In this document: piece after piece, positions 1 through 64,000 of the stretch | Layout of the letters: each line of letters begins with the position of its first letter | How positions within the stretch are numbered: position 1 is the stretch's first letter | Source: an uncultured Candidatus Saccharibacteria bacterium | Lineage (GTDB): Bacteria > Patescibacteriota > Saccharimonadia > CAILAD01 > GCA-016700035 | Direction: 5' to 3' | DNA: 64,000 nt | NCBI GenBank assembly: GCA_964583675.1 | Contig: CAZOVH010000002.1 | Coordinates: 2,602 to 66,601 of the forward strand | Notes under the pieces: generated by a model | Seen by the model: only the letters and a program-made list of their open reading frames with translations | The model's database searches: none | What the model was told of the DNA's origin: nothing | Program-made: the position numbers and the translations under genes

Positions 1-128
1 ATGATGCTTTCCAGCTCGGCAAAAAAATTGATGAACACAACCAAATGGTAGCTGAGCAGTGAGTAGTTAAGGATTGATCAATTCGAATAAGAGTAATATC
101 ATAACAGGAATAAGCAAGGTGAGGACCA

Positions 129-329
129 ATGAAAGACTATAAGGCAAATAAAAGAGTATGGGGAAGGATGTTTCTAGCCTTCTTGATAGTTCATATAATT
201 TTGCTATTTGGATTCAAAATTAGCACTGGAATTACTGAACTTATGATAATTATTAGCGGTATTATGTGGGCTATCAACGCTGTAAAAGCGAAAAGTAGTG
301 AAAAGCGGCAGTCAAATACTAAGGCCTAA
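129..329 (+). CDS. hypothetical small membrane protein (66 aa, one to two predicted TM helices)
   Basis: ORF with hydrophobic core FLAFLIVHIILLFGF and IIISGIMWAI; no recognisable family. Confidence 0.3.
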   Translation: MKDYKANKRVWGRMFLAFLIVHIILLFGFKISTGITELMIIISGIMWAINAVKAKSSEKRQSNTKA

Positions 330-359
330 AATTACTATACAGATGAATATGGGCTGTTC

Positions 360-956
360 TTAACTGCAATTTGCCTTTGCGATATTCGCATTCTTTGTAG
401 CTAGAAGTTGGGCGAGATTATTCTGATGTGTGGAATTTTCATATCCTTCTTCGTTTGCCCTATAACTCGAATCGCATAAGCCCCTACCACAATAGTATCC
501 TGCGATCCTTTGCATTTCTTTTTCATGGCGCGCATTTTCTTGTGCAACTGCTGCATTATAGCTATCAATATATGCTTGCTTTAAAGCCTCATTACAGCTT
601 GGGCCACTATTTGAAGCGCTAGATGAAGGAACCTGACTCTGGGTTGTGCTCTTTGGCGAGTTATTCTTATTTGTTTGAGGAGAAGATGCTGCTGGGCTGG
701 GACTTTCAGAGTTACTGGCGGTGGTGCTAGGAGATGCCAGGGGTGAAGCTGTGGTAGATTGTGAGGTTTCTACGGGTGTCGGCTTGTCATTATTTTTTGT
801 GGCGACTTTATTTGCATAGGCAAATCCTCCGATAGCGATAGCTATACCTAGTGTCAAGCCAACTAGCAGTTGAGCTTGTCCTTTGACTGCGGATAGGACC
901 TTAGCTTTCTTGCCGGCACTGTCAGGTTTTTGGACCGGTAGCTTATTCTCATTCAT
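360..956 (-). CDS. hypothetical membrane-anchored protein with Ser/Thr/Pro-rich low-complexity linker and Cys-containing C-terminal domain
   Basis: N-terminal TM segment LLVGLTLGIAIAIGGFAY followed by long S/T/P-rich region; no family recognised. Confidence 0.45.
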   Translation of the reverse strand: MNENKLPVQKPDSAGKKAKVLSAVKGQAQLLVGLTLGIAIAIGGFAYANKVATKNNDKPTPVETSQSTTASPLASPSTTASNSESPSPAASSPQTNKNNSPKSTTQSQVPSSSASNSGPSCNEALKQAYIDSYNAAVAQENARHEKEMQRIAGYYCGRGLCDSSYRANEEGYENSTHQNNLAQLLATKNANIAKANCS

Positions 957-963
957 ACACTAA

Positions 964-1308
964 TTATACATCAGCACTTGAACTCATACCTCCCAGAATT
1001 GGGAGAGGTATGATCTCCGTAACCGACTCATGCTTTTTTGGATATCCATACTTCATAAGTAGCTCTATAGCCCTCAAATCGCCATTGATTGCCTTGATAA
1101 CTACAGCTGACAATACTGCCTTCATAGGTGAACCTTCAAATAGCTGGCCATTCCTTAGATTACAGCTAAATGCCTCATCCTCAAGTAAGTTGGTGATATG
1201 TGTTGAGATATGGACCGTGCCCTTAGGTTTGCCATTAGGATTACCTGATACACCTGGTTGCCATTGAGTCTTAACGAGATGACTTGTTGTTGGTTGTGGG
1301 TTTGCCAT
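964..1308 (-). CDS. phage-related DUF5681-like protein (possible terminase small-subunit-like remnant)
   Basis: N-terminal motif QWQPGVSGNPNGKPKG typical of DUF5681/phage proteins; small size; sits beside repeats at window edge. Confidence 0.45.
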   Translation of the reverse strand: MANPQPTTSHLVKTQWQPGVSGNPNGKPKGTVHISTHITNLLEDEAFSCNLRNGQLFEGSPMKAVLSAVVIKAINGDLRAIELLMKYGYPKKHESVTEIIPLPILGGMSSSADV

Positions 1309-1451
1309 TGCGTGATATATGCCTGTTATTTATGTTCCTATTACTGTGGGGGAATAATGTAACAGGTTATTTACTCTAGAGAAGTTAATTAGAGTTTGAA
1401 TATCCCGTAAGATATAGTTCCAATTCGAAATAGTTTGGTTCACCAATGTAA

Positions 1452-1478
1452 GGCGCCGACTATAGTGTCGGCGTTTTG
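1452..1478 (+). terminator. rho-independent terminator-like hairpin (CGCCGAC-loop-GTCGGCG followed by TTTT)
   Basis: 7-bp perfect stem plus T-run read directly; no annotated upstream plus-strand CDS, so may end a small RNA. Confidence 0.4.
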
Positions 1479-1483
1479 CATTG

Positions 1484-1770
1484 GTTGCTCTCGTAGAGAG
1501 CCAGAACTCCGAAGGAGTTCGCTAAAGTCTCATACGAGATTTTATACAAAGTATTCTCCGTGGGATCACCATGAAAAACGTCCAAGCTCGTCTTGGGCTT
1601 TTTTCATGGTAGTTTTCTCGTGAAAACTGGACTCCGCAGGAGTTCGATAGATCAGTCCACGCACAGGAACTTGTTCCGAGCATGGCCGCAATCTGCACTC
1701 AGTATTCTCCGTGAGATCACCCATGTAAGCGCCGGAAATTAATTCCGACTCTCACATCGGAGAATACTTA
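1484..1770. repeat. tandem diverged repeat (two ~90-125 nt units) built of three hairpins plus conserved AGTATTCTCCGTGRGATCACC(C)ATG box; closing inverted copy CGGAGAATACT
   Basis: Units 1487-1573 and 1610-1725 align; stems differ in sequence but both copies stay perfectly palindromic (GCTCTC/GAGAGC vs GTTTTC/GAAAAC; ACTCCgaaGGAGT vs ACTCCgcaGGAGT). Confidence 0.55.
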
Positions 1771-1777
1771 ATTAAAT

Positions 1778-1820
1778 GAAAAAGACCCCGGTGCCGGACC
1801 CCCGAAGGGGTCCGGTCCGT
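1778..1820 (-). terminator. GC-rich rho-independent terminator for the 1832..2158 gene
   Basis: Minus-strand hairpin CCGGACCCC-TTCG-GGGGTCCGG followed by T-run (AAAAAG on plus strand). Confidence 0.6.
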
Positions 1821-1831
1821 TGGTCGTGGCG

Positions 1832-2158
1832 TCAGCCGAGGCGGCGTTCGCCGTTGACGCTCACAAAGCGGATGTCACCTGAGTGACCTCCGTTCACACC
1901 GATCCGCTCTCCCAACTGGAAGATGCGATCGACGCGAGTGCTCATCACATCGGCGGTGATCTGGCCGAACTTGCGGCTGTTGGTCATCACCGAGACGCCG
2001 ATGATCTGCGACTCGGTCGCCCGGCGCCCCTTGGCGAGGACGAATGTCCAACGCGAGCTCTTGGTGCTGACGGTGATGACATCCCCGTCCTCGAGCGTGC
2101 CGAGGTCGAGCATGGTTGCATTCCGGTTGCCCGGAGCCATGGATGTTTGGGTACTCAT
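1832..2158 (-). CDS. hypothetical protein encoded in GC-rich, GC3-biased insert (likely horizontally acquired)
   Basis: Codons almost all end in G/C (CTC GAC CTC GGC ACG...), unlike flanking genes; own terminator; no family recognised. Confidence 0.5.
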   Translation of the reverse strand: MSTQTSMAPGNRNATMLDLGTLEDGDVITVSTKSSRWTFVLAKGRRATESQIIGVSVMTNSRKFGQITADVMSTRVDRIFQLGERIGVNGGHSGDIRFVSVNGERRLG

Positions 2159-2179
2159 TGGAGCTCCTTGTCCAATATA

Positions 2180-2198
2180 ATACCGATCGGATCGGTAT
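2180..2198. promoter_or_regulatory. perfect 19-bp palindrome ATACCGATC-G-GATCGGTAT between divergent genes (putative operator)
   Basis: Read directly; centred in the 128-bp divergent intergenic region. Confidence 0.5.
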
Positions 2199-2286
2199 CT
2201 ACCTCTGCCGTGTGCAAAGATAAGTGTTATTATAGCACTATTATAGATTTATGTCAATCATTATATAATTGCCAAATCTATATTTT

Positions 2287-2701
2287 TATGATTAAATATG
2301 CAGTATTCAATCTCGACAGACGGAGAAGCACCTTGTACGCGATGCATGATGAAGTCGAACTCTTGGTGGTGGTGATGGATTCCACGGCACCGGAAGAGAT
2401 GGTCGAAAAGATGCTCTGTGAATTCAGGTTCGTTCGAAAAATCGACATCACAAAGATCCTGGAGAAAGTCGAGAAGAAGCTCCTTCCGCAACTTGAGCGG
2501 GGGAGAGTTGGCCTCCTAACCCAGATTCAACTCAGCATCGCCATGAGGAAGGCAGTGCACCAGACGACCGGCTTCATACAGGACGTTGGCGAGAAAACAC
2601 GCGTAATCGTCATTGCGCCGCCCTACATCGACCGAATGAGTCTTGGGGTGAACCTCACAATGACGTGCAAGAAACACATAACGGTGATTGGCAAGAGCTA
2701 A
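2287..2701 (+). CDS. hypothetical protein (138 aa) divergent from 1832..2158
   Basis: ATG at 2287 after AT-rich promoter region; followed by terminator hairpin; no family recognised. Confidence 0.5.
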
Positions 2702-2708
2702 TGATCAC

Positions 2709-2737
2709 CCCGGCTTTTACCAGCCGGCTTTTTATTT
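2709..2737 (+). terminator. rho-independent terminator (CCGGCT-tttacc-AGCCGG-CTTTTTATTT)
   Basis: Hairpin plus T-run directly after stop of 2287..2701. Confidence 0.6.
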
Positions 2738-3610
2738 ACTAGCAGCTTTTACGCACTTTGCGCAGGTCGCTGTGTCGGCACAGTTCTCACACACCAACAC
2801 TAAATCGTTACAGCTCACGTTATCGCAGTTAATGTAACGACTGGTTTTGTCACCGCAGTGACTACATTCACCAATATCGACAGACTTATCGCTAAAACGT
2901 TGTTCCATACGACCGTCAAAAATGTAAAGTGAACCTTCCCAGGCGCCCTCATCACCGTATTTTTCACCGTATTTTACAATACCGCCATCAATTTGATATA
3001 CCTCATTGAAACCACGATTTTTCATGAGTGCTGAAAGAATTTCGCAACGCACGCCACCTGTGCAATAGGTGACAACTGGTTTATCCTTAAGCTCATCATA
3101 CTTATTTGACTCAATTTCTTTAACAAAATCGTGCGTGGTGCGAGTCTTTGGCACAACAGCGTCGCGAAACCGACCAACCGCTGCTTCATACGCATTGCGG
3201 CCATCAAAAAAGACCACGTCATCGCCACGCTCCTCGAGCAACTTATGCAGCGCCTCGGGCTTGAGATGCTTGCCACTACCAATAACACCTTGCGCGTCCA
3301 CCTGAACTTCCTCAGGCACGCCAAAAGCCACCAGCTCTGACTTTACCTTCACGCTAAGACGAGGGAACTCATTACCGCCACCCTCACTCCATTTGTACGT
3401 AATGCCACGAAATATCGCTGAGCGGTTCATCTCGCGCTTGTATTCTTTGAGGTTCTCTAAATCTCCGCCGAGAGTACCGTTGATGCCATGCTTACTCACG
3501 ATAATTCGACCCTTAAGGTTCAAACGACGACACAGCTCACGCTGCCAACGCATCGCCATCGTTGGGTCTTGAACCGGCACAAATTTATAGTAAAGTATGA
3601 CTTTTTTCAT
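2732..3610 (-). CDS. trhO: tRNA uridine(34) hydroxylase / rhodanese-related sulfurtransferase (UPF0176, YceA/TrhO family)
   Basis: Rhodanese-like core with CTGGVRCE active-site Cys and C-terminal Cys cluster; start taken at MKKVILYY, the upstream ORF extension looks spurious. Confidence 0.8.
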   Translation of the reverse strand: MKKVILYYKFVPVQDPTMAMRWQRELCRRLNLKGRIIVSKHGINGTLGGDLENLKEYKREMNRSAIFRGITYKWSEGGGNEFPRLSVKVKSELVAFGVPEEVQVDAQGVIGSGKHLKPEALHKLLEERGDDVVFFDGRNAYEAAVGRFRDAVVPKTRTTHDFVKEIESNKYDELKDKPVVTYCTGGVRCEILSALMKNRGFNEVYQIDGGIVKYGEKYGDEGAWEGSLYIFDGRMEQRFSDKSVDIGECSHCGDKTSRYINCDNVSCNDLVLVCENCADTATCAKCVKAASK

Positions 3611-3651
3611 CGAGCTCACATTATAGCTCAAAAACCTGCTAGGATACAGAT

Positions 3652-4353
3652 ATGATACGCGTTCGCAAAGCATCCGAACGAGGCCAGTTCGACCACGGTT
3701 GGCTAAAAACCGCGCACACCTTCTCGTTTGCGGGCTACTATGACCCACGCCACATGGGCTTTTCCGCATTGCGAGTGATTAACGAAGACCATATCGCTGG
3801 CGATGGTGGCTTTCCGACGCACGGACATCGGGATATGGAGATCATAACTTATATCATGAAAGGCGAGTTGGCGCACAAAGACAGTATCGGTAACGAGGCC
3901 ACAATTAAGGCTGGCGAAGTACAGTACATGACAGCTGGGAGCGGTGTGATGCACAGCGAATACAACACCTCTAAAACCGAGCCGGTACACTTACTGCAAA
4001 TCTGGCTGGAAGCCGACCAACCAAATCGAAAACCTGGCTATGTTCAAAAAGAATTCTCTCGAGAAGAAAAGCTCAACAAACTTTGCCCGATTGCAACACC
4101 AGCCGGAGAGACGGGCAGTATGCAAGTACACCAGTCTGTTTCGCTTTATGCTTCGGTGCTGGAATCAACGAAAAAAATTAGCTATACATCATCTAGTGAT
4201 CGCTGCCAGTGGGTACAAGTGATCAGTGGAGAGGTGAGCGTTAACGGCTCAAAGCTACTAGCGGGCGACGGGGCAGCTATTACTGAAGAGACAAAAATTA
4301 CGCTATCAGCCAGAAAAGATGCTGAATTTCTACTCTTTGATTTGCCTCAATAA
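3652..4353 (+). CDS. pirin family protein (cupin, quercetin 2,3-dioxygenase-like)
   Basis: N-terminal RG...GWL..HTFSF and HGHRDMEIITYI metal-binding His motif typical of pirins. Confidence 0.85.
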   Translation: MIRVRKASERGQFDHGWLKTAHTFSFAGYYDPRHMGFSALRVINEDHIAGDGGFPTHGHRDMEIITYIMKGELAHKDSIGNEATIKAGEVQYMTAGSGVMHSEYNTSKTEPVHLLQIWLEADQPNRKPGYVQKEFSREEKLNKLCPIATPAGETGSMQVHQSVSLYASVLESTKKISYTSSSDRCQWVQVISGEVSVNGSKLLAGDGAAITEETKITLSARKDAEFLLFDLPQ

Positions 4354-4386
4354 AAAATGGCCACTCCAGGTGAGTGACCATGAACT

Positions 4387-4953
4387 CTAGTCGGAGCTCG
4401 GGTGGGGGAACCGACAATGCCAACCAAAGGCATCATGGATGCGTTCGATATTCCGGTCTACCACGCTCGATGAGAACCCACGCTCTGTCCAGCTCTGAAT
4501 GCAGGCATTCGCGGCAACCTGACACAGCAGACTGCCGTCCTCAACCCTAAGGGAGAGCACGCCAATCGCGTCTAGAAAAACAGCGTCGGCCAACTCTGTG
4601 ACGAGTGTCTCTTGCGCCTGTTTCCACGCACGCATACTATCAAGCCGCGATCCACTGATCCCTTCAGGAGAGAAGGCTTGCTGGATATGCTCAAGCATTT
4701 TGCGCCGCAACATTGGAATTCCGTGCAGGATGCACAATTCTGCCATCAAATAGCAGGTACTGCAGAGCTGAGTAGTGTCGTGTCGTGCCAGTTCGGTCTC
4801 TGGTACTCGTCGATGGAACCAGTTTCGCCAACCCGTACTCCCGAACGCTACAAGATGCGCATCGAAATCTGGATACTGCTCCCTGGGGTATTTCTCTTCC
4901 AGCTGTGCCCGGGCGGCATGCGGCGTTATCAAAGTGCTCTCGGTCTGAGTCAT
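4387..4953 (-). CDS. hypothetical protein in second GC-richer segment
   Basis: 188-aa ORF, elevated GC vs neighbours, His/Cys-rich; family not recognised. Confidence 0.45.
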   Translation of the reverse strand: MTQTESTLITPHAARAQLEEKYPREQYPDFDAHLVAFGSTGWRNWFHRRVPETELARHDTTQLCSTCYLMAELCILHGIPMLRRKMLEHIQQAFSPEGISGSRLDSMRAWKQAQETLVTELADAVFLDAIGVLSLRVEDGSLLCQVAANACIQSWTERGFSSSVVDRNIERIHDAFGWHCRFPHPSSD

Positions 4954-5015
4954 CGCTTACTCCATTGGTCGAGTTGACAGCTATTTTGCTATATAATTGT
5001 AAATTTGTCAATTAT

Positions 5016-5678
5016 TTAGTCGACGTCTGTCATCTCGCGCAATTTCGCCAAATTTATTTCAAACCCAGATTTGTGGTTACGAAATAGGCCAGATTTTGCA
5101 GGCTTGAGTACGCCACGCTTAGTCAGCTGACGCACCTGAACCGTCATTGTCTCGCGAGTGGTTCCAACCATACTGGCAAGCTGGGCGTGCGAAAGTGTGA
5201 AGGGGAGCGTAACTGTGCCCTCGGAAAGCTCCTGTCCGAAGCGCTGCACCAAAAGGGCGAGCATATTTATTAATTTCACATCCGCCTTGGCCTGCAAAAT
5301 ATTATCGAGCGTCTGTGCTAGCTCATCATTGCGCGTCATAAGGTAGCGCACCAAGCCGAAGAGCGCGGCCGAATCTTTTTCTAACTGCTTCTCGAGCGAT
5401 TTTGCTTCTAAGATTCGCACTTTGCCATCAGTCATAGCTTCGTAATAATACCTGTGGGTAACATCATTAAATAACGCGGCCTCCAAATTCATCACATCGC
5501 CAGGCCCAAGGATGGTAATCAATTTCTCATCACCATCGTCGGCAATGGTGTAGGTCTTCACAAAACCATCAGTAATAAAGAGAACATCCTCACCGGCTTC
5601 GCCCTGATGCAGCAGAACATCAGTACGTTTGTATTCTTGCTCGGGCTGATTCATAAAAAACGCGCGCATGTGCTTCAT
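5016..5678 (-). CDS. Crp/Fnr family transcriptional regulator
   Basis: cNMP-binding beta-roll region plus C-terminal HTH (SHAQLASMVGTTRETMTVQVRQL). Confidence 0.8.
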   Translation of the reverse strand: MKHMRAFFMNQPEQEYKRTDVLLHQGEAGEDVLFITDGFVKTYTIADDGDEKLITILGPGDVMNLEAALFNDVTHRYYYEAMTDGKVRILEAKSLEKQLEKDSAALFGLVRYLMTRNDELAQTLDNILQAKADVKLINMLALLVQRFGQELSEGTVTLPFTLSHAQLASMVGTTRETMTVQVRQLTKRGVLKPAKSGLFRNHKSGFEINLAKLREMTDVD

Positions 5679-5749
5679 GCCATGATTATCTCATTAAATG
5701 CCCTCTGGACGCTAGGCAAACACGAAAATTAGCCGTACAATTAAATCCT

Positions 5750-7537
5750 ATGAACGAACTTATTAAAATCCTCAAATTCTCCTCAAAACTCAAATGGTAC
5801 TACGCTGGCATCGCAATTTTGGTGGTAGTACTTGCTTTACTCAACCTCGTTGTTCCGTTTCTTACCAAGAACCTTGTGGACCTCATCACATCGTACTCGC
5901 AAGGAAACCCTGTTTCTTTCACCCAAGCACTTCCAGCTCTCAGTCTAATGCTCATAGCTTCACTCGTTGTAGCGCTACTTTCAAATGTGAATGGCTATCT
6001 GGGCGATATTATGTCGCAAAAGCTCAACACGCATCTTTCAACCAAGTACTACGAACACCTCATGAACTTGCCAATCGAATATTATGACTCTGAGCAAACA
6101 GGAAAAATCACCTCTCGCTTGGAGCGCTCAATTTCGAGCTTGTCACAACTTATGAATGCATTGGCAAACAATTTTGTGCAGTTCTTCCTTACTACTATCG
6201 TTACCCTAGTGGCGATCGCGATTTACTCATGGCCGGTTGCCTTACTGCTAGTCGTAATTTTTCCTACATATATCTGGATTACACATCTTTCAAGCGCTGC
6301 TTGGCAGAAAAAACAAGGCGACATCAATAAAACGCTCGATATCGCCAATGGCAGATTCGTTGAATCGATAGGGCAAGTGCGCGTAGTTAAGTCCTTTGTG
6401 CGCGAGATAGGCGAACTTGCCGACTTCCGCAGACGTCGCCAAAAGATCGAGTCTGTATCTCGCGAACAGTCCCGCGAGTGGCACGCCTATGACTTGGTGC
6501 GCCGGTTGGTATTGGGCGTAGTCTTTTTTGCTATTTTCGCCGTCATAGTCTGGCAGGCGCTCGAAGGTCAGTATTCAGTCGGTACCGCGGTCTTGCTTAT
6601 TACGCTAGCAAATCAAGCCCAATTCCCACTGTTTGGCTCCAGCTTTATTATTGAGGGTATCCAGCGAGCTCAAGCAGACAGTAAGGACTACTTTAAGGTA
6701 ATGGAGAAAAAGCCAACTATTCTCGATGAACCAGACGCAAAGACACTCAAGATCGACGGCGGAGAGGTGCGCTTTGAACACGTTTCGTTTGGCTATGAAA
6801 ACGGCAGCCAAGTCCTCAACGACGTGAGTTTTACTATTCCAGCCCATAGCAAAATTGCGCTTGTTGGTGAATCTGGAGAAGGTAAGTCTACCCTCGCGAA
6901 TCTCATTGTGCGCTTTTACGAAGCCAATGCTGGGACCATCACTATCGACGGCACACCAATCACCGATGTAACCCAAGCCAGCCTGCGCAAGGGGATAGGT
7001 ATTGTGTTCCAGGACCCTTCACTATTTTCTGGGACTATCGAAGACAATATTACCTACGGACTCAACCGTCGATACACACAAGAAGAGCTAGGAGAAGCCG
7101 CCAAGCTTGCGAATGCTGCAGATTTTATCGCCAAGCTAGAAAAAGGCTACAAAACCCAAGTGGGCGAGCGAGGCATTAAACTCTCTGGTGGCCAAAAACA
7201 ACGCATTATTATCGCCCGCGCCCTGCTGAAGAATCCTCCAATCCTGATACTAGACGAAGCTACCAGCTCGCTAGATGCTAAAGCCGAATCACAAGTGCAG
7301 CAAGCTCTGGAGCGTCTGATGAAGGGGCGTACCACTATCATTATCGCGCACCGACTGAGTACGATCTCGCACGTCGACATGATTATTGGTTTGCGCGGCG
7401 GCAAAATTGCCGAATCAGGCAGTCCCGATGAGCTGGCACACAAAAAGGGTGGTATTTACGCAGAGCTCTTGGAGCTCCAGACAGCTGGCGCCAAAGTAGC
7501 CAAGAAGAAGCTACAAAAATTTGATATCGCTGCCTAG
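5750..7537 (+). CDS. ABC transporter ATP-binding/permease fusion protein (MsbA-like exporter)
   Basis: Six-TM N-domain; Walker A GESGEGKST, signature LSGGQKQR, Walker B ILILDEATS. Confidence 0.9.
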   Translation: MNELIKILKFSSKLKWYYAGIAILVVVLALLNLVVPFLTKNLVDLITSYSQGNPVSFTQALPALSLMLIASLVVALLSNVNGYLGDIMSQKLNTHLSTKYYEHLMNLPIEYYDSEQTGKITSRLERSISSLSQLMNALANNFVQFFLTTIVTLVAIAIYSWPVALLLVVIFPTYIWITHLSSAAWQKKQGDINKTLDIANGRFVESIGQVRVVKSFVREIGELADFRRRRQKIESVSREQSREWHAYDLVRRLVLGVVFFAIFAVIVWQALEGQYSVGTAVLLITLANQAQFPLFGSSFIIEGIQRAQADSKDYFKVMEKKPTILDEPDAKTLKIDGGEVRFEHVSFGYENGSQVLNDVSFTIPAHSKIALVGESGEGKSTLANLIVRFYEANAGTITIDGTPITDVTQASLRKGIGIVFQDPSLFSGTIEDNITYGLNRRYTQEELGEAAKLANAADFIAKLEKGYKTQVGERGIKLSGGQKQRIIIARALLKNPPILILDEATSSLDAKAESQVQQALERLMKGRTTIIIAHRLSTISHVDMIIGLRGGKIAESGSPDELAHKKGGIYAELLELQTAGAKVAKKKLQKFDIAA

Positions 7538-7613
7538 CATAAGTACTTTGAGATTGTCTGAAATTAGGTCTACAATACTACTAGACAATAACTAAGTGTA
7601 GGAGAATCTCATT

Positions 7614-8081
7614 ATGGCAAAAGCCAAATCCAGCGACCTAATTTCTTTGCTGGAACCTTATTTCACCAAACAAGCACCATTCCAGATACCAAAAAAGTGG
7701 CGTGAGAATCTCGTCAATTGGATCCCGTGGATCAATCTCGTAATTGGAATTCTGCTCTTGCCAGCAGTTTTAGTGGTGGTCGGACTCGGCACCATTGTTG
7801 GCGTTGTAGCCCCAACCGTTGGAGTAAGTACAGGATTGTTCTACTGGTTTGGCATTATTCTCGCCGCTGCTACAATTGCACTACTCTTTGTTACATTCCC
7901 GGGCTTGCGAGCTCGTAAACTTGCAGCTTGGAAACTTGTTTTTTGGGCAGACATCATCTACTTCTTCTACGGTATCGTATCGGCGGTTTCCACTGGAGAT
8001 CTCATGGGGATCGTTACGCAGTTTATCGGCACCGCCGCTGGGCTCTATGTGCTCTTCCAAATTAAGAGCTACTACAAATAA
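7614..8081 (+). CDS. hypothetical integral membrane protein (4 TM)
   Basis: Hydrophobic segments throughout; followed by terminator. Confidence 0.5.
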   Translation: MAKAKSSDLISLLEPYFTKQAPFQIPKKWRENLVNWIPWINLVIGILLLPAVLVVVGLGTIVGVVAPTVGVSTGLFYWFGIILAAATIALLFVTFPGLRARKLAAWKLVFWADIIYFFYGIVSAVSTGDLMGIVTQFIGTAAGLYVLFQIKSYYK

Positions 8082-8104
8082 TATTGGGCGTCCAAACAAT
8101 ACAG

Positions 8105-8130
8105 CACCCCACGACAAACGGGGTGTTTTA
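8105..8130 (+). terminator. rho-independent terminator (CACCCC-loop-GGGGTG-TTTTA)
   Basis: Read directly downstream of 7614..8081. Confidence 0.6.
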
Positions 8131-8148
8131 TTGTAAAATAGCTCGGTT

Positions 8149-9219
8149 ATGAAAAAAGTCCTTAAAACTAACCACGGAGACGTGCAGTTGCCCGCATTTT
8201 TTCCAGATGCAACGCGGGCAACCATTAAGTCAGTGGATACACAGGCTGTACTGGCTACCCACACGCCTGGTATGGTCATGAACACGTATCACCTAGCTAA
8301 TCTCGGTCTTGTCGATATCATCTCCAAACAGGGCGGGCTACACACTTTTACTGGCTGGAACCGTCCTATCATCACCGACTCTGGTGGCTTTCAAGCCATG
8401 AGCCTGGTGCGCGAATTTAATACCGGCGGCCGCTTTACTGAGGACGGGGTGATTTTTCAGGATGCTGCTGGTAACAAATTGGAACTGACCCCTGAGAGCT
8501 GCATCGACTACCAACTCAAGCTTGGTAGCGACATCATTATGATTTTAGATGATTGTACAAAGCCGGATATGCCGATGCCCGAACAACTCAAAAGCGTGGA
8601 GCGAACCATCCGCTGGGCGAAGCGGGCTCGCATCCACTTTGATAAGGCTACAAAAAACATGCAAGCGAAGCCTCTTCTCTTTAGTATTGTGCAGGGTGGG
8701 GCAGACAGAGAGCTACGCCGCACCTGTGCTGTAGAGCTTACAAAGCTAGGTTTTGACGGGTACGCCTTTGGTGGATTTCCAATAAATGAGGCAGGCGAGT
8801 TACAGATTGAGACCATGCAGGCAGTAGTAGACGATACACCAGCCGAGGCATTCAAATACGCCATGGGTGTTGGTACACCCGATCAAATTGTTAAAAGTGT
8901 GGCCATGGGCTACGACTTGTTTGACGTAGTTATTCCAACCCGAGAAGCACGTCATCGCAAACTGTTTGTGTGGAAAGGTAAGCCTGAAGATTTAGATCTC
9001 AATGGTGATTTTTATTCGAGCATTACCATGAAGAATCTGGCTCTCCAAGAAGACTCAGGTCCTATTGATCCTCACTGTGACTGCCACACCTGCCAAAACT
9101 ACTCTCGTGCCTACGTGCATGCCCTATTCCGCGCCGACCAATCCGTTGCCGGACAGCTGGCATCGATTCACAACCTACGCTTCTACTCGAAACTTATGGA
9201 AGCCCAACAAGCCTTATGA
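8149..9219 (+). CDS. tgt: queuine tRNA-ribosyltransferase
   Basis: DSGGFQ catalytic motif and CDCHTC zinc-binding motif. Confidence 0.9.
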   Translation: MKKVLKTNHGDVQLPAFFPDATRATIKSVDTQAVLATHTPGMVMNTYHLANLGLVDIISKQGGLHTFTGWNRPIITDSGGFQAMSLVREFNTGGRFTEDGVIFQDAAGNKLELTPESCIDYQLKLGSDIIMILDDCTKPDMPMPEQLKSVERTIRWAKRARIHFDKATKNMQAKPLLFSIVQGGADRELRRTCAVELTKLGFDGYAFGGFPINEAGELQIETMQAVVDDTPAEAFKYAMGVGTPDQIVKSVAMGYDLFDVVIPTREARHRKLFVWKGKPEDLDLNGDFYSSITMKNLALQEDSGPIDPHCDCHTCQNYSRAYVHALFRADQSVAGQLASIHNLRFYSKLMEAQQAL

Positions 9220-9947
9220 TCTGCTCCCTCCATCTGCACTACTCCTGATCCATCACATCTAAGATCAGGAGTGTAAAATATATGATCCGGTCTCGTATAG
9301 ATCGAGTCGATATTTGGCTTTGTGGCCTCAGATGACACATCTCTCACGTGTTTGGCTTTTAAATTTTGGAGAAATTGCTCTGGGTGATTGTGGTTCCAGT
9401 CTCCGCACATCACGAGTTTCGAATCCTCAAGTCCGCTAAGCGCATCATTGATATGATTTGAGAAAACCCTTAAGTCAGTCGCTTCGTATCTTAACCCAAA
9501 GGAATGAACGGGTAGCAAATGTGTATTTAATACATAAATACCATTTTCCATTTTAAGCAGCTGATACCCCTTGGGATGCTTTTCGGCTGGCCGTCCATCC
9601 TGAAAAAATAAGTCAAACGTAGGCTGCTCATAATAGGCCTCCGTATAATTTTGTGCTGCTAACCTTGAAAGCACAGAGATGCCTAACTTTTTCCCTAGCT
9701 CAATGTGTGAATTTGAAAGCTGAAAAACAGATACATGCGCGTAGTTTAGCTCCAGAGCTATTTGCTCAGCCTGATTGCCACCATCCCAGCAATGCACTTC
9801 TTGCAAACAAACAATATCCGCATCAATGTCATGTAACACACGAATAAACTGCCCTATGTCTAGTCTAGGGTCATCAACTGCACTTGGTTGCACATAACCC
9901 CCACCGATATTCCAAGTAACTATTTTTACCAAATTTAGCCCTCCCAT
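9183..9947 (-). CDS. endonuclease/exonuclease/phosphatase (EEP) family protein
   Basis: N-terminal WN.GGG, LQEV, GDWN motifs of EEP fold; start ATG overlaps upstream gene by 13 nt. Confidence 0.7.
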   Translation of the reverse strand: MGGLNLVKIVTWNIGGGYVQPSAVDDPRLDIGQFIRVLHDIDADIVCLQEVHCWDGGNQAEQIALELNYAHVSVFQLSNSHIELGKKLGISVLSRLAAQNYTEAYYEQPTFDLFFQDGRPAEKHPKGYQLLKMENGIYVLNTHLLPVHSFGLRYEATDLRVFSNHINDALSGLEDSKLVMCGDWNHNHPEQFLQNLKAKHVRDVSSEATKPNIDSIYTRPDHIFYTPDLRCDGSGVVQMEGADHKACWASISFE

Positions 9948-10960
9948 TTCTGCGGCAAGCGCAAATCGATACCCTCAAGAGGAGCTTCAGGGTCCAAGTC
10001 TACACACGCCTTAAAATCAGCTTCTAGCTTTTTTGCATCAAAGTCTGAGCCTATAAACACCATTTGTGTTTTCTTTGGCTCGTCTTTTTGCCAATTATCC
10101 CAAAAAAGCTCTGAGCGTGTACCAACCAACTGAAAAACATACTTACGATCATGCCCCTTACTGCCGAGGTCAAGAAAACCCTTAGCGCGATACACTGTCT
10201 TAGGTATTTTAGAATTCGCGAACTCCTGGAACTTCATTGGGTGCAACGGTTTATCAAGCGCAAGCGAGACGTGCTTGAACTGTTCATGAAAATGTTCGTG
10301 ATCGTGTCTATCTTCATGTACATGTTTTTCCACGTGTACTTCATCCCACACGCGGTCCGGGTCGGTGAGTAGGCGAATATCTACATCCGCTCGAACTGCC
10401 TCAAAAATTCGGGCTCGTGGATTTGTCATATCAATAAGCTGACGAATTTCCACGATACGCTCCTCGCGAACAGTATCAGTCTTATTAATGATCACAAAAT
10501 CGGTGAATTCAATTTGATCGGCTGCGTTCTTATGTTTCTGAGCGTTCTCAATCACATGTTCTGCATCGATTAATGTGACAATTGCATCCAGACGAACACC
10601 AATGCCGATCATGTCCCGCAGGTTTAATGCTAAATCTCGCGGTTCAGCCAAGCCAGAAGCCTCGATTACAATGAGATCAATATCGCTCCCTACATAGGCA
10701 AACTGGGCAATTGCTTCTTGTACGTCTAAAGTCTCCAAGGAACAGCAAATACAACCATTGGAGAGCTCAAGCTTAGTGTCCGTCTTGCCAGCAACAAGCT
10801 CCGAATCAATATTAATTGCACCAAAATCATTCACCACCACACCAATCTTTAAGCCGTGTGGCTCGGCGAGCAAGTGATTTACAAACGTTGTCTTGCCGCT
10901 TCCTAAAAAACCGGTAACTGCCAATATCGGAATCTTTTTTGATGCCTTCTTCTCAACCAT
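9935..10960 (-). CDS. COG0523 (CobW/YjiA/ZigA-like) zinc metallochaperone GTPase
   Basis: P-loop GFLGSGKTT, CxCC motif NGCICCS, His-rich segment HVHEDRHDHEHFHE. Confidence 0.85.
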   Translation of the reverse strand: MVEKKASKKIPILAVTGFLGSGKTTFVNHLLAEPHGLKIGVVVNDFGAINIDSELVAGKTDTKLELSNGCICCSLETLDVQEAIAQFAYVGSDIDLIVIEASGLAEPRDLALNLRDMIGIGVRLDAIVTLIDAEHVIENAQKHKNAADQIEFTDFVIINKTDTVREERIVEIRQLIDMTNPRARIFEAVRADVDIRLLTDPDRVWDEVHVEKHVHEDRHDHEHFHEQFKHVSLALDKPLHPMKFQEFANSKIPKTVYRAKGFLDLGSKGHDRKYVFQLVGTRSELFWDNWQKDEPKKTQMVFIGSDFDAKKLEADFKACVDLDPEAPLEGIDLRLPQKWEG

Positions 10961-11007
10961 GTATTGTTCCTCTTATGCTACAATTAATCTGATAGTATCT
11001 CGTAATT

Positions 11008-12708
11008 ATGCCTACCGCCAAACAGCCCAACAAACCCGCCCGACAATACGTGGATGAACTTACGTATCGCTCGCTCGTGCGCCTCAGTACTGCCTTTGAA
11101 GTACTCGGGCTTGTTATTGCACTCATGATACAGATATTTCTGCCATCAGCACAGCTTGCTCCTCAATATTCTATCCCAGCCGTAGCATTGCTGGCGATAG
11201 GCCTAGGCTATAACGCTTTTGTATGGAAGGGCTGGCACAACAAGCGACCACAACTAGCCCTGCAAATCGCCGTTCTGCCACCAATTATTTCAATCCAGAT
11301 AGCCGCAGCAGCAACTGGTGGTATCAATTCCGATTGGTATTACCTGTGGCTTATCGCCGTGGTATGCAGCGGTATCGCCGGTACTGTTGGCGCATATGTA
11401 GCAACACTTTTAACTACCACATTCTGGCTGTACAGCTGGCTCTTTACATCCTCTGGGGTCAGTCTCGAGGAGAGCTTCTTTAAGCTCATCGCGACGCTCA
11501 TTGGCATCGCTGCAGCATTTTTTATTGGCCGTGGCGTGAATCGCATGATTAAAACCATGCGTGTTGCGGAAGGGCTCACACGACAACTCGATGGCGCCGA
11601 GATGCGCACGCAACTGATGATGAGCTCGATTGCTGATATCGTGGTGGCAGTAGATACCGATCGCAAAGTAATTATCTTTAACGAAGCTGCTCAAGCCGCC
11701 ACTGGATGGGACCAAAATAGTGCCATGGGTGTGGACTACAATCTTATTTTTAAGCTAAAGGACCAAAATGATGCCGAGCTCACCGAAGCGACCGATCCGT
11801 TCTTGCAAGTTCTTAAAACTGGCCAGGCTCAATCCGTAGACAAATATTATATGCTCAACAAAAATAATCAAAAAATTTCATTTTCTATCACCATCGCACC
11901 GTCACTTGACTCAAAAGGCCAAACAAGCGGAGCCATAGCCATCTTTCACGACATTTCAGACCAGAAAGCCGTTGCCCGTGAGCGCAACGAGTTTATCTCG
12001 ACCGCTTCTCACGAGATGCGCACACCTGTAGCTGCAATTGAAGGCTACCTCTCTATGGCAATGAACCCAACTCTAGCGACGATTGATGAGCGTGCCAAAA
12101 CCTTTATCGGTAAGGCACACGACGCTAGCTTGCACCTTGGTAAGCTATTTCGCGACCTCTTATCAGTCACAAAAATTGAAGATAACCGTATGATTATTAA
12201 TCGCCGGCGCTTTAATATAACCGAGCTCATGAACCAAGTTGTGGGTGAGATGGAAATGATCGCGAAGAATAAGAGCATTAAGATTCTGACGCATTTTGAC
12301 AGCGGCGGACTTGGGCGACAGCTCGTGGTAGCACCAAGCTACGAGGTAAATGCCGACCCAGACCGCATACGGGAAGTTATCTCAAACCTCATCGATAATG
12401 CCATCAAATACTCTAAAGAAAGCACCACAATCGATGTCTCACTGAAAGCTGATAAAAAGTTTATTACCTTTTCGGTAACCGACATGGGTATTGGTATTAC
12501 GCCAGAAGACCAGAAACATCTTTTTCAAAAATTCTACCGGGTTAACAATTCATTTACACGCGATGTTGGCGGCACCGGTCTGGGCCTCTACATTGCCCGC
12601 AATCTCATAGAACAATTCGGCGGCAAAATCTGGGTAAATTCACAAGAGGGGAAGGGAAGTACTTTCTCCTTCACCTTACCGCTAGATGCCGATGGGGTAG
12701 GGGTATAA
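11008..12708 (+). CDS. sensor histidine kinase (multi-TM N-domain, PAS, HisKA, HATPase_c)
   Basis: H-box SHEMRTPVAAI, G-boxes DMGIGI and GGTGLGLYI; about 5 TM helices N-terminal. Confidence 0.85.
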   Translation: MPTAKQPNKPARQYVDELTYRSLVRLSTAFEVLGLVIALMIQIFLPSAQLAPQYSIPAVALLAIGLGYNAFVWKGWHNKRPQLALQIAVLPPIISIQIAAAATGGINSDWYYLWLIAVVCSGIAGTVGAYVATLLTTTFWLYSWLFTSSGVSLEESFFKLIATLIGIAAAFFIGRGVNRMIKTMRVAEGLTRQLDGAEMRTQLMMSSIADIVVAVDTDRKVIIFNEAAQAATGWDQNSAMGVDYNLIFKLKDQNDAELTEATDPFLQVLKTGQAQSVDKYYMLNKNNQKISFSITIAPSLDSKGQTSGAIAIFHDISDQKAVARERNEFISTASHEMRTPVAAIEGYLSMAMNPTLATIDERAKTFIGKAHDASLHLGKLFRDLLSVTKIEDNRMIINRRRFNITELMNQVVGEMEMIAKNKSIKILTHFDSGGLGRQLVVAPSYEVNADPDRIREVISNLIDNAIKYSKESTTIDVSLKADKKFITFSVTDMGIGITPEDQKHLFQKFYRVNNSFTRDVGGTGLGLYIARNLIEQFGGKIWVNSQEGKGSTFSFTLPLDADGVGV

Positions 12709-12778
12709 CTTGCGCCATCTGGCTACATTCATCTAGAATAAGCGTAAGAAATTAGCAGACAACTAGAGAGGGAAATCC

Positions 12779-13216
12779 ATGACTAAAATTTTACTCGTCG
12801 AAGACGACGTTAACTTGCGAGATATTTACTTTGCTCGCTTTCAGGCAGAGGGCTACGAGCTTGCAGTCGCCTCGAACGGAGAAGAGGCGCTGGCAACAGC
12901 CGTAAAGGAAAAGCCAAATCTGATTATCCTAGATGTGATGATGCCGCGCATTTCAGGCTTTGATGTACTTGATATCCTGCGCTCAACACCAGAAACAGCC
13001 CACACCAAAGTAATTATGATGACAGCGCTATCCGAGCAGGCCGATAAAGACCGCGGCAAAAGCCTTGGCGTAGACGAATACCTCGTAAAAAGTCAGGTAA
13101 CCCTCGAAGACGTAGTTGCTACCGTAAAAAAGACACTTGGCAGTGAAGGTGGAGCAAAAGCAGCACCAGCTGACGGCACTGCGCCAAAAGACGAGACTAA
13201 GCCAACTGCTGCATAG
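12779..13216 (+). CDS. response regulator receiver-only protein (CheY-like)
   Basis: LLVEDD acidic pocket, phospho-acceptor D in LDVMMP, conserved K; no output domain, Ala/Pro-rich tail. Confidence 0.8.
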   Translation: MTKILLVEDDVNLRDIYFARFQAEGYELAVASNGEEALATAVKEKPNLIILDVMMPRISGFDVLDILRSTPETAHTKVIMMTALSEQADKDRGKSLGVDEYLVKSQVTLEDVVATVKKTLGSEGGAKAAPADGTAPKDETKPTAA

Positions 13217-13253
13217 CTTCGTTTTCAGATAACAATCTGGTAAAATAGGTGGC

Positions 13254-14573
13254 ATGAAAATAACACGTACTCTTGTACGCGACCTCGCCACACAAACTGA
13301 CAAAACGGTCACTATTCAAGGCTGGCTCCATAAGCGCCGATTGCTTGGTGGTTTAAATTTTATTGTAGTACGCGATCGCACAGGGATTGTTCAAATTTTG
13401 GTCGAAGAAAAAGCCGAAGTCGAAAAACTGCGCGGCCTGCAGGTAGGAACAGTACTGCAAGTAACAGGTGAAGTATGGAAAGACGATCGAGCACCTGGCG
13501 GTGTAGAAATTCACGAGCCTTCACTATTGGTTATGGTGCCCGTTATCGAAGAGCCAATTATTGAAATCGACAAGCCGATTAGTCACAAACCTGAACACCT
13601 AGAGACCCTATTTGATACTCGTGTAGTTGGTCTGCGCAATCTGCAAGAGCAAAAAATCTTTAAAATTCGTTCTGGCGTAAACGCCATTTTGCGTAACTAC
13701 CTCACAAGCCAAGAATATGTTGAAATCCAAACCCCCAAGCTGCTTGCCGAAGCAACTGAAGGGGGAGCTGAGGTTTTCAAATTAGACTATTTTGGAAAAG
13801 AAGCTACTCTAGCGCAAAGCCCACAGTTTTATAAGCAAATTATGGTAGGTGTTTTTGAGCGAGTTTTTGAGATTGGCCCGGTTTACCGCGCTGAGCCATC
13901 TGCCACCACGCGCCATGTCTCAGAAGTAACTATGCTCGACATCGAACTAGGATACATTACAAATCACAACGATGTACTCGAAGCCGTGCAAGCTATGACC
14001 CACAATGCCCTGACAGCAGTGTATGACCAGTTTGCAGACGAACTACGTAGCTTAAACGCACCGGCGCTGACGCTTACTGAGACATTCCCGCGCTATACCG
14101 TAGCTGAAGTACACGAACTCTACACCAAAGCCGGTAACGAAAGCACGGTTGGCGAAAAAGATCTGCGCCCAGACGAAGAACGCTTTATTTGCAACTACGC
14201 CAAAAAACATGATGGCTCCGAAGCCGTGTTTGTTACCGAGATGCCAATCGAAACACATAAGTTCTACCAAATGATTAACCCTGAAAATCCTCAGACGGTG
14301 CTCTCCGCAGACTTACTGTTTCGGGGTGTAGAAATTGCAACTTGCCCCATGCGCGAACACAACTACGATAAGCTTATCGCCCAGATGAAAGACAAAGGGC
14401 TAAATCCAAATGATGCTGGTTTTGCCCACTATTTAACTGCCTTTAAATTTGGCCTACCTCCGCACGGCGGCTGCGGCTTTGGCATTGATCGGTTCGTCGA
14501 AAAAATTATCGGCCTGGCTAACGTAAAAGAAGCCATCCTCTTCCCGCGCGATATTAACCGTCTAACTCCGTAA
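13254..14573 (+). CDS. aspS: aspartate--tRNA ligase, archaeal/type-2 (possibly non-discriminating)
   Basis: Class IIb synthetase: OB anticodon-binding N-domain, motif 2 YRAEPSATTRHVSEVTMLDIE, motif 3 GGCGFGIDRFV; 439 aa fits AspRS2 not bacterial AspRS. Confidence 0.7.
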   Translation: MKITRTLVRDLATQTDKTVTIQGWLHKRRLLGGLNFIVVRDRTGIVQILVEEKAEVEKLRGLQVGTVLQVTGEVWKDDRAPGGVEIHEPSLLVMVPVIEEPIIEIDKPISHKPEHLETLFDTRVVGLRNLQEQKIFKIRSGVNAILRNYLTSQEYVEIQTPKLLAEATEGGAEVFKLDYFGKEATLAQSPQFYKQIMVGVFERVFEIGPVYRAEPSATTRHVSEVTMLDIELGYITNHNDVLEAVQAMTHNALTAVYDQFADELRSLNAPALTLTETFPRYTVAEVHELYTKAGNESTVGEKDLRPDEERFICNYAKKHDGSEAVFVTEMPIETHKFYQMINPENPQTVLSADLLFRGVEIATCPMREHNYDKLIAQMKDKGLNPNDAGFAHYLTAFKFGLPPHGGCGFGIDRFVEKIIGLANVKEAILFPRDINRLTP

Positions 14574-14603
14574 TAGCATAACTCTTTTCGGTATACTATA
14601 ACT

Positions 14604-15290
14604 ATGACCACCGCCCAAAATTACACTGTGGCGCTACCTCACTTTGAGGGGCCACTAGAGTTGTTGCTCAATTTAATCGAACGGCGTGAATTGGAGATTA
14701 CCGAATTATCCATTAGTCAGGTAACTGGCGACTATCTCGCTACCATTACCGCGCTCGAAAAAGCCCACTCCGATGACTTACGTTGGTTTTTAGACATCGG
14801 TAGCAAGCTTGTAGCATATAAGACTCAAGCCATTCGAAAAGAGCAAAGTGACTCTGAAGAAGACCTACGGAATCTTGCCGATCTGACAGGCGAGCTTGAG
14901 CGTTACCAAATGTGGCGTTTGGCCGCACACAAACTCCAAACCCTGCTTGGTAGCCCATTAGCTGTGCGACCAGCGCAACCAACACATAACAAAACTACAC
15001 CGAAGAATCTTAACTTAGCATCACTCACATCGGCCTGGCGCAGTATAGCGGCTCAAAAACCTCGCAAAACTGCCCCCGTGCACAGAATCTCTATTTCGCG
15101 AGCCGATATTCAGCGCACCATGCAAGCACTGCTATCTCGTATAACCACTCGGCAAAGCCTCGAGGAAACTGTTCGCTCAGATAGCAGACGGACCAAAACC
15201 CTGAGCCTTTTAGCACTATTAGAGCTCGTCAAACAAGATTTAGTTGAACTTGTATTTGATCAAGAGAAAACCTATGTCAAAGCAGCCTAG
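14604..15290 (+). CDS. scpA: segregation and condensation protein A
   Basis: N-terminal FEGPLELLLNLIERRELEITELSISQVT characteristic of ScpA. Confidence 0.8.
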   Translation: MTTAQNYTVALPHFEGPLELLLNLIERRELEITELSISQVTGDYLATITALEKAHSDDLRWFLDIGSKLVAYKTQAIRKEQSDSEEDLRNLADLTGELERYQMWRLAAHKLQTLLGSPLAVRPAQPTHNKTTPKNLNLASLTSAWRSIAAQKPRKTAPVHRISISRADIQRTMQALLSRITTRQSLEETVRSDSRRTKTLSLLALLELVKQDLVELVFDQEKTYVKAA

Positions 15291-15801
15291 CATCACACAG
15301 CACATCGAAGCAGCTTTGTTTGTAAGTAGCAGCCCGGTTTCCCCAGCGGAACTCGCAAAGAAACTCCACTTACAAAAAGAAGATGTGCAACTAGCGCTTG
15401 GAGAGCTTAAAAAAACACTGCATGACCGAGGTATTTGCCTCGTAAAGAGCAGTCATGGCTACGAACTGGCAGTCATACCACAGCTACGAGACACCATAGC
15501 TCCTTTCACCGGCGATAGCGCACCCATACTTTCGCAGTCAAGCTTAGAGGTCCTCACTATCATTGCCTACGAGGGGCCCTGCACAAAATCTATCATTGAT
15601 GATATTCGCGGCACCCCCAGTGATAACTCACTTCGCGCCTTACTGAGTCGCGATCTGGCAACCCAAATAAAACCCCGGGGCGATGAAGCGGGTATTCGCT
15701 ACGAACTGACCAGCTTTGCTTGGCGCAGCCTTGGCATAACTGGTCGAGATGCGCTACCACCAAAACCACGCACCAAAAATCGAGATAGCTATGCGTCTTA
15801 A
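15274..15801 (+). CDS. scpB: segregation and condensation protein B
   Basis: EAALFVSSSPVSPAELAKKL winged-helix N-domain; follows scpA with 17-nt overlap. Confidence 0.75.
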   Translation: MSKQPSITQHIEAALFVSSSPVSPAELAKKLHLQKEDVQLALGELKKTLHDRGICLVKSSHGYELAVIPQLRDTIAPFTGDSAPILSQSSLEVLTIIAYEGPCTKSIIDDIRGTPSDNSLRALLSRDLATQIKPRGDEAGIRYELTSFAWRSLGITGRDALPPKPRTKNRDSYAS

Positions 15802-16474
15802 TAAATGGCTCGTGCTCGCTGGGGCTGCCAGTTCTCGACGTAAAGCTGATGAGCTGATCGCGGCCGGAAAAATCCTCCGCAATGGCCACGTAGCCGAGGC
15901 CGGCGAGCAAGCCCTTACCAAAGACACCATCACGCTAGATGGAGAAAACCTACGCATTACTGCAGAAGCCCCGCGAATCATCGCTTTTTATAAACCGCGC
16001 GATGTAATCTCCTCGCATACTCGACAAGGCAAGCGTAACAAAATTGTGTTTGATTTTTTGCCGCTTGGTTGGCATCGCGATATTATTGTTGGTCGCCTAG
16101 ATCGCGACAGTGAAGGGCTCATGCTTCTCACAAATGATGGGGCCCTCGCGCATGAGCTGATGCACCCATCATTTGGCGTGCAGCGCGTCTATCAAGTTAC
16201 CACCAAGCAGCCTCTTACCGATAATGACCTGGATTTGCTAGTCAGCGGCATTGAGCTTGAAGACGGCACCAGCCGTGCAGTCAGTGCCACGCGCGACGGC
16301 GAGAGGCGTGTGCGCATCACCCTCGAAGAAGGCCGCAATCGGCAAATCCGACGTAGCCTTGATGCGCTTGACCACACAGTAACGCGCCTTGTGCGCATTC
16401 AGCATGGCCCTTATCAACTTGAAGACCTACAGCCAGGCGAATGGCGCGAAATAAGCTTAGAGAAAATATCATGA
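15791..16474 (+). CDS. pseudouridine synthase, RsuA/RluB family
   Basis: S4 domain (MRLNKWLVLAGAASSRRKADELI) then catalytic GRLDRDSEGLMLLTNDG. Confidence 0.8.
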   Translation: MRLNKWLVLAGAASSRRKADELIAAGKILRNGHVAEAGEQALTKDTITLDGENLRITAEAPRIIAFYKPRDVISSHTRQGKRNKIVFDFLPLGWHRDIIVGRLDRDSEGLMLLTNDGALAHELMHPSFGVQRVYQVTTKQPLTDNDLDLLVSGIELEDGTSRAVSATRDGERRVRITLEEGRNRQIRRSLDALDHTVTRLVRIQHGPYQLEDLQPGEWREISLEKIS

Positions 16475-17346
16475 AGGAAATTTCTGCCGCGTTAATGTCA
16501 ATCAGTATTGCAGCACTCGGACTCTTGCCATTCACGCCAAACCCAAGTTCCACCGCAGTACAAACCGGCAATTACGCACCCGTCACCACCGAGCAAGCAC
16601 CGTCAGACTATAATGTAAATGCTCCATCTGCCTACATCGAAGACGCTCGCACAAGGGCAGTAATATTTGAAAAAACACCAGACGAAAAGCGACCAATTGC
16701 TAGCCTCACCAAACTCATGACTGTCTATCTGATTCTGCGTGATAAAAACCTCGACGATGTGGTTACAATCCCAAAAGATGCTTCATCGGTACAAGGTGGG
16801 GGATCGGCTGTGATCAACCTAGTTCCGGGCGATAAAATGACCGCTCGTCAGCTTGTGCAAGCAGCCCTCATACCTTCCGCTAATGATGCCGCCATCACAC
16901 TTGCAGTTTGGCATAGCGGCTCTGTAAATGAATTCGTTGCAAAGATGAACGATACAGCGCGAAGCCTCGGCATGGAGAGCACCAATTTCGAAAACCCCAC
17001 CGGCCTTGATACCGTTGGCCATGTTTCAACCGCTCAAGATTTAGCCTTACTCACACATTATTTGCTCGAAAATGATTTTTTCCGACAAACAGTAAGCACC
17101 GAGAGCGTCACCATTACATCCGAAAAAGGCCGGAGGTATCCTCTCAATACCACCAACGAGTTACTTCTCAATGCGCCTAGCGTGCGTGGTGTGAAAACTG
17201 GCTACACACAGACTGCTGGAGAATGCCTCGTAACTCTATCCGAACGGGAGGGAAGAGAGGTGATCACAGTGGTGCTTGGGAGCAGTGACCGTTTCGGAGA
17301 ATCAAGAAATATGATAAACTTGGCGTTCAGTTTAAATTATGAGTAA
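16471..17346 (+). CDS. D-alanyl-D-alanine carboxypeptidase (peptidase S11, low-MW PBP)
   Basis: Signal/TM then SxxK (ASLTKLMT), SxN (SAND), KTG (KTGYT) motifs. Confidence 0.8.
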   Translation: MKEISAALMSISIAALGLLPFTPNPSSTAVQTGNYAPVTTEQAPSDYNVNAPSAYIEDARTRAVIFEKTPDEKRPIASLTKLMTVYLILRDKNLDDVVTIPKDASSVQGGGSAVINLVPGDKMTARQLVQAALIPSANDAAITLAVWHSGSVNEFVAKMNDTARSLGMESTNFENPTGLDTVGHVSTAQDLALLTHYLLENDFFRQTVSTESVTITSEKGRRYPLNTTNELLLNAPSVRGVKTGYTQTAGECLVTLSEREGREVITVVLGSSDRFGESRNMINLAFSLNYE

Positions 17347-18679
17347 AACAACCCACATACCTGTCATTGCACTCGTCGGCGTACCGAATGTTGGTAAGTC
17401 GAGCTTAGTGAACCGACTTTTAGGCAGTCGAGCTACGATTATTCATGATCAAAGCCATACAACCCGAGACATAACTAGGCATATTGTCGAGTGGGAAGGG
17501 CGCACTGCCTACCTACAAGACACTCCAGGATTTGGCAGCACCAAAGATATCTTGACTCAAGCTGCACAAGGCCAACTTGCAGCATCACTGAAATCCGCTG
17601 ATCTCATCTTGTTTGTGGTAGATAGCACTCAAGCGCACATCACTGAGGCCGAAAAGAAACTCGCGCGCACCATCCGATCTCTAGATAAACCAACCTTTTT
17701 ACTCCTAAATAAATCGGACAAGACTCCAGTTGATACCAGTCATTTCCGGGCTCTTGGCATTGAAGACACACTATCAGTTTCCGCTAATCATGGTGAGGGA
17801 ATTGAAGAGCTTAAAATCCTTGTAGCAAAAAATCTCCCAACCTCTTCCAGTGGAGGGCAGGTGACTCCACACCTAAAAATAGCCATCCTTGGCCGCCCAA
17901 ACGTAGGCAAATCCAGCCTCATTAATAAACTCAGTGGCGAAGAAGCAGCCATCGTATCCGAAATCGCCGGCACCACCCGTGATCCGGTCAATATCACCAT
18001 TACTCACGAGGGCAAGCAGCTGCTTATTACAGATACAGCCGGACTGCGCAAACCAGGCAAAATTGGTCGCGATATCGAGTATTTTTCATTAGCCCGCACC
18101 CGCCAAGTCGTCAATGGTGCAGATGTATGCGTATTAATTGTGGACGCCACAGAAGCAGCAACCAGCCAAGACCAACGCATCGCCGGAATTATTCGCGAAT
18201 CTGGTAAAGGCCTCGTTCTCGCCGTAAATAAATCGGATGAGCTCACCGGAGAAGACCGTCAAAGCATGCGCCTGGAACGACGACTCCAGCGTGAATTCGA
18301 ATTTGTGTGGTGGGCACCGTATGTGCTTATTTCCGCCCAAACCGGCAAAAACCTCGACAAACTTATCGAGCAAATCTGTGAGGTTGGCGAAAAAACTCAG
18401 CAAAAACTCCGCACTAAGGAGATAAATGATGCGTTGCAGGCCGCTATGAGCTCCAAGCCACCAGCCGCAACCGGCAATTTGCGCCCTAAACTCAACTACG
18501 CCACTCAAACTGGCAATTTACCGCTTGAGATTACCATCTATGGCACGCATCCAGATGCCATCCACTTTAGTTATCGTCGTTATCTAGAAAACCAGTTACG
18601 CGAAAAATTCGATTTGCATGGTGTGCCCATAAAGCTTATCTTTAAGAGTAAGTATGGCCACAAACTCGACAACGACTAA
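17339..18679 (+). CDS. der: ribosome biogenesis GTPase Der (EngA), tandem GTPase domains plus KH-like C-domain
   Basis: Two G1 motifs GVPNVGKSS and GRPNVGKSS with DTxG motifs. Confidence 0.9.
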   Translation: MSKTTHIPVIALVGVPNVGKSSLVNRLLGSRATIIHDQSHTTRDITRHIVEWEGRTAYLQDTPGFGSTKDILTQAAQGQLAASLKSADLILFVVDSTQAHITEAEKKLARTIRSLDKPTFLLLNKSDKTPVDTSHFRALGIEDTLSVSANHGEGIEELKILVAKNLPTSSSGGQVTPHLKIAILGRPNVGKSSLINKLSGEEAAIVSEIAGTTRDPVNITITHEGKQLLITDTAGLRKPGKIGRDIEYFSLARTRQVVNGADVCVLIVDATEAATSQDQRIAGIIRESGKGLVLAVNKSDELTGEDRQSMRLERRLQREFEFVWWAPYVLISAQTGKNLDKLIEQICEVGEKTQQKLRTKEINDALQAAMSSKPPAATGNLRPKLNYATQTGNLPLEITIYGTHPDAIHFSYRRYLENQLREKFDLHGVPIKLIFKSKYGHKLDND

Positions 18680-19211
18680 ACCTCGACCAGCACTGATTGT
18701 AGGGCTGGGAAATCCAGGTAAAAAATATACGTATACCCGCCATAATGTTGGTTTCTTAGCGGTAGAAGCGCTCGCCAAGCAACATCATGCGAACTGGCAC
18801 GACAAACCCGCCTGGTGCGCTGAAGTAGCCGAGCTAGCCCCGCAGGTATTTGCAGTAAAACCCACCACCTATATGAACGAATCAGGAAGGGCAGTACGCG
18901 CGCTAGCCGACTACTACGACATTCCACAGAGTCACATCTGCCTAATCTATGACGATCGAGACCTGCCATTTGGCAAGCTGCGATGGACGAATGGCTTTCG
19001 CACTGGGGCCAGCCATAATGGAGTTCGATCCGTAGCCCAGCTAGTTGGTAAAAGCTTCTCCAGGCTTCGCTTTGGAGTAGGGAATGCGACTATGCATCAT
19101 ATGCCGCTCGATAAATTTGTCTTGCAAGAGTTCAATGCTTTTGAAAAATCTGTACTCGATGAACAAATTGCGCTCACCACGACCGAGCTGACCAGTCACT
19201 TCCAGCTATAA
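18654..19211 (+). CDS. pth: peptidyl-tRNA hydrolase
   Basis: LIVGLGNPGKKYTYTRHNVGF N-terminal signature. Confidence 0.9.
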   Translation: MATNSTTTKPRPALIVGLGNPGKKYTYTRHNVGFLAVEALAKQHHANWHDKPAWCAEVAELAPQVFAVKPTTYMNESGRAVRALADYYDIPQSHICLIYDDRDLPFGKLRWTNGFRTGASHNGVRSVAQLVGKSFSRLRFGVGNATMHHMPLDKFVLQEFNAFEKSVLDEQIALTTTELTSHFQL

Positions 19212-19274
19212 ACCGAGAGTATGCCACTCATGCTCGCTTTTTGTTCGCATTGTTTGCTACACTGGTTTTCAGAT

Positions 19275-19320
19275 AAATGAAAAGACCACACCAGTCGAAA
19301 CCAATGTGGACTTTTCATTT
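19275..19320 (+). terminator. terminator-like hairpin AAATGAAAAG...CTTTTCATTT downstream of pth
   Basis: 10-bp outer stem plus inner stem read directly. Confidence 0.45.
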
Positions 19321-19571
19321 ACCCCTTCCATATCACCATAAAGGATTTTGCGGCCGTCACTAAATATTCTATACAGCCGTGACTATGGAAGAGAGCGATC
19401 TGCTAACGCGGTTGAACCTAAAGGAGGGTGAGTTTTAGGATATGGCCCCGCAATTAGCAGATCGCTCGCTTCCAGAACAAAAGGTAAGTTGTTGCGGTAC
19501 GGATGTATACTATCACGTTATGATAATTTTGTCAATAGTATTTGTCAGAGGAATTTAAGTTTACAGAATAT

Positions 19572-20459
19572 ATGACAGATAATGCAAGCACTACTACTAT
19601 GCAAGTAATACAACTCTCTAGCAAGAATTATCCTGCTGATCTCAAAGCTATCTACAGCCCACCTAAAAAGCTCCACATATATGGAGCACTTCCAGTCCAG
19701 CCGATGGTGGCGATTGTTGGCTCCAGAAAACCCACTTCCTATGGAGAGATGGTGGCGTATCGGATAGCTTCAGACCTCGCAAAAGCAGGCGTGTGTATCG
19801 TGAGCGGCTTAGCCTACGGCATTGATAGTATCGTGCATCAGGCGGCGCTCGAAGCTGGCGGTACAACAATTGCGGTGCTCGGATCTGGTATAGACAAACT
19901 CTATCCTGCAGCCCATAAGCCTTTAGCGCGGCAAATAGTTCGGGCGGGCGGCGCGATCATCACCGAATATCCCAACGGAACCCCACCACTCAAACATCAT
20001 TTTCCGGCACGCAATCGTATTATTGCCGGATTATCAGCAGCTACCGTGGTGCCTGAAGCGGATGCAAAATCTGGCTCACTCATTACTGCTCAACTAGCGC
20101 TGGAAGAAAATCGCGTAGTTTGCGCTGTGCCTGGCCCGATTACCAGCGCACGTTCGGCTGGCCCAAATAATCTCCTGAAGGCTGGAGCTGTTGCCACAAC
20201 CTCGGCGGCCGATGTCTGCTCGCTCCTTGGCATCGATGCCGATACAGGCATGCAAAAACATCCTTCTACTACAGAACTGAGTCAATATGCCAAAGACATC
20301 CTCACAGCCCTCCAGTCTGGTGCTGCCACCACAGAAGATTTAGCGGCTTCTACCAAAATTGCCGTTCCAGCTCTCTTGAGTACACTCACACTACTCGAAA
20401 TGCAAAACTATGTACGTAGTTCAAGCGGCAATTCTTGGATGAGTACGATTGAAATTTGA
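19572..20459 (+). CDS. dprA: DNA processing protein DprA (Smf)
   Basis: Rossmann-like core GSRKPTSYGEMVAYRIASDLAKAGVCIVSGLAYGIDSIVHQAALEAGG; track start at 19542 is TTG, first ATG at 19572 preferred. Confidence 0.8.
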   Translation: MTDNASTTTMQVIQLSSKNYPADLKAIYSPPKKLHIYGALPVQPMVAIVGSRKPTSYGEMVAYRIASDLAKAGVCIVSGLAYGIDSIVHQAALEAGGTTIAVLGSGIDKLYPAAHKPLARQIVRAGGAIITEYPNGTPPLKHHFPARNRIIAGLSAATVVPEADAKSGSLITAQLALEENRVVCAVPGPITSARSAGPNNLLKAGAVATTSAADVCSLLGIDADTGMQKHPSTTELSQYAKDILTALQSGAATTEDLAASTKIAVPALLSTLTLLEMQNYVRSSSGNSWMSTIEI

Positions 20460-20520
20460 CAAGCCCAAGCTTCGCCCCGTACAATCGGCGAGCTACGTAC
20501 TACAAACGTAACTATTTTTT

Positions 20521-22503
20521 ATGGCCAAATCTTCAAGCAAAAAAACCGTCCTTATAGTAGAAAGCCCTGCAAAGGGTAAGACAATTGAGTCTTACCTCGG
20601 CAAGGGCTATAAAGTCGTGGCCAGCTACGGCCATGTCCGTGACCTGCCCAAATCTAAGCTTGGAATTGATGTAGAAAACGACTTTGAGCCACAATATATG
20701 GTTCCACGCGGCAGCGCATCTCGCATTAAAACGCTGAAGAACGCCACTAAGGATGCTGACACAATCTTACTCGCAACCGACCTTGACCGCGAAGGAGAAG
20801 CCATTGCTTGGCACTTAGCCGCTATCTTGGAGCCCACCGAAAAACAAGAGATGAAGCGCATTACGTTTTCCGAAATTACCAAACCCGCATTAGAAGACGC
20901 AGTGGCACATCCGCGCGACATCAATCAAAACCTTGTAGACGCCCAGCAGGCCAGGCGCGTACTCGATAGACTCGTAGGCTATTCACTCTCACCAGTACTC
21001 TGGAAAAAAGTCCGCTACGGACTCTCGGCAGGACGCGTACAGAGCGTAGCGCTTAAATTTATTACCGACCGTGAAAAAGAAATCGAAGCCTTTAAAACTG
21101 AAGAATATTGGAGTATTTCGGCTCAGTTCAAAGCTCAAAAAGGTGAATTCAGCGCCAACTTAATCAGCGTCGCCGGCGATAAGATCGCTCTAGACAACTC
21201 AAAAGATACTGAGGCAATCGTCACCAGTCTAAAAACCGACGACTACACCGTACTCGACGTAGAAAAGAAGCCTCTTCGACGTACGCCGCCAGCACCATTT
21301 ACTACCAGTACTCTCCAGCAAGATGCCTATCGCCGGCTTGGTTTTGGCGCTCGCCGTACCATGCGCGCTGCACAAAGCCTCTACGAAGCCGGTCTTATCT
21401 CTTATATGCGTACCGACTCGGTAACGCTTTCTGAGCAAGCCTTGGTAGCAATTTCTACCTACATCACAGGCGAGCTCGGTAAAGAGTACGGCCTCGCAAA
21501 GCCACGTGTACACAAAACTAAATCTCGGGGTGCACAGGAAGCACACGAAGCCATCCGCCCAACCAATCCCGAGCGCGCACCACATACCATTCAAGATATA
21601 GGTGGCGATGAGGCAAAACTGTATAACTTAATTTGGCAGCGCACATTAGCCTCCCAGATGGCAGTAGCTGAATTTGAGCAGACCAAAATCAATATTCAAG
21701 CCCAAAAAACTGATGCGCTACTACGTGCCAGTGGGCGAGTCCTCGTATTTGACGGTTTCACAAAGGTATACCCGCCACAGAGCAAGGAAGAAGCACCACT
21801 TTTGCCGGATGTCGCGGCCAAAGAAAATCTCACTCTTATTGATGTCGCCGGTGAACAACACTTTACTCAACCGCCAGCTCGCTATAGTGAAGCTACCCTG
21901 GTGAAAAAACTCGAAGAGGCCGGCATTGGTCGCCCAAGTACCTATGCGCCAACAATTGCCACTATCATTTCGCGTGGCTATGTATTAAACGAAGATAAGC
22001 GCCTAGTTCCACAGCCAGTAGGTATGGTTGTTTCTGATTTGCTCGCCGAAAACTTCGATTTTGTTACCGAGCCAGAATTTACGGCTGAGATGGAAGACAA
22101 GCTCGATGAAGTGGCTGCCGGAAAGCAAACCTGGAAGCCGGTTATCCGTGATTATTACGAACCAATGCATAAACTCATTGAAGAAAAAGAGCAATCCATT
22201 AAAAAAGTCGAATTGCCAGTTATTGAAACCGATGAGAAATGCGAATTATGTGGCAAGACAATGGTCATTAAATCTGGTCGTTTCGGTCAATTCCTAGCTT
22301 GTTCTGGATGGCCAGACTGTAAAAATGCCAAGCCTATCCTCAAGAAAACTGGCGTTGAATGCCCTCAGTGTAAGGAAGGGGAGGTAGTAGAACGTAAAAC
22401 GAAAAAAGGTCGTCGTTTCTGGGGCTGCTCTAGATACCCTGATTGCGACTACGCAACCTGGACGAAACCAAAAAATCCTGACGCCGAAGAGGCTAGTGAC
22501 TAG
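20521..22503 (+). CDS. topA: DNA topoisomerase I with C-terminal C4 zinc ribbons
   Basis: TOPRIM N-domain (LIVESPAKGKTI, DLDREGEAIAWH), catalytic Tyr region (SYMRTDS), C-terminal Cys4 pairs. Confidence 0.95.
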   Translation: MAKSSSKKTVLIVESPAKGKTIESYLGKGYKVVASYGHVRDLPKSKLGIDVENDFEPQYMVPRGSASRIKTLKNATKDADTILLATDLDREGEAIAWHLAAILEPTEKQEMKRITFSEITKPALEDAVAHPRDINQNLVDAQQARRVLDRLVGYSLSPVLWKKVRYGLSAGRVQSVALKFITDREKEIEAFKTEEYWSISAQFKAQKGEFSANLISVAGDKIALDNSKDTEAIVTSLKTDDYTVLDVEKKPLRRTPPAPFTTSTLQQDAYRRLGFGARRTMRAAQSLYEAGLISYMRTDSVTLSEQALVAISTYITGELGKEYGLAKPRVHKTKSRGAQEAHEAIRPTNPERAPHTIQDIGGDEAKLYNLIWQRTLASQMAVAEFEQTKINIQAQKTDALLRASGRVLVFDGFTKVYPPQSKEEAPLLPDVAAKENLTLIDVAGEQHFTQPPARYSEATLVKKLEEAGIGRPSTYAPTIATIISRGYVLNEDKRLVPQPVGMVVSDLLAENFDFVTEPEFTAEMEDKLDEVAAGKQTWKPVIRDYYEPMHKLIEEKEQSIKKVELPVIETDEKCELCGKTMVIKSGRFGQFLACSGWPDCKNAKPILKKTGVECPQCKEGEVVERKTKKGRRFWGCSRYPDCDYATWTKPKNPDAEEASD

Positions 22504-22557
22504 CCCTTCTTTAACACAAGCTTTTTGACGAATCTCCAAAAAAGTCCTCTAGTTTTA

Positions 22558-22586
22558 TTGACCTATCTAACTTGCGATGATATAAT
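22558..22586 (+). promoter_or_regulatory. consensus sigma-70 promoter (TTGACC -17 nt- TATAAT) driving 22631..23728
   Basis: Perfect -35/-10 hexamers with 17-nt spacer read directly; SD AAGAGGGTGAGG precedes ATG at 22631. Confidence 0.6.
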
Positions 22587-22630
22587 ATCTTCCAAGACCA
22601 ATACTTATAGGTTTAAAGAGGGTGAGGAAT

Positions 22631-23728
22631 ATGTCTACTCAAGCTATGACGAAAACTACTACTATTGATGTTCGCCCTCTCGTCGAATCGTTGATCGACG
22701 AGAGTTTGCGTGTACTCAAAAAAGATCGCGATCGCGAAGTTGTGGCCAAGCGCCACGGCCTTAAAACCTACCAACCCCACACTCTGGAGCAAATCGGTAG
22801 TGAGCTTGGCATTACCCGCGAACGCGTTCGCCAGATTGAAAAAGCTGCTTTTCAGAAGATTCGCGAACAAGGTCTCACTGAAAGCGAGCTCCACACCGCT
22901 ATGCTCGACTCAATTCAGGAGACCGGCGGTATCATCCAGCTTGACCGTCTTTTGAGTGCGCTCGAGCTTGATACTAACGAGCGCCCCAATGTCACTTACC
23001 TGGTGCGAATTATGCCGGACCTCGAACTAGTTGAGCAGAACGAAGAGCTGTCACCAGTCGTATCACTCGCTGATCCATACAGCCGCCAAACTGTTATCCA
23101 GCTCCACAGTCAGCTACACGATGCTACCAAGTCTCATGGCAAGCCTGTAAAGTTTGATAAAATCGCTGGCGCCATCGATGGACCACATGCTCGCACCGCG
23201 CTCGAAGAGCTGGCAGTTGCCTCGAAGCTCGTAACCGATCTTGATGGTCATTGGGGCTTGGCTGTGTGGCCAGAGGTAAACCCTCGCAGTATTCGCGATA
23301 AAACCTATCTGGTACTCAAAAAAGCTGGTCGGCCAATGCACTTCACTGAAATTGCCGATAAAATCTCTAAACTCGATGCCAACCCAAAGCAGGTAACCAC
23401 TCAAGCTGTCCACAACGAGCTTATTAAAGACGCCCGTTTTGTGCTGATTGGCCGCGGTATTTACGCTCTCGCCGAATGGGGTTACCAGGCCGGAACTGTT
23501 TCAGATATTATTGAGCAAATCTTGCGTGAAGAAAGCCCACTCACACGTGAAGAAATTATTAAGCGCGTATTAGCTCGTCGTCAGGTAAAAGTTGCCACAA
23601 TTGCCTTAAACCTCCAGGAAAAGCCGCAGTTTGAACGCGTAGGCAAGGGCCTCTATAAGCTGCAGGATGGCTATGTTGCTGAACCACGCAAACGTCGCGG
23701 TCGACCACGCAACAACGCTACTGCGTAA
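22631..23728 (+). CDS. DNA-binding protein: N-terminal sigma-70 region-4-like HTH followed by three HARE-HTH-like winged-helix repeats and a C-terminal AT-hook
   Basis: LEQIGSELGITRERVRQIEKAAFQKIR matches sigma-70 region 4.2; repeats ending GHWGLAVW, GRGIYALAEWGY, GKGLYKL resemble RNAP delta/HARE-HTH; tail RKRRGRPRNN. Confidence 0.55.
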   Translation: MSTQAMTKTTTIDVRPLVESLIDESLRVLKKDRDREVVAKRHGLKTYQPHTLEQIGSELGITRERVRQIEKAAFQKIREQGLTESELHTAMLDSIQETGGIIQLDRLLSALELDTNERPNVTYLVRIMPDLELVEQNEELSPVVSLADPYSRQTVIQLHSQLHDATKSHGKPVKFDKIAGAIDGPHARTALEELAVASKLVTDLDGHWGLAVWPEVNPRSIRDKTYLVLKKAGRPMHFTEIADKISKLDANPKQVTTQAVHNELIKDARFVLIGRGIYALAEWGYQAGTVSDIIEQILREESPLTREEIIKRVLARRQVKVATIALNLQEKPQFERVGKGLYKLQDGYVAEPRKRRGRPRNNATA

Positions 23729-23792
23729 CACTATAAAACACCGAGAGAAAGAGCGTACTGCATATAAAGTGCGGTACAATAGAACCTAATCC

Positions 23793-26465
23793 ATGGAAGC
23801 ATTATTTTCAGTAATTGGCGCCGTTTTTTCGATAATCGGCATAGCATTGTTTCAGTACTGGGGCTGGACGCTTATTGCTGCATATCTCATTTGGCAAATC
23901 TGGCAAAATAAGCGCAAAGTCGCCTATGTAGAGACTACTGAGCACACTATGCTCCAGATTATCGTACCGAAAAATAACGATAAAAAAGAACTTTCCGCCG
24001 AGCAACTTTTTGCCAGTCTTCATGGTATCTTACGGCCAAAATCGGAGATTGAAAAAGAAGGCTCAATTCAAGAACACATTAGTTTTGAGATTGTCTCTGA
24101 GCAGAATGTTATCAATTTTTATGTATGGGTACCGGTCCATCTTAAGGACTACGTCGAAAGCCAAGTGTACGCTCAGTACCCGACAGTCCAAATCTTGGCC
24201 GATGCCGAAGACTACGCCAAGCGAGATATTGGCGATCAGCTGAGCGTTATTGGCGAAATCACCACCACCAAAGACTTTATTTTTCCGATTAAGACCTTCA
24301 CCACGTTCGAAGTCGACCCGCTAGCCGGCATAACAACCGTTCTTGCCACCCTAAACCCAAATGAACAAATCTGGGTTCAGTACCTCATGCGCCCGGTTGA
24401 CGACTCCTGGCACGCCCGCAGTCTCTCGTATGTCTCAGAGCTGAAAAACGGCAAGAAGAAGGGGCTCCTCGACGGCTGGGAACAAAAACTCTTCTTGCTT
24501 CCGCTGGAAGCCATCCTATACTTCATTCAGGCTCTGGTTAATCCTCCGCAACCAAAAGAAAAGAAGGACGAACCAAAAAAGGAGCTGTCGCCAGGGCAAA
24601 CGACTGTCGCTTCGGCTATCGAGACCAAAGCTGAAAAAATTGGCTACGAAGTAAAAATTCGCGTTGCCTATGTAGGTGACTCTGCAGACCTCGCCAAGCA
24701 ACGCATGCAGGCACTCTATGGTGGCTTCAAGCAATTCAACACTATTAACCTGAATGGTTTAAACGGCGGGGGATACGACACTACTCCTGAAGGCCTTCAA
24801 GAATATCGTGCGCGCTACTTTGAGGGCGGCGGTTTTATCTTAAATGTAGAAGAACTCGCCAGCCTGTATCACTTGCCACATACCAGTGTTGAAACGCCTA
24901 ATATTGCCTGGACCACTACCAAAGTAGGGGAGCCGCCAACCAACCTCCCAACCCTGGCAAATACACCGCAAGAGGCGCTCTCACTCATCGGCACTACCAC
25001 ATTTAGACAAACTAACGTAAAGTTTGGCATTAAACGTGACGACCGCAAGCGCCACCTCTACGTTATTGGTAAATCCGGCTCTGGTAAAAGTTTTGCGCTC
25101 CTCCTTTTAACGCTATCAGACATCTACCATAATCAGGGCTTTGCTATTGTAGACCCTCACGGTGACTTCGCTCAGGATGCGCTGAAATATATTCCAGCGC
25201 ACCGCCACCAGGATGTAGTCTACTTCAACCCGTCTGACTTCGAGAACCCGATTGCTTTCAATCCAATGGAGAACGCCGACCCAAACATGCGCGCCTCAAT
25301 TGCCTCAGAAATTATTGGCGTATTAAAAAAGATGTTTGCCGAGTCCTGGGGCCCTCGCTTAGAACATATTTTACGTTTTACGCTACTAGCACTCCTTGAG
25401 ACACCAGATGCCAACCTGATGGGCATTACTAGAATGCTCACAGATAAAAACTTCCGTAAGAAAGTCGTTGATCAGCTCACCGACGTCACCGTAAAATCCT
25501 TCTGGGTAAATGAATTTGCAAGCTGGAATGACAAGTTTGCCACCGAAGCTGTGGCGCCAATTCTCAATAAGGTAGGGGCTTTTACGGCCAACCCGTTGGT
25601 ACGAAACGTAATTGGGCAAAAGCAATCTAGCTTCGATATCCGCCAAATTATGGACGAAGGGAAGATTCTTATTTGCGACCTCTCACGCGGTCGACTCGGA
25701 GAAGATAACGCCGCCACGCTTGGAGCTCTTTTGATTACTAAAATCCAGCTAGCTGCAATGAGTCGTGCTAATATACCCCTCGATCAACGTCGTCCATTCT
25801 ACCTATACGTCGACGAATTCCAAAACTTTGCTACCGACTCATTTGCCGTAATTCTCTCCGAAGCCCGTAAGTATGGACTCTACCTCACCGTTGCCAACCA
25901 ATACGTAGCCCAGATGCAACAAGAAGTACGTGATGCTGTCTTTGGTAACGTCGGCTCTATGATTACCTTTAGGGTAGGGGCGGACGATGCCACTGCACTT
26001 GCGCGCTACTTTGAGCCAATTTTTGAGCCAAATGACCTCACTAATTTGTCTCTCCAAAACATTTACGTCACCATGTCCATTGATGGGGAAACAAGCATAC
26101 CATTCTCTGCTAAGACCCTCCGTGTACCGGATCCAGAAGCTGATAATGCTCGAACTATCATTGAGCTCTCTAGAAAGCGCTTTAACAGCAACAGGGAAGA
26201 GGTGGAGCAAGTAATCGCCGAATGGAATAACATGGCTGAAAAACCAGAAGATAAGCAGGGAAGACACTCAACTGAAAACATCCCGACACCCGGGGAAGCC
26301 AGCCCCCAGGCAGCTCACGTACAAAACCGCCCTACTCCTGCGGTGGCTGGAGCGCAGCCCAAGAACTACTCCGAGTTGATGCGCCAGAACTCTTCAGGTC
26401 AAAAAACCCATAGTGACCGCAAGCCGTCCGGATCGAATTCGAATCGCAAACGTAAACGTCGTTAA
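23793..26465 (+). CDS. TraD/TraG/VirD4-like type IV coupling-protein-family P-loop ATPase (membrane-anchored) with basic C-terminal tail
   Basis: Two N-terminal TM helices, Walker A VIGKSGSGKS followed by IVDPHGD (cf. T4CP DPKGE), Walker B LYVDEFQNF; tail ...SNSNRKRKRR. Confidence 0.55.
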   Translation: MEALFSVIGAVFSIIGIALFQYWGWTLIAAYLIWQIWQNKRKVAYVETTEHTMLQIIVPKNNDKKELSAEQLFASLHGILRPKSEIEKEGSIQEHISFEIVSEQNVINFYVWVPVHLKDYVESQVYAQYPTVQILADAEDYAKRDIGDQLSVIGEITTTKDFIFPIKTFTTFEVDPLAGITTVLATLNPNEQIWVQYLMRPVDDSWHARSLSYVSELKNGKKKGLLDGWEQKLFLLPLEAILYFIQALVNPPQPKEKKDEPKKELSPGQTTVASAIETKAEKIGYEVKIRVAYVGDSADLAKQRMQALYGGFKQFNTINLNGLNGGGYDTTPEGLQEYRARYFEGGGFILNVEELASLYHLPHTSVETPNIAWTTTKVGEPPTNLPTLANTPQEALSLIGTTTFRQTNVKFGIKRDDRKRHLYVIGKSGSGKSFALLLLTLSDIYHNQGFAIVDPHGDFAQDALKYIPAHRHQDVVYFNPSDFENPIAFNPMENADPNMRASIASEIIGVLKKMFAESWGPRLEHILRFTLLALLETPDANLMGITRMLTDKNFRKKVVDQLTDVTVKSFWVNEFASWNDKFATEAVAPILNKVGAFTANPLVRNVIGQKQSSFDIRQIMDEGKILICDLSRGRLGEDNAATLGALLITKIQLAAMSRANIPLDQRRPFYLYVDEFQNFATDSFAVILSEARKYGLYLTVANQYVAQMQQEVRDAVFGNVGSMITFRVGADDATALARYFEPIFEPNDLTNLSLQNIYVTMSIDGETSIPFSAKTLRVPDPEADNARTIIELSRKRFNSNREEVEQVIAEWNNMAEKPEDKQGRHSTENIPTPGEASPQAAHVQNRPTPAVAGAQPKNYSELMRQNSSGQKTHSDRKPSGSNSNRKRKRR

Positions 26466-26908
26466 ATACAAAAAACCGCACGATAAAACGCATTTAACCC
26501 AGTCATCTACGCGCCGCTCAGAACGAATGGAGTAATAGCAAGCCAAAGTAGCATAACAAAGATGAACAAGTATACGTCTTTGTTTATTAAAAGCTATGTC
26601 GCACAATGTATATTTTGCGTCGTAAACCCAGTTTTGTTTTTTGGCGGCTAACATAGGTACTTACACGTCTTATAAGGCCTTCATTGCCGATTCTATGCAC
26701 TAAGCCAACAATAAGATCCACCACCAAACTATCTGACACTAACTCATGATGTACACAGCAAAAATACATATTAAACGGAACATTATAATGCTTAAAGCCT
26801 AGCCTCAAATAGCAAAACAATCAACAGGCTAAGCACTAGAGCACCCTGAGCAAGTCCAACCACCAAAATTAGTTATTGATACTTTGCTCATGTGTTTTTT
26901 ATGTCGCA

Positions 26909-26948
26909 AATCCTGTGAAACAAAAAAGTTTCACAGGATTGACTTTTA
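26909..26948 (-). terminator. perfect 13-bp hairpin AATCCTGTGAAAC-aaaaaa-GTTTCACAGGATT (terminator of ftsQ; bidirectional character)
   Basis: Read directly, immediately beyond ftsQ stop. Confidence 0.55.
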
Positions 26949-27767
26949 TTTATAATATGTCCTGCCTACTACTCGCACATCAACGTACTCGCGGATCGTC
27001 TTCCCTTCTTTCTTAGCTGTCTCGATTGTTTTCAGATAAGCTTCCATCTGCTCCCCCGCCCCACGCTCTACGGCCATTTTAATAACTACGCCGCCCTGCA
27101 CAGCAACCAAAATTTCTCGAGTAGTATCTCCTATAGAAACCTGCTCGATTGCCACACCTTTTTCCTCAGCAGCTCGATAAATGCCACGAGTAAAGCCAAC
27201 AAAGTTCTGGTCTGCCACTCTATCGCCAACGCCTACATCTAATTGTGCGGTATCAATTACTCGCCCAAAACTCACGTCCCCCTCCTCTGCCTCTCGCAAT
27301 ACTCGCCCATCCTCACCAATCAACCAGGCTTTTGACCCACTTTGCCAGATGAGCGCCGGCTGGCTCTCGGTAATTACCACATTTACGCCAAGAAACAATG
27401 TTCGGTTTATGTTCACTTTTTGTAAAGTGGGGTGTTGTTGCTGAATATAAGTAGCTAGTTCTCGGGGCTGCAAAAATAGCACATTGCGCTGAGTTGGAAA
27501 GCGCTCTAAATAATCCTTAACATCACTCGCCACAGTATCTTGAGTAAGTGAATGCTTGCCCTGCAATGTAATACTCCGCATATTCAACCAGCCAGAAAAG
27601 AATACGACCCAGGCCAACGCCACGGCCAGTAGTGCCAATCCAGCACGTTTCATATACGTGCGCCACTGAAACGGCTGCTTTGGGGCTTCGTCGGCTGCAG
27701 GAGCGCATACTACTTGCCGAGCACCACGATGCACCTGCCTTTCTTTCTGGGTGGTTTCTTCGTTCAC
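26946..27767 (-). CDS. ftsQ: cell division protein FtsQ/DivIB (POTRA domain)
   Basis: Single TM then POTRA-like region; position after murG in dcw cluster. Confidence 0.7.
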   Translation of the reverse strand: MNEETTQKERQVHRGARQVVCAPAADEAPKQPFQWRTYMKRAGLALLAVALAWVVFFSGWLNMRSITLQGKHSLTQDTVASDVKDYLERFPTQRNVLFLQPRELATYIQQQHPTLQKVNINRTLFLGVNVVITESQPALIWQSGSKAWLIGEDGRVLREAEEGDVSFGRVIDTAQLDVGVGDRVADQNFVGFTRGIYRAAEEKGVAIEQVSIGDTTREILVAVQGGVVIKMAVERGAGEQMEAYLKTIETAKKEGKTIREYVDVRVVGRTYYK

Positions 27768-28909
27768 GACGCTTCCCCTAAACTTATTACGAGTTCCGCC
27801 AAACGATCAGCAGCATCGACCTGGGCTAGCCGATGAAGTGCAGCTCCCAAATATCTGCGATCGGAATCTGATTCCGCCAGTCTATCAATAGCTGCGCGCA
27901 ACGCCAGTGGGGTGAGTGTATTTTGCTCTAAAATTCGAGCCGCACCACGTTGTAATAAAAATCTAGCGTTATGTAGTTGATGGTTGTTGGCAGATGTCGG
28001 CAGCGGTATGAGCAATGCTGCTTTTTTTAAGGCAGCTAGCTCGGCCAATACATTTGCCCCGCATCGAGTAATGACGATATCTGCAAGTGCATAGGCATCT
28101 GCCAGTTCAGACTGGAAGAAAGCCTGAGGTACGTAGCAGTCGCGGCGGTCCTTTACCAATCGCTGGCGTCGGAACATCGCTGCATCAATATCTTTTTCTC
28201 CAGTTTGGTGCAATATATTATAGCTTTCCACTAAGCTAGGCAGCGCCTCAAATAGCGCCTCATTGATGGCGTGAGCACCTTGCGAACCACCAATGAACAG
28301 CAGAGTTGGGCGGTCGCCCATAAACCCAAAATGTCGCAGACCGCGCGTTCGGTCTCCACGCAGAAGCTCTTGCCTAATTGGATTGCCAGTGGGCACGAAC
28401 TGAGCTTTGGTTTTAACGTTTTGGAAGTGGTCCACCGGAAAACCAGTGGCTACAATACGCGCACTCGGAGCGAGTAAACGATTGGTGAGCCCCATCATCG
28501 TATCCGATTCGTGGATGATCAGGGGTAGCTTAAGCCTGCGTGCGGCCATACCTACTGGTAGCCCAACATATCCGCCTTTCACAAATACCACATCCGGCTG
28601 CAGTTCCCGAAGTATTTTGCGAGCATCAGATAACCCGCGAGAAAAACGCCAGGCATCCCGAGTATTAGCCGTAATGGTCCGAATATCAAAAAACTCACCA
28701 GCACCACGGCCATAGCGACGTAGTTTACCGCTACGCACGGCGTGATAGCGCAAACCATTCTCTTCTACGAGCCTTCGCTCCATCTCCGAGCCAGAGCCAA
28801 TAAAATCTATGGTTACGGCCTTCTCAGAATGACTTCTGAGTGCCGCGCACAGGGCCAAAACCGGTGTGACGTGACCGGCGGTCCCGCCGCCCGATACGAC
28901 TATCCGCAT
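27764..28909 (-). CDS. murG: undecaprenyldiphospho-muramoylpentapeptide beta-N-acetylglucosaminyltransferase
   Basis: N-terminal GGGTAGHV signature; start chosen at MRIVVSGGG (overlaps ftsW 3' end by ~85 nt; longer ORF to 28993 exists). Confidence 0.85.
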   Translation of the reverse strand: MRIVVSGGGTAGHVTPVLALCAALRSHSEKAVTIDFIGSGSEMERRLVEENGLRYHAVRSGKLRRYGRGAGEFFDIRTITANTRDAWRFSRGLSDARKILRELQPDVVFVKGGYVGLPVGMAARRLKLPLIIHESDTMMGLTNRLLAPSARIVATGFPVDHFQNVKTKAQFVPTGNPIRQELLRGDRTRGLRHFGFMGDRPTLLFIGGSQGAHAINEALFEALPSLVESYNILHQTGEKDIDAAMFRRQRLVKDRRDCYVPQAFFQSELADAYALADIVITRCGANVLAELAALKKAALLIPLPTSANNHQLHNARFLLQRGAARILEQNTLTPLALRAAIDRLAESDSDRRYLGAALHRLAQVDAADRLAELVISLGEAS

Positions 28910-30068
28910 AGGACTGCTCCCTTTCTGTATAGCGTGAAATATTCTGCAAAATCCCGACTCCAACCATGGTAGCCAGGAGACTTGTGCCTCCATAGCTAAT
29001 AAACGGGAGCGGGATACCGGTAAGTGGAATAATGCTGAGCATAGCTGAGATATTTACAAAAGCCTGCGTGAGAAGCCATACCGTTATGCCAACCGCGACC
29101 ATACGGCTGAATCGATCGGGGGCCATTTTTGCGATCCTAAAACCACGCCAACCCAACAAGCCGAAAATCACCACGACTCCCGTGGTACCCCACATACCAA
29201 ACTGCTCGCCAATAATGGCATACACCGAGTCGTTAGTAGCCTCCGGTAAATACCCGTACGACTGCAAGCTATTACCCAGCCCACGACCAATTAAGCCGCC
29301 ACTACCGAGAGCAATCAGAGCCTGATTGATGTGATAATCAGCGCCCGTAACATCGTCTTTGTGATTTAAAAAAGTCGCCAAGCGCGCCAAGCGATACGGG
29401 AACATCACAATAGTTAAGACAGCGGCGCTCAACACTGCCCCTACCCCAGCTCCAAAGATCCACAAGGGTGCATCAGAAACCAACAAAACCGAAAGCGCGA
29501 TACTCATAAGTACAATACCGGTACCGAGGTCTCGCTGGAGAACAACCACCAGAATCATGGTGACAGCCAAAACAGCTAGAAATGGTAACAGGCCTTTAGC
29601 TACGGACCGCAGACTATCTCGCCGATCTTCTAGCCAGGCTGCGAGATAGAGTACGAGTGAGAGCTTAAGAAACTCAGCTGGTTGAAAACTAAATGAGCCC
29701 AGCTTAATCCAGCGACTGGCACCATTCACGTTAAGCGATAAGCCCGGCACGAATACTAAAAGCATCATCACAAACGAGACAATCAGCATTGGTAGCGCCC
29801 ATTTGCGCCAGTGGCTATAATGCACGCGCGAAGCAATCACCCAGCCAACCACGCCAATGCCGACACTTATTAACTGTTTTTGAAAGAAAGAGTTACGATC
29901 ACTCGCTCCGCCGGTGATGTTAAAGTTTACAATTGAGCCCGTGGAGTAGATTACGATCATCCCGATGCCGATAAGCGCCAACACCAGCAATCCCAAAAGA
30001 TAGTCTGGCCGGTGATGCGGCCGCTCGCGTACTTCTTCAATAAGTCTTGCGACTTTAACCACGCGCAA
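28824..30068 (-). CDS. ftsW: SEDS family peptidoglycan glycosyltransferase FtsW
   Basis: 10-TM FtsW/RodA/SpoVE protein; dcw context. Confidence 0.85.
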   Translation of the reverse strand: MRVVKVARLIEEVRERPHHRPDYLLGLLVLALIGIGMIVIYSTGSIVNFNITGGASDRNSFFQKQLISVGIGVVGWVIASRVHYSHWRKWALPMLIVSFVMMLLVFVPGLSLNVNGASRWIKLGSFSFQPAEFLKLSLVLYLAAWLEDRRDSLRSVAKGLLPFLAVLAVTMILVVVLQRDLGTGIVLMSIALSVLLVSDAPLWIFGAGVGAVLSAAVLTIVMFPYRLARLATFLNHKDDVTGADYHINQALIALGSGGLIGRGLGNSLQSYGYLPEATNDSVYAIIGEQFGMWGTTGVVVIFGLLGWRGFRIAKMAPDRFSRMVAVGITVWLLTQAFVNISAMLSIIPLTGIPLPFISYGGTSLLATMVGVGILQNISRYTEREQSYADSRIGRRDRRSRHTGFGPVRGTQKSF

Positions 30069-31095
30069 TCAGCCCGATAAGCAACCCCAAACAGCCCATA
30101 ATGGCGCCAATCACCCATAAGCGCATAGTTACCTTAGTTTCCGGCCAGCCAATGGCTTCTAGGTGATGATGGAGTGGTGCCGAACGGAATATTTTCCTAC
30201 CCAAAACCTTCTTAGAAAAAATCTGAATGGCACTCGAACCAGCCTCGAGCACAAATATCATCCCAATGATTGGCAATACAAACACCGAATCGGTTAGCAT
30301 CGCAATCACACCAAGCATCGCCCCGAGTGCCGTTGATCCGACCTGCCCCATAAAGAAGCGGGCAGGATAAATATTAAACCAAGTATAGGCCAAGACAGCG
30401 CCGACTACAGTCGCACAGAAGGCCGCCAGAGCGTAAAGCCCTGAGAAAAATGCAATGATAGCATACGAGCCGTAAGCGATTGAAAGAAGGCCGCCAGCTA
30501 GACCATCTAAGCCATCTGTAATTGAGACCGATTTTGCGGTTGAAAAGACAACTACCACAAATAACGGAACATACAGCCAGCCAATTGAAAAATCACCAAC
30601 GGCTGGAACATGCAAAATATCATAGCCTAACTTCACATAAAACCACCAGGCACACATCAGCGACAAAATAATCAGAGCCAAAGCCTGAGTCCGCGCCTTT
30701 AATCCGCCACTTCTGTTGGCAAAGCCAAGGATGTTCGAGAGGTCATCGACTAGCCCGAGCGCACCAAATAATGCCAATGAGGCGAGCGGCAACCAAGTCT
30801 CTGCACGATTCATATTCGCTGCGAGTGTAATAATAGCGACTGCGATGAGCACAATCGAGCCAGCCATAGTTGGGATATTACGCTTATGTTTTTCGGCATG
30901 GAGCTTAGCGAAAACTTTGGCTTTTTCCCCGGTCACTGTTTCGGTTCGCTGCTTTCGCCACCATTTATAACGAAATGCCAGGGTTGTAAAAATTGGTGTT
31001 GCTACCATAGCCAGTACAAAGCCGGCAAACGCGAAGCCGAGCACCGGTAAAAGAAGATTGGTCATTGAATCAAACTGCATAAGGTTACCTTTCAA
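30055..31095 (-). CDS. mraY: phospho-N-acetylmuramoyl-pentapeptide-transferase
   Basis: Multi-TM; DDLSNILGF and GLDGLAGG motifs; alternative starts at 31080/31065. Confidence 0.85.
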   Translation of the reverse strand: MKGNLMQFDSMTNLLLPVLGFAFAGFVLAMVATPIFTTLAFRYKWWRKQRTETVTGEKAKVFAKLHAEKHKRNIPTMAGSIVLIAVAIITLAANMNRAETWLPLASLALFGALGLVDDLSNILGFANRSGGLKARTQALALIILSLMCAWWFYVKLGYDILHVPAVGDFSIGWLYVPLFVVVVFSTAKSVSITDGLDGLAGGLLSIAYGSYAIIAFFSGLYALAAFCATVVGAVLAYTWFNIYPARFFMGQVGSTALGAMLGVIAMLTDSVFVLPIIGMIFVLEAGSSAIQIFSKKVLGRKIFRSAPLHHHLEAIGWPETKVTMRLWVIGAIMGCLGLLIGLIARG

Positions 31096-31110
31096 GCGTC
31101 CATTATATCA

Positions 31111-32841
31111 CTAGCTCCCCGCCGGAGGCACCTGATAATAACTAAACAGCTGCTTTGCAATCTCAGCAAACGCCGGCACAGCACTACGTTCGGCGTACGT
31201 ATTGGTCTGCGGATAATCAACCCTCACCAGCATAATAAACTTGGGATCCCCTACAGGTGCAAAGCCGATAAACGTACCAATATTCTTGTTTTCTTCATAC
31301 CCTTGACCGTTTGCTTTCGGCACCTGGGCCGTTCCTGTTTTTCCGGCAATCTTATAGCCTGGCATGCGCGTTAAATAGCCCGAACCACCTTCCACTACAC
31401 CGATCATCATATTGGCCACCGTATCGGCGGTCTCTTCGCTCATAATTCTCTCGGTAGAAGGGCCCTTCCTCACCGCCTCGAGCTCACCATTTGGCAAAAC
31501 TTTTTTTGCCAGGACGTGAGGCTCAACTTTTGTACCACCATTCGCTATTGAGGCCACCGCAGTAATCATCTGTAAGCTGGTTGTAGCGATACCTTGGCCA
31601 AACGTCATGTTGGCGTAATCAATGTCTGCAGCCTTGGTATCTTTTACTTTGCCTGCCGCTTCACCCGCGAGTTCCACGCCAGTTTTTTGTCCAAAACCAA
31701 ATTTCTGGATACCGGCGTAAAGCATCTCTTTGCCGGCCTTTGTAATTTCGTTTGGATTCCCACCCATTAGTTTCAATATGTACACCATGCCAGTATTAAT
31801 GGAGTTTTTTATGACCAACGACATATCAACCTGCCCAAACTTTTTCTTGTCGGCATTATGAATAGTGTATTCACCAATCACCACTTCGCCCGTATCGTTA
31901 AAGCCGGTATTTGCCTCAACCTTGTCATTTTCTATACCAATCGACATGGTGAGCGGCTTGAAACCTGAACCTGGTTCAAATTGACTCGAAACCGCGCTAT
32001 TAATAAAGCTTGCATAATTCTCCGGCTTCACCTGAGCATAGTTATTCGGATCATAGTCTGGTGTGTTCACTAATGCCTTAATCGCACCAGTGTAAGGGTC
32101 CATTACAATCACACTACCACTGGCCGCCTTATTGTCGTCTACAGCTTTCTTGAGCGCTTTTTCGGCGATACCCTGAATGTAGCGGTCTACAGTTAGTACG
32201 TACGAGGTGCCGTTGCGCGGCTCCTCGATAATATTATCTTGTGTCGAGAGCGGCACGCCCTGACTATCTGTAATCGCCTTAAGCTGCCCGTTGCGGCCGG
32301 AAAGATCTGCATTAAGGTATTCCTCAAGGCCGTATTGCCCCCTACCATCACTGTTTACGTACCCAGTCAGGTGACCAAACAATGCCCCCTCTGGATAGGC
32401 CCGGTAATCACGATCACTCAACACTACTCCCCTAATTTTCGCTTCGATGATTCTTTTTGCGAGGTCTTTATCTATTTGCTGCTTGAGTTCAACATAGCGA
32501 TTCTTGCCAGTATACGTAAGTTTTTTTTCAAGATCAGTTTGATTTGCCCCCAAAAGAGGTGCCAGCTTTTCAGCGGCCTCCTTCGGATTCTCAATAAGCT
32601 GGGGATCTGCGTACATGTACTTTAGGGAGTTGTTTAACGCTACCGGATATAGTTCACCATTCTCTTCAACATACAGCTCACCCCGACTAGCTGGTATTTC
32701 AAATTGTCGAGATTGCTGAGCCGAGGCTTTTTCGGCATAAAAATTGTGCTTAAAAATCTGTACCGTCACCAAACGGCCAAAGATGATAATTGCTGGCAAC
32801 AAAAATACTCCGGCTAAGACATAGAGCCGGATATTGCTCAT
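31111..32841 (-). CDS. ftsI: penicillin-binding protein 2/3 (FtsI-type transpeptidase)
   Basis: N-terminal TM, dimerisation domain, SxxK (SGFK), SxN (SINTG), KTG (KTGTA). Confidence 0.85.
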   Translation of the reverse strand: MSNIRLYVLAGVFLLPAIIIFGRLVTVQIFKHNFYAEKASAQQSRQFEIPASRGELYVEENGELYPVALNNSLKYMYADPQLIENPKEAAEKLAPLLGANQTDLEKKLTYTGKNRYVELKQQIDKDLAKRIIEAKIRGVVLSDRDYRAYPEGALFGHLTGYVNSDGRGQYGLEEYLNADLSGRNGQLKAITDSQGVPLSTQDNIIEEPRNGTSYVLTVDRYIQGIAEKALKKAVDDNKAASGSVIVMDPYTGAIKALVNTPDYDPNNYAQVKPENYASFINSAVSSQFEPGSGFKPLTMSIGIENDKVEANTGFNDTGEVVIGEYTIHNADKKKFGQVDMSLVIKNSINTGMVYILKLMGGNPNEITKAGKEMLYAGIQKFGFGQKTGVELAGEAAGKVKDTKAADIDYANMTFGQGIATTSLQMITAVASIANGGTKVEPHVLAKKVLPNGELEAVRKGPSTERIMSEETADTVANMMIGVVEGGSGYLTRMPGYKIAGKTGTAQVPKANGQGYEENKNIGTFIGFAPVGDPKFIMLVRVDYPQTNTYAERSAVPAFAEIAKQLFSYYQVPPAGS

Positions 32842-32915
32842 TCCATAAACGACAGTACGTTGTCGTGTGCTGCGCAGTACACCCTCCTAAGAAATACTTC
32901 TAAAAGTTAAAAATG

Positions 32916-33239
32916 CTAACGCTGTGCGTAACTTACATTTTGCACTGGTGTCATGGCTTGTGCAACCTGTGAGTTACGTGCCTCAGCAATAGACTGTAAA
33001 CGAGCGGCATCAATACGGAGCTGCTCCTTCTCTGCCTGAAGAGAATTTCGCTTCGCTTCCAGGGTAGAAAGACGATAATTAAGAGTCGAAGATTTAGATA
33101 CTTGATTGAGATACAAAAGTGAGAGCAGCACCACAAGTGCAATCAACATAAATGAAACAGATATCGGTCCAGCCTGCACACGAGCTTCAACGCGAGTAAG
33201 ATTTTGATTGCGCACTAATCGAGAAGTACTTGGGTACAT
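32916..33239 (-). CDS. ftsL: cell division protein FtsL-like (single TM + coiled coil)
   Basis: TM ISVSFMLIALVVLLSLLYL then heptad-rich segment; position between rsmH and ftsI. Confidence 0.6.
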   Translation of the reverse strand: MYPSTSRLVRNQNLTRVEARVQAGPISVSFMLIALVVLLSLLYLNQVSKSSTLNYRLSTLEAKRNSLQAEKEQLRIDAARLQSIAEARNSQVAQAMTPVQNVSYAQR

Positions 33240-33409
33240 GTAGTCTCCTTTTTGTATTTTTGGTGTGTTTTTGTGTTTGTTTTTTAGAATACAGTGAATC
33301 AGGGCTGTTACACCCTGATTGCAATTATTTGATTACGCGAACCTTGAGTCGGGTAGCGCGTGGGCTCATATTTCGTACTGATACGGTCATAAGACCTCCT
33401 TTTTTTGTG

Positions 33410-34318
33410 TTATTTTTTCTTTTCGACGGCTCGGAGCTTTGCACTCCGGGCGCGTGGATTGTAATCAATCTCATTGGGTGCCGCAGTGAGCGGCTTTTTG
33501 GTAACCAAGCTAAACTGTGATTCCTGTAATGCTTGTCCTGTAATAGTATCGCATATATCACGCGTAATGTCACGCATTTTTCGCTTAATTATGCGATCTT
33601 CTAGCGAGTGAAAGCTAACTACTGCCAATCTCCCGCCCGGGGCTAAGGCCTCCAATGCAGCATCGAGCATCGCATCGATTACTTCTAGTTCGCGATTGAC
33701 GGAAATTCGCAGGGCTTGGAAGGTGCGGGTAGCAGGATCAATCCGATGGTAACCCTTGGGATACTGAGCTCTTACAATGTCAGCTAACTGCAGTGTTGTT
33801 TGGATTGATTGAGTCGCCCGCGTCTGAACAATTGCCCGTGCAATGTGGCGAGAGCGCTTCTCTTCTCCATAACGCCAGAGCAGATCGGCGATATCTCGCT
33901 CATCTAGCTCAGCAAGTAATTCTGCAGCTGTCTGCCCTTTGGTTTGATCCATGCGCATATCCAGCGGAGCATCTTGTTGAAACGAGAAACCCCGTTCGCT
34001 GTCATCTAGTTGCGCACTACTCACACCAAGATCGGCCAAAACCATATTTGGACTCGGAATACTCTTCCAGTCAATGTCCGCAAAGTTTGAGCGGTATACA
34101 TGGACACGAGCATCACCTTTGAAGCTATTATGGAGTGCTTGGAGAGCTACTTGATCTTGGTCCACAAGATAGGCCTGCCCTTTCGGGCCAAGCTTATCAA
34201 GCACCAAACTAGCGTGCCCACCGAATCCCGCCGTTAAATCAACGTAGGTATCGCTTTCAGTCGGTTTCAGTACTTCCAAGACTTCTTGCTGCAATACAGG
34301 AATGTGTCGCTGTGTCAT
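33410..34318 (-). CDS. rsmH: 16S rRNA (cytosine1402-N4)-methyltransferase
   Basis: HIPVLQQEVLE...YVDLTAGFGGHA SAM-binding signature. Confidence 0.9.
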   Translation of the reverse strand: MTQRHIPVLQQEVLEVLKPTESDTYVDLTAGFGGHASLVLDKLGPKGQAYLVDQDQVALQALHNSFKGDARVHVYRSNFADIDWKSIPSPNMVLADLGVSSAQLDDSERGFSFQQDAPLDMRMDQTKGQTAAELLAELDERDIADLLWRYGEEKRSRHIARAIVQTRATQSIQTTLQLADIVRAQYPKGYHRIDPATRTFQALRISVNRELEVIDAMLDAALEALAPGGRLAVVSFHSLEDRIIKRKMRDITRDICDTITGQALQESQFSLVTKKPLTAAPNEIDYNPRARSAKLRAVEKKK

Positions 34319-34633
34319 GATGTCAAGGTTACCTATTTAGCAGCCAACTGTCTATATGTGTTTTTATTTTTGAAAGTTGTGAGGTGTGTTCCACTAATTT
34401 AGTGGATGTGGCAAGGACCAGTCATGTGATTAGTCCTTGTTTTGAACTGTATGTTCAAAGAGTTGAAAGTTTGTGAGGTGGAGTTTTTGAAAAACAAGAA
34501 TGTACATGTCTCTATTTGGATACGCCGAGACGACTGAAAGCGCCGTTGACTGCCAAATAGCTAACCTGATTTTTATTTTTATGTCTATTTCAAAGTTCTG
34601 ATTTGAATTGTCTCAAATCCCCTCATCTAGATG

Positions 34634-35008
34634 CTACTTAGCCGTAATGCGAAAGTAGCGACCAGCGCGGACAGCGACAATATCGCGACCTATGCCGGCA
34701 TAAGCCAGATGATGGGGTTCGAGAGTAATGCGGCCTTGCTTAGAATCAAGCTTGGCTTCTACTCGACCAGTACGGAATTTTACATTGAGATCGGCAATTC
34801 TCTCATCGAGAATGTCACCGCGCAATGCTTGCTCCATTTCCTGATCCCAAATCTTTTTTGGATACACGTGAAGGTACTGACCAAAGCCCCGGGTTATTAC
34901 CACTTCCCCGCCAAACTCTTCGTGTAAAGCTGTCGGGATTGTGAGTCGGTTCTTGGTGTCAAGGCGTCGTTCGAAGTAATCCATGGGTCCCATTGTGCTC
35001 CTCGTCAT
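34634..35008 (-). CDS. mraZ: transcriptional regulator MraZ
   Basis: Two DxxxR-like modules (LDTKNRLTIP, LDSKQGRITL); start ambiguous (ATGs at 35008, 34993, 34984). Confidence 0.8.
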   Translation of the reverse strand: MTRSTMGPMDYFERRLDTKNRLTIPTALHEEFGGEVVITRGFGQYLHVYPKKIWDQEMEQALRGDILDERIADLNVKFRTGRVEAKLDSKQGRITLEPHHLAYAGIGRDIVAVRAGRYFRITAK

Positions 35009-35035
35009 TTGCGTTGTGTGAAGCAGTATCACACT

Positions 35036-35078
35036 TACCCACTACCATAACTATATTACCCACAAATACCCACGTCAA
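35036..35078 (-). promoter_or_regulatory. mraZ promoter (TTGACG -17- TATAGT) overlapped by three direct GTGGGTA MraZ-box repeats
   Basis: Minus strand reads TTGACGTGGGTATTTGTGGGTAATATAGTT...GTAGTGGGTAAG; repeat spacing 10 and 21 nt. Confidence 0.6.
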
Positions 35079-35140
35079 CACATTTACATAAGTTTTTTGG
35101 TGTTATCCACAAGAATATGTAATACTAGAGCGTAACAACC

Positions 35141-35656
35141 ATGCCTCGACACAAAAAACACCGTGCAAAACAGAAAATTAGATCAAATTACATACGATCA
35201 AGTTTTTTTGGTATCGAAGACAGCCTGGTCTCCACCACAGGCCTCATTGCCGGGATCTCAGTAGGTACCCAGGAAGTTCGGTTCATCTTGCTAGCTGGAT
35301 TCGTGGCTGTGGCAGTTGAGGCAATCTCGATGGCCGCCGGAGAATTTTTATCTGAAGAGACTGAGCAAGATTTAAACAGATCAAAACAACACTCCAACCC
35401 GATAATTGGTGGTGCGATTATGTTTGTGTCCTATTTTGCAGCCGGCATGATCCCAATATTACCGATTCTATTCTTCCCCATAAATTACGCTATATACGTT
35501 TCGATGGCAGCAGCGCTCGTGGGCCTTTTCCTATTAGGCCTCATGAAAGGTGCTCTAACAAAACGCAATATACTTAAAAGCGGTATACAAGTACTGGTAG
35601 TTGGTGGAACTGCCGCGCTCATTGGGGCAGCGGTTGGTATCTTCTTTAAAGTTTAG
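35141..35656 (+). CDS. VIT1/CCC1 family (iron/manganese transporter-like) membrane protein
   Basis: FFGIEDSLVSTTGLIAGISVG and SMAAGEFLSEETE motifs typical of VIT family; short version. Confidence 0.55.
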   Translation: MPRHKKHRAKQKIRSNYIRSSFFGIEDSLVSTTGLIAGISVGTQEVRFILLAGFVAVAVEAISMAAGEFLSEETEQDLNRSKQHSNPIIGGAIMFVSYFAAGMIPILPILFFPINYAIYVSMAAALVGLFLLGLMKGALTKRNILKSGIQVLVVGGTAALIGAAVGIFFKV

Positions 35657-37027
35657 CTAGTTTTCGCGGTAAAATTTTTCAATATAGCTAGTGAGCTCAC
35701 TGATTGAGACACGCTCTTGGCTCATACTGTCGCGCTCACGAACCGTTACAGCCTTATCTTCAAGAGATTCAAAATCTACCGTCACACACAGTGGCGTGCC
35801 AATTTCATCCTGCCGACGATAGCGGCGACCGATCGACTGAGTATCGTCATATTCACAGCGCCAACTATCGGCAAGCTGACTAAATACTTCTTGTGCCAAG
35901 CCTGATAGTTCTGGCTTTTTCGAGAGTGGTAAGACCGCCACCTTAATTGGCGCGATGCTTGGCTTAAGACGCAACACCACGCGCGTATCACCATTCACCT
36001 CTTCTTCGCTATAGGCATCTGTGAGTGCAGCAATAAATAAGCGTCCGACGCCCATTGATGACTCAATTACGTTAGGCACGTAGCGCTCACCAGTCTCCTG
36101 GTTAAAGAACGTCAGATCTTTACCACTCGCTGCCATGTGCGCCTTCAGGTCGTGGTCGGTGCGATCATGTATACCTGCCAGCTCCTTAGAACCATGTGGA
36201 AATGCAAAGTACACATCGTGAGCTGCAGCCGCGTAATGAGCGCGCTCATCCTCATCGTGCTCATGCCAATCCAGACTCGATTCCTGCAAACCAACATCTT
36301 CGAGCAAAAAATTGCGTGTGGTAGTGCGCCAGTTCTCATATTCTTCCTTGCGTGTATCTGGCGCAATAAAATACTGCATCTCCATCTGCTCCAATTCGCG
36401 CACTCGAAAAATAAAGTCACGCGGGGTGATTTCATTGCGAAACGCCTTTCCTATTTGCGCAATACCAAAAGGAATCTTTGCACGTGTAGTCTCACGTACA
36501 GTTTCATAATTTACATAGATTCCACCAGCAGTTTCTGGTCTGAGATAAGCTCTAGTAGAGTCATCCACCACTGCTCCTAAATGGGTTGTGAGCATCATAT
36601 TAAATTGTCGGGGTGGTGTAAAAGAGTCCTTTTTGCCGCAATTCGGACATGCCTTTCCCTCTAGTAACTTGGCGAGTTCATCCAGGTTGGTCGAATCAAC
36701 TCCAGCGACGTGATCTGCACGGAAACGATGTTTACAGGCCCTGCAATCAATCATTGGGTCTACAAACCCTGCCACATGACCGCTCGCCTCCCACAGCTTA
36801 GGATGCTGGATAATCGCACTGTCGAGCCCATGAATATTGGCGTGGCGATTCACAAACGCCTTCCACCAAGCACCCTTTAAATTGTTAACCAGCTCCACGC
36901 CGTACGGTCCATAATCCCAAAAACCAGCTAGGCCTCCATAAATCTCACTTGCCTGAAAAACGAAGCCCCGTCGCTTCGCAAAACTGGTGATTTCTTCTAA
37001 TGTGAGTCGCTGGTTTTTTTCTGCCAT
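35657..37027 (-). CDS. glyQS: glycine--tRNA ligase (dimeric alpha2 type)
   Basis: Class II motifs; N-terminal RRGFVFQASEIYGGLAGFWDYGPYG signature. Confidence 0.9.
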   Translation of the reverse strand: MAEKNQRLTLEEITSFAKRRGFVFQASEIYGGLAGFWDYGPYGVELVNNLKGAWWKAFVNRHANIHGLDSAIIQHPKLWEASGHVAGFVDPMIDCRACKHRFRADHVAGVDSTNLDELAKLLEGKACPNCGKKDSFTPPRQFNMMLTTHLGAVVDDSTRAYLRPETAGGIYVNYETVRETTRAKIPFGIAQIGKAFRNEITPRDFIFRVRELEQMEMQYFIAPDTRKEEYENWRTTTRNFLLEDVGLQESSLDWHEHDEDERAHYAAAAHDVYFAFPHGSKELAGIHDRTDHDLKAHMAASGKDLTFFNQETGERYVPNVIESSMGVGRLFIAALTDAYSEEEVNGDTRVVLRLKPSIAPIKVAVLPLSKKPELSGLAQEVFSQLADSWRCEYDDTQSIGRRYRRQDEIGTPLCVTVDFESLEDKAVTVRERDSMSQERVSISELTSYIEKFYREN

Positions 37028-37058
37028 AATGCGACTTATTATATCAGATTTTCCAGAT

Positions 37059-37763
37059 TTAGAAACCAGTCAGTGAGCGTGAGCGCAGTCGTTCAACACC
37101 TGTTTGCATGCTCCAAAAAGCCTGAACAATCGGCTCTAACTCAACCAAAGGCTCCTCTACCCCGTTAATCTGCACCAACTGCTCAATTCCATAGTCACGA
37201 CAGACTCGCCACAGCTTAACAGCTGCCGCACTCAACTCAACGCCATCGGAGCTACTAAAAACTCCTTCCCGCATCTGCAGGTAGCGCAAGTCTGGTTGCA
37301 GGACTGGAGATATGCCCTGATTATGCAGATTCTTAATCAGGGCCGTTACCCAAACTAGCCGCCGCACGTTCGCATCTTGAGGATGAGCCGACATAATACC
37401 AAGTGCAGCGCGCAAAAACCCATACCAGGATGGCTCGGAGCTGTGCTCGGCCAATGTTTTTTCGGTGACCTCCAAAATACCCTGCGCGGCTACTAGTGCA
37501 TCATAATCATGCATGAGAGGCTCATGTGGCTCGAGTAACGTCGCGCCAGTCACTACTGATAAGCCCTTTGATTCAACGCACTGTAGCTCTACCTCCATAG
37601 TTGGCTCCAACATACCTCGCAGCTTGGCTTGCGGTTTCCGTACGCCCCGAGCTGAAACGGCTTCGCGTCCGCGATCTTCAAAAAAAACGCGCAAAATCCT
37701 ATCGGCTTCACCAACATCACGACGCGACAATATAATTGCCCTGCCTCGAAAATGCCCCTTCAT
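37059..37763 (-). CDS. recO: DNA repair protein RecO
   Basis: N-terminal OB fold (GRAIILSRRDVGEADRILRVFFEDRGREAVSARGVRKPQAKL) typical of RecO. Confidence 0.75.
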   Translation of the reverse strand: MKGHFRGRAIILSRRDVGEADRILRVFFEDRGREAVSARGVRKPQAKLRGMLEPTMEVELQCVESKGLSVVTGATLLEPHEPLMHDYDALVAAQGILEVTEKTLAEHSSEPSWYGFLRAALGIMSAHPQDANVRRLVWVTALIKNLHNQGISPVLQPDLRYLQMREGVFSSSDGVELSAAAVKLWRVCRDYGIEQLVQINGVEEPLVELEPIVQAFWSMQTGVERLRSRSLTGF

Positions 37764-38152
37764 GGGGTCGTTAAGCTGTAATTTACAGCCGCGATTAACT
37801 CATCTGGTGTGGATTTTTGTTTTACTAAATAGGCTCGCACACCCAATGTCTGCTGCAAACTTTGATACAAACCAATGTCTGCAGCCTCCAATACTGTTAA
37901 TAAAATAATCGGCTTAGCATTACTCTGCGTGCGTACACGGATATCTTTTAAAAGCTTGAGTCCGTTTTTGCCAGGCAAGAGTACTTCCGAAACCACTGCA
38001 TCTATCTCGAGCGCATCTAATTGAGCTAACGCCGCACTAGCACCATCTGCATGCGCTATCTCATATCCAGCCGCTTCTAGGGCTCTCGCATACACGGTGC
38101 GGAAGATCTCATCCTCATCAACAAGCAGTACCGTAGGTTTTTTCATCCTCAC
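37760..38152 (-). CDS. response regulator receiver-only protein
   Basis: VLLVDED, phospho-acceptor D in IDAVVSE, conserved T/K positions; no output domain. Confidence 0.75.
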   Translation of the reverse strand: MRMKKPTVLLVDEDEIFRTVYARALEAAGYEIAHADGASAALAQLDALEIDAVVSEVLLPGKNGLKLLKDIRVRTQSNAKPIILLTVLEAADIGLYQSLQQTLGVRAYLVKQKSTPDELIAAVNYSLTTP

Positions 38153-38180
38153 TATTGTATCACTGGCAGCTTAGATCTCC

Positions 38181-38795
38181 TTAAAATGGCATTTTCAGCT
38201 GACGGAAAATTTGAAAATGCATATGTATAGCCGTACCAACCACCACAATCCGCACGCCTGCCGAATGTCCTCGACGAGCTAAAATATAGCCCCGTATTGC
38301 TGCCAGTGATGGCTGCCTAGCCGCGGCGAATAACGCATGACGGCTACCGGCAATCGTCAATTCGCTCGGCAATTCATCACCGCCCCGTAATGAGACGATG
38401 AGCTCTTCCCCACGCCTCCGGAAACCCACACTACAGCGTGCTACATGCATTACTGCACGGATTTCACGCAATAATTCGAGCTGAACTCGAGCATTACCCT
38501 GAACATATGGAAGCCGTTTTTTTCGCTGAATAATTACATCTGGATCGCGCTGTAGCTCCTGCATAAGTAGTCCCCAACTATGGTTCTGCTCTGTACTACG
38601 AAATCCAAAATCTTCATAGTCACAATAGAGCTCCCGTGAGACATCCGCTACCGACATGTAGTTCTGTGCGGCGCGGTATGAAAGCTCTACATCACGCAAC
38701 TGCAAGGCTGCCTCCATTGCAGCCAGCCCAGACTGTAGCTGCGCTGAAACATAACCAACTAGCACTTTTTTTGCACGCTCTTCATCACCCACCAT
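38181..38795 (-). CDS. hypothetical protein (204 aa)
   Basis: Clean ORF next to receiver-domain gene; no family recognised. Confidence 0.4.
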   Translation of the reverse strand: MVGDEERAKKVLVGYVSAQLQSGLAAMEAALQLRDVELSYRAAQNYMSVADVSRELYCDYEDFGFRSTEQNHSWGLLMQELQRDPDVIIQRKKRLPYVQGNARVQLELLREIRAVMHVARCSVGFRRRGEELIVSLRGGDELPSELTIAGSRHALFAAARQPSLAAIRGYILARRGHSAGVRIVVVGTAIHMHFQIFRQLKMPF

Positions 38796-38855
38796 ATGTT
38801 TTAGCTTACCTGCGGCATGAGGCTGGCGGCAAGCATGTACTACTTTTAGCAGTAA

Positions 38856-39626
38856 CTATGGGAGAATAACGCTATTGAGGGTGTTTTTATAGGCTTCATA
38901 CAGTGTGGTATTTTCATTGCTATCAGCCTTAAAGAGGATTGTCTTATCTAGATATTTCACCAAGACGAGAGTGCCTACCTTCTCTGCTCGATCGATTTTT
39001 CCAACGTAGCGCACAGCGTCTCGATCAGAAACTTTAATTTCTTCGCTCGACTCAATACCATTACGTTTTTCTTTAGCATCACGATCATACTTCTCGCGTG
39101 CCTTTGTAAATAATTCATCCCGCACCGTCACTCGAATTGCCAGTTCTTTAGCATTTGTATCTACTTTGTCTGGATGTGCCAAAAGTATAAGCTGGTCTTT
39201 ACCGTTCTTTGACGTAGATATACTAAAGCTCTTCGGTATACGCATCTGAAATGCGCCGAGTTCTTCTGGAGCTATATAATCACGAGTATCGCTCAAACTG
39301 GCCTTAATGGCTTCGTCTTCATCTTTCTTCTTTTGTTCTTCAGCCCCAACACCGTAGCCTTCATCATACTTTTTTGAGTTTGCAACTGAAGCATTCGCAT
39401 AGAGGACGCCAAACGTAATTGCCGCAATCAGCGCTACAGAACCGAGACCAATCACGATGTAGAGAAGTGTCTTGGTGCGCTTATACTTATCTTCGGTTGT
39501 TTTGAGGTTATTCTGCACCTTCTGCTGTTCAGCAGCGGCCACTCCCGCACCAAAGCCAGTCGGCGCAACATTTTGTGGCTGTTGCGCAGGCTGAGGCTCT
39601 GGTTGCTGTGGTGTGGTCGGCGGCAT
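38856..39626 (-). CDS. hypothetical membrane-anchored protein with Pro/Gln-rich N-terminus
   Basis: PQQPEPQPAQQPQ low complexity, one TM (LYIVIGLGSVALIAAITFGVLYA), extracytoplasmic domain. Confidence 0.5.
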   Translation of the reverse strand: MPPTTPQQPEPQPAQQPQNVAPTGFGAGVAAAEQQKVQNNLKTTEDKYKRTKTLLYIVIGLGSVALIAAITFGVLYANASVANSKKYDEGYGVGAEEQKKKDEDEAIKASLSDTRDYIAPEELGAFQMRIPKSFSISTSKNGKDQLILLAHPDKVDTNAKELAIRVTVRDELFTKAREKYDRDAKEKRNGIESSEEIKVSDRDAVRYVGKIDRAEKVGTLVLVKYLDKTILFKADSNENTTLYEAYKNTLNSVILP

Positions 39627-39660
39627 CTATCTCTAAACTTCTTATGCTAGCTAGTATACC

Positions 39661-40191
39661 CTATTTTTTCTCGACAAGCTTCTCACCCGGATGCCAATCA
39701 ATTGGGCAAAGACCACCAGTTTGTAATGCCTTTACTACGCGCAACGTTTCAGTAACAGAACGCCCAACATTACCATCTGAAAGTACTACGTAACGTACGT
39801 TTTGTTCTGGGTCAATGATAAATAGACCTCGCTCGGCTTGCCCATTGTCCTCATCCAGCACTTCATATGCCCTAGAGATTTTATGTGAAGGATCTTCCAG
39901 AATTGCATACTCTACATCTTTAAGGTCGCGCTCAAACCAAGCCTTGTGGCTCTGAATAGTGTCGGTTGAAGCTGCTAAAACTTCGCAATCTGCTTCCTGG
40001 AATTCTTTGTAATGTTTTTGGAATCCTTCAATTTCTGTTGGGCACACAAAGGTAAAATCACGTGGATAAAAGAAGAGCACAAGCCACTTGCCGGCGTAAT
40101 CTTTTAAGCTCACTTCTTTATAATCTTCTGACAGTCCTTTTTGATAGACACTGGCAGAAAATTCTGGTGCTGGTTTATTGAGTTGAATCAT
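39661..40191 (-). CDS. peroxiredoxin (AhpC/TSA/Prx family)
   Basis: FFYPRDFTFVCPTE peroxidatic Cys motif. Confidence 0.85.
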   Translation of the reverse strand: MIQLNKPAPEFSASVYQKGLSEDYKEVSLKDYAGKWLVLFFYPRDFTFVCPTEIEGFQKHYKEFQEADCEVLAASTDTIQSHKAWFERDLKDVEYAILEDPSHKISRAYEVLDEDNGQAERGLFIIDPEQNVRYVVLSDGNVGRSVTETLRVVKALQTGGLCPIDWHPGEKLVEKK

Positions 40192-40210
40192 ATAATTCTC
40201 CTGGTTAAAA

Positions 40211-40798
40211 TTACTTACTTGTTTTTGCCAAACGAGCGTTTACAGCTTGCCAATTAATAAGCTTCATAAACTCATCAATGTACGCCTTACGAGCCGTAGC
40301 ATAATCGAGGAAGTAGGCGTGTTCATACACGTCAAGCACTAAGAGTGCCTGAGTATTCCATACGCCTCCTTGGTTATGAGCATCGCAGATGTAATTTTCG
40401 AGCTGCTGGTTTTCATAATCCCAGGCAAGCACTACCCATCCACGGGCCGAAAGTCCGAGGGCAGCAAAATCTGTCGCCCACTCCTCAATACTTCCCCACT
40501 GCTTTTCGATAAGTTGCGCGATATCACCACTGCACTCTTGTGTTTCGGCAGTCATATTCTCAAAATAGGCTTCGTGCAAACGAATAGCGTTGAGCGCAAA
40601 TACTTTTTCGAGATTTACTTCTCGAATTTCCGCATAGGTACCATTGCTAGCGGCTGGATCTACCTTACGAGCTAACGCTGAAAGTTCATTGTATTTTTTT
40701 ACATATCCCTCGTAGAGCTTATAGTGCTCAGCGAGCTGCTTCTCCGTTATACCGGGTAATTCGCTATAACCAAGAGGCTTGGCGGTTACTTCTGTCAT
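40211..40798 (-). CDS. sodA: superoxide dismutase [Fe/Mn]
   Basis: Metal-ligand His motifs and C-terminal DVYEHAYFLDY signature. Confidence 0.9.
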   Translation of the reverse strand: MTEVTAKPLGYSELPGITEKQLAEHYKLYEGYVKKYNELSALARKVDPAASNGTYAEIREVNLEKVFALNAIRLHEAYFENMTAETQECSGDIAQLIEKQWGSIEEWATDFAALGLSARGWVVLAWDYENQQLENYICDAHNQGGVWNTQALLVLDVYEHAYFLDYATARKAYIDEFMKLINWQAVNARLAKTSK

Positions 40799-40815
40799 AT
40801 TTTCCTCCTCAAAGG

Positions 40816-41331
40816 TTACTCTTCTACTTTACCAAAGCTTGCCAGCTCATACAAAAAGCTATTGCGAGTGGTTTTGACTGGAGCCACCCCCTCAAAAGCA
40901 AACATATATGAGATCACTTTTGCTTCAGGCTCTAATTGACGTATCAGCTGCGCACGCATCCGCGGCATATGATGATGAATTAGATAGAAATACACCACAT
41001 CAAACTTTCCGATATCTACCGCCCAAAAACTACGCAAGTAAACTTTGGCGCGTTTACCATAGCGCAGAAGCCTAACACGAGCGATCAACCACAAGAGCGG
41101 ATTTACTTCAAATCCAGTTACGATTGCTCCTCGTCGAGCTGCAGCTGCGAGTACTTTTCCATCGCCGCAACCCAAGTCCACAAACTTTGTGCCTTTTTTC
41201 ACGCCGGCCAGATCGAATAGCTCATCAAAATCCTGGCGAAAAGCCGGCACCCAGGGAGCTCCAAGAAAAGCACCCAAGCCAAAGCTCAGTACTACAATCG
41301 AGGCAATTATCCAGAACCAGTTCACTGTCAA
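40816..41331 (-). CDS. class I SAM-dependent methyltransferase (membrane-anchored)
   Basis: Motif I VDLGCGDGKVL; N-terminal TM. Confidence 0.65.
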   Translation of the reverse strand: MTVNWFWIIASIVVLSFGLGAFLGAPWVPAFRQDFDELFDLAGVKKGTKFVDLGCGDGKVLAAAARRGAIVTGFEVNPLLWLIARVRLLRYGKRAKVYLRSFWAVDIGKFDVVYFYLIHHHMPRMRAQLIRQLEPEAKVISYMFAFEGVAPVKTTRNSFLYELASFGKVEE

Positions 41332-41769
41332 CTAAGCTTCGCCGTGCTCCAGCGCCTCTGCAGCATCAGCCTCTTCCTTAGTTTTATGGATCGTGCCTGG
41401 TGCATGTTCAGCAGGACTGTAGAGCGAATACACCTTTAAGTCACTGTCGCCAATATTTACTACGTTGTGCCAAGTACCAGCAGGGATCAGTACTGCATGA
41501 TCTGGCTGTAATTCGGCAGTATCTGCTACCTCTTCCTTGGTTGCGCCAGTTACAAGCTTAGCGGCACCAGCCTCTACTCGCAGAAACTGATCTACATCAC
41601 CGTGAACTTCTAAGCCAATTTCACTGCCCGCAGGAATCGACATCACTGTGAGTTGAGTATATTCACCAGTCCAAAGAGTAGTACGAAAATTTGTGTTATT
41701 CTTCGTCTCAGCTTCGATATCTAATACATACACTTTCTTGTCATGTTCTGTCATAGTTTTTTCTCCCAT
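41332..41769 (-). CDS. cupin domain protein
   Basis: Two-His cupin motifs (GLEVHGDVDQFLRV ... PAGTWHNVVN). Confidence 0.65.
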   Translation of the reverse strand: MGEKTMTEHDKKVYVLDIEAETKNNTNFRTTLWTGEYTQLTVMSIPAGSEIGLEVHGDVDQFLRVEAGAAKLVTGATKEEVADTAELQPDHAVLIPAGTWHNVVNIGDSDLKVYSLYSPAEHAPGTIHKTKEEADAAEALEHGEA

Positions 41770-41844
41770 TACCTCCTTCTATTATAGCGCGAATTGTCTA
41801 CCGTTCCTATCTGGAATCTGCTATAATTACGGCTATTGCTATAA

Positions 41845-41921
41845 AGGGGTGTAGCTCAGCTGGCTAGAGCGTCGGTCTCCAAAACCGAAGGCCGCGGGTT
41901 CGATTCCTGCCACCCCTGCCA
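41845..41921 (+). tRNA. tRNA-Trp (anticodon CCA)
   Basis: Cloverleaf read manually: acceptor AGGGGTG/CACCCCT, D-arm GCTCAGCTGGCTAGAGC, anticodon stem TCGGT/ACCGA loop CTCCAAA, T-loop TTCGATT, encoded CCA. Confidence 0.85.
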
Positions 41922-41925
41922 AACT

Positions 41926-41950
41926 TCCACCATCATGGTGGTTTTTTTAT
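41926..41950 (+). terminator. rho-independent terminator (CCACCATcatGGTGG-TTTTTTT)
   Basis: Directly after tRNA-Trp. Confidence 0.7.
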
Positions 41951-41987
41951 TGGCTAAATACACAACATAACAGCTATAATACCTAGC

Positions 41988-43661
41988 ATGAGCAGCGAAG
42001 AAATCAACCAACAGCTCAATGAACACACTGTAGAAGCCAAAATTGCCGGGCCACTCGTCTTCACAATTGTAGTAATTATTCTGTTGGATTTTTTACTTGG
42101 TAAAACTTATTCCACCAATCCCTGGGTCATTGGCGGAATCCTGGCTGGCAGCTTACTCTTCTCGCTCAGTCATAGCATTCCGGCACTCAAATTTGTCAAA
42201 CGTCATGGAGTGTACCTCCTCCTGTATCACTTTCTCCTAGCCGCTTCCCTCATATTTATTGTGCCTACGCTATCTTACTACTTGCTTATCTGGACTATAT
42301 TGGCCTATTTAAGTGAGTATTACTACCAAGCGAAAGGCATATATGTAAGTCTTACTGGGCTACTTTTGACGATTGCTGCCGGTACCTGGTACCAATACAA
42401 GCCGGTAACGACCGACGAACTTTGGGGCGCCATCACCTGGTTTGTTGTGCTTTCAGTTATTATTCTTATGCTAAGTCGCGTCATGCTCGGTAATCGCACG
42501 AAAAGACTTGAGCTTTCTGAAAAAATTATTCATGCCGAATACGAACACGAACGCATGATCAACCTAATAAATAGCATGAGTGAAGCCGTGCTGGCTATGG
42601 ATGAAAAAGGCACAATCAATATCTATAACGCTGCGGCTATGGACCTTCTAGACACCAATGTGGAGCTGGCTGGGAAAAATATAGACGAGGTCGTACACTT
42701 GTATGATGCACAAAAGCACCCGATTAGTGCCCTGCAGATCTCGCAAGAAACTCGTTACCTGCAAAAGCGTTCTGATGTCTTTTTACACTTTGGCGAAAAT
42801 GATGAAGTCGCTCTCGAACTTAATATCAGTCGTACTTCTCTCCAATCGGCTCTTTCCAAGAAGCAAGGTTTCACTTTACTACTACGCGACATAACTCAAC
42901 AAAAGAGCTTGGATGAAGAGCGTGATGAATTTATCTCAGTGGTTAGCCATGAACTACGCACTCCAATTACTATTGCCGAAGCCAATGTGTCGATGGCCGA
43001 ACTTCTTGTTAAAAAGTCTGATAAGAAACCTGAAGAAGTGCACGCTGCCCTTGATAAGGCTCACAAGCAAGTGCTTTTTCTGTCAGATATGGTTAATGAT
43101 CTCTCCACTCTCTCACGCGCAGAAAGAACCGATAAAGAGATGGAACTCGAAACCTTTGATATTGGAGATATTCTAACGGAGCTAGCCAGTACGTATCGCC
43201 CACAAGCTGAGGCAAAATCTTTGTATCTCAAACTAGATGCCGATCAAAACTTCCCCAAGGTTACCACTTCTCGCCTTTATTTAAAGGAAATTCTTCAAAA
43301 CTTCATCACTAACGCCATTAAATATACTCAAGCCGGGGGCATAACCGTAGTGGCCCATGGTGAGAATGGGCTCCTAAGGATTAGTGTTGCCGACACCGGT
43401 ATAGGTATTTCTAAGAGTGAACATGAGAAAGTTTTTGATAAATTCTGGCGTTCGGAAGATCCACTTACCCGCCAAACTGGCGGAACTGGTCTTGGGCTCT
43501 ACATTACGGCCAAGCTTGCTCGACGTATCGGTGCTCAAATAGATTTCCGAAGTGAACCAAAAAAAGGCTCCGTCTTTACCCTGAGCCTACCAGTCGTTGC
43601 GGTACAAGATATTGATAAAAAGAACGTCGTCAAGAAAGAGGTAGAAAATATACTCGACTAA
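41988..43661 (+). CDS. sensor histidine kinase (multi-TM N-domain, PAS-like, HisKA, HATPase_c)
   Basis: H-box SHELRTPITI, G-boxes DTGIGI and GGTGLGLYI. Confidence 0.85.
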   Translation: MSSEEINQQLNEHTVEAKIAGPLVFTIVVIILLDFLLGKTYSTNPWVIGGILAGSLLFSLSHSIPALKFVKRHGVYLLLYHFLLAASLIFIVPTLSYYLLIWTILAYLSEYYYQAKGIYVSLTGLLLTIAAGTWYQYKPVTTDELWGAITWFVVLSVIILMLSRVMLGNRTKRLELSEKIIHAEYEHERMINLINSMSEAVLAMDEKGTINIYNAAAMDLLDTNVELAGKNIDEVVHLYDAQKHPISALQISQETRYLQKRSDVFLHFGENDEVALELNISRTSLQSALSKKQGFTLLLRDITQQKSLDEERDEFISVVSHELRTPITIAEANVSMAELLVKKSDKKPEEVHAALDKAHKQVLFLSDMVNDLSTLSRAERTDKEMELETFDIGDILTELASTYRPQAEAKSLYLKLDADQNFPKVTTSRLYLKEILQNFITNAIKYTQAGGITVVAHGENGLLRISVADTGIGISKSEHEKVFDKFWRSEDPLTRQTGGTGLGLYITAKLARRIGAQIDFRSEPKKGSVFTLSLPVVAVQDIDKKNVVKKEVENILD

Positions 43662-44380
43662 GTCTTCTTGTCGGGCCGGATGAAGAATGTAATAGCCATA
43701 AATATACCTAAGAGTGAAATACCTACCATAAGCTGTATGGACTGTGCAATTGTCAAAACTCCATCGCTACCAGCGCTGCTGAATGGCAGTAAGCCAAGAA
43801 CGACAAATACGACGGCGAACATCACGCTTAGCACCCTCAGTCGAACTTTATCGCGCTGTATACTCACAGCCCTACTCTGACGCCAAAACGCGATCGACAA
43901 GAATAAACTGCTCATATACTGCAAAGATAGAACGCTTGTGTATACTCGAGAAACTGGGCTATACAATATGTATGTAGCTCCATCCTGCACTAGAGTTACC
44001 GGAATAAGCATCAAGTCTCGAAGCGCTAAATACGCCGCGGCTAGAGCAGCTACGACGCTTAATGAAACAATTACGCCGCGGGCAAAATCTGACTTAGGTG
44101 CATAGAGACGTGCAACTAACACCCAGAGCGTGACACCTGCAATCAGCTCAAAGAATGAACCAATCATCATCGCTAGCGTCAGAACTTTCGTGTTCTGTGT
44201 AATTACCGCTGGAAAGGCCGAAAGTGAGAGCGTAACCGTATAGCACACCACCGCGACACCCAAATACAGCGTAACTTTATTTTTAGTTTTCACATAGGAG
44301 CGAATGCTGGCAATTGCGAAGACAATAAATAGCGGGACTGCTAAAAGCGCATGAACATAATTCGCTGGAAAATTACTCAC
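43658..44380 (-). CDS. hypothetical polytopic membrane protein (paralog of 44377..45102)
   Basis: ~7 TM; shares VAR(L/I)Y(A/F)P motif and overall topology with neighbour. Confidence 0.5.
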   Translation of the reverse strand: MSNFPANYVHALLAVPLFIVFAIASIRSYVKTKNKVTLYLGVAVVCYTVTLSLSAFPAVITQNTKVLTLAMMIGSFFELIAGVTLWVLVARLYAPKSDFARGVIVSLSVVAALAAAYLALRDLMLIPVTLVQDGATYILYSPVSRVYTSVLSLQYMSSLFLSIAFWRQSRAVSIQRDKVRLRVLSVMFAVVFVVLGLLPFSSAGSDGVLTIAQSIQLMVGISLLGIFMAITFFIRPDKKT

Positions 44381-45102
44381 GCAGCTCCTTGTCTTCTACG
44401 CTGCAGCCAAAATGCTGAGAATAAGAACACAACGCCAAGCAAGAAGGCGGCTGCCAAGACGTAAGAAGTGCTGTTAAGGTTCGCACTAAAATCAAAAATA
44501 GGCCTTAAGACATAAAGTCCACCAACTATCAAAAACAAGATTGCTAACACAAATAATCGAATTTTTTTTGCAACGTCCTGAGTTCCCCACCCTTGTGCAA
44601 GAAAGCGAGCAGCAATCAAGGGTAAACTAAGATATTGAACCGCTGTAACGAGCTGATACCCTCGAGAAAAAGCAAACTCTATCTGCCAGGCCCCATTAAC
44701 ATACTGCATAATTACTGGGTTTGCCAGATTTTCCTGAACGGAAAACCACATGCCGATACAAATAACAATTGCATCCAGGGCCGCGACAACATACATAACA
44801 CCCTTGCGGTCTGGGAAATAGATACGAGCGACAGCCAACCAGATCCAGAACAACGCCAGAAATTGCAGAGCATCACCAATAATAGTAGCATACGTAAGCA
44901 GTATGCTTGTCTCAGGAACGACTAGTGGAGTAATTCCGTAGAAAACTAGTGAAAAAAAGAATGTGATGGCACTTAGACCAAAAAAAGTGTTCAGTAGATT
45001 AGGTCCACTTTTTTGAGACTGAAAGCTCTTATATGCCACAAAGGCTAAAAGTGGCAAAGCTACATACCAATGTATTGCATTAAGCGGAAGACGCATCTGC
45101 AT
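44377..45102 (-). CDS. hypothetical polytopic membrane protein (paralog of 43658..44380)
   Basis: Tandem paralog, 4-nt overlap with downstream gene. Confidence 0.5.
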   Translation of the reverse strand: MQMRLPLNAIHWYVALPLLAFVAYKSFQSQKSGPNLLNTFFGLSAITFFFSLVFYGITPLVVPETSILLTYATIIGDALQFLALFWIWLAVARIYFPDRKGVMYVVAALDAIVICIGMWFSVQENLANPVIMQYVNGAWQIEFAFSRGYQLVTAVQYLSLPLIAARFLAQGWGTQDVAKKIRLFVLAILFLIVGGLYVLRPIFDFSANLNSTSYVLAAAFLLGVVFLFSAFWLQRRRQGAA

Positions 45103-45133
45103 GGATTATAGCACTTATGCTTCCTAAATAAAA

Positions 45134-45209
45134 TGGAGCCCGCGAAGGGACTCGAACCCATAACCTACGGTTTACAAAACCGTTGCTCTACCAATTGAGC
45201 TACGCGGGC
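45134..45209 (-). tRNA. tRNA-Thr (anticodon UGU)
   Basis: Reverse complement folds: acceptor GCCCGCG/CGCGGGC, D-arm GCTCAATTGGTAGAGC, anticodon stem ACGGT/ACCGT loop TTTGTAA, T-loop TTCGAGT (one U-U mismatch in T-stem), CCA encoded. Confidence 0.75.
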
Positions 45210-45572
45210 TGGTGCAGCATCCTAGCCGAAGTTAGAACTTTGCTACTCAACTATTCTATAACCTAACCTGATATGGCGCAACAGATTATTTGTACCCCCT
45301 ACCCTTTCCTATATATTGAATGATATCTTTCAATTACCATTATCCTATATCGGTAAAGTAGACTAGCTTATTGTGTATGTTTTTATATGTAGTTGTGCTA
45401 AGTAGCCACTTTCATATTTTGTTATGTTTTGTTAGGTTTTTTGAGGTTATATGTGCCATACGTAATTGAGGATATTAATAATCAAAATAGATTGAAGATT
45501 AGAACTATATTCAAACTTGAAAGGTAGGTTGATAACAAGACTATCAATCATATCGCTATTCTAAAAGATACC

Positions 45573-45794
45573 TTACCTCTTAGAATTTTTTAGGGCATTT
45601 ATTTGCTTCTGCAAGCTTTCTAGCTCTTCTTTAATATTTTCAATATCATCCTCTATACTTTCCTGGTCACCACCAAGCAACCTGACTGCCTCCTCTAGCT
45701 TTACGTCTGCTCGTGCATTATTAGTGAGGTTTTGATCAGTTTTATATAGCCAAATAACCAATAAAACGATTACTACTGCCAATACGAACTCCAT
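45573..45794 (-). CDS. hypothetical small membrane-anchored coiled-coil protein (island cargo)
   Basis: N-terminal TM LAVVIVLLVIWLY then acidic coiled coil. Confidence 0.4.
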   Translation of the reverse strand: MEFVLAVVIVLLVIWLYKTDQNLTNNARADVKLEEAVRLLGGDQESIEDDIENIKEELESLQKQINALKNSKR

Positions 45795-45894
45795 TTAAAA
45801 CTCCTTTTTATTATGGGTACCTAATTGTAATCATCACTACTCAAACCTCATCCGTTGGTCAACTTCCATCTATATAATAACTACAGAGCCGTAG

Positions 45895-46461
45895 CTACAG
45901 TGCACTCTCCATAACTTTTAGCATTTCCTGCTGCTGGGTCGCAGTATAGTTGCTAGATACACGCAAAACTACATTACCATTCACCTTATAAGCGCCTGCA
46001 CTAATTGCCCCTGTCTGGAATTGTTCAAGATATTCACCCCTTGTTGCTGCATCTGCCCCAGAAGCAAATACTTCTATTGTGCCACCAGCATCTGTCCCAT
46101 AATTATCCTTACTGATGTCTATTTGGTTTCCATTCTCGTCGACAGGCTGATAGCCAGTACGTGTGTCATAGAAGCTCCCAGCGTATTGATACTCACCCTT
46201 TTTACCAAGTAAGTTGTTTGAGTCTGTAGCCTCAGTTACAACATAAACAGATTGAACTGTTGGGGTTTCAGCTTTTACTTTATCTAATACATCTTGTACT
46301 AATTCATTACCAGTCTTATTTTCTGCCTCGTTTTGAGTTTGATCTGTAGTTACAGAGCGAGGTTGCACGCTATTATTATTTGTATTGAAGTAGTACATCC
46401 CCGCGACCGCAGCTACAACTACCACCAAAACTACCACGCCTACTAGTACTTTCTTATTCAT
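45895..46461 (-). CDS. hypothetical secreted/membrane-anchored protein (island cargo)
   Basis: N-terminal TM/signal anchor VLVGVVVLVVVVAAVAGMYYF; Thr/Asn/Gly-rich ectodomain. Confidence 0.5.
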   Translation of the reverse strand: MNKKVLVGVVVLVVVVAAVAGMYYFNTNNNSVQPRSVTTDQTQNEAENKTGNELVQDVLDKVKAETPTVQSVYVVTEATDSNNLLGKKGEYQYAGSFYDTRTGYQPVDENGNQIDISKDNYGTDAGGTIEVFASGADAATRGEYLEQFQTGAISAGAYKVNGNVVLRVSSNYTATQQQEMLKVMESAL

Positions 46462-46562
46462 ACAACACTCCTATAATTTACAATTTCATTGCTTACTCTA
46501 TCATGCATGATTTTCTTTTCAAATATCTACTGCATTCTAATCACCAATATACTAAGGTCGAA

Positions 46563-47240
46563 TTAATATGACTCACAGCCATATCCATCTCCATCTCTAT
46601 CAAAGCGATGCTTATCGACACCGATAACAGTTACGCTGAAACCAATGTCTCCACAATCGAGATCGTATGAAACATTCGGGACACAGGGACTGTAGTTTGG
46701 ATCACAATTTCCCGCTGGTACTTGAGCTTTGGGCTGTGTCGCTGGCTGCTGGGTAACTGGGGCTGGCGGTGCTTGAGGAGTAGGAGTTGCAGCTGGCGTT
46801 ACTACAGCTGCAACCTTAGTACCCTTAGCAATACGCTTTACCGAGGGCTGCTCTACAATGACCTCACCTACTCTTTCTTTTTCTTCTTCAACTCCACCCG
46901 ATATTAGTACTCTATATGTAACTGCTTTCTTCCCTTCACGACCTTCCTGTAAAACTTTCGTTGTGCCTTCTTCTAGGTTCGAGTCATCTACTGTTTCAGT
47001 CGCATATCCAACTGTCTCGAAATCTGTATATTCCTTAAAACTATCTGGAGAAGACCCTGCGAACATACCTAGATAGAAAAGCATCATGATGGCAGACAAT
47101 ACGCTCAACGATACTTTTTGCCAAGTTGGCCGCAAAGACACGATCCATAAATACCAGAGAATAAATGGCGGGAAAAAGACGATCGCAGCTATGAACCCTG
47201 CAGGTCGTAAGTACCAAGGTCTTTTACTTTGAGCGTTCAT
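46563..47240 (-). CDS. membrane protein with G5 domain and C-terminal Excalibur calcium-binding domain
   Basis: Two N-terminal TM; G5-like LEEGTTKVLQEGREGKKAVTYRVL...VKRIAKGTK; Pro-rich linker; Excalibur motif DRDGDGYGCE. Confidence 0.55.
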   Translation of the reverse strand: MNAQSKRPWYLRPAGFIAAIVFFPPFILWYLWIVSLRPTWQKVSLSVLSAIMMLFYLGMFAGSSPDSFKEYTDFETVGYATETVDDSNLEEGTTKVLQEGREGKKAVTYRVLISGGVEEEKERVGEVIVEQPSVKRIAKGTKVAAVVTPAATPTPQAPPAPVTQQPATQPKAQVPAGNCDPNYSPCVPNVSYDLDCGDIGFSVTVIGVDKHRFDRDGDGYGCESY

Positions 47241-47953
47241 CTATCTACCTTTCCGTTACAGGTGTTTGCAGCCCAAAGCCCTCTAGTAGCATCTTTTGCC
47301 TGTTGCTCCAAGCTTATAAAATCATTTAGCTTAGCAGTAGGATATTTTCTGTACGCAAAAGCATAACCTTCCTCGACCATTACTGCATTGACTAAAGTTC
47401 CATCGGCTAGATATACATACCGCAACAAGCGACCGTATTTGTCTTTATCGCCCTGGCTCTCATCTACTACCAATACAACTGGCTTACCCTCTACGAGCTC
47501 TTTCATCTTGCGAGAAGCTTCAAACCCATAGCACTGCACTGGCTTCCGAGGATCTTTTGTCTCTGGAGTGTCGATTCCTAGCAACCTAACCTTATAGGTT
47601 ACGCCATCTGAGACCACTGTTATCGTGTCGCCATCCACAACGTTTTTGACGACCGCAGAAGAATCGGGCAGAGACTGATCAATTATCGCCTTGTCCTGCT
47701 TCTCTAAGACTTGGCTACTTGCCTCTTTCTCTAGACTAGCTATAGGTTGAGATGATATGGATTTATCATCTGGGGTTTCATATTCATCAGGGTCAGTAGT
47801 AAGAGAGCTGGCGTACAGTTGATTCATTTGAGCAACTTCTCTGGGTTGAAGCACAAAACTATACCATATGGTGTATAGTGTCATAACTAATATTAAGTGA
47901 AATACCAACATTAGCCATATTGTTGCTTTATGCTTTTTCCGACCTCGTGCCAT
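47237..47953 (-). CDS. membrane-anchored thermonuclease (staphylococcal nuclease homolog)
   Basis: N-terminal TM; SNase core VVDGDTITV...VRLLGIDTPE and downstream Arg/Glu/Tyr catalytic region. Confidence 0.75.
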   Translation of the reverse strand: MARGRKKHKATIWLMLVFHLILVMTLYTIWYSFVLQPREVAQMNQLYASSLTTDPDEYETPDDKSISSQPIASLEKEASSQVLEKQDKAIIDQSLPDSSAVVKNVVDGDTITVVSDGVTYKVRLLGIDTPETKDPRKPVQCYGFEASRKMKELVEGKPVVLVVDESQGDKDKYGRLLRYVYLADGTLVNAVMVEEGYAFAYRKYPTAKLNDFISLEQQAKDATRGLWAANTCNGKVDR

Positions 47954-48096
47954 TAATTGAATTCTACCCCTATATACTCAAATCGTATACTAAATGCGTT
48001 ATTGGTATAGCCACCCGCAGTTAAAGATACTCCTTCCGCTCCGCTTATATATAGACTGGAGGAGTAGCTATTAAGAGCTGCTGTGACGGGGGGTGT

Positions 48097-48582
48097 TCAT
48101 CTGCAGGTAGTTGTCCAGCCCCCAAACGGATTATAGGTGGAGTTACAGGTTGTGGACGGTACAGGTGATGGACTAGGCAAGGGTTGTAGTTGTAATGGAG
48201 CCGTGTAACTCGGTTGGGCTTGAGAAGTGCTGGTTGGTTTAGTGTTTGCATCATTTAGTAGCTGCCAGTAACCCTTCTTAAGGTCGGCCAGCTCCGTACC
48301 ATATTTGGCAATTAAATTATTCCTAGCATCCACTGTCTTTATTAATTGTTCGTTCTCCGCTGTCGCCTTTTCTTTTTCCGCAGTTATCTTAGATAGCTGG
48401 TCCAGTCCAGTCTTCTGGAGTCTGACAGTGTATACCGATAAACCCAACAAAGATACTAGTAATACATAAAAGCCGATCTGGTAAAATTTTGTTGTCCTGC
48501 TAGATTTTCTGGGATCCGAATTCCTTTTCAGCTCGGCAACTTCCGCCTCAAGTTTTTCAATATTTACTCGTTGGCCCTTCAT
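48097..48582 (-). CDS. hypothetical membrane protein with flanking coiled coils and Pro/Ser/Thr-rich Cys-pair tail
   Basis: Central TM FYQIGFYVLLVSLLGLSVYTV; heptad-rich segments; tail TTCNSTYNPFGGWTTTCR. Confidence 0.45.
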   Translation of the reverse strand: MKGQRVNIEKLEAEVAELKRNSDPRKSSRTTKFYQIGFYVLLVSLLGLSVYTVRLQKTGLDQLSKITAEKEKATAENEQLIKTVDARNNLIAKYGTELADLKKGYWQLLNDANTKPTSTSQAQPSYTAPLQLQPLPSPSPVPSTTCNSTYNPFGGWTTTCR

Positions 48583-48657
48583 AGCGCGTTCTCTCTAGTG
48601 CTTGATAAATGTAAATAAAAAATATTGGATATATACGACATTCGCATATGAACACTG

Positions 48658-49263
48658 CTACTCATCCAGCGACTCACTCAGCTTTTTTAACCCTTTTTTA
48701 TAGTATTTCATTTGGGTGTCTTGTGGCAGTTTTTGAATATCATCATCAGAGATATTAATTTTATTCACCTCTCGAAATCCTAGGCGAATAACGCTCATCT
48801 TCGCTAGGTCTTCATCGTTATGCGGACCGCTTTCTGTAGCAGTATTTTTCTTATCTATCAAGCCAGTCGAAGAGTTGCTAATACGACTCTTTGGCATCTT
48901 GGCTAACTGCTTGTTTTTATTGTAATACGCTACCCAACTAAGTAATGGCAATACCCAAATCGAGAAGCCACCCAAAAGAAATAAAATCATATTTGCTATT
49001 GCTGCAATGTTCTCCATCAGAGCTCGTGAATCAGCTGATTCACTACTATTTTGACCAAGTATAAAGTTGATTAGAGCATACAGTGCCACTGTAAGGCCAA
49101 ACATTATAAAAGGAGACCACAACCACCTATACATGCTGGTTACGAGCCTCTTTCTATCGGGTTGCATCTTAGAGAGTTGGCCAGCCGTGAAAGCCAGCTG
49201 AAACAATAAGAATATGTTTACGAAGAGCGCAACTATAATCATGGGGAAAGAGGAGTTTTCCAT
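48658..49263 (-). CDS. hypothetical multi-TM protein, short member of island paralog family (single C-terminal KLGF..VN..DI.K.P...KYY..GL repeat)
   Basis: N-terminal membrane domain and C-terminal repeat both align to 50565..51647. Confidence 0.5.
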   Translation of the reverse strand: MENSSFPMIIVALFVNIFLLFQLAFTAGQLSKMQPDRKRLVTSMYRWLWSPFIMFGLTVALYALINFILGQNSSESADSRALMENIAAIANMILFLLGGFSIWVLPLLSWVAYYNKNKQLAKMPKSRISNSSTGLIDKKNTATESGPHNDEDLAKMSVIRLGFREVNKINISDDDIQKLPQDTQMKYYKKGLKKLSESLDE

Positions 49264-49323
49264 GCACTGAATTATACACCACCAAGATCTAAGCGCTGAA
49301 TGCTATCTATCTACAAACAGCTT

Positions 49324-49677
49324 TCACTTGTTGATCTTTTTGCGATACTCGATTTGGTGATATAAAGCTACCAGAGTATAAAAAAACCCACCGATAAGGA
49401 AAGCGAAGCCGCCTGCCCAGAAAAATGAGATTACAATTGCAATTGCAAAAGCACTTAATCCAACCTTCAATTCCCTATTAGCTTTTTCCTTAATTAATGA
49501 AGGATTATCCGTTTCTTCTTTTTTCGTTTCATTGGTGACAATACTAATATACTCAAGGGCCTTCTCTTTTGATCCAGCCTGTTTCTTAATTGCTCTGACT
49601 ATGCTTCCTTTTGAATAAAACTGTGATTTTAAACTTTTTATTTTCTCTTCGATCTCTGGTGGCACTGATTGATTCAT
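49324..49677 (-). CDS. hypothetical protein with C-terminal double TM hairpin
   Basis: Soluble Lys/Glu-rich N-domain then GLSAFAIAIVISFFWAGGFAFLIGGFFYTLVALY. Confidence 0.4.
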   Translation of the reverse strand: MNQSVPPEIEEKIKSLKSQFYSKGSIVRAIKKQAGSKEKALEYISIVTNETKKEETDNPSLIKEKANRELKVGLSAFAIAIVISFFWAGGFAFLIGGFFYTLVALYHQIEYRKKINK

Positions 49678-49694
49678 GATGTAATCCTTACCTC

Positions 49695-50120
49695 CTATTC
49701 ACCCTTACGAAATGTAGAAAACTCACCCAGGTTTGCCAATATATCTCTATCTATCGATTCGATAAATGCACCGAACATCTTTTTATCATATCCGTAGTAT
49801 TCAGACTCTACTACCAACGTAAGGTCCTCAGGGTCACCATCATCCTTTGACTCTTCATAAAACCATTTACTATATACTGCTTGATTAACCGTATTTATTG
49901 CATTAAAAAAATCTTTACTTCCTAGCGCCTTAGGGTTGAAGCCCGACCATCTCATCGTGACAGTAAGCATATCGCCATTAAAATTTAATAGATAGGAAGC
50001 TCCACGGTCTCGCTCAGCAAAATACAATGATCCTTTATTTTTGCCTATATCTTCGGTTTCAAAACCTAAAAACTCCATGTGTTCAAGAATCTTGTCTTTG
50101 TTGCTTGCCTTATCTGTCAT
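49695..50120 (-). CDS. hypothetical cytoplasmic protein (weak YbjN-like resemblance)
   Basis: Only soluble protein in cassette; start chosen at MTDKA to avoid overlap; family call tentative. Confidence 0.35.
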   Translation of the reverse strand: MTDKASNKDKILEHMEFLGFETEDIGKNKGSLYFAERDRGASYLLNFNGDMLTVTMRWSGFNPKALGSKDFFNAINTVNQAVYSKWFYEESKDDGDPEDLTLVVESEYYGYDKKMFGAFIESIDRDILANLGEFSTFRKGE

Positions 50121-50568
50121 TACCTTGTCCTTTCTTAATCGTGTCCCAGTCACGCAATTTTTCACTTGGGCGGATAGTTTTTAGATTATCATTTTTTACA
50201 GCTTCGGAAGAGTGCTTTTTGCTGGACGCCTGAAAGTCATCTTGTCCCTCTAAATAATCTCTACGCTCGTCCCCTGCTAAATAACTTTCAATAGCCTCCG
50301 CCTTAAGCTTATTAACACTAAATATGATCATTATCCCCGCCCATAAGCTACCATACATGAACGTAGTAGAAAATGCAGAAACGACTATTAGTACAAGGCT
50401 AGACCATACAATTGGGACTATAATAACTGGCCAATTCATTTTTTTTATCTCCCCCGTTCTAAGAAGTTTCCTTCTAAGGGGCAGTGTTGCAAATATACTT
50501 CCCAATATATTTGACCATAAGAATAAACCGACGACCCAACCAATAAAACCTATTAATAGACCTGTCAC
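50110..50568 (-). CDS. hypothetical membrane protein (3-4 TM) with charged C-terminal tail
   Basis: ORF with hydrophobic N-terminal two-thirds. Confidence 0.4.
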   Translation of the reverse strand: MTGLLIGFIGWVVGLFLWSNILGSIFATLPLRRKLLRTGEIKKMNWPVIIVPIVWSSLVLIVVSAFSTTFMYGSLWAGIMIIFSVNKLKAEAIESYLAGDERRDYLEGQDDFQASSKKHSSEAVKNDNLKTIRPSEKLRDWDTIKKGQGNDR

Positions 50569-51647
50569 TTCAGCATCCTCAATCCAGCTTGATAATATTT
50601 ATCTAGTTCCTTTTCTGGCATTTTTTCGATATCTTCAGTAGCTACAGAAAAATTATTCACATGCTTAAATCCCAGTTTAATTATTTCTAGCTTTACCCGT
50701 AACTCATCTCCACTGATCTTTTCTTCATTTGTCGGGCTTAGCGCGTGTTTTCTATAGTTACTAACCCTCATGCCTTCTTCCAGGTATGATTCTAGCTCTC
50801 TCTTGGAAAGATTTTCTAATACCTCTGGAAAAACATTCTTTACATTGTGACGATGCGAATAACCGCGCCTAATTAGCATTTCCTTCTCATCCACTGTCAA
50901 GCCTGCAGCCGCTGCCCTATCCAGCTTAGCTACTCTCTTTTCAAGAGCTGAGGCATCCAATTTTTTGATTTTATGAACTGAGTGTATGGCAATTATCGTC
51001 CACACTAAAACTATCAAGGGTATAATTCCTCCCGAAACTAGAATTGTAGACATTAACAAAATCCACAGTTTCGCTAGCAAGAATTGATTATTGCTGCGAA
51101 TTGAACGTCCAAGCATTATGAAGTAGGTTCCTAGAAGCAAGATAATAATAAATGCAACTAAATAGCTCGGCAAATCACCCCCTTCAGGACCTGAAAGCAA
51201 CAATAACCCTGACGATATAATAATTATTGCAAACCCCATTTGATAACTTCCATCTCCCGCCCGAGTTATCAAACGTAAATAACGCTCCACCTTTTTTTCT
51301 TCTGGTGATAATGCCCTTATAGGCTGTTTCAAGGGCTCATTCAGTTCACGTAGTGCCTGGTAGGTTACATACCAGCTATAAAACGGCAATATAAATGCCG
51401 CTATGAAGCCCAGGAGAAACAGTATTGTGTTCAGAATTGTGCTGATGTTCGCACCCAAATCACTATCAGCATCAATGACCGCATTGGTGAAGCCATATAA
51501 TAACAAGCAAGACAAAACGATAATTATTGGAAGCCAAAGCCAGAAGTAAGCCTTTTTCAATCGTTTTCGCTGAATTGGGTTTTTCTTCTTCTGTACTAAA
51601 GACCTAAACTCTAGAACTACAAGGATTATCAGATTTATTAAAAACAT
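50565..51647 (-). CDS. hypothetical multi-TM protein, long member of island paralog family (two copies of C-terminal ~35-aa repeat)
   Basis: RKRLKKAYFWLWLPIII... aligns with 48658..49263 N-domain; repeats GYSHRHNVKNVFPEVLENLSKRELESYLEEG and GFKHVNNFSVATEDIEKMPEKELDKYYQAGL. Confidence 0.5.
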   Translation of the reverse strand: MFLINLIILVVLEFRSLVQKKKNPIQRKRLKKAYFWLWLPIIIVLSCLLLYGFTNAVIDADSDLGANISTILNTILFLLGFIAAFILPFYSWYVTYQALRELNEPLKQPIRALSPEEKKVERYLRLITRAGDGSYQMGFAIIIISSGLLLLSGPEGGDLPSYLVAFIIILLLGTYFIMLGRSIRSNNQFLLAKLWILLMSTILVSGGIIPLIVLVWTIIAIHSVHKIKKLDASALEKRVAKLDRAAAAGLTVDEKEMLIRRGYSHRHNVKNVFPEVLENLSKRELESYLEEGMRVSNYRKHALSPTNEEKISGDELRVKLEIIKLGFKHVNNFSVATEDIEKMPEKELDKYYQAGLRMLK

Positions 51648-51749
51648 TCTAGTTATTCCTACATCTAACTATATACCCAGTAAACCAAGCATACAATTAT
51701 ACTTGATATGGTGTTAAGACCAGCCTTAAGCTGATATCATTGCTTCGAG

Positions 51750-52340
51750 ATGACTCCACAGCCCAATAAACAGTATATGCCAAGCTTAAAGTACAGGAGC
51801 GATTGGCACAGGTATTTGGTCTTCAATGACCCCGAGTTTATTAATGCTTATAATTCGATTGATCAAGACGATAAGCAAAGTATGTATCAGAAATCTTGTG
51901 CATTCGAGCTGCTTGCCAGATCTTTCGCACTCACGACTTCCGATATGAACATTTTTAAATTATCTAAATCTATATACATAGAGGGTAAAACCACGGGAGC
52001 TAACTTAGAGTTTGATCCGATGTCTGGAAAGTATTCAATTGTTTTTCAGCCAGATACTCCTCTAGTCGAAATACAGGATGAGCTAAACAAATTTAAAAAC
52101 TTGAGAGACTCACTCTTCCCGATTAAGCAAACTAAGCGAAAGCCACCACACGACCCTGCACTTATATATGCCATCTTCAAAGCTCGGCAACAAAAGCTAA
52201 CTTTCAATAAAATTTTCGAGCTATATGAGAACAGCACACTGCCCTACTATGGCGGCGACAATCAAAAGTATCAGAGCCGTGAAGATCTCGAGAAGTACTA
52301 CGACAACAATAAGCCAATAAGAACTTTAAACAAATCTTAG
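51750..52340 (+). CDS. hypothetical protein (196 aa), first plus-strand gene of island replication/integration module
   Basis: Clean ORF, Lys/Tyr-rich, no family recognised. Confidence 0.4.
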   Translation: MTPQPNKQYMPSLKYRSDWHRYLVFNDPEFINAYNSIDQDDKQSMYQKSCAFELLARSFALTTSDMNIFKLSKSIYIEGKTTGANLEFDPMSGKYSIVFQPDTPLVEIQDELNKFKNLRDSLFPIKQTKRKPPHDPALIYAIFKARQQKLTFNKIFELYENSTLPYYGGDNQKYQSREDLEKYYDNNKPIRTLNKS

Positions 52341-52478
52341 ATTGGTTATACAACTAGTTTTCCACCTGCTTTAATGGCATCTGAGATGACATTGGTAGTC
52401 CCCTGAGAAATAGTCATCTCCTCGGGGGACTACCTATTAACAATAGGTATCAGACGTAGCCTAGCCACGGGGAAAGCT

Positions 52479-52688
52479 ATGAAACTTAGCGATGATAATA
52501 TCACTCAGCTTCAACACATACTGAAAAGCCAAAACGATATTGATGCAACCGACTTGGAGGCTCAGCAAATTGGCCTGGCAGTAATGCGCTTCGTGTTAGC
52601 CAAGCATCTAAATACTTTCAAGGATACCTCGGAGGAAAAGAGAGATGAAAATAACGCCGTTGAGCATCCTACAAAGCCAACATATTGA
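52479..52688 (+). CDS. hypothetical small acidic protein (69 aa) overlapping start of primase gene
   Basis: ORF only; could be regulator/excisionase-like, unverified. Confidence 0.25.
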   Translation: MKLSDDNITQLQHILKSQNDIDATDLEAQQIGLAVMRFVLAKHLNTFKDTSEEKRDENNAVEHPTKPTY

Positions 52689-54765
52689 GTACCAAGAAAT
52701 ACAAAACGAGTTAGTCATTAAATGTCAGTTTAGTGATTGCGACGATGACAGTAGGGGCAAAGAAGCTCATATGTATGTAAATAAAGATTCAGGCGCATAC
52801 TACTGTCATAAGTGCTATGCAAAGGGCGGCTTGCAAGATCTATTGGAGCACTTCGGTATAGATGCTAAATCCATTGGGAGTGATCCTAAGAATGACCTGA
52901 AACAAACCGCAATCAAATACCACCTCGGCCTGCCTCCGTATATAAAAGATTACTTAGTGAAAGATAGGCTTCTTCATGATGAAGAGATCAATGATCGATT
53001 ACTTGGTTTTATGGTAGACCAATCTGGAGTTGGCTGGATTACCATTCCTGTGTTTAGTCAGCATAACGATATATTATTCATCAAAATGAGAAAAGACCCA
53101 TCGTTGCCCAATTCCATTAGCCCCAAATATAAGTCGTCTGGTGGATCAGCAGCCATATATAATGCGCAAATCATCAATGATCAGCCAGAACGACTAGTTA
53201 TCTGTGAGGGTGAATTTGACTGCATGCTTTTGTCATCCCTTGGCGTTCCAGCGATTAGCTCAACTGCTGGCGCAGGTACCTTTAAGGATCAGTGGGTAGA
53301 CCAACTGTCATTCGTACGTGAGTTCTATGTAATTATGGATAATGATGACCCAGGAAGAAAAGGAGCTGAAGCCTTAATTCAGAAGCTACATGCAGCGCAT
53401 CCCGACGCATCGATTATGAACGTCCAGTTGCCGTCCGTTTTAGGGAAAGGTGGAGATATTACTGACTTCATCAAGCATGAACTTGGAGATATCGATGATT
53501 TACTCAGTCCAGATAGTAAGCTTGTGAGTCTCGCAGCTGGATCAAGACCGATTAACCCCTCCTCTTTTAGTGAAATGAGTCTAGATGAGCTAGTTGAGAT
53601 ATTATCCATGACTATCAAATTCGATCGAGAAAACAAACTTATAACTTTTTTCGCATGCCTATCAGCTTACACCCTCTCAGATCAGATCAATGTTAGCTAT
53701 AACGCACCAAGCTCATCGGGCAAAACATATATCGTCAACGAAGTGGCTAAACTATTTCCAGATGCCGATAAAATCGAATCAAATGGTGCAAGCCCAACTT
53801 CCTTTTTCCACGGTTCAGGCAAAATCGATGAGAAAAGAAATGCAAAAATCATTAACCTCTCTCGGAAAATCCTTATCTTCTACGAACTCCCAAACCCAAT
53901 ACTGCAATCTAAACTGCGATCCGTTTTATCCCATGACAGCTGGGAGATAAATCACCGTATTACCAATAAAGACAAAAAGGGTGCCCATCGAGTCGAACAT
54001 ATAATTCTTGAGGGCTTCCCTGCCACTATATTTTGCTCTGCCAATATGCGGCTAGACGAACAAGAAGCAACCAGAGCAATACTCTTAAGCCCTGAAGTAA
54101 GCCAGGAGAAGTTGAGCGAAGCTGTGCATCTACAAGCTCTAAAAGCCGCAAACCCCGAAAAGTACCATACAGACCTTGACTCCGATCCAAGACGGAAGTT
54201 ACTTAAAGATCGCATACTCGCGATCAAGCGTGAGCGAGTAGATCATGTAACTCTAAACCCCTCAAGTACTAGAGAAATAGAAAAACGTTTTATGGCGAGC
54301 TTCCATAGATTTAAGCCAAGACACATGAGAGATGTTGGGCATTTGATACAACTCATTAAAGCTATTACCCTACTGAATATTTGGCACAGACAAGATTCTG
54401 ATGGGAAAATTGTCGTGTCACAAATAGACATTGAACAGGGATTAAACCTTTGGATGCACTATCGAGAAAGCCAGGATCTTAATATTAGCCCTATTGCCAC
54501 CTCATTCTACAAGCAATATATATTACCAGCATATTTAGAAAAACGTGGAGACAATTATGAGTTCAGTGAAGGTGTCACACGGCAAGAAGTATGTAAATAC
54601 TATCTCAAAATTGAGCGCGCTCCATACAACGATGAGTACCTAAGAAAACAAATCCTGCCCCAGCTTGAGAATAGCGGACTAGTATCGCAAGAACAGCCGC
54701 AGAGCGGCGATAAGCGTACAAAGCACATCATTCCTAAGTGGTTCTTCCGCGATGAAGATATATAG
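52645..54765 (+). CDS. DnaG-type primase (CHC2 zinc finger + TOPRIM) fused to C-terminal P-loop NTPase domain (replication initiator of the element)
   Basis: Zinc finger CQFSDC...YYCHKCYAKGG; TOPRIM LVICEGEFD and IMDNDDPGRKG; Walker A NAPSSSGKTYIV in C-terminal half. Confidence 0.7.
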   Translation: MKITPLSILQSQHIEYQEIQNELVIKCQFSDCDDDSRGKEAHMYVNKDSGAYYCHKCYAKGGLQDLLEHFGIDAKSIGSDPKNDLKQTAIKYHLGLPPYIKDYLVKDRLLHDEEINDRLLGFMVDQSGVGWITIPVFSQHNDILFIKMRKDPSLPNSISPKYKSSGGSAAIYNAQIINDQPERLVICEGEFDCMLLSSLGVPAISSTAGAGTFKDQWVDQLSFVREFYVIMDNDDPGRKGAEALIQKLHAAHPDASIMNVQLPSVLGKGGDITDFIKHELGDIDDLLSPDSKLVSLAAGSRPINPSSFSEMSLDELVEILSMTIKFDRENKLITFFACLSAYTLSDQINVSYNAPSSSGKTYIVNEVAKLFPDADKIESNGASPTSFFHGSGKIDEKRNAKIINLSRKILIFYELPNPILQSKLRSVLSHDSWEINHRITNKDKKGAHRVEHIILEGFPATIFCSANMRLDEQEATRAILLSPEVSQEKLSEAVHLQALKAANPEKYHTDLDSDPRRKLLKDRILAIKRERVDHVTLNPSSTREIEKRFMASFHRFKPRHMRDVGHLIQLIKAITLLNIWHRQDSDGKIVVSQIDIEQGLNLWMHYRESQDLNISPIATSFYKQYILPAYLEKRGDNYEFSEGVTRQEVCKYYLKIERAPYNDEYLRKQILPQLENSGLVSQEQPQSGDKRTKHIIPKWFFRDEDI

Positions 54766-54948
54766 GAATGCATGGTGGGTACCCTTACCGAAAGATAAAT
54801 AAACGGATATAATGGCTATGTTGAAACACCCAGTAATTATGCGTGAAGTCTTTTTATTTCCGCTCGTTAAGGGCGGCTTGGTACGGAAAGTGGCTTTGTG
54901 CTACTGGATGTTTCAACAGCCGAGCCGTCCTTTTTGATTGGAGAAATT

Positions 54949-56586
54949 ATGAGTAATTTAAAGTATATCGCTTATGTACGCAAGTCTACCGAAGATGAAG
55001 AACGGCAAGTTCTATCCAGAGCTGCTCAACGAGACAAGATTAATGAAATATTCGGCGAACTTACTATAATTGACTACCTCGATGAGAGTAAAAGTGCGTT
55101 TGAGCCAGGGAAAAGGCCTATTTTTGATCAAGTTTTGGCCAAGTTAGATTCTGGCGAAGCTGATGGGATAATTGCTTGGCATCCAGATCGACTTTCACGA
55201 AACGCCATAGATGCTGCTGCCATAAGCCATCGTATTAGCAAAGGAACAATTAAGGATCTGAAGTTCGCGAGCTTCAGCTTTGACAACTCACCAGAAGGCA
55301 TCATGATGCTTCAGATGACGATGTCTCAATCTCAATACTTTTCAGCAAAGCTGAGTAAAGATATTAGACGAGGCAATGAAAAAAAGCGTCAGCTAGGTGG
55401 CTTAACAGGAAAAGCTATGGAGGGCTACCTGAATGATCGCATGAATAAGACAACCATTATTGATCCAGCTCGATTCCCGTTAATCCGTAAGGCGTTTGAC
55501 CTATATTTAACTGGAGAATATAGCGTCCAAGCAATTCTACGTATACTCAATGATGAATGGGGCTATACGACCCTTAAGCGAAAAAGGACTGGAGGGGGCC
55601 CACTCTCTCGAACATCTCTATACAATATATTTCGAAACGTGCGATACGCTGGACTAATACCAGACCCTTACGACCCAGAAAAGCTGTATAAATCTGAGTA
55701 TCCAGCAATGATTACGATTGAAGAGTATGACCAAGTTCAGCTACTGCTAGGTAGAAAAGGACTTCCTCGATTGGTAGCAAAGAAAGAATTTGCACTACGT
55801 GGGCTAATTCGCTGTGGTGAATGTGGATGCAGCATTACCGCTCAAACCAAAAAGAAGAAAATGAAGTGCGGGACGATAAAGCCTTATACGTACTATCATT
55901 GTACTGGTAAACGACCTGGCTGCAGCCAAAAAAGTATATATGTAAGAGAAGAGCAGCTATATAAGGAGCTGACAATTCTACTAGATAAATATCAGCTAGA
56001 CGAACGTCTATTTGACTGGGCCCTAGAGGCCTTTAAGGATATGGCGGCAGCTGAAGTGACTGAAAGAAATCATGTGCAATTGATACAGGACAATAAAATC
56101 CATGATACTCAACGTCAACTGGATAAACTGCTAGATTTAGCAACCAAAGAACTTATAACTACTGAAGAATATTCACTGAAAAGCGAACAGTTGAAAGCAG
56201 CACTAAATACACTTCAGAAAGATCAAACAAATACTGCAGCCCGCACTAAGAACTGGTATGAGTTTGCTACAAATACCCTACACACACTCTGCGATGCTGA
56301 AAATAGGTTCATTAACGGAGATATAGTGGTAAAGAAAGAAATACTACTGGCTATTGGTCAGAACCCTACCTTATTGGATGGAAAATTGCATATCACACCA
56401 GTAAAATGGTTGAATCCAGTCGCAAACTCAACTGAGCATATTACAAAGGAGCTTAATAAGGTTAGAACCTTATCTCTACAGATGCAAAAAGCCTCCGAAG
56501 AGGCTGTTCGTCATCAATGGTGCAGGGGGAGGGATTCGAACCCCCGAAGGCATAAAGCCGACAGATTTACAGTCTGTTGCGTTTGA
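54949..56586 (+). CDS. large serine recombinase (resolvase/invertase catalytic domain + recombinase domain + zinc ribbon)
   Basis: N-terminal YVRKSTEDEERQ with catalytic Ser, DGIIAWHPDRLSRN; Cys4 CGECGC...CTGKRPGC; SD GGAG 7 nt before ATG at 54949; 3' end overlaps tRNA-Tyr on opposite strand. Confidence 0.8.
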   Translation: MSNLKYIAYVRKSTEDEERQVLSRAAQRDKINEIFGELTIIDYLDESKSAFEPGKRPIFDQVLAKLDSGEADGIIAWHPDRLSRNAIDAAAISHRISKGTIKDLKFASFSFDNSPEGIMMLQMTMSQSQYFSAKLSKDIRRGNEKKRQLGGLTGKAMEGYLNDRMNKTTIIDPARFPLIRKAFDLYLTGEYSVQAILRILNDEWGYTTLKRKRTGGGPLSRTSLYNIFRNVRYAGLIPDPYDPEKLYKSEYPAMITIEEYDQVQLLLGRKGLPRLVAKKEFALRGLIRCGECGCSITAQTKKKKMKCGTIKPYTYYHCTGKRPGCSQKSIYVREEQLYKELTILLDKYQLDERLFDWALEAFKDMAAAEVTERNHVQLIQDNKIHDTQRQLDKLLDLATKELITTEEYSLKSEQLKAALNTLQKDQTNTAARTKNWYEFATNTLHTLCDAENRFINGDIVVKKEILLAIGQNPTLLDGKLHITPVKWLNPVANSTEHITKELNKVRTLSLQMQKASEEAVRHQWCRGRDSNPRRHKADRFTVCCV

Positions 56587-56604
56587 CCGCTTCGCTACCC
56601 CTGC
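56518..56604 (-). tRNA. tRNA-Tyr (anticodon GUA), type II with long variable arm
   Basis: Reverse complement: acceptor GCAGGGG/CCCCTGC, anticodon loop CTGTAAA, long variable arm CGGCTTTATGCCTTCG, T-loop TTCGAAT, CCA encoded. Confidence 0.85.
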
Positions 56605-56614
56605 ATGCTTGATC

Positions 56615-56689
56615 TGGAGCCCAAACCGAGGATTGAACTCGGGACCTCTTCCTTACCATGGAAGCGCTCTACCACTGAGCTATTTGGGC
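56615..56689 (-). tRNA. tRNA-Thr (anticodon GGU)
   Basis: Reverse complement: acceptor GCCCAAA/TTTGGGC, D-arm GCTCAGTGGTAGAGC, anticodon stem CTTCC/GGAAG loop ATGGTAA, T-arm CCGAG-TTCAATC-CTCGG, CCA encoded. Confidence 0.85.
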
Positions 56690-56749
56690 GTGCATTTACT
56701 CCGAGTAAACAGAGCCTAGTCTATCATTTTTGCTCATGATTTTCAATGC

Positions 56750-57355
56750 TTACGCTGCAAATCGAGCAGCCTGCTTCTTCACTGCTGAACTATCAGGATC
56801 GAGCCGACGGGCTTCATCTAGTGCTCCAGCAATTTTATCGTTTCTGCCTGTCGCCTCATAGAGCCTTACTAGTGCCAGCAGTCTACTAACCGATGCCTCT
56901 AGCCCATTCGCTTTTTCCATAGCCACAATCGCCTCTTCATAGCCCTTCTCGCGATACAATACGGTAGCTAAATTCTGCCAGTCAGAAGCTGTGTTTTGTG
57001 ATTTTGCGACCATTTCAAAACACTCCGTGGCATCCTCATAATTTTGCACATGTGAATACACCATGCCAAGGCGACGATATGCCAAGATGTTTTTATGATC
57101 TAGCTTTAACACCTTTAAGTAGGCCTTCTCGGCAGCGACCCATTTACGCTCATCATAATAACGTCCTGCCGCTGAGAGCAGCCGCTCCAACTGACTTTCG
57201 TGCGTAATCGCCTCATTATCCATGCCGGCATTTAAATAATGGGCAAGCTGGTTGTAGTTTGAGCGAATAATGCGCCAAGTTACAAAAGCCACAAGCATAA
57301 AAGCTATCAGCTCAAACACGACTCTCACCTCCCGCTTGTACTGCGCTAGCTTCAA
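56750..57355 (-). CDS. membrane-anchored tetratricopeptide (TPR) repeat protein
   Basis: N-terminal TM then TPR-like W/Y/A/L pattern (AEKAYLKVLKLDHKNILAYRRLGMVY...). Confidence 0.6.
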   Translation of the reverse strand: MKLAQYKREVRVVFELIAFMLVAFVTWRIIRSNYNQLAHYLNAGMDNEAITHESQLERLLSAAGRYYDERKWVAAEKAYLKVLKLDHKNILAYRRLGMVYSHVQNYEDATECFEMVAKSQNTASDWQNLATVLYREKGYEEAIVAMEKANGLEASVSRLLALVRLYEATGRNDKIAGALDEARRLDPDSSAVKKQAARFAA

Positions 57356-58001
57356 GTAAGAGTCTCATGTTGCCACTTTTTTGTGTCTTTACAAATTTTT
57401 CTTGCAGCCAGGCCGCTAAGGAATAATTCTTGCGCTGCTGACTATAAAATAAAAGTCCTTCTGCAAAAGCCAGCTGTTCTCCTCTATCTGTCAGTTGAGC
57501 GATTTGCGCAAACCTTCCCGGAATACCCTGTGTAAAAAAATGCGTTGCAGCCGATGACATCACCTCATCCTGCGAGGATGTCATCACTCCAGCAGATACT
57601 ATCTGAGATCTAGAACGTAGCGTTGGCATGAGTCGTGCAACGGTAGGGGTCAGCAACATAAATACCACATGTTCAGAAGGCTCTTCTAACGACTTAAGCA
57701 GCGCATTCCCAGCCTCGGGCGTGAGCTGCTCAGCACCTTCTATAACAATAATTCGGTAGTCGCCGCCAAACGCAGTCATTGATAGATCATGTAAGACGCC
57801 GGCAATGCGCTCCCGCGAGATACTCTTTTCGGGAACAACATAAGTAAATGCGGTTGGGGCTACGGCCTGCCCCGCGCGAGCTAAAATTTCACCCGCTAAA
57901 GCCTCGGCCCGCGCACGCCGATTAGTCTCGTCACTGCCCGTAATAATATAAGCGTGTGTCGTCGTATGCGACTTACTCATTTGGTTCATACTCGCAATCA
58001 T
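57312..58001 (-). CDS. holB: DNA polymerase III delta-prime-like subunit (short HolB-like clamp-loader subunit)
   Basis: AAA+ lid elements: IIVIEGAEQLT, ALLKSLEEP, TLRSRSQI (sensor-2-like SRC motif). Confidence 0.6.
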   Translation of the reverse strand: MIASMNQMSKSHTTTHAYIITGSDETNRRARAEALAGEILARAGQAVAPTAFTYVVPEKSISRERIAGVLHDLSMTAFGGDYRIIVIEGAEQLTPEAGNALLKSLEEPSEHVVFMLLTPTVARLMPTLRSRSQIVSAGVMTSSQDEVMSSAATHFFTQGIPGRFAQIAQLTDRGEQLAFAEGLLFYSQQRKNYSLAAWLQEKFVKTQKSGNMRLLLEASAVQAGGESRV

Positions 58002-58896
58002 ATACTCTCATTGTAGCCCGAAAGTCATCTGGTAGAGAAGCATAAAATGTTTTGCGTTCACCGCTTGGGAGCACTAGCCCCAAACTATACGCATGCAACA
58101 TATGCCGTACCACATTATCGCGTCGTCCATAGGTAGCATCTCCAAGAATAGGGTGACCAATTGCGGCTAAGTGAACACGAATTTGATGCGTGCGGCCAGT
58201 TCGCGGCTTTGCTTCGACCAACGAAACCCCGTCACCGTACACTAACTGACGCACTAATGTTTCGGATGGTTTACCGAGCGGATCCACGCGCATTGTACCA
58301 ACCCGCTTACCTGCCGGTGACAGCGCAAACTGCAAGCGCTTAACACCAACGCCAAACTCTCCCCAGGCTAGTGCCCAATACGTCTTCTCAACCCGTCTTG
58401 CCCGAAAAGCCGCTTCAAGGTGGCTCCGGGCTTCAGGGTTTCTTGCTAGTATCGTAACCCCAGATGTATCTCGATCAAGGCGATGAATGATACCGGGTCG
58501 CATTGGCCTATCATCAATTACTTCACCTGCAAACGTGCCAGCCAAGCTTGGCTCCTCTTTCCCCGGCTTAGGATGCGCAATCATGCCTGCAGGCTTATTG
58601 ACAACAATCACATCATCATCTTGGTAGATAATTTCGGGGCGCAAATCGGCGACCAATTTAACTACTTCATGTTGCGGCCGCTTGAGAATGGTAAGCCTCG
58701 AACCAAATAGTACTTTTTGTGATGCACGCGAGGTACGGCCGTCAAGCAATACTTCTCCATCACTAATGGCCCGCTGCCAAAGGTTTCGACTTATCTGCGG
58801 CACTAAACTAGCTAGGACACTATCAAGACGCTGCCCGGCCTTACTTCCGTCGATAACGAAAGTCTCTTCCCCCTGAACTTTTCCCCCAGCCATCAA
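57973..58896 (-). CDS. rluD: RluA family 23S rRNA pseudouridine synthase (RluD-like, S4 domain)
   Basis: S4 N-domain then catalytic HRLDRDTSGV. Confidence 0.8.
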   Translation of the reverse strand: MMAGGKVQGEETFVIDGSKAGQRLDSVLASLVPQISRNLWQRAISDGEVLLDGRTSRASQKVLFGSRLTILKRPQHEVVKLVADLRPEIIYQDDDVIVVNKPAGMIAHPKPGKEEPSLAGTFAGEVIDDRPMRPGIIHRLDRDTSGVTILARNPEARSHLEAAFRARRVEKTYWALAWGEFGVGVKRLQFALSPAGKRVGTMRVDPLGKPSETLVRQLVYGDGVSLVEAKPRTGRTHQIRVHLAAIGHPILGDATYGRRDNVVRHMLHAYSLGLVLPSGERKTFYASLPDDFRATMRVYDCEYEPNE

Positions 58897-59873
58897 ACTA
58901 AGCCGTTCACCTCAGCTAGCTGGTCCTTATTACCCAGTACAATGAGTGTATCGCCAGCGTAAATAACTTCGTGCCCAGAAGGATTCACTTTACTGAGTCC
59001 ATCCGCTGAGTTCATCGCCAATACAGTTGCACCTAATTTATTCGCATACATATGGCTCAGCTGCTTGCCAGCCAAAGCACTGTGCTCATCAATTTTTATT
59101 TCCTGCACTGCAAGCTCACTGTTATTATTTGTAGCCAAAATTTCTAAGAAATCCACAACACTTGGACGAGTTAGGGTTGTTGCCATGTGATAGGCGCCAA
59201 TTTGATATGGCATGGTGGTACGGTCGGCACCGGCCCGCAACATTCTGTCGCGGTTCTCGTCGCGATTTACACGCGCCACGATGAAGATATTTGGATTGAG
59301 CTGCCGACTAGCGAGTACGATAAATAAATTCGCACTATCAGAGCCTAATGATGCCACAATCCCCTTCGCGCGCTCGATGCCACAACTTTTAAGTACTTCT
59401 TCTTTGGTTGTGTCGCCAACTATAGCTGTGTACCCCTTGGCAATCATTGCCTTGACGCGTTCTTCATCCTTATCAACGCACACAAATGGTACGCCGTCAT
59501 CGGCTAGCTCTTCAGCTACCTGAGAGCCAACTCGACCGAGGCCACAAATAATGTAGTGATTATGGATTTTTGCTGTGATTCTTTTCATATGCTTCCGACG
59601 TAAACCATCGCCTAAACTCACTATATAGTCCGCCAGCACTTTGAGCAAATAGGCCACAACAACAAAGGAGCTTAAAACCAGGAAGAGAACCATCCACCGA
59701 CTTTGCGGATCCTTAAAGCCATAATGATCAAAGTGCGATAGAAGAATAAGCACTGTCTCATAAAGCGCCTCAGTAAATGAAAGGCCTGCAGTCGACATAA
59801 ACGTAACCGTTCCCAACAAAATGAGCCCAAGAGTTACCAATACAATATTACGAAGGAGTCGCCGGTCTAACAC
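58893..59873 (-). CDS. TrkA/RCK-domain potassium channel/transport protein (2-TM pore-like N-domain + TrkA-N + TrkA-C)
   Basis: Rossmann GxGxxG IICGLGRVGSQVA; N-terminal TMs; no canonical GYG filter seen. Confidence 0.65.
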   Translation of the reverse strand: MLDRRLLRNIVLVTLGLILLGTVTFMSTAGLSFTEALYETVLILLSHFDHYGFKDPQSRWMVLFLVLSSFVVVAYLLKVLADYIVSLGDGLRRKHMKRITAKIHNHYIICGLGRVGSQVAEELADDGVPFVCVDKDEERVKAMIAKGYTAIVGDTTKEEVLKSCGIERAKGIVASLGSDSANLFIVLASRQLNPNIFIVARVNRDENRDRMLRAGADRTTMPYQIGAYHMATTLTRPSVVDFLEILATNNNSELAVQEIKIDEHSALAGKQLSHMYANKLGATVLAMNSADGLSKVNPSGHEVIYAGDTLIVLGNKDQLAEVNGLV

Positions 59874-59930
59874 GCTAAAATCTTTTTTATCATAACCATT
59901 ATACGGGTTTTTGTCGCCAGAAGCAGTACT

Positions 59931-59962
59931 AAAAAAAGAGGTCCACGCGGGCCTCTTTTTTG
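59931..59962 (-). terminator. bidirectional rho-independent terminator after rpsI (A-run, AGAGGTCC-acgc-GGGCCTCT, T-run)
   Basis: Read directly between rpsI stop and next gene. Confidence 0.65.
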
Positions 59963-59965
59963 AAC

Positions 59966-60364
59966 TTAACGCTTTGAGAACTGTGGAGCTTTTCGAGCCT
60001 TCTTAAGGCCGTATTTCTTGCGCTCTTTTTCGCGCGGATCGCGAGTGAGAAGCCCAGCTTTTTTCAGGGTAAGCTTAAAATCTTCACTCATTTCAACAAG
60101 TGCACGCGCAATGCCAAGACGAATGGCGTCAACCTGACCGCGCTTACCGCCACCTTCAACACGCACCACTGCATCTAAGGCTCCAGCCTTACTAACAAGC
60201 TCTAAAGGAGCTGCGATGAGCTTAGAAAGTGCCGTATTATTAAAGTACTCGCCCGATGGCTGACCATTCACAGTTATTACACCCTTGCCGTCCATTAAAC
60301 GCACAGTTGCTACTGCAGTTTTGCGTCGCCCAACGGCGTAGTAGTAGTTCTTCTTTTCTGCCAT
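59966..60364 (-). CDS. rpsI: 30S ribosomal protein S9
   Basis: YYAVGRRKTAVATVRL...C-terminal KKYGLKKARKAPQFSKR. Confidence 0.95.
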   Translation of the reverse strand: MAEKKNYYYAVGRRKTAVATVRLMDGKGVITVNGQPSGEYFNNTALSKLIAAPLELVSKAGALDAVVRVEGGGKRGQVDAIRLGIARALVEMSEDFKLTLKKAGLLTRDPREKERKKYGLKKARKAPQFSKR

Positions 60365-60804
60365 TATTTCACCTTCAATTCCTTAGGCTGCTGTGGTGCA
60401 TGTGGGTGCTCGGTGCCAGGATATACATGCAATCGACCCATCATGTGTCGAGCTAGTTTGTTTTTAGGAAGCATGCCACGAACCGCATGCTCAATAACGC
60501 GACGCGGATCTTTTTCAAGTTGCTCTTCCAAAGTAGTCTCAGTCAAGCCACCTGGATAACCGCTATGACGGTAATACTTCTTATCGGTCATCTTGGCGCC
60601 TGTTACAGCAATTTTTTTTGCATTAAGCACAATAATACTGTCGCCAGTGAGAACATGAGGGCTGTACTGCGGCTTGTCTTTGCCAGTTAACTTAGTGGCG
60701 ATGATAGTAGCTAAGCGACCCAGAACTACATCGCTGGCATCGATGACGTACCAATCGGATGAAACTTCACCAACCTTAGCCTGATATGTTCGTGTAGTGG
60801 TCAT
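60364..60804 (-). CDS. rplM: 50S ribosomal protein L13
   Basis: WYVIDASDVVLGRLATIIATKLTGK N-terminal signature. Confidence 0.95.
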   Translation of the reverse strand: MTTTRTYQAKVGEVSSDWYVIDASDVVLGRLATIIATKLTGKDKPQYSPHVLTGDSIIVLNAKKIAVTGAKMTDKKYYRHSGYPGGLTETTLEEQLEKDPRRVIEHAVRGMLPKNKLARHMMGRLHVYPGTEHPHAPQQPKELKVK

Positions 60805-61259
60805 TACTTAGTCCCCTTTTCTTGCTTTGCGGGCTTCTTAGCGGCTTGAGCTTCGCTAGCTTTAGTTTCCTGAAGCTTTTTGAGCTTGTCTTCAAAGTCT
60901 GTATCTAATACTAGTTCTACAAGCACCATCTCTGCAGCATCACCTCGACGCCATCCTGTTTTCGTAAGACGAGTGTAACCAGAGTTGCGACTCTCAAAAC
61001 CATGCACCAATTCTTGGATCATCTTATCGGCTGCAACCTTAGAGCCGAGCTCAGCGTGGATGGTACGAATGTCGTGCAGACTCCCTCGCTTGGCCTTAGT
61101 TACCAACTTATCAAAAGCTGGCTTGACAGCCTTGGCCTTAGCCTCGGTTGTCTCGATGCGTTCATACAAAACCAATGATTCGAGAAGACCTTTCATAACG
61201 GCCTTGCGCGGTCCAATCTTGCGAGACAGCTTTGATGTTGTGTGGTAGTGAGCGTGCAT
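60804..61259 (-). CDS. rplQ: 50S ribosomal protein L17
   Basis: KLSRKIGPRKAVMKGLLESLVLYERIETTEAKAK signature. Confidence 0.95.
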   Translation of the reverse strand: MHAHYHTTSKLSRKIGPRKAVMKGLLESLVLYERIETTEAKAKAVKPAFDKLVTKAKRGSLHDIRTIHAELGSKVAADKMIQELVHGFESRNSGYTRLTKTGWRRGDAAEMVLVELVLDTDFEDKLKKLQETKASEAQAAKKPAKQEKGTK

Positions 61260-61279
61260 AATAAATTCCTTGGCGGCTT

Positions 61280-62218
61280 TTAGGTAAGCTTAATGCCAAT
61301 CTCCTCGAGTTTTTCCAATACTTCTTCAAAAGCCTTCTGGCCAAATCCCTTGAGAGACTTCAGCTCCATCTTGGTAAGCTGACTCAAGTCGCCAACAGTT
61401 GCGATGTCGTTATTGATTAGGGCATTTGTAGTGCGCTGAGAGAGTGAAAGCTCCTCAATCGCTACGGCACCATGTTCCGCTTCAGCCTTAGCCTCGGCGG
61501 TCATAATACCTTCAGCCCCAACAGATACTACATCCATTCCAGCAATTACCTGGAAGTGACCAACTAGGATTTCACCAGCCTGACGCATTGCAGCCTCCGG
61601 AGTAATCGACCCATCGGTCTCGACTTCCATCACAAGACTATCGAGGTTTGTCATCTGACCAACACGAGTGTTCTCAATATTGAAGCGTACGCGCTTGATT
61701 GGAGTATAAATAGCGTCAACCGCAATCCAACCTACTGGAAGACTATCTGCCTGGCGAGTTTCAACTGGGCTATACCCACGTCCCTGCTCAACCTTAAATT
61801 CAATCTCGAGCTTTGTTTTAGCATTGTCGATTGTGCAGAGCTCGAGGCTCTTATTCACAACTTCCATATCGCCCGTAGTCTTGATGTCGCCCGCAGTAAC
61901 CACTCCTTTGCCACTCTTGGAGAGTGTCATGGTGGCTGGTTCTGTGCCGGTGTAACTTACCTTTAGCTGCTTGATATTTAGAATAAGATTAATTACATCT
62001 TCCTGAATGCCATCAATAGTGGTGAATTCATGATCTACACCTTCAATGCGGACTGCAGTCACTGCAGAACCAGCGAGGCTAGAAAGAATAACACGACGCA
62101 TCGAGTTACCGATGGTCATACCGTAACCTGGGTATAGCGGAGCAATCGTAAAGCGACTAGTGCTTTCGTTTACTTGCTCTTCTTTCATTTCTGGAAGGTT
62201 GATATCGTATAAGGCCAT
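61280..62218 (-). CDS. rpoA: DNA-directed RNA polymerase subunit alpha
   Basis: N-terminal dimerisation domain (GYGMTIGNSMRRVILSSLAGSAVTAVRIEGV) and C-terminal alpha-CTD. Confidence 0.95.
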   Translation of the reverse strand: MALYDINLPEMKEEQVNESTSRFTIAPLYPGYGMTIGNSMRRVILSSLAGSAVTAVRIEGVDHEFTTIDGIQEDVINLILNIKQLKVSYTGTEPATMTLSKSGKGVVTAGDIKTTGDMEVVNKSLELCTIDNAKTKLEIEFKVEQGRGYSPVETRQADSLPVGWIAVDAIYTPIKRVRFNIENTRVGQMTNLDSLVMEVETDGSITPEAAMRQAGEILVGHFQVIAGMDVVSVGAEGIMTAEAKAEAEHGAVAIEELSLSQRTTNALINNDIATVGDLSQLTKMELKSLKGFGQKAFEEVLEKLEEIGIKLT

Positions 62219-62240
62219 GATGACTCCTCTTATTACTTAC

Positions 62241-62858
62241 TTAGCGCGAGTAGAACTCGATGATTAATTGCTCTTCAATGAAATTGTCACTATCTTCACG
62301 AACTGGTTGACCCGTGACAGTGCCTACCATTTTCTTTGCATCTAGCTTGAGCCAGCTTGGCATCTCGCGAGCGTCATTCTTAAGCTGCTCAGCCAATTCT
62401 GCAAACAAAGCTTTCTTCTTGCTAGACTCTTTAATGGTAATGATGTCACCAGCTTTAACCTGAATGGATGGCACATCAACCTTTTTATCGTTAAGGCGAA
62501 TATGCGCATGAGTTACCATTTGGCGTGCTGCCTGACGTGATGGCGCAAGACCCAAACGATATACTACATTATCGAGGCGCTGCTCCAAAAGACGGAGCAG
62601 ATTTTCACCAGAGACACCTTCACGGCGCTCAGCTTCACCAACGTAACGACGGAATTGTTTTTCCATCACGCCATATAATCGCTTTACCTTCTGCTTTTCA
62701 CGCAGCTGCACCGCATAGTCTGATGGCTTTGGTCGACGAGCCTGTCCGTGCTGGCCTGGAGCAAAGTTACGCTTAGCGAGAGCTTTTGCAGCCTTTGGGT
62801 GCAGCTGAACACCTTCACGGCGAGATAGTTTACTAATTGGAGTAAGATTACGTGCCAT
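62241..62858 (-). CDS. rpsD: 30S ribosomal protein S4
   Basis: MARNLTPISKLSRREG...S4 domain. Confidence 0.95.
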   Translation of the reverse strand: MARNLTPISKLSRREGVQLHPKAAKALAKRNFAPGQHGQARRPKPSDYAVQLREKQKVKRLYGVMEKQFRRYVGEAERREGVSGENLLRLLEQRLDNVVYRLGLAPSRQAARQMVTHAHIRLNDKKVDVPSIQVKAGDIITIKESSKKKALFAELAEQLKNDAREMPSWLKLDAKKMVGTVTGQPVREDSDNFIEEQLIIEFYSR

Positions 62859-62860
62859 GA

Positions 62861-63253
62861 TTAATTCCTCTTTGCCTTACGTGGACGGCAGCCATTGTGT
62901 GGCACACCAGTAATATCGCGAATTGAAGTAACACCTACGCCAGTGTTCTGTAGCGCACGAATGGCGCTTTCTCGACCAGAACCAATGCCCTGTACGATAA
63001 CCGATACTTGCTTCAAGCCAAAGTCCTTAGCCTTCTCGAGTGCTTTTTCTGTAGCAATTTGAGCCGCATATGGAGTACTTTTACGTGAACCCTTAAATCC
63101 AGCCGACCCAGAAGAAGCCCAGCTTACCACATTACCTGTCTCATCGGTAACACTAATAATAGTGTTATTAAATGTAGACTGAATGTGCACCTGTCCCTTA
63201 GGGAGATTGCGCTTGATCTTACGACGTCGAGTTTTTGCTTTCGCTTGTGCCAT
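62861..63253 (-). CDS. rpsK: 30S ribosomal protein S11
   Basis: [27 protein letters not shown] signature. Confidence 0.95.
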
Positions 63254-63280
63254 GATATTCCGTTTCCTCTAGTCTTACCG

Positions 63281-63667
63281 CTACGTCTTAGACGCTGCCT
63301 TCTTACGTCCTGAACCCTGAGTCTGCTTGCGCCCTCGGCGGGTTCGTCCATTTGTTTTTGTACGCTGACCGCGACTTGGCAGTCCAGCATTGTGACGTAG
63401 GCCACGATAGGCCTTAATCTCTTTGAGACGCTTGATGTTAAGCATTACCTTACGAGCAAGATCGGCTTCCACTTCGTAGTTCACATCGATTTCGTTACGT
63501 AAAGCAGTTAGTTCTGCTTCTGTTAAATCCTTCACGCGTGTGTCGGGATTAATCTTGGTATTTTCCAAAATCTTATGACTTGAAGTCAGCCCAATACCTT
63601 GCACATATGTCAAAGCAATCTCGATGCGCTTTTCATTTGGAATGTTTGTACCTGCAATACGTGCCAT
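63281..63667 (-). CDS. rpsM: 30S ribosomal protein S13
   Basis: [26 protein letters not shown] signature. Confidence 0.95.
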
Positions 63668-63669
63668 AT

Positions 63670-63783
63670 CTATCCCTGCCGCTGCTTATGTTTAGGATTT
63701 TCACAGATAACCCGCACTACACCTTTACGGCGTACTACTTTGCACTTGGCGCACATTGGCTTAACTCCTGCTCGTACTTTCAC
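63670..63783 (-). CDS. rpmJ: 50S ribosomal protein L36 (GTG start)
   Basis: Manual translation: (M)[36 protein letters not shown]; below the 60-aa ORF-track threshold. Confidence 0.85.
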
Positions 63784-63810
63784 GGGTATCTGTTCTTTCC
63801 TTAATTTCGC

Positions 63811-64000
63811 TTATCTGTGCCGATACGTAATTCTTCCCTTATTGAGATCGTATGGTGTCATTTCAATAGTCACCTTATCTCCAGGAAGAATTTTTATATA
63901 ATGCATCCGCATCTTACCCGATACATGAGCAAGAACAACATGACCATTCTCGAGCTCGACCTTAAAGGTCACATTTGGGAGCGCTTCGAGAACAGTCCCT
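63811..64000 (-). CDS. infA: translation initiation factor IF-1 (5' end beyond window)
   Basis: Manual translation ...[62 protein letters not shown]. Confidence 0.85.

Follow-up and report, generated by a model that had tools for sequence, protein, structure and literature searches.

The element under study lies on the minus strand of a 64,000-nt stretch of Candidatus Saccharibacteria (TM7) DNA (the window, as it is called here), where it fills the spacer between mraZ and rsmH (34319-34633). This spacer was counted at 315 nt, one less than the 316 nt given in the initial annotation. Both flanking genes proved to be those proposed at the outset: RsmH, the 16S rRNA m4C1402 methyltransferase, matched TIGR00006 with 313.9 bits (cutoff, 154), and MraZ gave a weak match to TIGR00242 (42 bits; cutoff, 98), with PF02381 being annotated on the mraZ orthologues. 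For mraZ, the ATG of MDYFERRL (ca. 34984) is probably the true start. After the element, the genes follow the dcw order rsmH-ftsL-ftsI-mraY (Table 1). A strong promoter-like site (TTGACG-17-TATAGT) was found upstream of mraZ, and GTGGGTA boxes of the MraZ type are present there and absent from the spacer. Scanning of 34319-34633 revealed no promoter-like site on the sense strand and no terminator-like hairpin with a T run on either strand. Since the spacer is devoid of promoter and terminator on the sense strand and a strong promoter precedes mraZ, the element is probably part of the operon mRNA, and the early suggestion of an attenuator, in the sense of a terminator, was abandoned.

All of the repeats, palindromes and hairpins listed initially were found in the spacer sequence, and their positions are included in Table 1. 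The two copies of the direct repeat are composed of exact 9-mer and 10-mer blocks with a 1-nt indel between them, and read as RNA they give CACCUCACAA(A)CUUUCAA. Three further features, which had not been mentioned before, were the P1 helix, a hairpin immediately downstream of mraZ, and a pseudoknot of the H type. P1 encloses a domain of ca. 200 nt that comprises the pseudoknot, AAAACUCCACCUCACAAAC, P5, P6 with CCACA, P7, usually a second CCACCUCAC, and an A-rich linker. Among relatives, the 5′ linker is A-rich throughout and variable in length, and the 3′ linker is CAAAAA-rich in all lineages.

Table 1. Genes and RNA features of the mraZ-rsmH locus, listed 5′ to 3′ on the minus strand, with the direct repeat as read on the plus strand at the end (positions are those of the window)
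Feature	Position	Strand	Remarks
mraZ	34634..34999	-	Directly upstream of element; ORF list
P0 hairpin GAUUUGAG-ACAA-UUCAAAUC	34600..34619	-	Starts 14 nt past mraZ stop codon
5′ A-rich single-stranded linker AGAACUUUGAAAUAGACAUAAAAAUAAAAAUC	34568..34599	-	Unpaired in MFE and centroid folds
P1 5′ strand AGGUUAGCUAUUUGGCAGUCAAC, long-range closing helix	34545..34567	-	Inverted repeat
H-type pseudoknot	34508..34543	-	Stems S1 and S2; loop 3 is AUCCAAAUA
Pseudoknot S1, GCGCU with GGCGU	34539-34543 with 34522-34526	-	
Pseudoknot S2, GUCUC with GAGAC	34527-34531 with 34508-34512	-	
Conserved single-stranded AUGUACAUU, RGUAC core	34499..34507	-	3′ of pseudoknot; kept in type 1 and type 2
P4 small AU hairpin GUUUUU-C-AAAAAC	34483..34495	-	Variable, optional; palindrome GTTTTT-G-AAAAAC
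Invariant single-stranded motif AAAACUCCACCUCACAAAC(UUUCAAC)	34462..34487	-	Direct-repeat copy 1; unpaired in folds
P5 hairpin UUUGAAC-AUACA-GUUCAAA	34441..34459	-	Hairpin TTGAAC-tgtat-GTTCAA
P6 hairpin CAAGGACU...GGUCCUUG	34412..34439	-	Base sequence conserved, tip variable; hairpin CAAGGAC...GTCCTTG
Invariant CCACA	34407-34411	-	Directly 3′ of P6
P7 hairpin UCCACUA-AAU-UAGUGGA	34390..34406	-	Palindrome CCACTAA-T-TTAGTGG
Second motif copy ACACCUCACAACUUUCAA	34370..34387	-	Direct repeat
3′ A-rich single-stranded linker AAAAUAAAAACACAUAUAGACA	34349..34370	-	Unpaired in folds
P1 3′ strand GUUGGCUGCUAAAUAGGUAACCU	34326..34348	-	Inverted repeat; holds SD-like AGGU
UGACAUC and rsmH AUG	34316..34325	-	7 nt between last P1 pair and start codon
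rsmH	33410..34318	-	Directly downstream of element; ORF list
ftsL-like gene	32916-33239	-	ORF list; weak model match
ftsI	31111-32841	-	ORF list
Direct repeat TTGAAAGTTGTGAGGTG	34370-34386	+	
Direct repeat TTGAAAGTTTGTGAGGTG	34463-34480	+	

Using minus-strand folding, we obtained a free energy of -81.7 kcal/mol and a z score of -6.25, with none of 100 shuffled sequences being as stable; the plus-strand fold had a z score of -3.8. The strongest feature was P1, whose strands (34326-34348 and 34545-34567) are the arms of a 23-nt inverted repeat and surround all the other features, and no inverted repeat of this kind occurred in 100 shuffles of the window. P1 spans 23 positions, with 22 pairs and one G-G mismatch. 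Seventeen of these pairs are invariant, two are invariant G-U pairs, and the remaining three show compensatory changes (U-A to C-G in L112, and A-U/G-U/G-C and C-G/U-A at the inner end). Because the two invariant G-U pairs become A-C mismatches on the opposite strand, the functional strand is the sense strand of the operon.

We then compared the spacer with those of related bacteria, the closest public loci being those of Saccharibacteria MAGs. In four GTDB genomes whose RsmH is 91, 88, 78, and 77% identical to that of the window, the nucleotide identity of the spacer was 95, 97, 92, and 90%, respectively. The more divergent copies L087, L094, L096, L101, and L102 came from scanning metagenomes for the 18-mer of repeat copy 1, and further loci were fetched by RsmH homology (74 to 47% identity), without recourse to a DNA pattern; every one of the latter carries a spacer of 270 to 400 nt with the same blocks. 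The element was found directly upstream of rsmH in 19 of the 19 distinct lineages carrying it (that is, at least 19), all of which are Candidatus Saccharibacteria/Patescibacteria MAGs with an RsmH identity to the window of 47 to 91%. The blocks were not found in the other Patescibacteria or the other phyla fetched with RsmH. The spacer might have been absent or unconserved in relatives, and this would have spoken against a functional role; instead, its conservation exceeded that of the flanking genes. The nucleotide identities for spacer, mraZ, and rsmH were 90, 82, and 75% in L003, 92, 82, and 77% in L103, and 89, 82, and 73% in L104, and the non-coding stretch after rsmH was 72, 50, and 52% identical in these three lineages, respectively. 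The order mraZ-element-rsmH is general, with the exception of the lineage L102/L105/L106, in which mraZ is missing and a promoter region with GTGGG boxes is followed by the element and then by rsmH. Thus, the element goes with rsmH and not with mraZ, as the lineage without mraZ has retained it.

The most conserved parts were then delimited. Of the 19 lineages, 18 share the 19-nt core AAAACUCCACCUCACAAAC exactly; L110 has UCAAACUCC..., which departs from it in the leading A run. CUCCACCUCACAAAC is the same in every lineage, the loci retrieved via RsmH included. The direct repeat is therefore real, as had been claimed, and it is universal in its first copy only: the second copy is present as CCACCUCAC or ACACCUCAC in type 1 and absent from the four divergent lineages L111, L112, L113, and L119, referred to as type 2. 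The 3′ strand of P1 reads UGGCUGCU(A/G)AAUAGGUAACCUUG, being otherwise identical in 19 of 19 lineages; CCUUG and the UG after this strand are invariant as well. The distance from the strand to the start codon, counted from the sequences, is 4 to 12 nt in 18 of them, and L110 has about 60 extra nucleotides between P1 and the annotated start codon. The universal core consists of both P1 strands, AAAACUCCACCUCACAAAC, the base of P6 with CCACA, and a pseudoknot of conserved topology.

To evaluate covariation, two covariance models, R1 for the 3′ half and R2 for the 5′ half, were built from the seven closest sequences and used to align all 19 copies; R1 and R2 gave no matches outside the 19 lineages. 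Compensatory changes were revealed in six helices. In the 3′ half (P5, P6, and P7), 92.1% of the cells are paired across the 19 lineages and 16 of 25 pairs show compensatory changes; none of 500 shuffles reached any of the five measures, and the covariation score was 0.257 versus 0.014 to 0.035 with the partners slid by 1 to 3 columns. The corresponding figures for the 5′ half including the pseudoknot were 92.2% paired and 12 of 22 pairs compensatory, again with 0 of 500 shuffles as high. As for single helices, compensatory changes occur in 6 of the 8 pairs of P0 (92.9% of cells paired in the 19 lineages), in 7 of 7 pairs of P5, which is absent from the four type 2 lineages, and in 7 of 7 pairs of P7, the sequences of which are wholly different between lineages. 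P6 is predicted as a hairpin in each lineage folded, with 94.6% of cells paired, an invariant base and covarying tip pairs. P4 behaved differently (76% paired, no compensatory change): it occurs with other sequences in L102/L105, L087/L094, and L117 and is missing from others, so it is not supported as a universal helix. Together, conservation and covariation lend strong support to the earlier proposal that the minus-strand transcript of the operon contains a structured RNA with a function, and the element is almost certainly a selected, folded RNA that functions on this strand.

In the pseudoknot, all five pairs of S2 show compensatory changes, and S1, 98.8% paired with UG, CG, UA or GC as its closing pair, crosses S2 to give the H-type arrangement. 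In the type 2 lineages, the topology is the same and the stem sequences are unrelated (in L113, for example, UCGCG..CUUGG..CGCGA..CCAAG), and the loops differ between type 1 and type 2. A hairpin that would replace S1, P2 (ACGGC/GUCGU), was considered and rejected, as it can form in the window, L001, and L004 but not in L003, and elsewhere overlaps S1 and S2; since its topology survives a complete turnover of sequence in type 2, the pseudoknot is preferred over P2. Also rejected was a pairing of the invariant CUCCACCUCAC with a conserved (G)UGAGGGGA located 5′ of P0. Of 15 type 1 sequences, about 11 have this pairing as their best duplex (-11 to -15 kcal/mol); type 2 has a different partner, and uncompensated breaks were found in L104, L102/L105, and L087.

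The same data bear on explanations that do not involve a folded RNA. Control at the DNA level, by an internal promoter and/or operator sites for rsmH, bound for instance by MraZ, a repeat-binding repressor, would account for the repeats and both P1 arms being conserved in sequence beyond what pairing demands. We regard it as very unlikely, given that six helices keep their pairing through compensatory changes while their sequences change, that the invariant G-U pairs are strand specific, and that the boxes of the MraZ type precede mraZ, with no sense-strand promoter-like site in the spacer. An internal promoter in the A-rich linker was likewise discarded, for an acceptable -35/-10 geometry was not seen there and, with linkers that vary in length, no such geometry could be fixed. 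It is hardly credible that the element is selfish DNA such as a MITE, a gene for a small protein, or a set of palindromes that happen to cluster in an AT-rich intergenic region. P1 does resemble a 23-nt terminal inverted repeat around ca. 196 nt, but neither of the P1 arms nor the domain has a second copy in the 64-kb window, the invariant 23-mer was not found in viral contigs, and the syntenic site is the same in 19 lineages with RsmH identities of 47 to 91%. Thus, being single copy and always at this site, the element is not mobile. Short ORFs of 30 to 38 codons exist on both strands of the spacer, yet 1-nt indels among close relatives break every one of them, including a 32-codon minus-strand ORF (34399-34497) hit by such indels among relatives that are 90 to 97% identical; these frame-breaking changes indicated that the spacer is not coding. 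Chance is ruled out by the fold z score and by conservation above the coding level.

Next, we asked whether the element belongs to a described RNA family. Searching Rfam 15 gave no match in 34100-35200 at E values up to 10, only four tRNAs, located elsewhere, in the whole window at the gathering score, and nothing in eight homologous loci at E values up to 5 apart from a chance-level match in L112 (E = 1.3). A description of an mraZ-rsmH RNA in Saccharibacteria was not found by literature searching, in which lysM-TM7, a motif unrelated to the element (PMC5737381), was the sole TM7-specific motif encountered. The element thus represents an uncatalogued structured RNA family of ca. 300 nt, so far seen only in Candidatus Saccharibacteria. 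With 19 lineages, six covarying helices and a pseudoknot, it is a well-supported new family among the large complex bacterial RNAs.

The closest counterpart in position is the mraW motif (RF01746; Weinberg et al. 2010), a conserved RNA, confined to Actinomycetales, in the presumed 5′ UTR of mraW (= rsmH), which lies downstream of mraZ in the dcw cluster; it was described as an orphan presumed cis-regulator (PMC2864571). It is ca. 100 nt long (PMC3890552), and Corynebacterium glutamicum transcribes it as the leader of an mRNA (PMC3890552, PMC4046766). Like it, the Saccharibacteria element occupies the 5′ UTR of rsmH, here ending 7 nt before the AUG, whereas its size of ca. 300 nt, its 22-pair closing helix, its pseudoknot and its five hairpins set it apart from the actinobacterial RNA, as does its taxonomic range. 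Searching with cmscan, we obtained no match to RF01746 at E values up to 10 in the window region or up to 5 in the eight homologous loci. The element is therefore a positional analogue of the mraW motif and not a member of that family, and the two together suggest that RNA-level control between mraZ and rsmH arose more than once. To our knowledge, few regulators can be recognised in the genomes of Saccharibacteria and other CPR bacteria, which measure about 1 Mb or less, and hardly any regulatory RNAs have been described from these bacteria. An element that heads the division and wall-synthesis genes rsmH-ftsL-ftsI-mraY under stronger constraint than its neighbouring genes is likely a key point at which these obligate epibionts control their growth. 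Cultivation and genetic manipulation have become possible for some Saccharibacteria, which would make the mechanisms considered below testable if those strains carry the element.

Three roles had been proposed for the spacer initially. The sequence is compatible with a processing site and an intra-operon sRNA as well as with a translational leader acting in cis; we rank the leader first, and hold with moderate confidence that the element may regulate rsmH in cis and, via rsmH, the downstream ftsL-ftsI-mraY. When formed, P1 would occlude the ribosome-binding region of rsmH, in which AGGU, 7 to 15 nt before the start codon, is the sole SD-like sequence. Expression of rsmH would then depend on something that opens or cuts P1, and so, perhaps, would the translation or stability of the ftsL-ftsI-mraY message. 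A candidate opener is a protein or small molecule recognising the invariant core, and a candidate for the cutting enzyme is RNase III, for which a helix of ca. 22 pairs is the canonical substrate size; P1, with 22 pairs, has this size (about two turns, at least 20 pairs). A cut by RNase III would part mraZ from the rsmH message and free the enclosed domain, with P0 presumably staying on mraZ as a 3′ protective hairpin.

Two known systems are instructive in this respect. The L20 operator of Escherichia coli rpmI-rplT is a long-range translational operator of ribosome-related genes. As in the element, strands a few hundred nucleotides apart pair near a translation start, and the product of the regulated gene acts on the ribosome; a folded domain binds the regulator, as it may in the element. 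The L20 operator is a pseudoknot that includes the start site, whereas P1 is a plain 22-pair duplex, and the resemblance of the element to rRNA is confined to matches of 6 to 8 nt. RNase III stems flank 16S and 23S rRNA, and cleavage of some stems in 5′ UTRs changes translation. Like these, P1 is a duplex of about two turns in which distant strands bracket a folded RNA, so that putative cleavage would free the inner RNA and remodel the downstream ribosome-binding site; the near-total invariance of both P1 strands exceeds what RNase III is known to need.

In the cis-acting mechanism, a model in which P1 strictly hides the ribosome-binding site is weakened by two observations, namely the ca. 60 extra nucleotides in L110 and a long helix lying about 65 nt upstream of rsmH in another Patescibacteria MAG, L012, whose rsmH has its own strong SD. 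The 455-nt spacer before rsmH in L012, which is similar to the element in architecture, folds with a z score of -9.8 and has its own 21-pair closing helix. It is not detectably homologous, R1 and R2 giving no significant match to it with filters off. P1 itself, long (22 pairs) and nearly invariant, counts against the proposed mechanism as well; the P1 helices of ligand-controlled riboswitches are usually short.

A metabolite riboswitch, in which the pseudoknot and the junction would form the aptamer and P1 the expression platform sequestering the ribosome-binding site, is improbable in our estimate, and so is control by a ligand such as SAM or SAH (the cofactor and product of RsmH) or a peptidoglycan precursor. 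The 5′ position, the multi-helix junction, the invariant unpaired nucleotides and the covarying stems are what such a switch would have, and the H-type pseudoknot with its A-rich loop 3 in a 5′ leader is shared with the SAM-II, SAM-V, SAM/SAH, and preQ1-II riboswitches; the downstream gene product here, RsmH, uses SAM. The mraW motif, the analogue in position, is likewise an orphan cis-regulatory candidate (PMC2864571). None of these riboswitch classes matched by covariance model, nor did any other Rfam 15 riboswitch family at E values up to 10, and in contrast to them the pseudoknot of the element is one sub-domain of a far larger RNA. Its loops differ from type 1 to type 2, which disfavours the pseudoknot as a conserved ligand pocket, and P1 by far exceeds a typical switching helix in length and stability. 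A switch in which the P1 5′ strand would pair with pseudoknot loop 3 (CUAUUUGG/CCAAAUAG, an 8-nt match) was tried and dropped, this sole candidate competitor being lost in L107 and type 2, and no conserved alternative pairing able to open P1 was found among the lineages.

The chief alternative is that the element acts in trans, although we consider this doubtful. Here, RNase III or another nuclease would cut at P1 and release a stable ncRNA of ca. 200 to 240 nt, which might work through the exposed invariant CUCCACCUCAC, of which most lineages have two copies. As a decoy or sponge it might sequester an RNA-binding protein, e.g., a 30S-maturation factor reading the 3′ end of 16S rRNA, or it might pair with ribosome-binding sites of the GGAGGU type. 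CUCCACCUCAC resembles the anti-Shine-Dalgarno end CACCUCC of 16S rRNA and has motifs of the YCAY type (CCAC, UCAC). In keeping with such an RNA, the most conserved part of the element is single stranded and repeated, the fold is of unusual stability, P1 is as long as a substrate of RNase III, and the distance from helix to start codon is not kept in L110 or in the analogue L012. Stable fragments are also known from the dcw transcript of E. coli, among them an abundant 173-nt ftsI fragment (decRNA), which was examined for association with Hfq and ProQ (PMC6156199). These ftsI-derived fragments lie inside a coding sequence and show no likeness in sequence or structure to the intercistronic element, for which processing is surmised. 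Against action in trans, the element is never found away from rsmH in the 19 lineages and has one copy in the window; the 3′ strand of P1 overlaps the ribosome-binding region of rsmH at a near-fixed distance, which would be needless for a purely trans-acting RNA; and the second motif copy can be lost, as in type 2. Matches to the motif are not enriched elsewhere in the window (11 versus 8.7 expected), and AGGUAACCUU before mraY, which was not conserved in the relatives, is a coincidence.

A broader form of this idea would see in the element a new class of regulatory RNA by which ultrasmall CPR bacteria would couple cell division to ribosome maturation, an excised scaffold that displays anti-SD-like sequences. 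This appears unlikely to us, as do the actions it might have: titration of a late 30S assembly factor or of RsmH by the one or two copies of CUCCACCUCAC, where the titration of RsmH would be a form of autoregulation in which the 16S 3′ minor domain is mimicked, or, alternatively, pairing with ribosome-binding sites of the GGAGGU type. On this view, other Patescibacteria may have related versions, L012 with its 455-nt spacer being an example. The resemblance to 16S rRNA (AGGUAACC, CACCUC, and CCUUG.CACA, compared with the E. coli sequence) was not accepted as mimicry; it amounts to matches of 6 to 8 nt, and since these are expected by chance, 16S mimicry is speculation.

Finally, the translation signal of rsmH was viewed against those of the other genes. 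A crude scan showed that a clear SD is missing for about 24 of the 54 long ORFs of the window, and a weak SD on rsmH is thus not unusual per se.

Among the lineages carrying the structured RNA element of the mraZ-rsmH spacer, four divergent ones (rsmH loci L111, L112, L113, and L119; spacers at about 2190-2500 of each locus) possess a form, designated type 2, that is devoid of hairpin P5 and of the second CCACCUCAC copy, and in which the pseudoknot has a different sequence. These differences from type 1, found in the remaining lineages, indicated that the element family comprises at least two structural subtypes. At another locus, L110, the 3′ strand of P1, the long-range helix closing the element, is separated from the annotated start of rsmH by an insertion of about 60 nt (2443-2500), in which an additional hairpin covers an AGGU-AUG.

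A 455-nt mraZ-rsmH spacer (L012, 2546-3000) was observed in a Patescibacteria MAG (JTS-AC356) lying outside Saccharibacteria. Its fold yielded a z of −9.8, and the spacer possesses a 21-pair long-range helix of its own (GACAGGUAGAUAGCAAUCAGC/GGCUGACUGCUAUCUACCUGUC), which encloses four hairpins as well as AUCCACCU in single-stranded form. Since the covariance models of the element did not match this spacer, we reasoned that the two are either analogous or only very remotely related.

Further features of the cluster are summarized in the table below. The TTGACG-17-TATAGT sequence shows 10 of 12 matches, and the GTGGGTA boxes on its 3′ side number three, with spacings of 10 and 21 nt; we presume these boxes to be similar to the MraZ operator repeats of other bacteria. 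In one Saccharibacteria lineage, mraZ has been lost entirely (L102, 4538-4988; L105 and L106, 1975-2500), and the structured element is retained 5′ of rsmH together with the promoter and the GTGGG boxes; the start codon of this rsmH is a GUG immediately 3′ of GGAGG.

Features of the dcw cluster outside the structured element
Feature	Window position	Strand	Location
Promoter-like TTGACG-17-TATAGT, then GTGGGTA boxes	35035-35078	minus	upstream of mraZ
Small ORF, 21 codons, MTVSVRNMSPRATRLKVRVIK	33325-33390	minus	inside rsmH-ftsL gap
Hairpin AAUCAGGG...CCCUGAUU	about 33283-33310	minus	shortly 3′ of 21-codon ORF
TATAAT hexamer	about 31095-31105	minus	ftsI end, upstream of mraY

The small ORF, located in the 170-nt gap between rsmH and ftsL (33240-33409), is preceded by a strong Shine-Dalgarno sequence (AAGGAGG) and is kept in all seven aligned relatives, with nucleotide identities of 95-98% in close and 58-60% in distant ones. 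It had no match in NCBIfam and may encode a leader peptide or a small protein missed by annotation. The hairpin that follows occupies the same site in relatives with other stem sequences (e.g., GAUCGGAG/CUCCGAUU in L003), and a CAAAAA-rich linker and then the ftsL Shine-Dalgarno sequence lie on its 3′ side. As it lacks a U tract, this hairpin is not an obvious terminator.

In several lineages, a TATAAT is situated in the terminal part of ftsI, 8-30 nt 5′ of the mraY start, with equivalents in L103, L104, L105, L107, and L117, and in the window and three relatives a TG stands one base 5′ of it (TGNTATAAT). This arrangement of motifs is suggestive of an internal promoter for mraY.

Follow-up and report, generated by a model that had tools for sequence, protein, structure and literature searches.

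The window, by which we mean the whole 64,000-nucleotide stretch of Saccharibacteria DNA that was analysed, contains four tRNA genes as detected by ARAGORN. The tRNA-Trp gene (41845–41921) lies on the plus strand, and the other three, tRNA-Thr(UGU) (45134–45209), an intact tRNA-Tyr(GUA) (56518–56604) and tRNA-Thr(GGU) (56615–56689), lie on the minus strand and were also recovered with Rfam. The host tRNA operon begins with tRNA-Thr(GGU), and a promoter-like site for this operon was located at 56718–56746 (minus strand; TTGAAA, 17 nt and TAGACT, with a TG extension); this block was also found in the comparison genomes L004 and L005 described below. The 8 nt CTGCACCA at 45210–45217 (minus strand; TGGTGCAG on the plus strand) directly abut tRNA-Thr(UGU) and, as the original prediction had proposed, are identical to the last 8 nt of tRNA-Tyr at 56518–56525 (minus strand), made up of the last four bases of the acceptor stem, the discriminator A and the encoded CCA. 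The match ends after exactly 8 nt, the next base being G in the orphan copy and C in tRNA-Tyr, and the distance between the two copies is 11,308 bp, in agreement with the predicted 11.3 kb from the orphan to an intact tRNA-Tyr beside a recombinase gene. The range first assigned to the orphan, 45205–45217, contains these 8 nt but also takes in 5 nt of tRNA-Thr(UGU). CTGCACCA occurs five times in the window, compared with 1.9 occurrences expected, and four of 100 shuffled sequences reach five; the 8-mer alone is not significant, and it is its position, together with the comparative data, that gives it weight. The orphan tRNA-Tyr 3′ end is referred to below as the attL core and the 3′ end of the intact tRNA-Tyr as the attR core.

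The tRNA-Tyr gene is overlapped over 69 nt, on the opposite strand, by a recombinase ORF (54898–56586, plus strand), as had been predicted. The longest form of this ORF starts at GTG 54898, and the likely start, which agrees with identical database proteins, is ATG 54949, giving a protein of 545 amino acids (54949–56586). The Pfam domains Resolvase (PF00239, E = 2.6e-20), Recombinase (PF07508) and Zn_ribbon_recom (PF13408) were found in this protein, that is, both the resolvase-type catalytic domain with its nucleophilic serine and the C-terminal recombinase and zinc-ribbon domains of a serine integrase; it is termed the large serine recombinase (LSR) here, and its catalytic motif R-K-S-T is invariant in 33 relatives. 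No match to solved structures in the PDB was obtained with the single LSR sequence, and a profile was required: the LSR-family profile matches the integrases of SPbeta, A118, TP901-1 and phiC31 (E-value 1e-10), with the match to the SPbeta integrase over positions 7–469 and that to the C-terminal domains of the A118 integrase over 195–353.

The island between the two cores has a GC content of about 0.39–0.42, compared with 0.44–0.49 in the flanks. A cargo block (45573–51647, minus strand), all of which reads towards tRNA-Thr(UGU), encodes small membrane or secreted proteins, and domain scans identified within it a G5-domain protein (46563–47240, minus strand) and a staphylococcal-type nuclease (47237–47953, minus strand). 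A DNA primase of the Toprim type, possibly with a helicase part, is encoded at 52645–54765 (plus strand, 706 amino acids; Toprim_2; phrog_47, 3e-26; phrog_239, primase/helicase) and appears to be the replication module of the element. Searches of the island ORFs against PHROGs and Pfam gave the primase matches and weak matches at E >= 1e-3; the capsid, portal, terminase and tail matches that would mark a prophage were absent from the island ORFs in both databases, and no transposase was found among the scanned ORFs. The Pfam scan covered eight island ORFs, the largest or best placed, and left out ORFs of fewer than 100 amino acids and six of the 100–201-amino-acid ORFs; among these eight there is no tyrosine recombinase, and the LSR is the single recombinase. 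No terminal inverted repeats occur at the island ends. No candidate for a recombination directionality factor was identified in the element, such factors being without a common signature.

Uninterrupted forms of the tRNA-Tyr/tRNA-Thr junction were obtained by a pattern search, using one genome per species, for CTGCACCA followed after at most 30 nt by the 5′ end of tRNA-Thr(UGU). Two records were returned, a Patescibacteria metagenome-assembled genome (L004) and a Candidatus Saccharibacteria record (L005), in both of which the order is tRNA-Thr(GGU), 10 nt, tRNA-Tyr and tRNA-Thr(UGU), with the last gene beginning, without any spacer, at the base right after the tRNA-Tyr CCA. The tRNA-Tyr and tRNA-Thr(UGU) sequences of these records are identical to the copies in the window, and CTGCACCA is present once at the junction, where it forms the tRNA-Tyr 3′ end. 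A normal spacer, the outcome that would have refuted the original prediction, is thereby excluded. Using blastn, L004 up to the end of tRNA-Tyr matches window 64000–56518, and L004 from 8 nt earlier matches the window from 45217 downwards; L005 gives the same two-part pattern with 82–93% identity. Over both empty sites the window flanks align with 76–93% identity and the alignments overlap by exactly 8 bp, and the insertion therefore consists of 11,300 bp (45218–56517) and a second copy of the core. Both junctions are delimited to the base in this way, and the proposed integration into the 3′ end of tRNA-Tyr is supported by these empty sites as well as by the excised circle described below. 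The idea that the element supplied a replacement tRNA end stands in so far as a new 3′ end was provided, but at most 8 nt were replaced; as the enzyme is a serine recombinase and not a tyrosine integrase, no longer copy of the tRNA is needed, and none is present. Before the insertion, tRNA-Thr(UGU) was the next gene behind tRNA-Tyr in a shared operon; its present place is on the downstream side of the island, which cuts it off from its operon promoter (56746–56718).

An exact-protein look-up of the flanking genes returned three Logan contigs, all of which end 17 nt inside tRNA-Thr(UGU), and gave no exact match on record for the right-flank protein. The contig ends were rejected as evidence on the presence or absence of the island, as they correspond to an assembly-graph branch in the shared tRNA sequence.

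In the predicted free form of the element, 56517 is joined to 45218 across one copy of the core, and the LSR ORF continues as WCSILAEVRTLLLNYSIT and then reaches a stop codon. The predicted attP 21-mer had no exact match in viral contigs, and the attP form was found through members of the LSR cluster: the 90% cluster includes P0122 (541 amino acids) and P0126 (542 amino acids), with the tail predicted for the excised form. Their C-termini are ...RHQWCSILAEVRTLLLNYSIA and ...NYSIS, respectively, and the shared form is ...WCSILAEVRTLLLNYSI[A/S]. P0126 is encoded on L093, the NCBI contig JAYRRQ010000030.1 (11,490 bp), which has a terminal overlap of 141 bp and a primase gene split over its ends, and which is therefore a circle of 11,349 bp. 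Positions 1–2918 of L093 align with window 53608–56525 (94.8% identity) and positions 2911–6988 with window 45210–49282 (93.3% identity), the two alignments overlapping by 8 bp, which are TGGTGCAG. The same junction of 56517 to 45218 across a single TGGTGCAG is present in L094, a JGI metagenome contig. The L093 circle comes from another sample and is 93–95% identical to the island.

All four sites, attB, attP, attL and attR, were thereby recovered for one element, and the 8 bp are common to all of them; as expected for a serine integrase, attP and attB are short and share little identity past a small core, here 8 bp. That the four att sites share exactly these 8 bp excludes an origin of the repeat by chance, from a native spacer or through target-site duplication. 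Comparison of the sites shows a conservative exchange within the 8-bp core, with both tRNA genes left intact. A free circle with a replication gene together with an integrated form, as expected for an integrative plasmid, is provided by L093 with its primase, and the island is best regarded as a plasmid-like integrative episome rather than a prophage, with putative autonomy of replication.

The LSR reading frame contains the attP site. Within the attR core lies TGG (56518–56520, plus strand), a Trp codon that is conserved and in frame in the recombinase gene and is the antisense of the tRNA CCA, so that integration swaps the last 17 residues of the protein for antisense-tRNA sequence. The detached part, the last 18 codons of the LSR (17 tail residues and the stop), is now found at 45213–45266 at the far end of the island, within a displaced 3′ end (45210–45266, plus strand; WCSILAEVRTLLLNYSIT, then stop) that is rejoined only in the excised circle, and the new end after integration consists of about 21–22 codons of antisense tRNA-Tyr. 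The overlap of the ORF with the tRNA gene is not incidental, since attP sits in the recombinase ORF. A functional role of the tail swap is suggested with low confidence, and constraints acting at the DNA level would suffice to explain why the tail is conserved. A second copy of GGTTAGAACC is located at 56460–56469 (plus strand) inside the LSR coding region and is nearly invariant in the closer relatives.

More than 2,700 relatives of the LSR were found at E <= 1e-10. The best 120 of them show 56–98% identity, come, where the source is named, from Saccharibacteria or Patescibacteria, and share the C-terminal motif ...KVRTxPQQIQKASEEAxRxxW, beyond which the sequences diverge. The tail is a translated antisense T-loop, with [S/L][N/D] at W+6 and W+7, in 75 of these 120 proteins and of the attP type, W-x-x-[V/I]-L-x-x-V-R-T, in ten; 30 stop one to three residues past W and five have tails of other kinds. 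A metagenome scan provided 80 loci with LSRs 32–74% identical to the query in the best segment, and at 34 metagenome loci, as well as in the window (35 complete junctions), the in-frame TGG is the CCA end of an opposite-strand tRNA. The tRNAs at these junctions cover 11 amino acids, and the targets include tRNAs for Tyr, Trp, Gly (three isoacceptors), Arg, Met, Ser (three), Gln, Asn, Asp and Pro (three). Among the more distant LSR members, some adjoin tRNA-Gly genes without an encoded CCA. Small circles carry the relatives of the attP type. L087 and L088, obtained in two sequencing runs, are the same 7,010-bp element in exact circular permutation, the two ends of L089 overlap, and the LSR gene of L022 continues from one end of the contig to the other. 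Candidates for the distal direct repeat of integrated relatives were found in L047 (18 bp, 4.9 kb away) and in L019 and L033 (9 bp each), most flanks in this search being 6–7.5 kb or less and too short. Because the same geometry recurs in dozens of relatives and over 11 amino acids, targeting of tRNA ends is the rule for a large serine-integrase clade in small-genome bacteria.

Other origins of the repeat were weighed against these data. If the 8-mer were a chance match or ordinary spacer or leader of tRNA-Thr(UGU), with the island boundary elsewhere, its five occurrences in the window, which make an 8-nt match weak by itself, would be in keeping; however, the empty sites have no spacer at all, their 8 nt being the tRNA-Tyr end, and both the flank alignments and the circle junction break exactly at the 8 bp, which leaves this explanation with practically no probability. 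A target-site duplication made by a DDE-type transposase would typically have a length of 8–9 bp and would fit in this respect, but is very improbable: the unintegrated circles L093, L094, L087 and L022 already have TGGTGCAG at the junction, inside the LSR ORF, the relatives are always at a tRNA CCA end, and the hallmarks of a DDE transposon are lacking, with no transposase among the scanned ORFs, no terminal inverted repeats at the island ends and the 8 bp already there in the circular form. It is also scarcely credible that the locus is a classical tyrosine-integrase tRNA island with a long tRNA-identical attP, carrying the serine recombinase as a passenger with a resolvase or invertase role. 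Although tRNA 3′ ends are the typical target of tyrosine integrases, and serine integrases have been described as not known at tRNA genes (PMC4383910, PMC7192596), no tyrosine-recombinase domain is present in the eight Pfam-scanned island ORFs, the identity of attP and attB is limited to 8 bp, the LSR has the full set of integrase-type C-terminal domains, and the LSR gene contains attP in an arrangement that tracks the tRNA junction in dozens of relatives.

The vehicle rather than the mechanism is at issue if the element is a defective prophage or a phage satellite integrating in the same manner. Weak PHROG matches to an Rz-like spanin (E = 1e-3) and to a 'virion structural protein' (E = 5e-3) point in this direction, as do the matches of the primase to phage primase families, but the phage structural and packaging matches listed above are absent, a single distant LSR relative was found in the 2.9 million contigs of IMG/VR, and the relatives are circles of 7–11 kb with replication genes; we regard a phage origin as unlikely. 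The overall model, in which an 11.3-kb episome was integrated by the LSR at the tRNA-Tyr end through recombination of attP with attB, is considered to be very probably correct.

Focusing on the arms of the att sites, with the T of TGG numbered as position 0, the P′ arm of attP, which is found in attL in the window, carries the T-loop-like motif GTTAGAACT at +21 to +29 (45231–45239, plus strand). GTTAGAAC(C/T) or a close variant occupies +21 to +29 in every attP form examined (the window, L093, L094, L087, L022, L092, L089 and L018), and distant attP-like forms have a related motif at the same place (GTTAGAACC in L077, GCTCGAACC in L079, AATCAAACC in L070 and GTTGCGAAT in L031). In every tRNA-side half-site, the T-loop and T-stem (A/G)TTCGAACC are located at +16 to +24. 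The motif TT[A/C]GAACC is thus at +22 to +29 in attP and at +17 to +24 in attB, on the tRNA-side arm, and is therefore displaced by exactly 5 bp; the other arm has no matching motif. The original prediction had called for a search for further similarity to tRNA-Tyr, which gave no collinear match past the 8 nt but did lead to this displaced motif. In A118-type integrases, the motif read by the zinc-ribbon domain (ZD) occupies positions 16–24 of the half-site in attP and 11–19 in attB (Rutherford et al., PMC3783163). We infer with moderate confidence that the ZD of the LSR reads the T-loop in attB and its mimic in attP. When the A118-type half-site numbering is applied, the crossover would fall within TGGTGCAG, at about +4 to +6 of the core (tRNA positions 70–72). 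Neither the P arm nor the B arm has a recognisable ZD-like motif, and the half-site model fits one side per site. An inverted repeat of P and P′ around the core has weak symmetry, with about 10 of 23 positions by hand, and a symmetric site is not claimed.

On the other side of the core, an intrinsic-terminator-like hairpin (AGCCTC-TTCG-GAGGCT followed by a T run; 56485–56505, minus strand) starts 12 nt after the tRNA-Tyr CCA and is antisense to the LSR codons for KASEEA. The hairpin is kept in place in most relatives above about 40% identity, with stems that differ (GCCUC/GAGGC, GACUC/GAGUC, CAGCCG/CGGCUG, CAGAGG/CCUCUG and GAGCCUC/GAGGCUC). In an alignment of 25 sequences, 88% of the cells are paired compared with 74.7% in shuffles, and 13 cells change on both sides, a number reached by none of 500 shuffles; the covariation score is 0.354 compared with 0.133 in shuffles, with every slid register lower, a result that relatedness among the sequences can inflate. 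The hairpin is, with moderate to good confidence, a terminator supplied by the element to a tRNA gene that is cut off from its downstream sequence, and a further effect would be to keep antisense transcription out of the LSR gene.

A putative outward promoter, Pout (45253–45281, minus strand; TTGCGC, 17 nt, TAGAAT), faces the attL core and tRNA-Thr(UGU). It is the best promoter-like match, agrees with the sigma-70 consensus at 8 of 12 positions and has a −10 box that is antisense to the conserved 'YS' codons of the attP-form tail and ends 43 nt before CCA in each of four diverged elements (the window, L087, L022 and L092); the −35 elements of the three relatives are TTGCGT, TTGATC and TTGCTT, respectively, each followed by 17 nt and TAGAAT. 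In a generic promoter scan of the left end of the island, no minus-strand promoter, Pout included, was above the threshold. The conserved position suggests with moderate confidence that Pout would express tRNA-Thr(UGU), and the co-oriented cargo genes could add read-through into it. A structured antisense RNA extending from Pout to the terminator was also considered and was rejected, its fold being no better than those of shuffles (z = −0.75).

These features combine into the following sequence of events. A plasmid-like episome carrying the primase, the LSR and the cargo has very probably recombined its attP, by conservative site-specific recombination, with a chromosomal attB spanning the tRNA-Tyr/tRNA-Thr(UGU) junction of a Saccharibacteria host. 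The identity of attP and attB is confined to the 8 bp TGGTGCAG (on the tRNA strand CTGCACCA), and the 2-bp staggered cut of the LSR must fall within this core, so that each junction has one copy: the copy at 56518–56525 completes tRNA-Tyr in attR, and the copy at 45210–45217 is left as the orphan beside tRNA-Thr in attL. The native 17-residue tail of the LSR is cut off, its codons now being at 45213–45263, and 21 residues from antisense tRNA-Tyr take its place. The zinc-ribbon domain would read the T-loop TTCGAACC in the tRNA half-site and the mimic TTAGAACT/C, 5 bp further out, in attP, and this 5-bp offset would distinguish attB from attP as for serine integrases. The antisense hairpin and T run in the LSR coding sequence would end the tRNA-Thr(GGU)–tRNA-Tyr transcript, and the outward promoter in the P′ arm, possibly together with cargo read-through, would restore expression of the displaced tRNA-Thr(UGU). 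The T-loop being universal, a match to the target would be required at a few core bases only, which would explain the use of many tRNAs. A wider proposal is offered tentatively, as a possibility that falls somewhat short of probable: a Patescibacteria LSR clade may be specialised for tRNA CCA ends, in which the ZD would read the universal T-loop and core bases at the acceptor end would give the specificity, an attP of about 120 bp would combine the end of the ORF, the T-loop mimic, the terminator and the outward promoter, and the tail swap could sense the integrated versus the free state.

The LSR shares the arrangement of Resolvase, Recombinase and zinc-ribbon domains with phiC31, Bxb1, A118/LI, TP901-1, SPbeta SprA, SCCmec Ccr and XisF, and the element resembles those of large serine integrases in its short att sites with a small common core, in having the integrase gene next to attP and, for A118-type enzymes (PMC3783163), in what may be the same 5-bp offset of a recognition motif between attP and attB. 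The studied enzymes are only distantly related to the window LSR and differ from it in three respects: their target is inside a protein-coding gene, whereas the target here is the extreme 3′ end of a tRNA; attP here is within the integrase ORF, so that the C-terminus changes on integration; and the putative ZD motif here is the universal tRNA T-loop. Islander islands, on the other hand, are similar in that an intact tRNA gene, next to the integrase, and a displaced 3′ fragment of a tRNA bracket the island, and in that the target gene keeps its function; however, the tyrosine-family integrase of such islands is replaced here by a serine-family enzyme, and 8 bp are duplicated instead of tens of bp. 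Only tyrosine integrases had been known to target tDNAs (PMC4383910), and a survey that assigned 14 of its 297 elements with serine integrases to t(m)RNA genes stated that this had not been reported before and called for proof (PMC7192596).

A minority of the tycheposons of Prochlorococcus carry an LSR (bioRxiv 10.1101/2020.12.28.424599), and these elements are likewise small, combine a site-specific integrase with a primase or replication module, integrate at tRNA genes and also occur as circles. They differ in that the host here belongs to the Patescibacteria and in that the LSR is the rule here and the exception there, and the searched text of the same source does not describe an attP-in-ORF architecture for tycheposons. 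No conjugation or packaging genes were recognised in the window element in this comparison. In mycobacteriophage integration-dependent immunity, attP also lies in a coding sequence and integration alters the encoded C-terminus; there a tyrosine integrase acts, the repressor gene is the one remodelled and the change of the tail has a demonstrated regulatory role. In the window, by contrast, the gene that is remodelled is that of the recombinase itself. In a literature search of incomplete coverage, nothing was found on a clade of serine integrases devoted to tRNA CCA ends, on attP in a serine-integrase ORF at a tRNA end or on such elements in Saccharibacteria. In chemistry and logic the element is familiar; what is unfamiliar is the class of target, the overlapping coding at attP and the rule that holds across the family.

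In conclusion, integration at tRNA genes has been regarded as the domain of tyrosine integrases, with serine enzymes rarely reported there, and this locus adds all four att sites for one tRNA-targeting serine-integrase element. Serine integrases are tools for genome engineering, and a family with predictable attB sites at tRNA ends may provide a natural orthogonal or retargetable set, the specificity of the LSR family appearing to shift with a few core bases. The element described here represents a type of mobile element in the Candidate Phyla Radiation (CPR, Patescibacteria), the mobilome of which is poorly known, and illustrates how insertion into a spacerless tRNA operon could be harmless.

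In two relatives that lack the island, the encoded CCA of tRNA-Tyr directly abuts the first base of tRNA-Thr(UGU) with zero spacer (7573/7574 in L004 and 7013/7012 in L005), and the insertion point of the element is exactly this spacer-less joint. In this uninterrupted operon, with no spacer between the two genes, a single RNase P cut would generate both the mature 3′ end of tRNA-Tyr and the 5′ end of tRNA-Thr(UGU). The same island, with a large serine recombinase (LSR) 98% identical, is integrated in another sample (L091; ENA contig k141_584715) in the same neighbourhood of TPR, holB and ribosomal-protein genes, which indicates that the insertion occurs in more than one population. Three independent Logan contigs carrying the flanking gene (L001–L003) share an identical first base, running from window position 45192 downwards, which lies 17 nt into tRNA-Thr(UGU); this common start is probably an assembly-graph branch arising from tRNA sequence common to co-occurring relatives.

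The longest LSR reading frame starts at GTG 54898 and encodes 562 amino acids, whereas the start at ATG 54949 (MSNLKY..., 545 amino acids) is the one used in the majority of database copies and in every close relative; the original prediction probably placed the ORF start 51 nt too early. Within the coding sequence, a second copy of GGTTAGAACC is found at window positions 56460–56469, 58 nt upstream of the 8 bp core and in the same orientation as the motif in the P′ arm (the attP arm beyond the core). This copy, spanning the codons for K-V-R-T, shows no DNA-level variation among the five aligned attP forms and is nearly invariant across closer relatives. A 25 nt inverted repeat (45292–45316 and 54758–54782; 80% complementary) flanks the LSR gene on both sides in the circular form, and in the attP-form relatives L022, L092 and L087 the putative outward promoter has a similar TATATAGGA...GGGTA block upstream of it. 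This block may be an operator.

Among the cargo, two membrane proteins encoded on the minus strand (48658–49263 and 50565–51647) were compared by eye; their N-terminal membrane regions are alike, as are their C-terminal segments (...IRLGFREVNKINISDDDIQKLPQD..YYKKGLKKL and ...IKLGFKHVNNFSVATEDIEKMPEK..YYQAGLRML, respectively). The two look like paralogous genes, without a family assignment.

For other relatives in the integrated state, the candidate distal junctions are an 18 bp direct repeat at 2284 and 7231 in L047, 4.9 kb from tRNA-Gly(CCC), and 9 bp repeats in L019 (1383 and 7609; 6.2 kb from tRNA-Ser(CGA)) and L033 (2805 and 7579; 4.8 kb from tRNA-Ser(CGA)). The core length seems to range from 8 to 18 bp. 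The LSRs of the metagenome loci L011 (7594) and L024–L026 have antisense-tRNA-like tails, with ESN, GSN or YSN at positions +5 to +7 from the conserved Trp that is antisense to the tRNA CCA, and no tRNA was called by ARAGORN at these tails. These sites could represent tRNA genes that have decayed or that contain an intron; PMC13011429 reports group I introns within tRNA genes of Patescibacteria. In the more distant LSR relatives at L055–L057, L059, L061, L065 and L081 (34–39% identity), the C-terminus reads ...FPxLSG or similar and the gene overlaps the 3′ terminus of a tRNA-Gly or tRNA-Pro gene without an encoded CCA, so the targeting of tRNA ends may also extend to hosts with CCA-less tRNA genes.

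Follow-up and report, generated by a model that had tools for sequence, protein, structure and literature searches.

The window analysed here, 64,000 nucleotides long, contains what is very probably (we would put it at about 85%) an integrative plasmid-like element of 11.3 kb in its integrated form, in a genome of the ultra-small Saccharibacteria (Patescibacteria). The element is known both free and integrated, and the comparison of its attachment sites shows that recombination within the 8-bp sequence TGGTGCAG, at the end of a tRNA gene, relates the free circle to the chromosomal insert.

Boundaries of the Insert and Attachment Sites

The insert is 11,308 bp long and spans 45210-56517 or, equivalently, 45218-56525, bounded by the direct repeat TGGTGCAG (45210-45217 and 56518-56525). 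Read in antisense, the repeat is the 3′ end of tRNA-Tyr, CCA included (CTGCACCA on the tRNA strand), and it covers the last 8 nt of that gene, i.e., acceptor end, discriminator, and CCA. The original prediction had placed an insert of about 11.3 kb at 45210-56604; its size stands, and its right end is here corrected to 56517, because tRNA-Tyr is chromosomal except for its last 8 nt. The surrounding features are as follows.

45134-45209, minus strand: tRNA-Thr(UGU) (ARAGORN, Rfam), chromosomal flank and B arm of attB/attL
45210-45217: attL core TGGTGCAG, the displaced original 3′ end of tRNA-Tyr
45218-45265: P′ arm of attP/attL, with a conserved GAAGTTAGAAC at 45228-45238 and ATTCTA at 45253-45258
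56458-56517: P arm of attP/attR, within the large serine recombinase (LSR) ORF, with AAGGTTAGAACC at 56458-56469 and TTCGTC at 56507-56512
56518-56525: attR core TGGTGCAG, the 3′ end of the regenerated tRNA-Tyr
56518-56604, minus strand: tRNA-Tyr(GUA) (ARAGORN, Rfam), integration target and B′ arm
56615-56689, minus strand: tRNA-Thr(GGU), first gene of the tRNA operon, with a promoter-like site at 56746-56718

ARAGORN and Rfam agree on the three minus-strand tRNA genes (anticodons ggt, gta, and tgt) in the predicted order Thr(GGU)-Tyr-insert-Thr(UGU). The likeness then drawn to thrU-tyrU-glyT-thrT of E. coli is loose, the native cluster being Thr(GGU)-Tyr-Thr(UGU).

All four att forms are observed, attL and attR in the window, attB in relatives, and attP on a circle, and a single reciprocal exchange interrelates them. 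The empty attB is found in two related Saccharibacteria genomes (L012 and L014), where the neighbour genes are those of the window, the three tRNA genes are contiguous, and tRNA-Tyr abuts tRNA-Thr(UGU) with a spacer of zero, the site reading GAGCTACGCGGGC, TGGTGCAG, and GGGGAGGGATTCG in direct succession. With matching flanks in both genomes and a breakpoint lying precisely on the 8-bp repeat, a fortuitous arrangement can be dismissed. The only sequence common to attP and attB is TGGTGCAG, their arms being unrelated, and TTCGTC of the P arm forms an imperfect dyad with GCCGAA of the P′ arm. Insertion regenerates an intact tRNA-Tyr.

Free Circles and Other Copies

The attP-bearing molecule is a circular contig of 11,349 bp (L292; GCA_041910035.1, contig JAYRRQ010000030.1) with a 141-nt terminal overlap, collinear with the insert and 93-95% identical to it; the breakpoints between the two coincide exactly on TGGTGCAG. 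Smaller circular relatives comprise L007 and L008, which are identical circular permutations of 7,010 bp from two samples, and L006, of 6,984 bp. The circles were assembled independently in four datasets, a circular contig meaning either a circular molecule or tandem copies.

One further genome (L001) has the same element at the same site, with flanks ~87-92% identical to the window. The LSR is 97% identical between the two, which exceeds the identity of the flanking chromosome. The flanks of L012 are ~89% identical, yet its site is cleanly empty. The distribution of the element may be partly vertical, judging from the L001 copy, which occupies the same site in a lineage ~89% identical. The segment that varies most between copies is 49282-51647 (77-84% identity).

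A Large Serine Recombinase with attP in Its Coding Sequence

The element's noncoding border, its plus-strand module, and the hairpin antisense to the LSR gene are listed below.

45218-45572: AT-rich non-coding border (GC ~0.33-0.38, against 0.44-0.50 in the flanks), with the IR-1 left arm at 45292-45316
51750-52340, plus strand: 196-aa ORF without family match, the variable first position of the module
52391-52437: palindrome with a 17-bp perfect stem, ATTGGTAGTCCCCTGAG...CTCGGGGGACTACCTAT, between the 196-aa and 69-aa ORFs
52479-52688, plus strand: small conserved protein of 69 aa, a core gene
52645-54765, plus strand: Rep, 706 aa, Toprim/P-loop, with Toprim/DnaG matches
54758-54782: IR-1 right arm, complementary to the left arm
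54800-54948, plus strand: LSR leader, conserved and structured, with TATAAT at 54808-54813 and IR-2 at 54819-54835/54902-54918
54949-56586, plus strand: LSR, 545 aa from the likely ATG at 54949; the ORF is open from a GTG at 54898 (562 aa)
56485-56505, minus strand: intrinsic-terminator-like hairpin AGCCTCTTCGGAGGCT plus TTTTT, antisense within the LSR codons QKASEEA

The LSR is the sole recombinase on the element. It has the Pfam domains Resolvase (PF00239, E = 2.6e-20), Recombinase (PF07508, E = 1.5e-8), and Zn_ribbon_recom (PF13408, E = 2.5e-8), the last two above their curated cut-offs, and it matches the integrase family PHROG 95. In NCBIfam it scores far under the XisF and Ccr cut-offs, and in phage and plasmid collections its identity to any LSR is at most 28% (n = 50,697 phage records). 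No substitution occurs at R28, K29, S30, R98, S100, or R101 (ORF numbering) in 27 homologs; the catalytic serine and arginine residues, the ORF, and both att sites are intact. The leader contains a long hairpin with a T-run, which also pairs with the GGAG ribosome-binding site. In the circle, the IR-1 arms bracket the LSR gene and attP.

As predicted, the recombinase ORF (54898-56586, plus strand) runs into tRNA-Tyr, its tail being antisense to the tRNA. The protein is element-encoded up to W541, whose codon TGG is the antisense of CCA, and the final ~20-22 codons are antisense to tRNA-Tyr in the integrated form. The ORF reads through attP in three circles (L292, L006, and L007), where the P′ arm (45218-45265) encodes an alternative tail, SILAEVRTLLLNYSIT and stop. 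Since the ORF crosses attP, integration exchanges its last ~20 codons: the free form ends in W-CSILAEVRTLLLNYSIT and stop, the integrated form in W-CRGRDSNPRRHKADRFTVCCV and stop. The gene is not split, as 541 of the 545-562 residues remain and only those after W541 are exchanged. Two members of the LSR cluster (P0241 and P0246) bear the predicted attP-form tail, and among the best 120 LSR homologs the tail is antisense to a tRNA in 74 and of the attP type in 11.

The same arrangement recurs across the family. In 51 of 80 metagenomic relatives the end of the LSR ORF lies in an antisense tRNA gene, with 14 isoacceptors represented and the crossing always at the CCA end; CCA is genomically encoded at the junction in 49 of these 51 loci (ARAGORN). 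Ten integrated relatives with both ends available have repeats of 6-9 bp that start at TGG, and sizes of 7.0-11.5 kb.

A Probable Antisense Terminator and an Outward Promoter-Like Box

A consensus scan picked up the terminator-like hairpin, which follows the tRNA-Tyr CCA at a distance of 12-13 nt on the same strand as the tRNA and has a fold z-score of -4.3. In the close subfamily (LSR identity of at least ~54%) its distance from the CCA is 13 nt with different target tRNAs, and between subfamilies the stem sequences differ. Stem pairing is 77%; shuffles give 68%, with none of 500 attaining the observed value, and slid partners give 36-54%. Changes on both sides of the stem number 24 where 12 are expected, and T occupies alignment columns 30-32 in at least 90% of sequences. 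At the level of sequence, this is the pattern of a terminator hairpin maintained by covariation inside the LSR coding sequence, and the covariation forces paired amino-acid changes (KASEEA versus KDSEES). Hairpin and U-run would end the Thr(GGU)-Tyr transcript 13 nt past the CCA, and termination there would shield the LSR gene from antisense read-through.

On the other side, the insert puts 11.3 kb between tRNA-Thr(UGU) and its operon promoter. The P′ arm has TAGAAT (minus strand, 45253-45258) and TTGCGC (45281-45276), i.e., a TTG-N3-N17-TAGAAT box that points outward to tRNA-Thr(UGU) and is a putative promoter. The box falls short in the promoter scan, its -35 matching at 3 of 6 positions, and its conservation could be at the protein level, because conserved codons in the tail of the attP-form ORF overlap the -10 box. 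Either this box or read-through from the minus-strand cargo operon may re-supply transcription of tRNA-Thr(UGU).

Replication Module and Cargo

Together with the 69-aa protein and the LSR, Rep forms the core module, and it is the primase-P-loop replication protein that had been predicted. Its residues 1 to ~300 are a primase with a DnaG-type Zn-ribbon and Toprim, matching phage primase PHROGs. Residues ~300-706 are an MCM-like AAA+ helicase, with Walker A APSSSGKT and a C-terminal winged-helix region. The AF2 model of the C-terminal domain has a pLDDT of 88, and with it the top 50 PDB matches in Foldseek are all MCM (E down to 1e-9, probability 1.0, TMq 0.4-0.55). There is no sequence-level match of Rep to the Pfam MCM family, nor was the N-terminal OB-fold/zinc DNA-binding domain found. 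Hence, on the modelled structure, the helicase part is MCM-like by fold and not a canonical MCM, because the Pfam match is absent and a DnaG-type primase takes the N-terminal position. In the 7-kb circles, Rep consists of the MCM-like C-terminal domain alone (53% identity). The 69-aa gene is directly 5′ of Rep in all relatives examined, and its product is a candidate for a regulator or a directionality factor; the element yielded no gene identifiable as the latter. No origin or partition system was found on the element, and the AT-rich border, predicted at ~360 bp and recovered at 45218-45572, is a candidate regulatory or origin region.

The predicted cargo block consists of ten minus-strand ORFs (45573-51647):

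45573-45794, minus strand: membrane/coiled-coil protein, 73 aa
45895-46461, minus strand: N-terminally anchored or secreted protein, 188 aa, no family match
46563-47240, minus strand: G5-domain membrane-anchored protein, 225 aa (G5, E = 7.9e-17)
47237-47953, minus strand: membrane-anchored staphylococcal-type nuclease (SNase), 238 aa (E = 9e-27)
48097-51647, minus strand: six ORFs of 161, 201, 117, 156, 152, and 360 aa, mostly predicted membrane proteins without family match

The G5 protein has a Pro/Thr-rich linker and a weak Excalibur-like C-terminus, and the 360-aa and 201-aa proteins are paralogs. A PHROG match of the 188-aa ORF to a virion structural protein (E = 0.005) covers the signal-anchor region only and is not credible. 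Searches with Pfam, PHROGs, NCBIfam, and PADLOC found no capsid, terminase, portal, tail, relaxase, or T4SS genes in the element, and Pfam and PHROGs no lysis genes; the original prediction, too, had noted neither capsid/terminase nor conjugation genes. Profile searches found no relaxase, coupling protein, or T4SS in the element or the 7-kb circles. Profile libraries detected no terS, cpm/sid-like, ppi, or other packaging-redirecting genes, several ORFs being unannotated.

Nature of the Element

The LSR would catalyse integration and, with a directionality factor for which the 69-aa protein is a candidate, excision; the circle would replicate autonomously by means of the primase-MCM-like helicase fusion. 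The cargo (nuclease, G5 protein, and membrane proteins) is probably made up of envelope or secreted proteins of possible advantage to the element or its epibiotic host, and cell-to-cell spread by natural transformation or phage hitch-hiking is possible. The original prediction of a plasmid-like or satellite-like integrative element is supported, and of its two terms "plasmid-like" is the better supported one. Its further claim of an undescribed type agrees with the searches made: no paper describing the family was found in the literature searched, and the phage, plasmid, and IMG/VR collections contained no relatives, the last having been searched by DNA motif and by protein. Homologs on related elements within Saccharibacteria/Patescibacteria number in the thousands for the recombinase and in the hundreds for the primase.

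Known satellites combine an integrase, a primase-helicase, and small regulators in 7-11 kb, and the present gene layout resembles theirs. One could thus see here a phage satellite (PICI/P4-like), or the remnant of a very small temperate virus, with integrase and primase-helicase as core, the circle as induced replicative form, and a Saccharibacteria helper phage for packaging. Besides the layout, the PHROG matches of LSR and primase point this way, as do the best viral fold matches of Rep, which include fusellovirus ORFs and phage primase-helicases, and most cargo ORFs lack a family, which leaves room for hidden capsid-interaction genes. However, Pfam and PHROGs give no match to terS, capsid, portal, scaffold-remodelling, or packaging-related genes, no relative occurs in IMG/VR and none above 28% identity in the 50,697 phage records, and the 7-kb circles have only ~8-9 genes, several of them for envelope proteins. 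We therefore hold a satellite to be unlikely. Transfer by conjugation or type IV machinery encoded elsewhere, acting on an unrecognised oriT, would make the element an integrative mobilizable one. A more distant LSR relative (L092, 56% identity) does adjoin a T4SS coupling-protein homolog and a Replic_Relax protein, and serine-recombinase IMEs are known in Firmicutes (PMC5704250). Still, the element and the 7-kb circles lack relaxase, coupling protein, and T4SS, and an own primase-helicase is more typical of a replicon, so that this reading seems very improbable.

Least credible of all is an old genomic island that has lost its mobility. The L001 copy at the same site and a GC content only modestly below that of the flanks would fit it, but the equally distant L012 has a clean empty site, a free circle exists at 93-95% identity, the LSR has an undamaged ORF and catalytic residues, both att sites are intact, and the LSR is closer to that of L001 than is the flanking chromosome. 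The original prediction had named an old fixed region, without empty sites and without recombinase and primase homologs on other elements, as the case against itself, and had proposed four comparisons: an empty site, now seen in L012 and L014; the mapping of attL and attR, which yielded the 8-bp core; a circular excised form, present in public data as L292 and, for relatives, as L006-L008; and a search for homologs, which are abundant. The empty sites and the homologs exclude that case.

Beyond the integrative plasmid-like element itself, a broader reading can be offered only tentatively, and we rate it as doubtful: the family may represent an unrecognised bacterial integration strategy, in which a clade of serine integrases crosses over at the tRNA CCA/acceptor end with attP in its own coding sequence, the tail reports the state of the element, and a terminator on the opposite strand and an outward promoter, packed into the same few dozen base pairs, keep insertion into a polycistronic tRNA operon from being polar, all this providing natural plasmids and integration vectors of Patescibacteria. 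Under that reading, since attP lies inside the coding sequence, the C-terminal tail of the LSR would report the free versus the integrated state, and such a tail could bias directionality or stability.

Comparison with Known Systems

The Patescibacteria/Saccharibacteria are a large and barely tractable branch of bacteria, for which a natural replicon of 7-11 kb with an integrase and base-defined attP and attB is a starting point for shuttle and integration vectors. A natural series of LSRs retargeted to at least 14 tRNA genes is useful for studies of specificity evolution and for recombinase engineering, and the terminator antisense in a coding sequence is a clear case of dual coding.

The LSR has the resolvase, recombinase, and zinc-ribbon architecture of phiC31, Bxb1, TP901-1, A118, CcrAB/CcrC, XisF, and TndX. 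Like the LSRs of phages and ICEs it would integrate a circle unidirectionally and site-specifically, and it shares with them a very short common core and an imperfect dyad in the att arms. Those enzymes, however, target the interior of protein-coding genes and not a tRNA 3′ end, have a shared core of 2 bp instead of 6-9 bp (the true crossover here may be 2 bp), and show at most 28% identity; here attP is inside the recombinase ORF. PICI/P4-like satellites are similar in size (7-15 kb), in the end integrase next to att, the primase-helicase replicon, the divergent regulatory region, and the cargo, but their integrase is of the tyrosine type, no helper phage is known for the present element, and no packaging or capsid-redirecting genes were detected here, nor any relative in viral collections.

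Archaeal elements related to pTN2/pT26-2 and thaumarchaeal cryptic integrated elements are also small, with an MCM-like helicase and a tRNA-targeting integrase (PMC6972569, PMC6563490, PMC2926602). They differ in having an archaeo-eukaryotic primase, whereas here the primase is DnaG/Toprim, the host bacterial, the integrase a serine one, and Rep an MCM by fold only, with no Pfam MCM match. Tracked by the Islander approach, tRNA-gene islands likewise have an intact tDNA, an integrase gene in the island, and a displaced tDNA fragment; in the present case, with a displaced piece of no more than 8 nt and an integrase outside the tyrosine class, Islander-type searches would not report the element (PMC4383910). 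The targeting of tRNA genes has been ascribed to tyrosine integrases only (PMC4383910), and serine-recombinase elements have been reviewed, among IMEs, as disrupting dispensable genes (PMC5704250). The element contradicts the first of these as a working rule, and pipelines built on it therefore miss the whole class.

The closest parallel in design is found among the type I, or "suicidal", integrases of archaeal viruses and plasmids such as SSV1, pT26-2, and pTN3, which have tRNA targets, attP in the translated integrase ORF, and small integrative plasmids as carriers. This SSV-type family, "so far restricted to archaea" (PMC7253208), also has many tRNA specificities, 18 tRNA genes being targeted in the pT26-2 family (PMC7253208) and at least 14 isoacceptors here. 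Its integrases are tyrosine recombinases of archaea, whereas the present one has serine recombinase domains only and is bacterial; and integration splits their gene into two inactive halves, whereas here ~20 tail codons are exchanged and the catalytic and DNA-binding domains stay intact. The element is thus a bacterial serine-recombinase counterpart of the archaeal design with attP inside the integrase (PMC7253208).

An integrative element within a tRNA cluster

According to ARAGORN, the window has four tRNA genes. Three, also confirmed by Rfam, form a cluster interrupted by about 11.3 kb of DNA lying between tRNA-Thr(tgt) and tRNA-Tyr, whose G+C content (0.33–0.38 over the first ~360 bp and ~0.37–0.45 elsewhere) is below that of the flanks (0.44–0.51). 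The tRNAs and the ORF map of the insert are as follows.

45134–45209, minus strand: tRNA-Thr(tgt)
45573–51647, minus strand: block of ten ORFs
Plus strand: block of four ORFs, of 196, 69, 706, and 562 aa
56518–56604, minus strand: tRNA-Tyr(gta)
56615–56689, minus strand: tRNA-Thr(ggt)

The 562-aa ORF contains the Resolvase, Recombinase, and Zn_ribbon_recom domains of Pfam, has a match to PHROG 95 ("integrase"), and closes with 22 codons (WCRGRDSNPRRHKADRFTVCCV) that are antisense to tRNA-Tyr. The original prediction of a large serine recombinase (LSR) running into tRNA-Tyr, a P-loop/primase protein, and an AT-rich border is thereby borne out by ARAGORN, Rfam, Pfam, PHROGs, and base composition. 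It had also proposed that capsid, terminase, and conjugation genes are missing, and searches with Pfam, PHROGs, NCBIfam, and PADLOC found no capsid, terminase, portal, tail, relaxase, or T4SS gene in the insert.

A generic search for long direct repeats returned no long att repeats at either end of the insert. When the ends were compared by reading, the octamer TGGTGCAG was found at both 45210–45217, directly adjoining the 5′ end of tRNA-Thr(UGU), and 56518–56525, where it forms the 3′ end of tRNA-Tyr (CTGCACCA on the tRNA strand). The insert measures 11,308 bp, since the window junctions are those of the empty site split at the octamer, with BLAST breakpoints overlapping by 8 bp.

Empty site, circle, and mobility

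Two MAGs of related Saccharibacteria, L012 (CAYVVS010000010, RluD 93% identical) and L014 (JAUPVH010000047, 80%), emerged when one-genome-per-species contigs were scanned for the RluD-like protein encoded next to the cluster. Each of the two has Thr(ggt), Tyr, and Thr(tgt) as an uninterrupted cluster, 0 nt separating the CCA of Tyr from the first base of Thr(tgt) (12293–12455 in L012, 7487–7649 in L014), and the genes for a 241-aa protein, a 240-aa protein, and a histidine kinase come next, as in the window. The empty site (attB) reads ...GAGCTACGCGGGC|TGGTGCAG|GGGGAGGGATTCG..., and the left and right junctions of the window (attL and attR) are exactly this sequence, split at the octamer. In the native cluster, CCA is encoded in all three tRNA genes, and the zero-length spacer implies that a single RNase P cut would yield both the 5′ end of Thr(UGU) and the 3′ end of Tyr.

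Two proteins of the 90%-identity cluster of the LSR, P0241 and P0246, end in WCSILAEVRTLLLNYSI(A/S), which is the translation predicted beforehand for an excised circle joining 56517 to 45210. P0246 is encoded on L292 (NCBI GCA_041910035.1, JAYRRQ010000030.1), a contig of 11,490 bp with a terminal overlap of 141 nt, i.e., a circle of 11,349 bp. It is collinear with the insert at 93–95% identity, apart from a single variable stretch of the cargo at 84%; the two blocks of the alignment join exactly on TGGTGCAG, and its circle site (attP), which lies within the LSR reading frame, differs from the reconstructed attP by 1 nt in 150.

Other contigs were of no use in this respect. Three Logan contigs carrying the 241-aa protein of the left flank (L009–L011) were looked at for empty sites and are uninformative, as all break at 45192, inside tRNA-Thr(UGU). 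These contigs (k = 31; window 45102–45192) come from different samples and share the same end base, 17 nt short of the 5′ end of the tRNA, which probably reflects a k-mer common to the tRNAs of other organisms rather than an att site. A further contig with an RluD 93% identical (L013) ends inside tRNA-Thr(GGU) and is uninformative on occupancy.

All four att forms (attB, attP, attL, and attR) are hence documented, and this excludes the possibility, allowed for at the outset, that the 11.3 kb are an old fixed region; the empty sites, mapped junctions, and circle are those of a mobile element, as originally proposed. The element is real, precisely delimited, and mobile, and "integrative plasmid of Saccharibacteria" is the description that suits it best. 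The recombination is presumably catalysed by its LSR.

The recombinase family and its tRNA targets

The LSR has 2,753 relatives at E ≤ 0.001, of which the best 120 are 56–98% identical to it; those with a named source belong to Saccharibacteria/Patescibacteria. The homologs have in common the motif ...KVRT.PQQIQKASEEA.R..W, and their sequences part after the W. Among the best 120, 74 continue into tRNA-antisense tails of many kinds, marked by a "(D/E)SN" motif from the T-arm, 11 have attP-type tails (..VL.EVRT.LL..), 30 stop at most 5 residues after the W, 3 carry tails of another kind, and for 2 no anchor could be placed. Smaller circles exist: two unrelated sequencing runs gave L007 and L008, which are circular permutations of one and the same 7,010-bp sequence, and L006 is a circle of 6,984 bp.

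Among 80 JGI metagenome loci, 51 have an antisense tRNA overlapping the 3′ end of the LSR gene, and in 49 of these 51 the CCA at the junction is genomically encoded (ARAGORN).

Target tRNAs at the 51 loci (number of loci by tRNA)
Gln: ctg 9, ttg 4
Trp: 8
Asn: 7
Tyr: 5
Gly: tcc 3, ccc 2, gcc 2
Ser: tga 3, cga 2, gct 2
Met: 2
Arg: tcg 1, gcg 1

Ten loci contain both ends of the element; these are bounded by direct repeats of 6–9 bp, all beginning with TGG, and the elements span 7.0–11.5 kb. Some tRNAs have been used more than once. In L221 (1780–2470), L272 (1320–3850), and L093/L094, one finds two to three junctions or remnants of the P′ arm (the element side of the att site), or whole tandem elements, at a single tRNA; in L093/L094, the recombinase is followed by a second element with its own recombinase. 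This pattern indicates repeated integration into attL and decay of the older copies. Because such tandem elements and P′-arm remnants occur, an attP-type tail alone was rejected as proof of a free circle (in L093/L094 it comes from tandem elements), and only contigs with terminal overlaps were counted as circles.

A more distant relative of the LSR (56% identity), with an attP-type tail, lies at 3110–11704 of the 84-kb contig L092. Its neighbours are a homolog of T4SS coupling proteins, a Replic_Relax protein, and an HTH/ImmA pair, followed by SNF2/GmrSD/DUF1156/DUF499 defence-like genes. From this gene content, the same integrase clade may also serve conjugative-type elements.

An antisense hairpin in the recombinase gene and the split operon

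The DNA encoding QKASEEA reads on the tRNA strand as AGCCTCTTCGGAGGCT followed by TTTTT and starts 12–13 nt past the CCA of tRNA-Tyr. A consensus scan reports it as terminator-like, and the hairpin is far more stable than shuffled sequences (z = −4.3). Within the close subfamily (LSR identity at least ~54%), the hairpin is constantly 13 nt from the CCA, whichever tRNA is targeted. Distant subfamilies have a hairpin and a T-run in the same place, with unrelated stems, for example AGCCGCGAAAGCGGCT, AGACGCAATTGCGTCT, GGACTCTTCTGAGTCT, and AGAGGCGAGAGCCTCT. Covariation was tested on an ungapped alignment of 50 sequences with a six-pair stem: pairing is 77%, against 68% when shuffled (0 of 500 shuffles reach 77%) and 36–54% when the partners are slid, and there are 24 double-sided changes where 12 are expected. 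T-run columns are at least 90% T. The stem imposes paired amino-acid changes on the LSR (KASEEA to KDSEES). The most economical reading of the hairpin plus T-run is that the element supplies a terminator for its target tRNA, which would stop transcription of the tRNA operon from proceeding antisense through the integrase gene. A palindrome bound by a protein could also account for a conserved stem, but it leaves the T-run unexplained.

Where the element is missing, a single promoter-like site (56746–56718) precedes the three tRNAs, which fit within 260 bp; after insertion, tRNA-Thr(UGU) is 11.3 kb from that promoter-like site and behind the terminator-like hairpin. Its transcripts might come from read-through of the co-oriented cargo operon, and the consensus scan found no terminator-like site on the minus strand from 45573 to 45210. 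They might also come from an outward promoter-like box in the P′ arm, TTG-N3-N17-TAGAAT, present on the minus strand in the window, the circles L292, L006, and L007, and the related contig L237, and ending ~43 nt before the core. This box is a weak candidate, because its −35 box matches only 3–5 of 6 positions, the promoter scan does not report the window copy, and the −10 box overlaps the conserved YS(I/T) tail codons of the attP-form ORF. Both the terminator and the promoter functions are ones that we infer from sequence.

Other cis features

Further cis features of the element are these.

45292–45316 and 54758–54782: 25-nt inverted repeat, bracketing the LSR gene and attP in the circle
54800–54948: LSR leader (L292 1193–1353; L007 4830–4990; L006 2047–2205)
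52391–52437: palindrome with 17-bp arms and a 13-nt spacer, between the 196-aa ORF and the conserved 69-aa gene

The two arms of attP carry TTCGTC ... GCCGAA/GACGAA, an imperfect dyad whose centre coincides with that of the octamer and which fits LSR half-sites. Another pair, AAGGTTAGAACC at −60 and GAAGTTAGAAC at +19, was rejected as symmetric half-sites: it is direct rather than inverted and unequally spaced, and the TTCGTC/GACGAA dyad fits better.

The inverted repeat occurs at corresponding places in L292 (1150–1173/2995–3018) and L007 (4740–4771/6671–6702), with a length of 24–32 nt overall. In the integrated form its arms are at opposite ends of the element. It may be a shared operator, because each arm is just upstream of a promoter-like box. 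The leader DNA has 85% column identity, whereas the LSR proteins of these elements are 63–67% identical. Within the leader are a TATAAT box, a 17-nt inverted repeat (54819–54835/54902–54918) whose arms co-vary, and a long hairpin with a T-run, which pairs with the GGAG ribosome-binding site as well. The leader has no match in Rfam and looks like an undescribed attenuator or translational-control leader. Together, these cis features suggest tight control of integrase expression. The palindrome at 52391–52437 is strong and could be an origin, an operator, or a terminator.

Replication protein and cargo

The 706-aa protein (Rep) has a Toprim/DnaG-like N-terminus, and its C-terminal 400 residues are 53% identical to the whole of a 437-aa protein encoded directly upstream of the LSR in the 7-kb circle. 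In 33 of the 80 metagenomic loci, this domain is encoded right before the LSR. The C-terminal domain has no Pfam family. Its AlphaFold2 model (36 sequences; pLDDT 88, pTM 0.89) has MCM helicase subunits as all of its best 50 PDB matches (E down to 1e-9, probability 1.0), and among viral proteins its best matches include ORFs of fuselloviruses and the helicase portions of primase-helicases from phages. By predicted fold, the Rep C-terminus is thus an MCM-like AAA+ replicative helicase rather than a canonical MCM. This element joins it in one polypeptide to a DnaG-type Zn-ribbon/Toprim primase; relatives encode that primase separately or lack it. More than 1,200 relatives of the fusion protein exist, none annotated beyond "toprim domain-containing protein." Another core gene, directly preceding Rep, codes for a 60–72-aa protein. 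Given the Rep gene set and circles assembled independently in four datasets, we infer that the circle replicates autonomously.

The minus-strand cargo includes a membrane-anchored SNase-type nuclease (E 9e-27) and a G5-domain protein with a Pro/Thr-rich linker, the remainder being small proteins, of the membrane or secreted, that match no family. Two of these, membrane proteins of 360 aa (50565–51647) and 201 aa (48658–49263), are paralogs that have in common a two-helix membrane module at the N-terminus and the motif "LGF(K/R)xVN...DI(E/Q)K(M/L)P" at the C-terminus. No defence system was detected by PADLOC beyond a match of the nuclease domain to a candidate model. Relatives have comparable cargo: SNase and G5 proteins, a protease of the trypsin-like kind, and one protein with a weak match to metalloproteases. 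The segment 49282–51647, which contains the membrane-protein genes, was compared with L001 (a related lineage with the same element at the same site; 3225–5625) and L292 (6989–9400): it is 77–84% identical between copies, against 92–97% for the rest of the element, which suggests diversifying selection or cassette exchange. One may speculate that the cargo acts at the envelope or outside the cell, in the epibiotic lifestyle or in excluding incoming DNA.

Comparison with known systems

Every domain criterion places the integrase among the large serine recombinases. Its scores lie far under the thresholds set for named families, and the phage and plasmid collections yielded only distant LSRs, at most 28% identical to this clade. 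The best matches in the phage collection, MT837677.1 (6.4 kb) and MT836653.1 (9.3 kb), are unannotated "Bacteriophage sp." contigs from human faeces (26–27% identity over 85% of the length of the LSR); instead of phages, these contigs might represent small integrative circles of an analogous kind. IMG/VR yielded no relatives by motif or by protein, a result that does not prove absence elsewhere: the protein-based scan found no family member, and the 115 stretches matching the hairpin motif encode none and were rejected as generic terminators. The literature searched, within which absence is not proof, contains no description of such elements in Saccharibacteria or Patescibacteria.

Targeting of tRNA genes is known for tyrosine-family integrases only (Islander paper, PMC4383910), and IMEs with serine recombinases insert within, and disrupt, dispensable genes (IME review, PMC5704250). 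The LSR described here targets tRNA 3′ ends and so departs from this textbook picture. An attP inside the integrase ORF is a hallmark of the archaeal SSV-type tyrosine integrases and has been described as restricted to archaea (PMC7253208). The element shares this arrangement, but its design is not "suicidal," because the tail alone is exchanged. Taken as a whole, the element is similar to integrative plasmids of archaea that carry MCM-family helicases (PMC6972569, PMC6563490, PMC2926602), and its layout is also like that of phage satellites.
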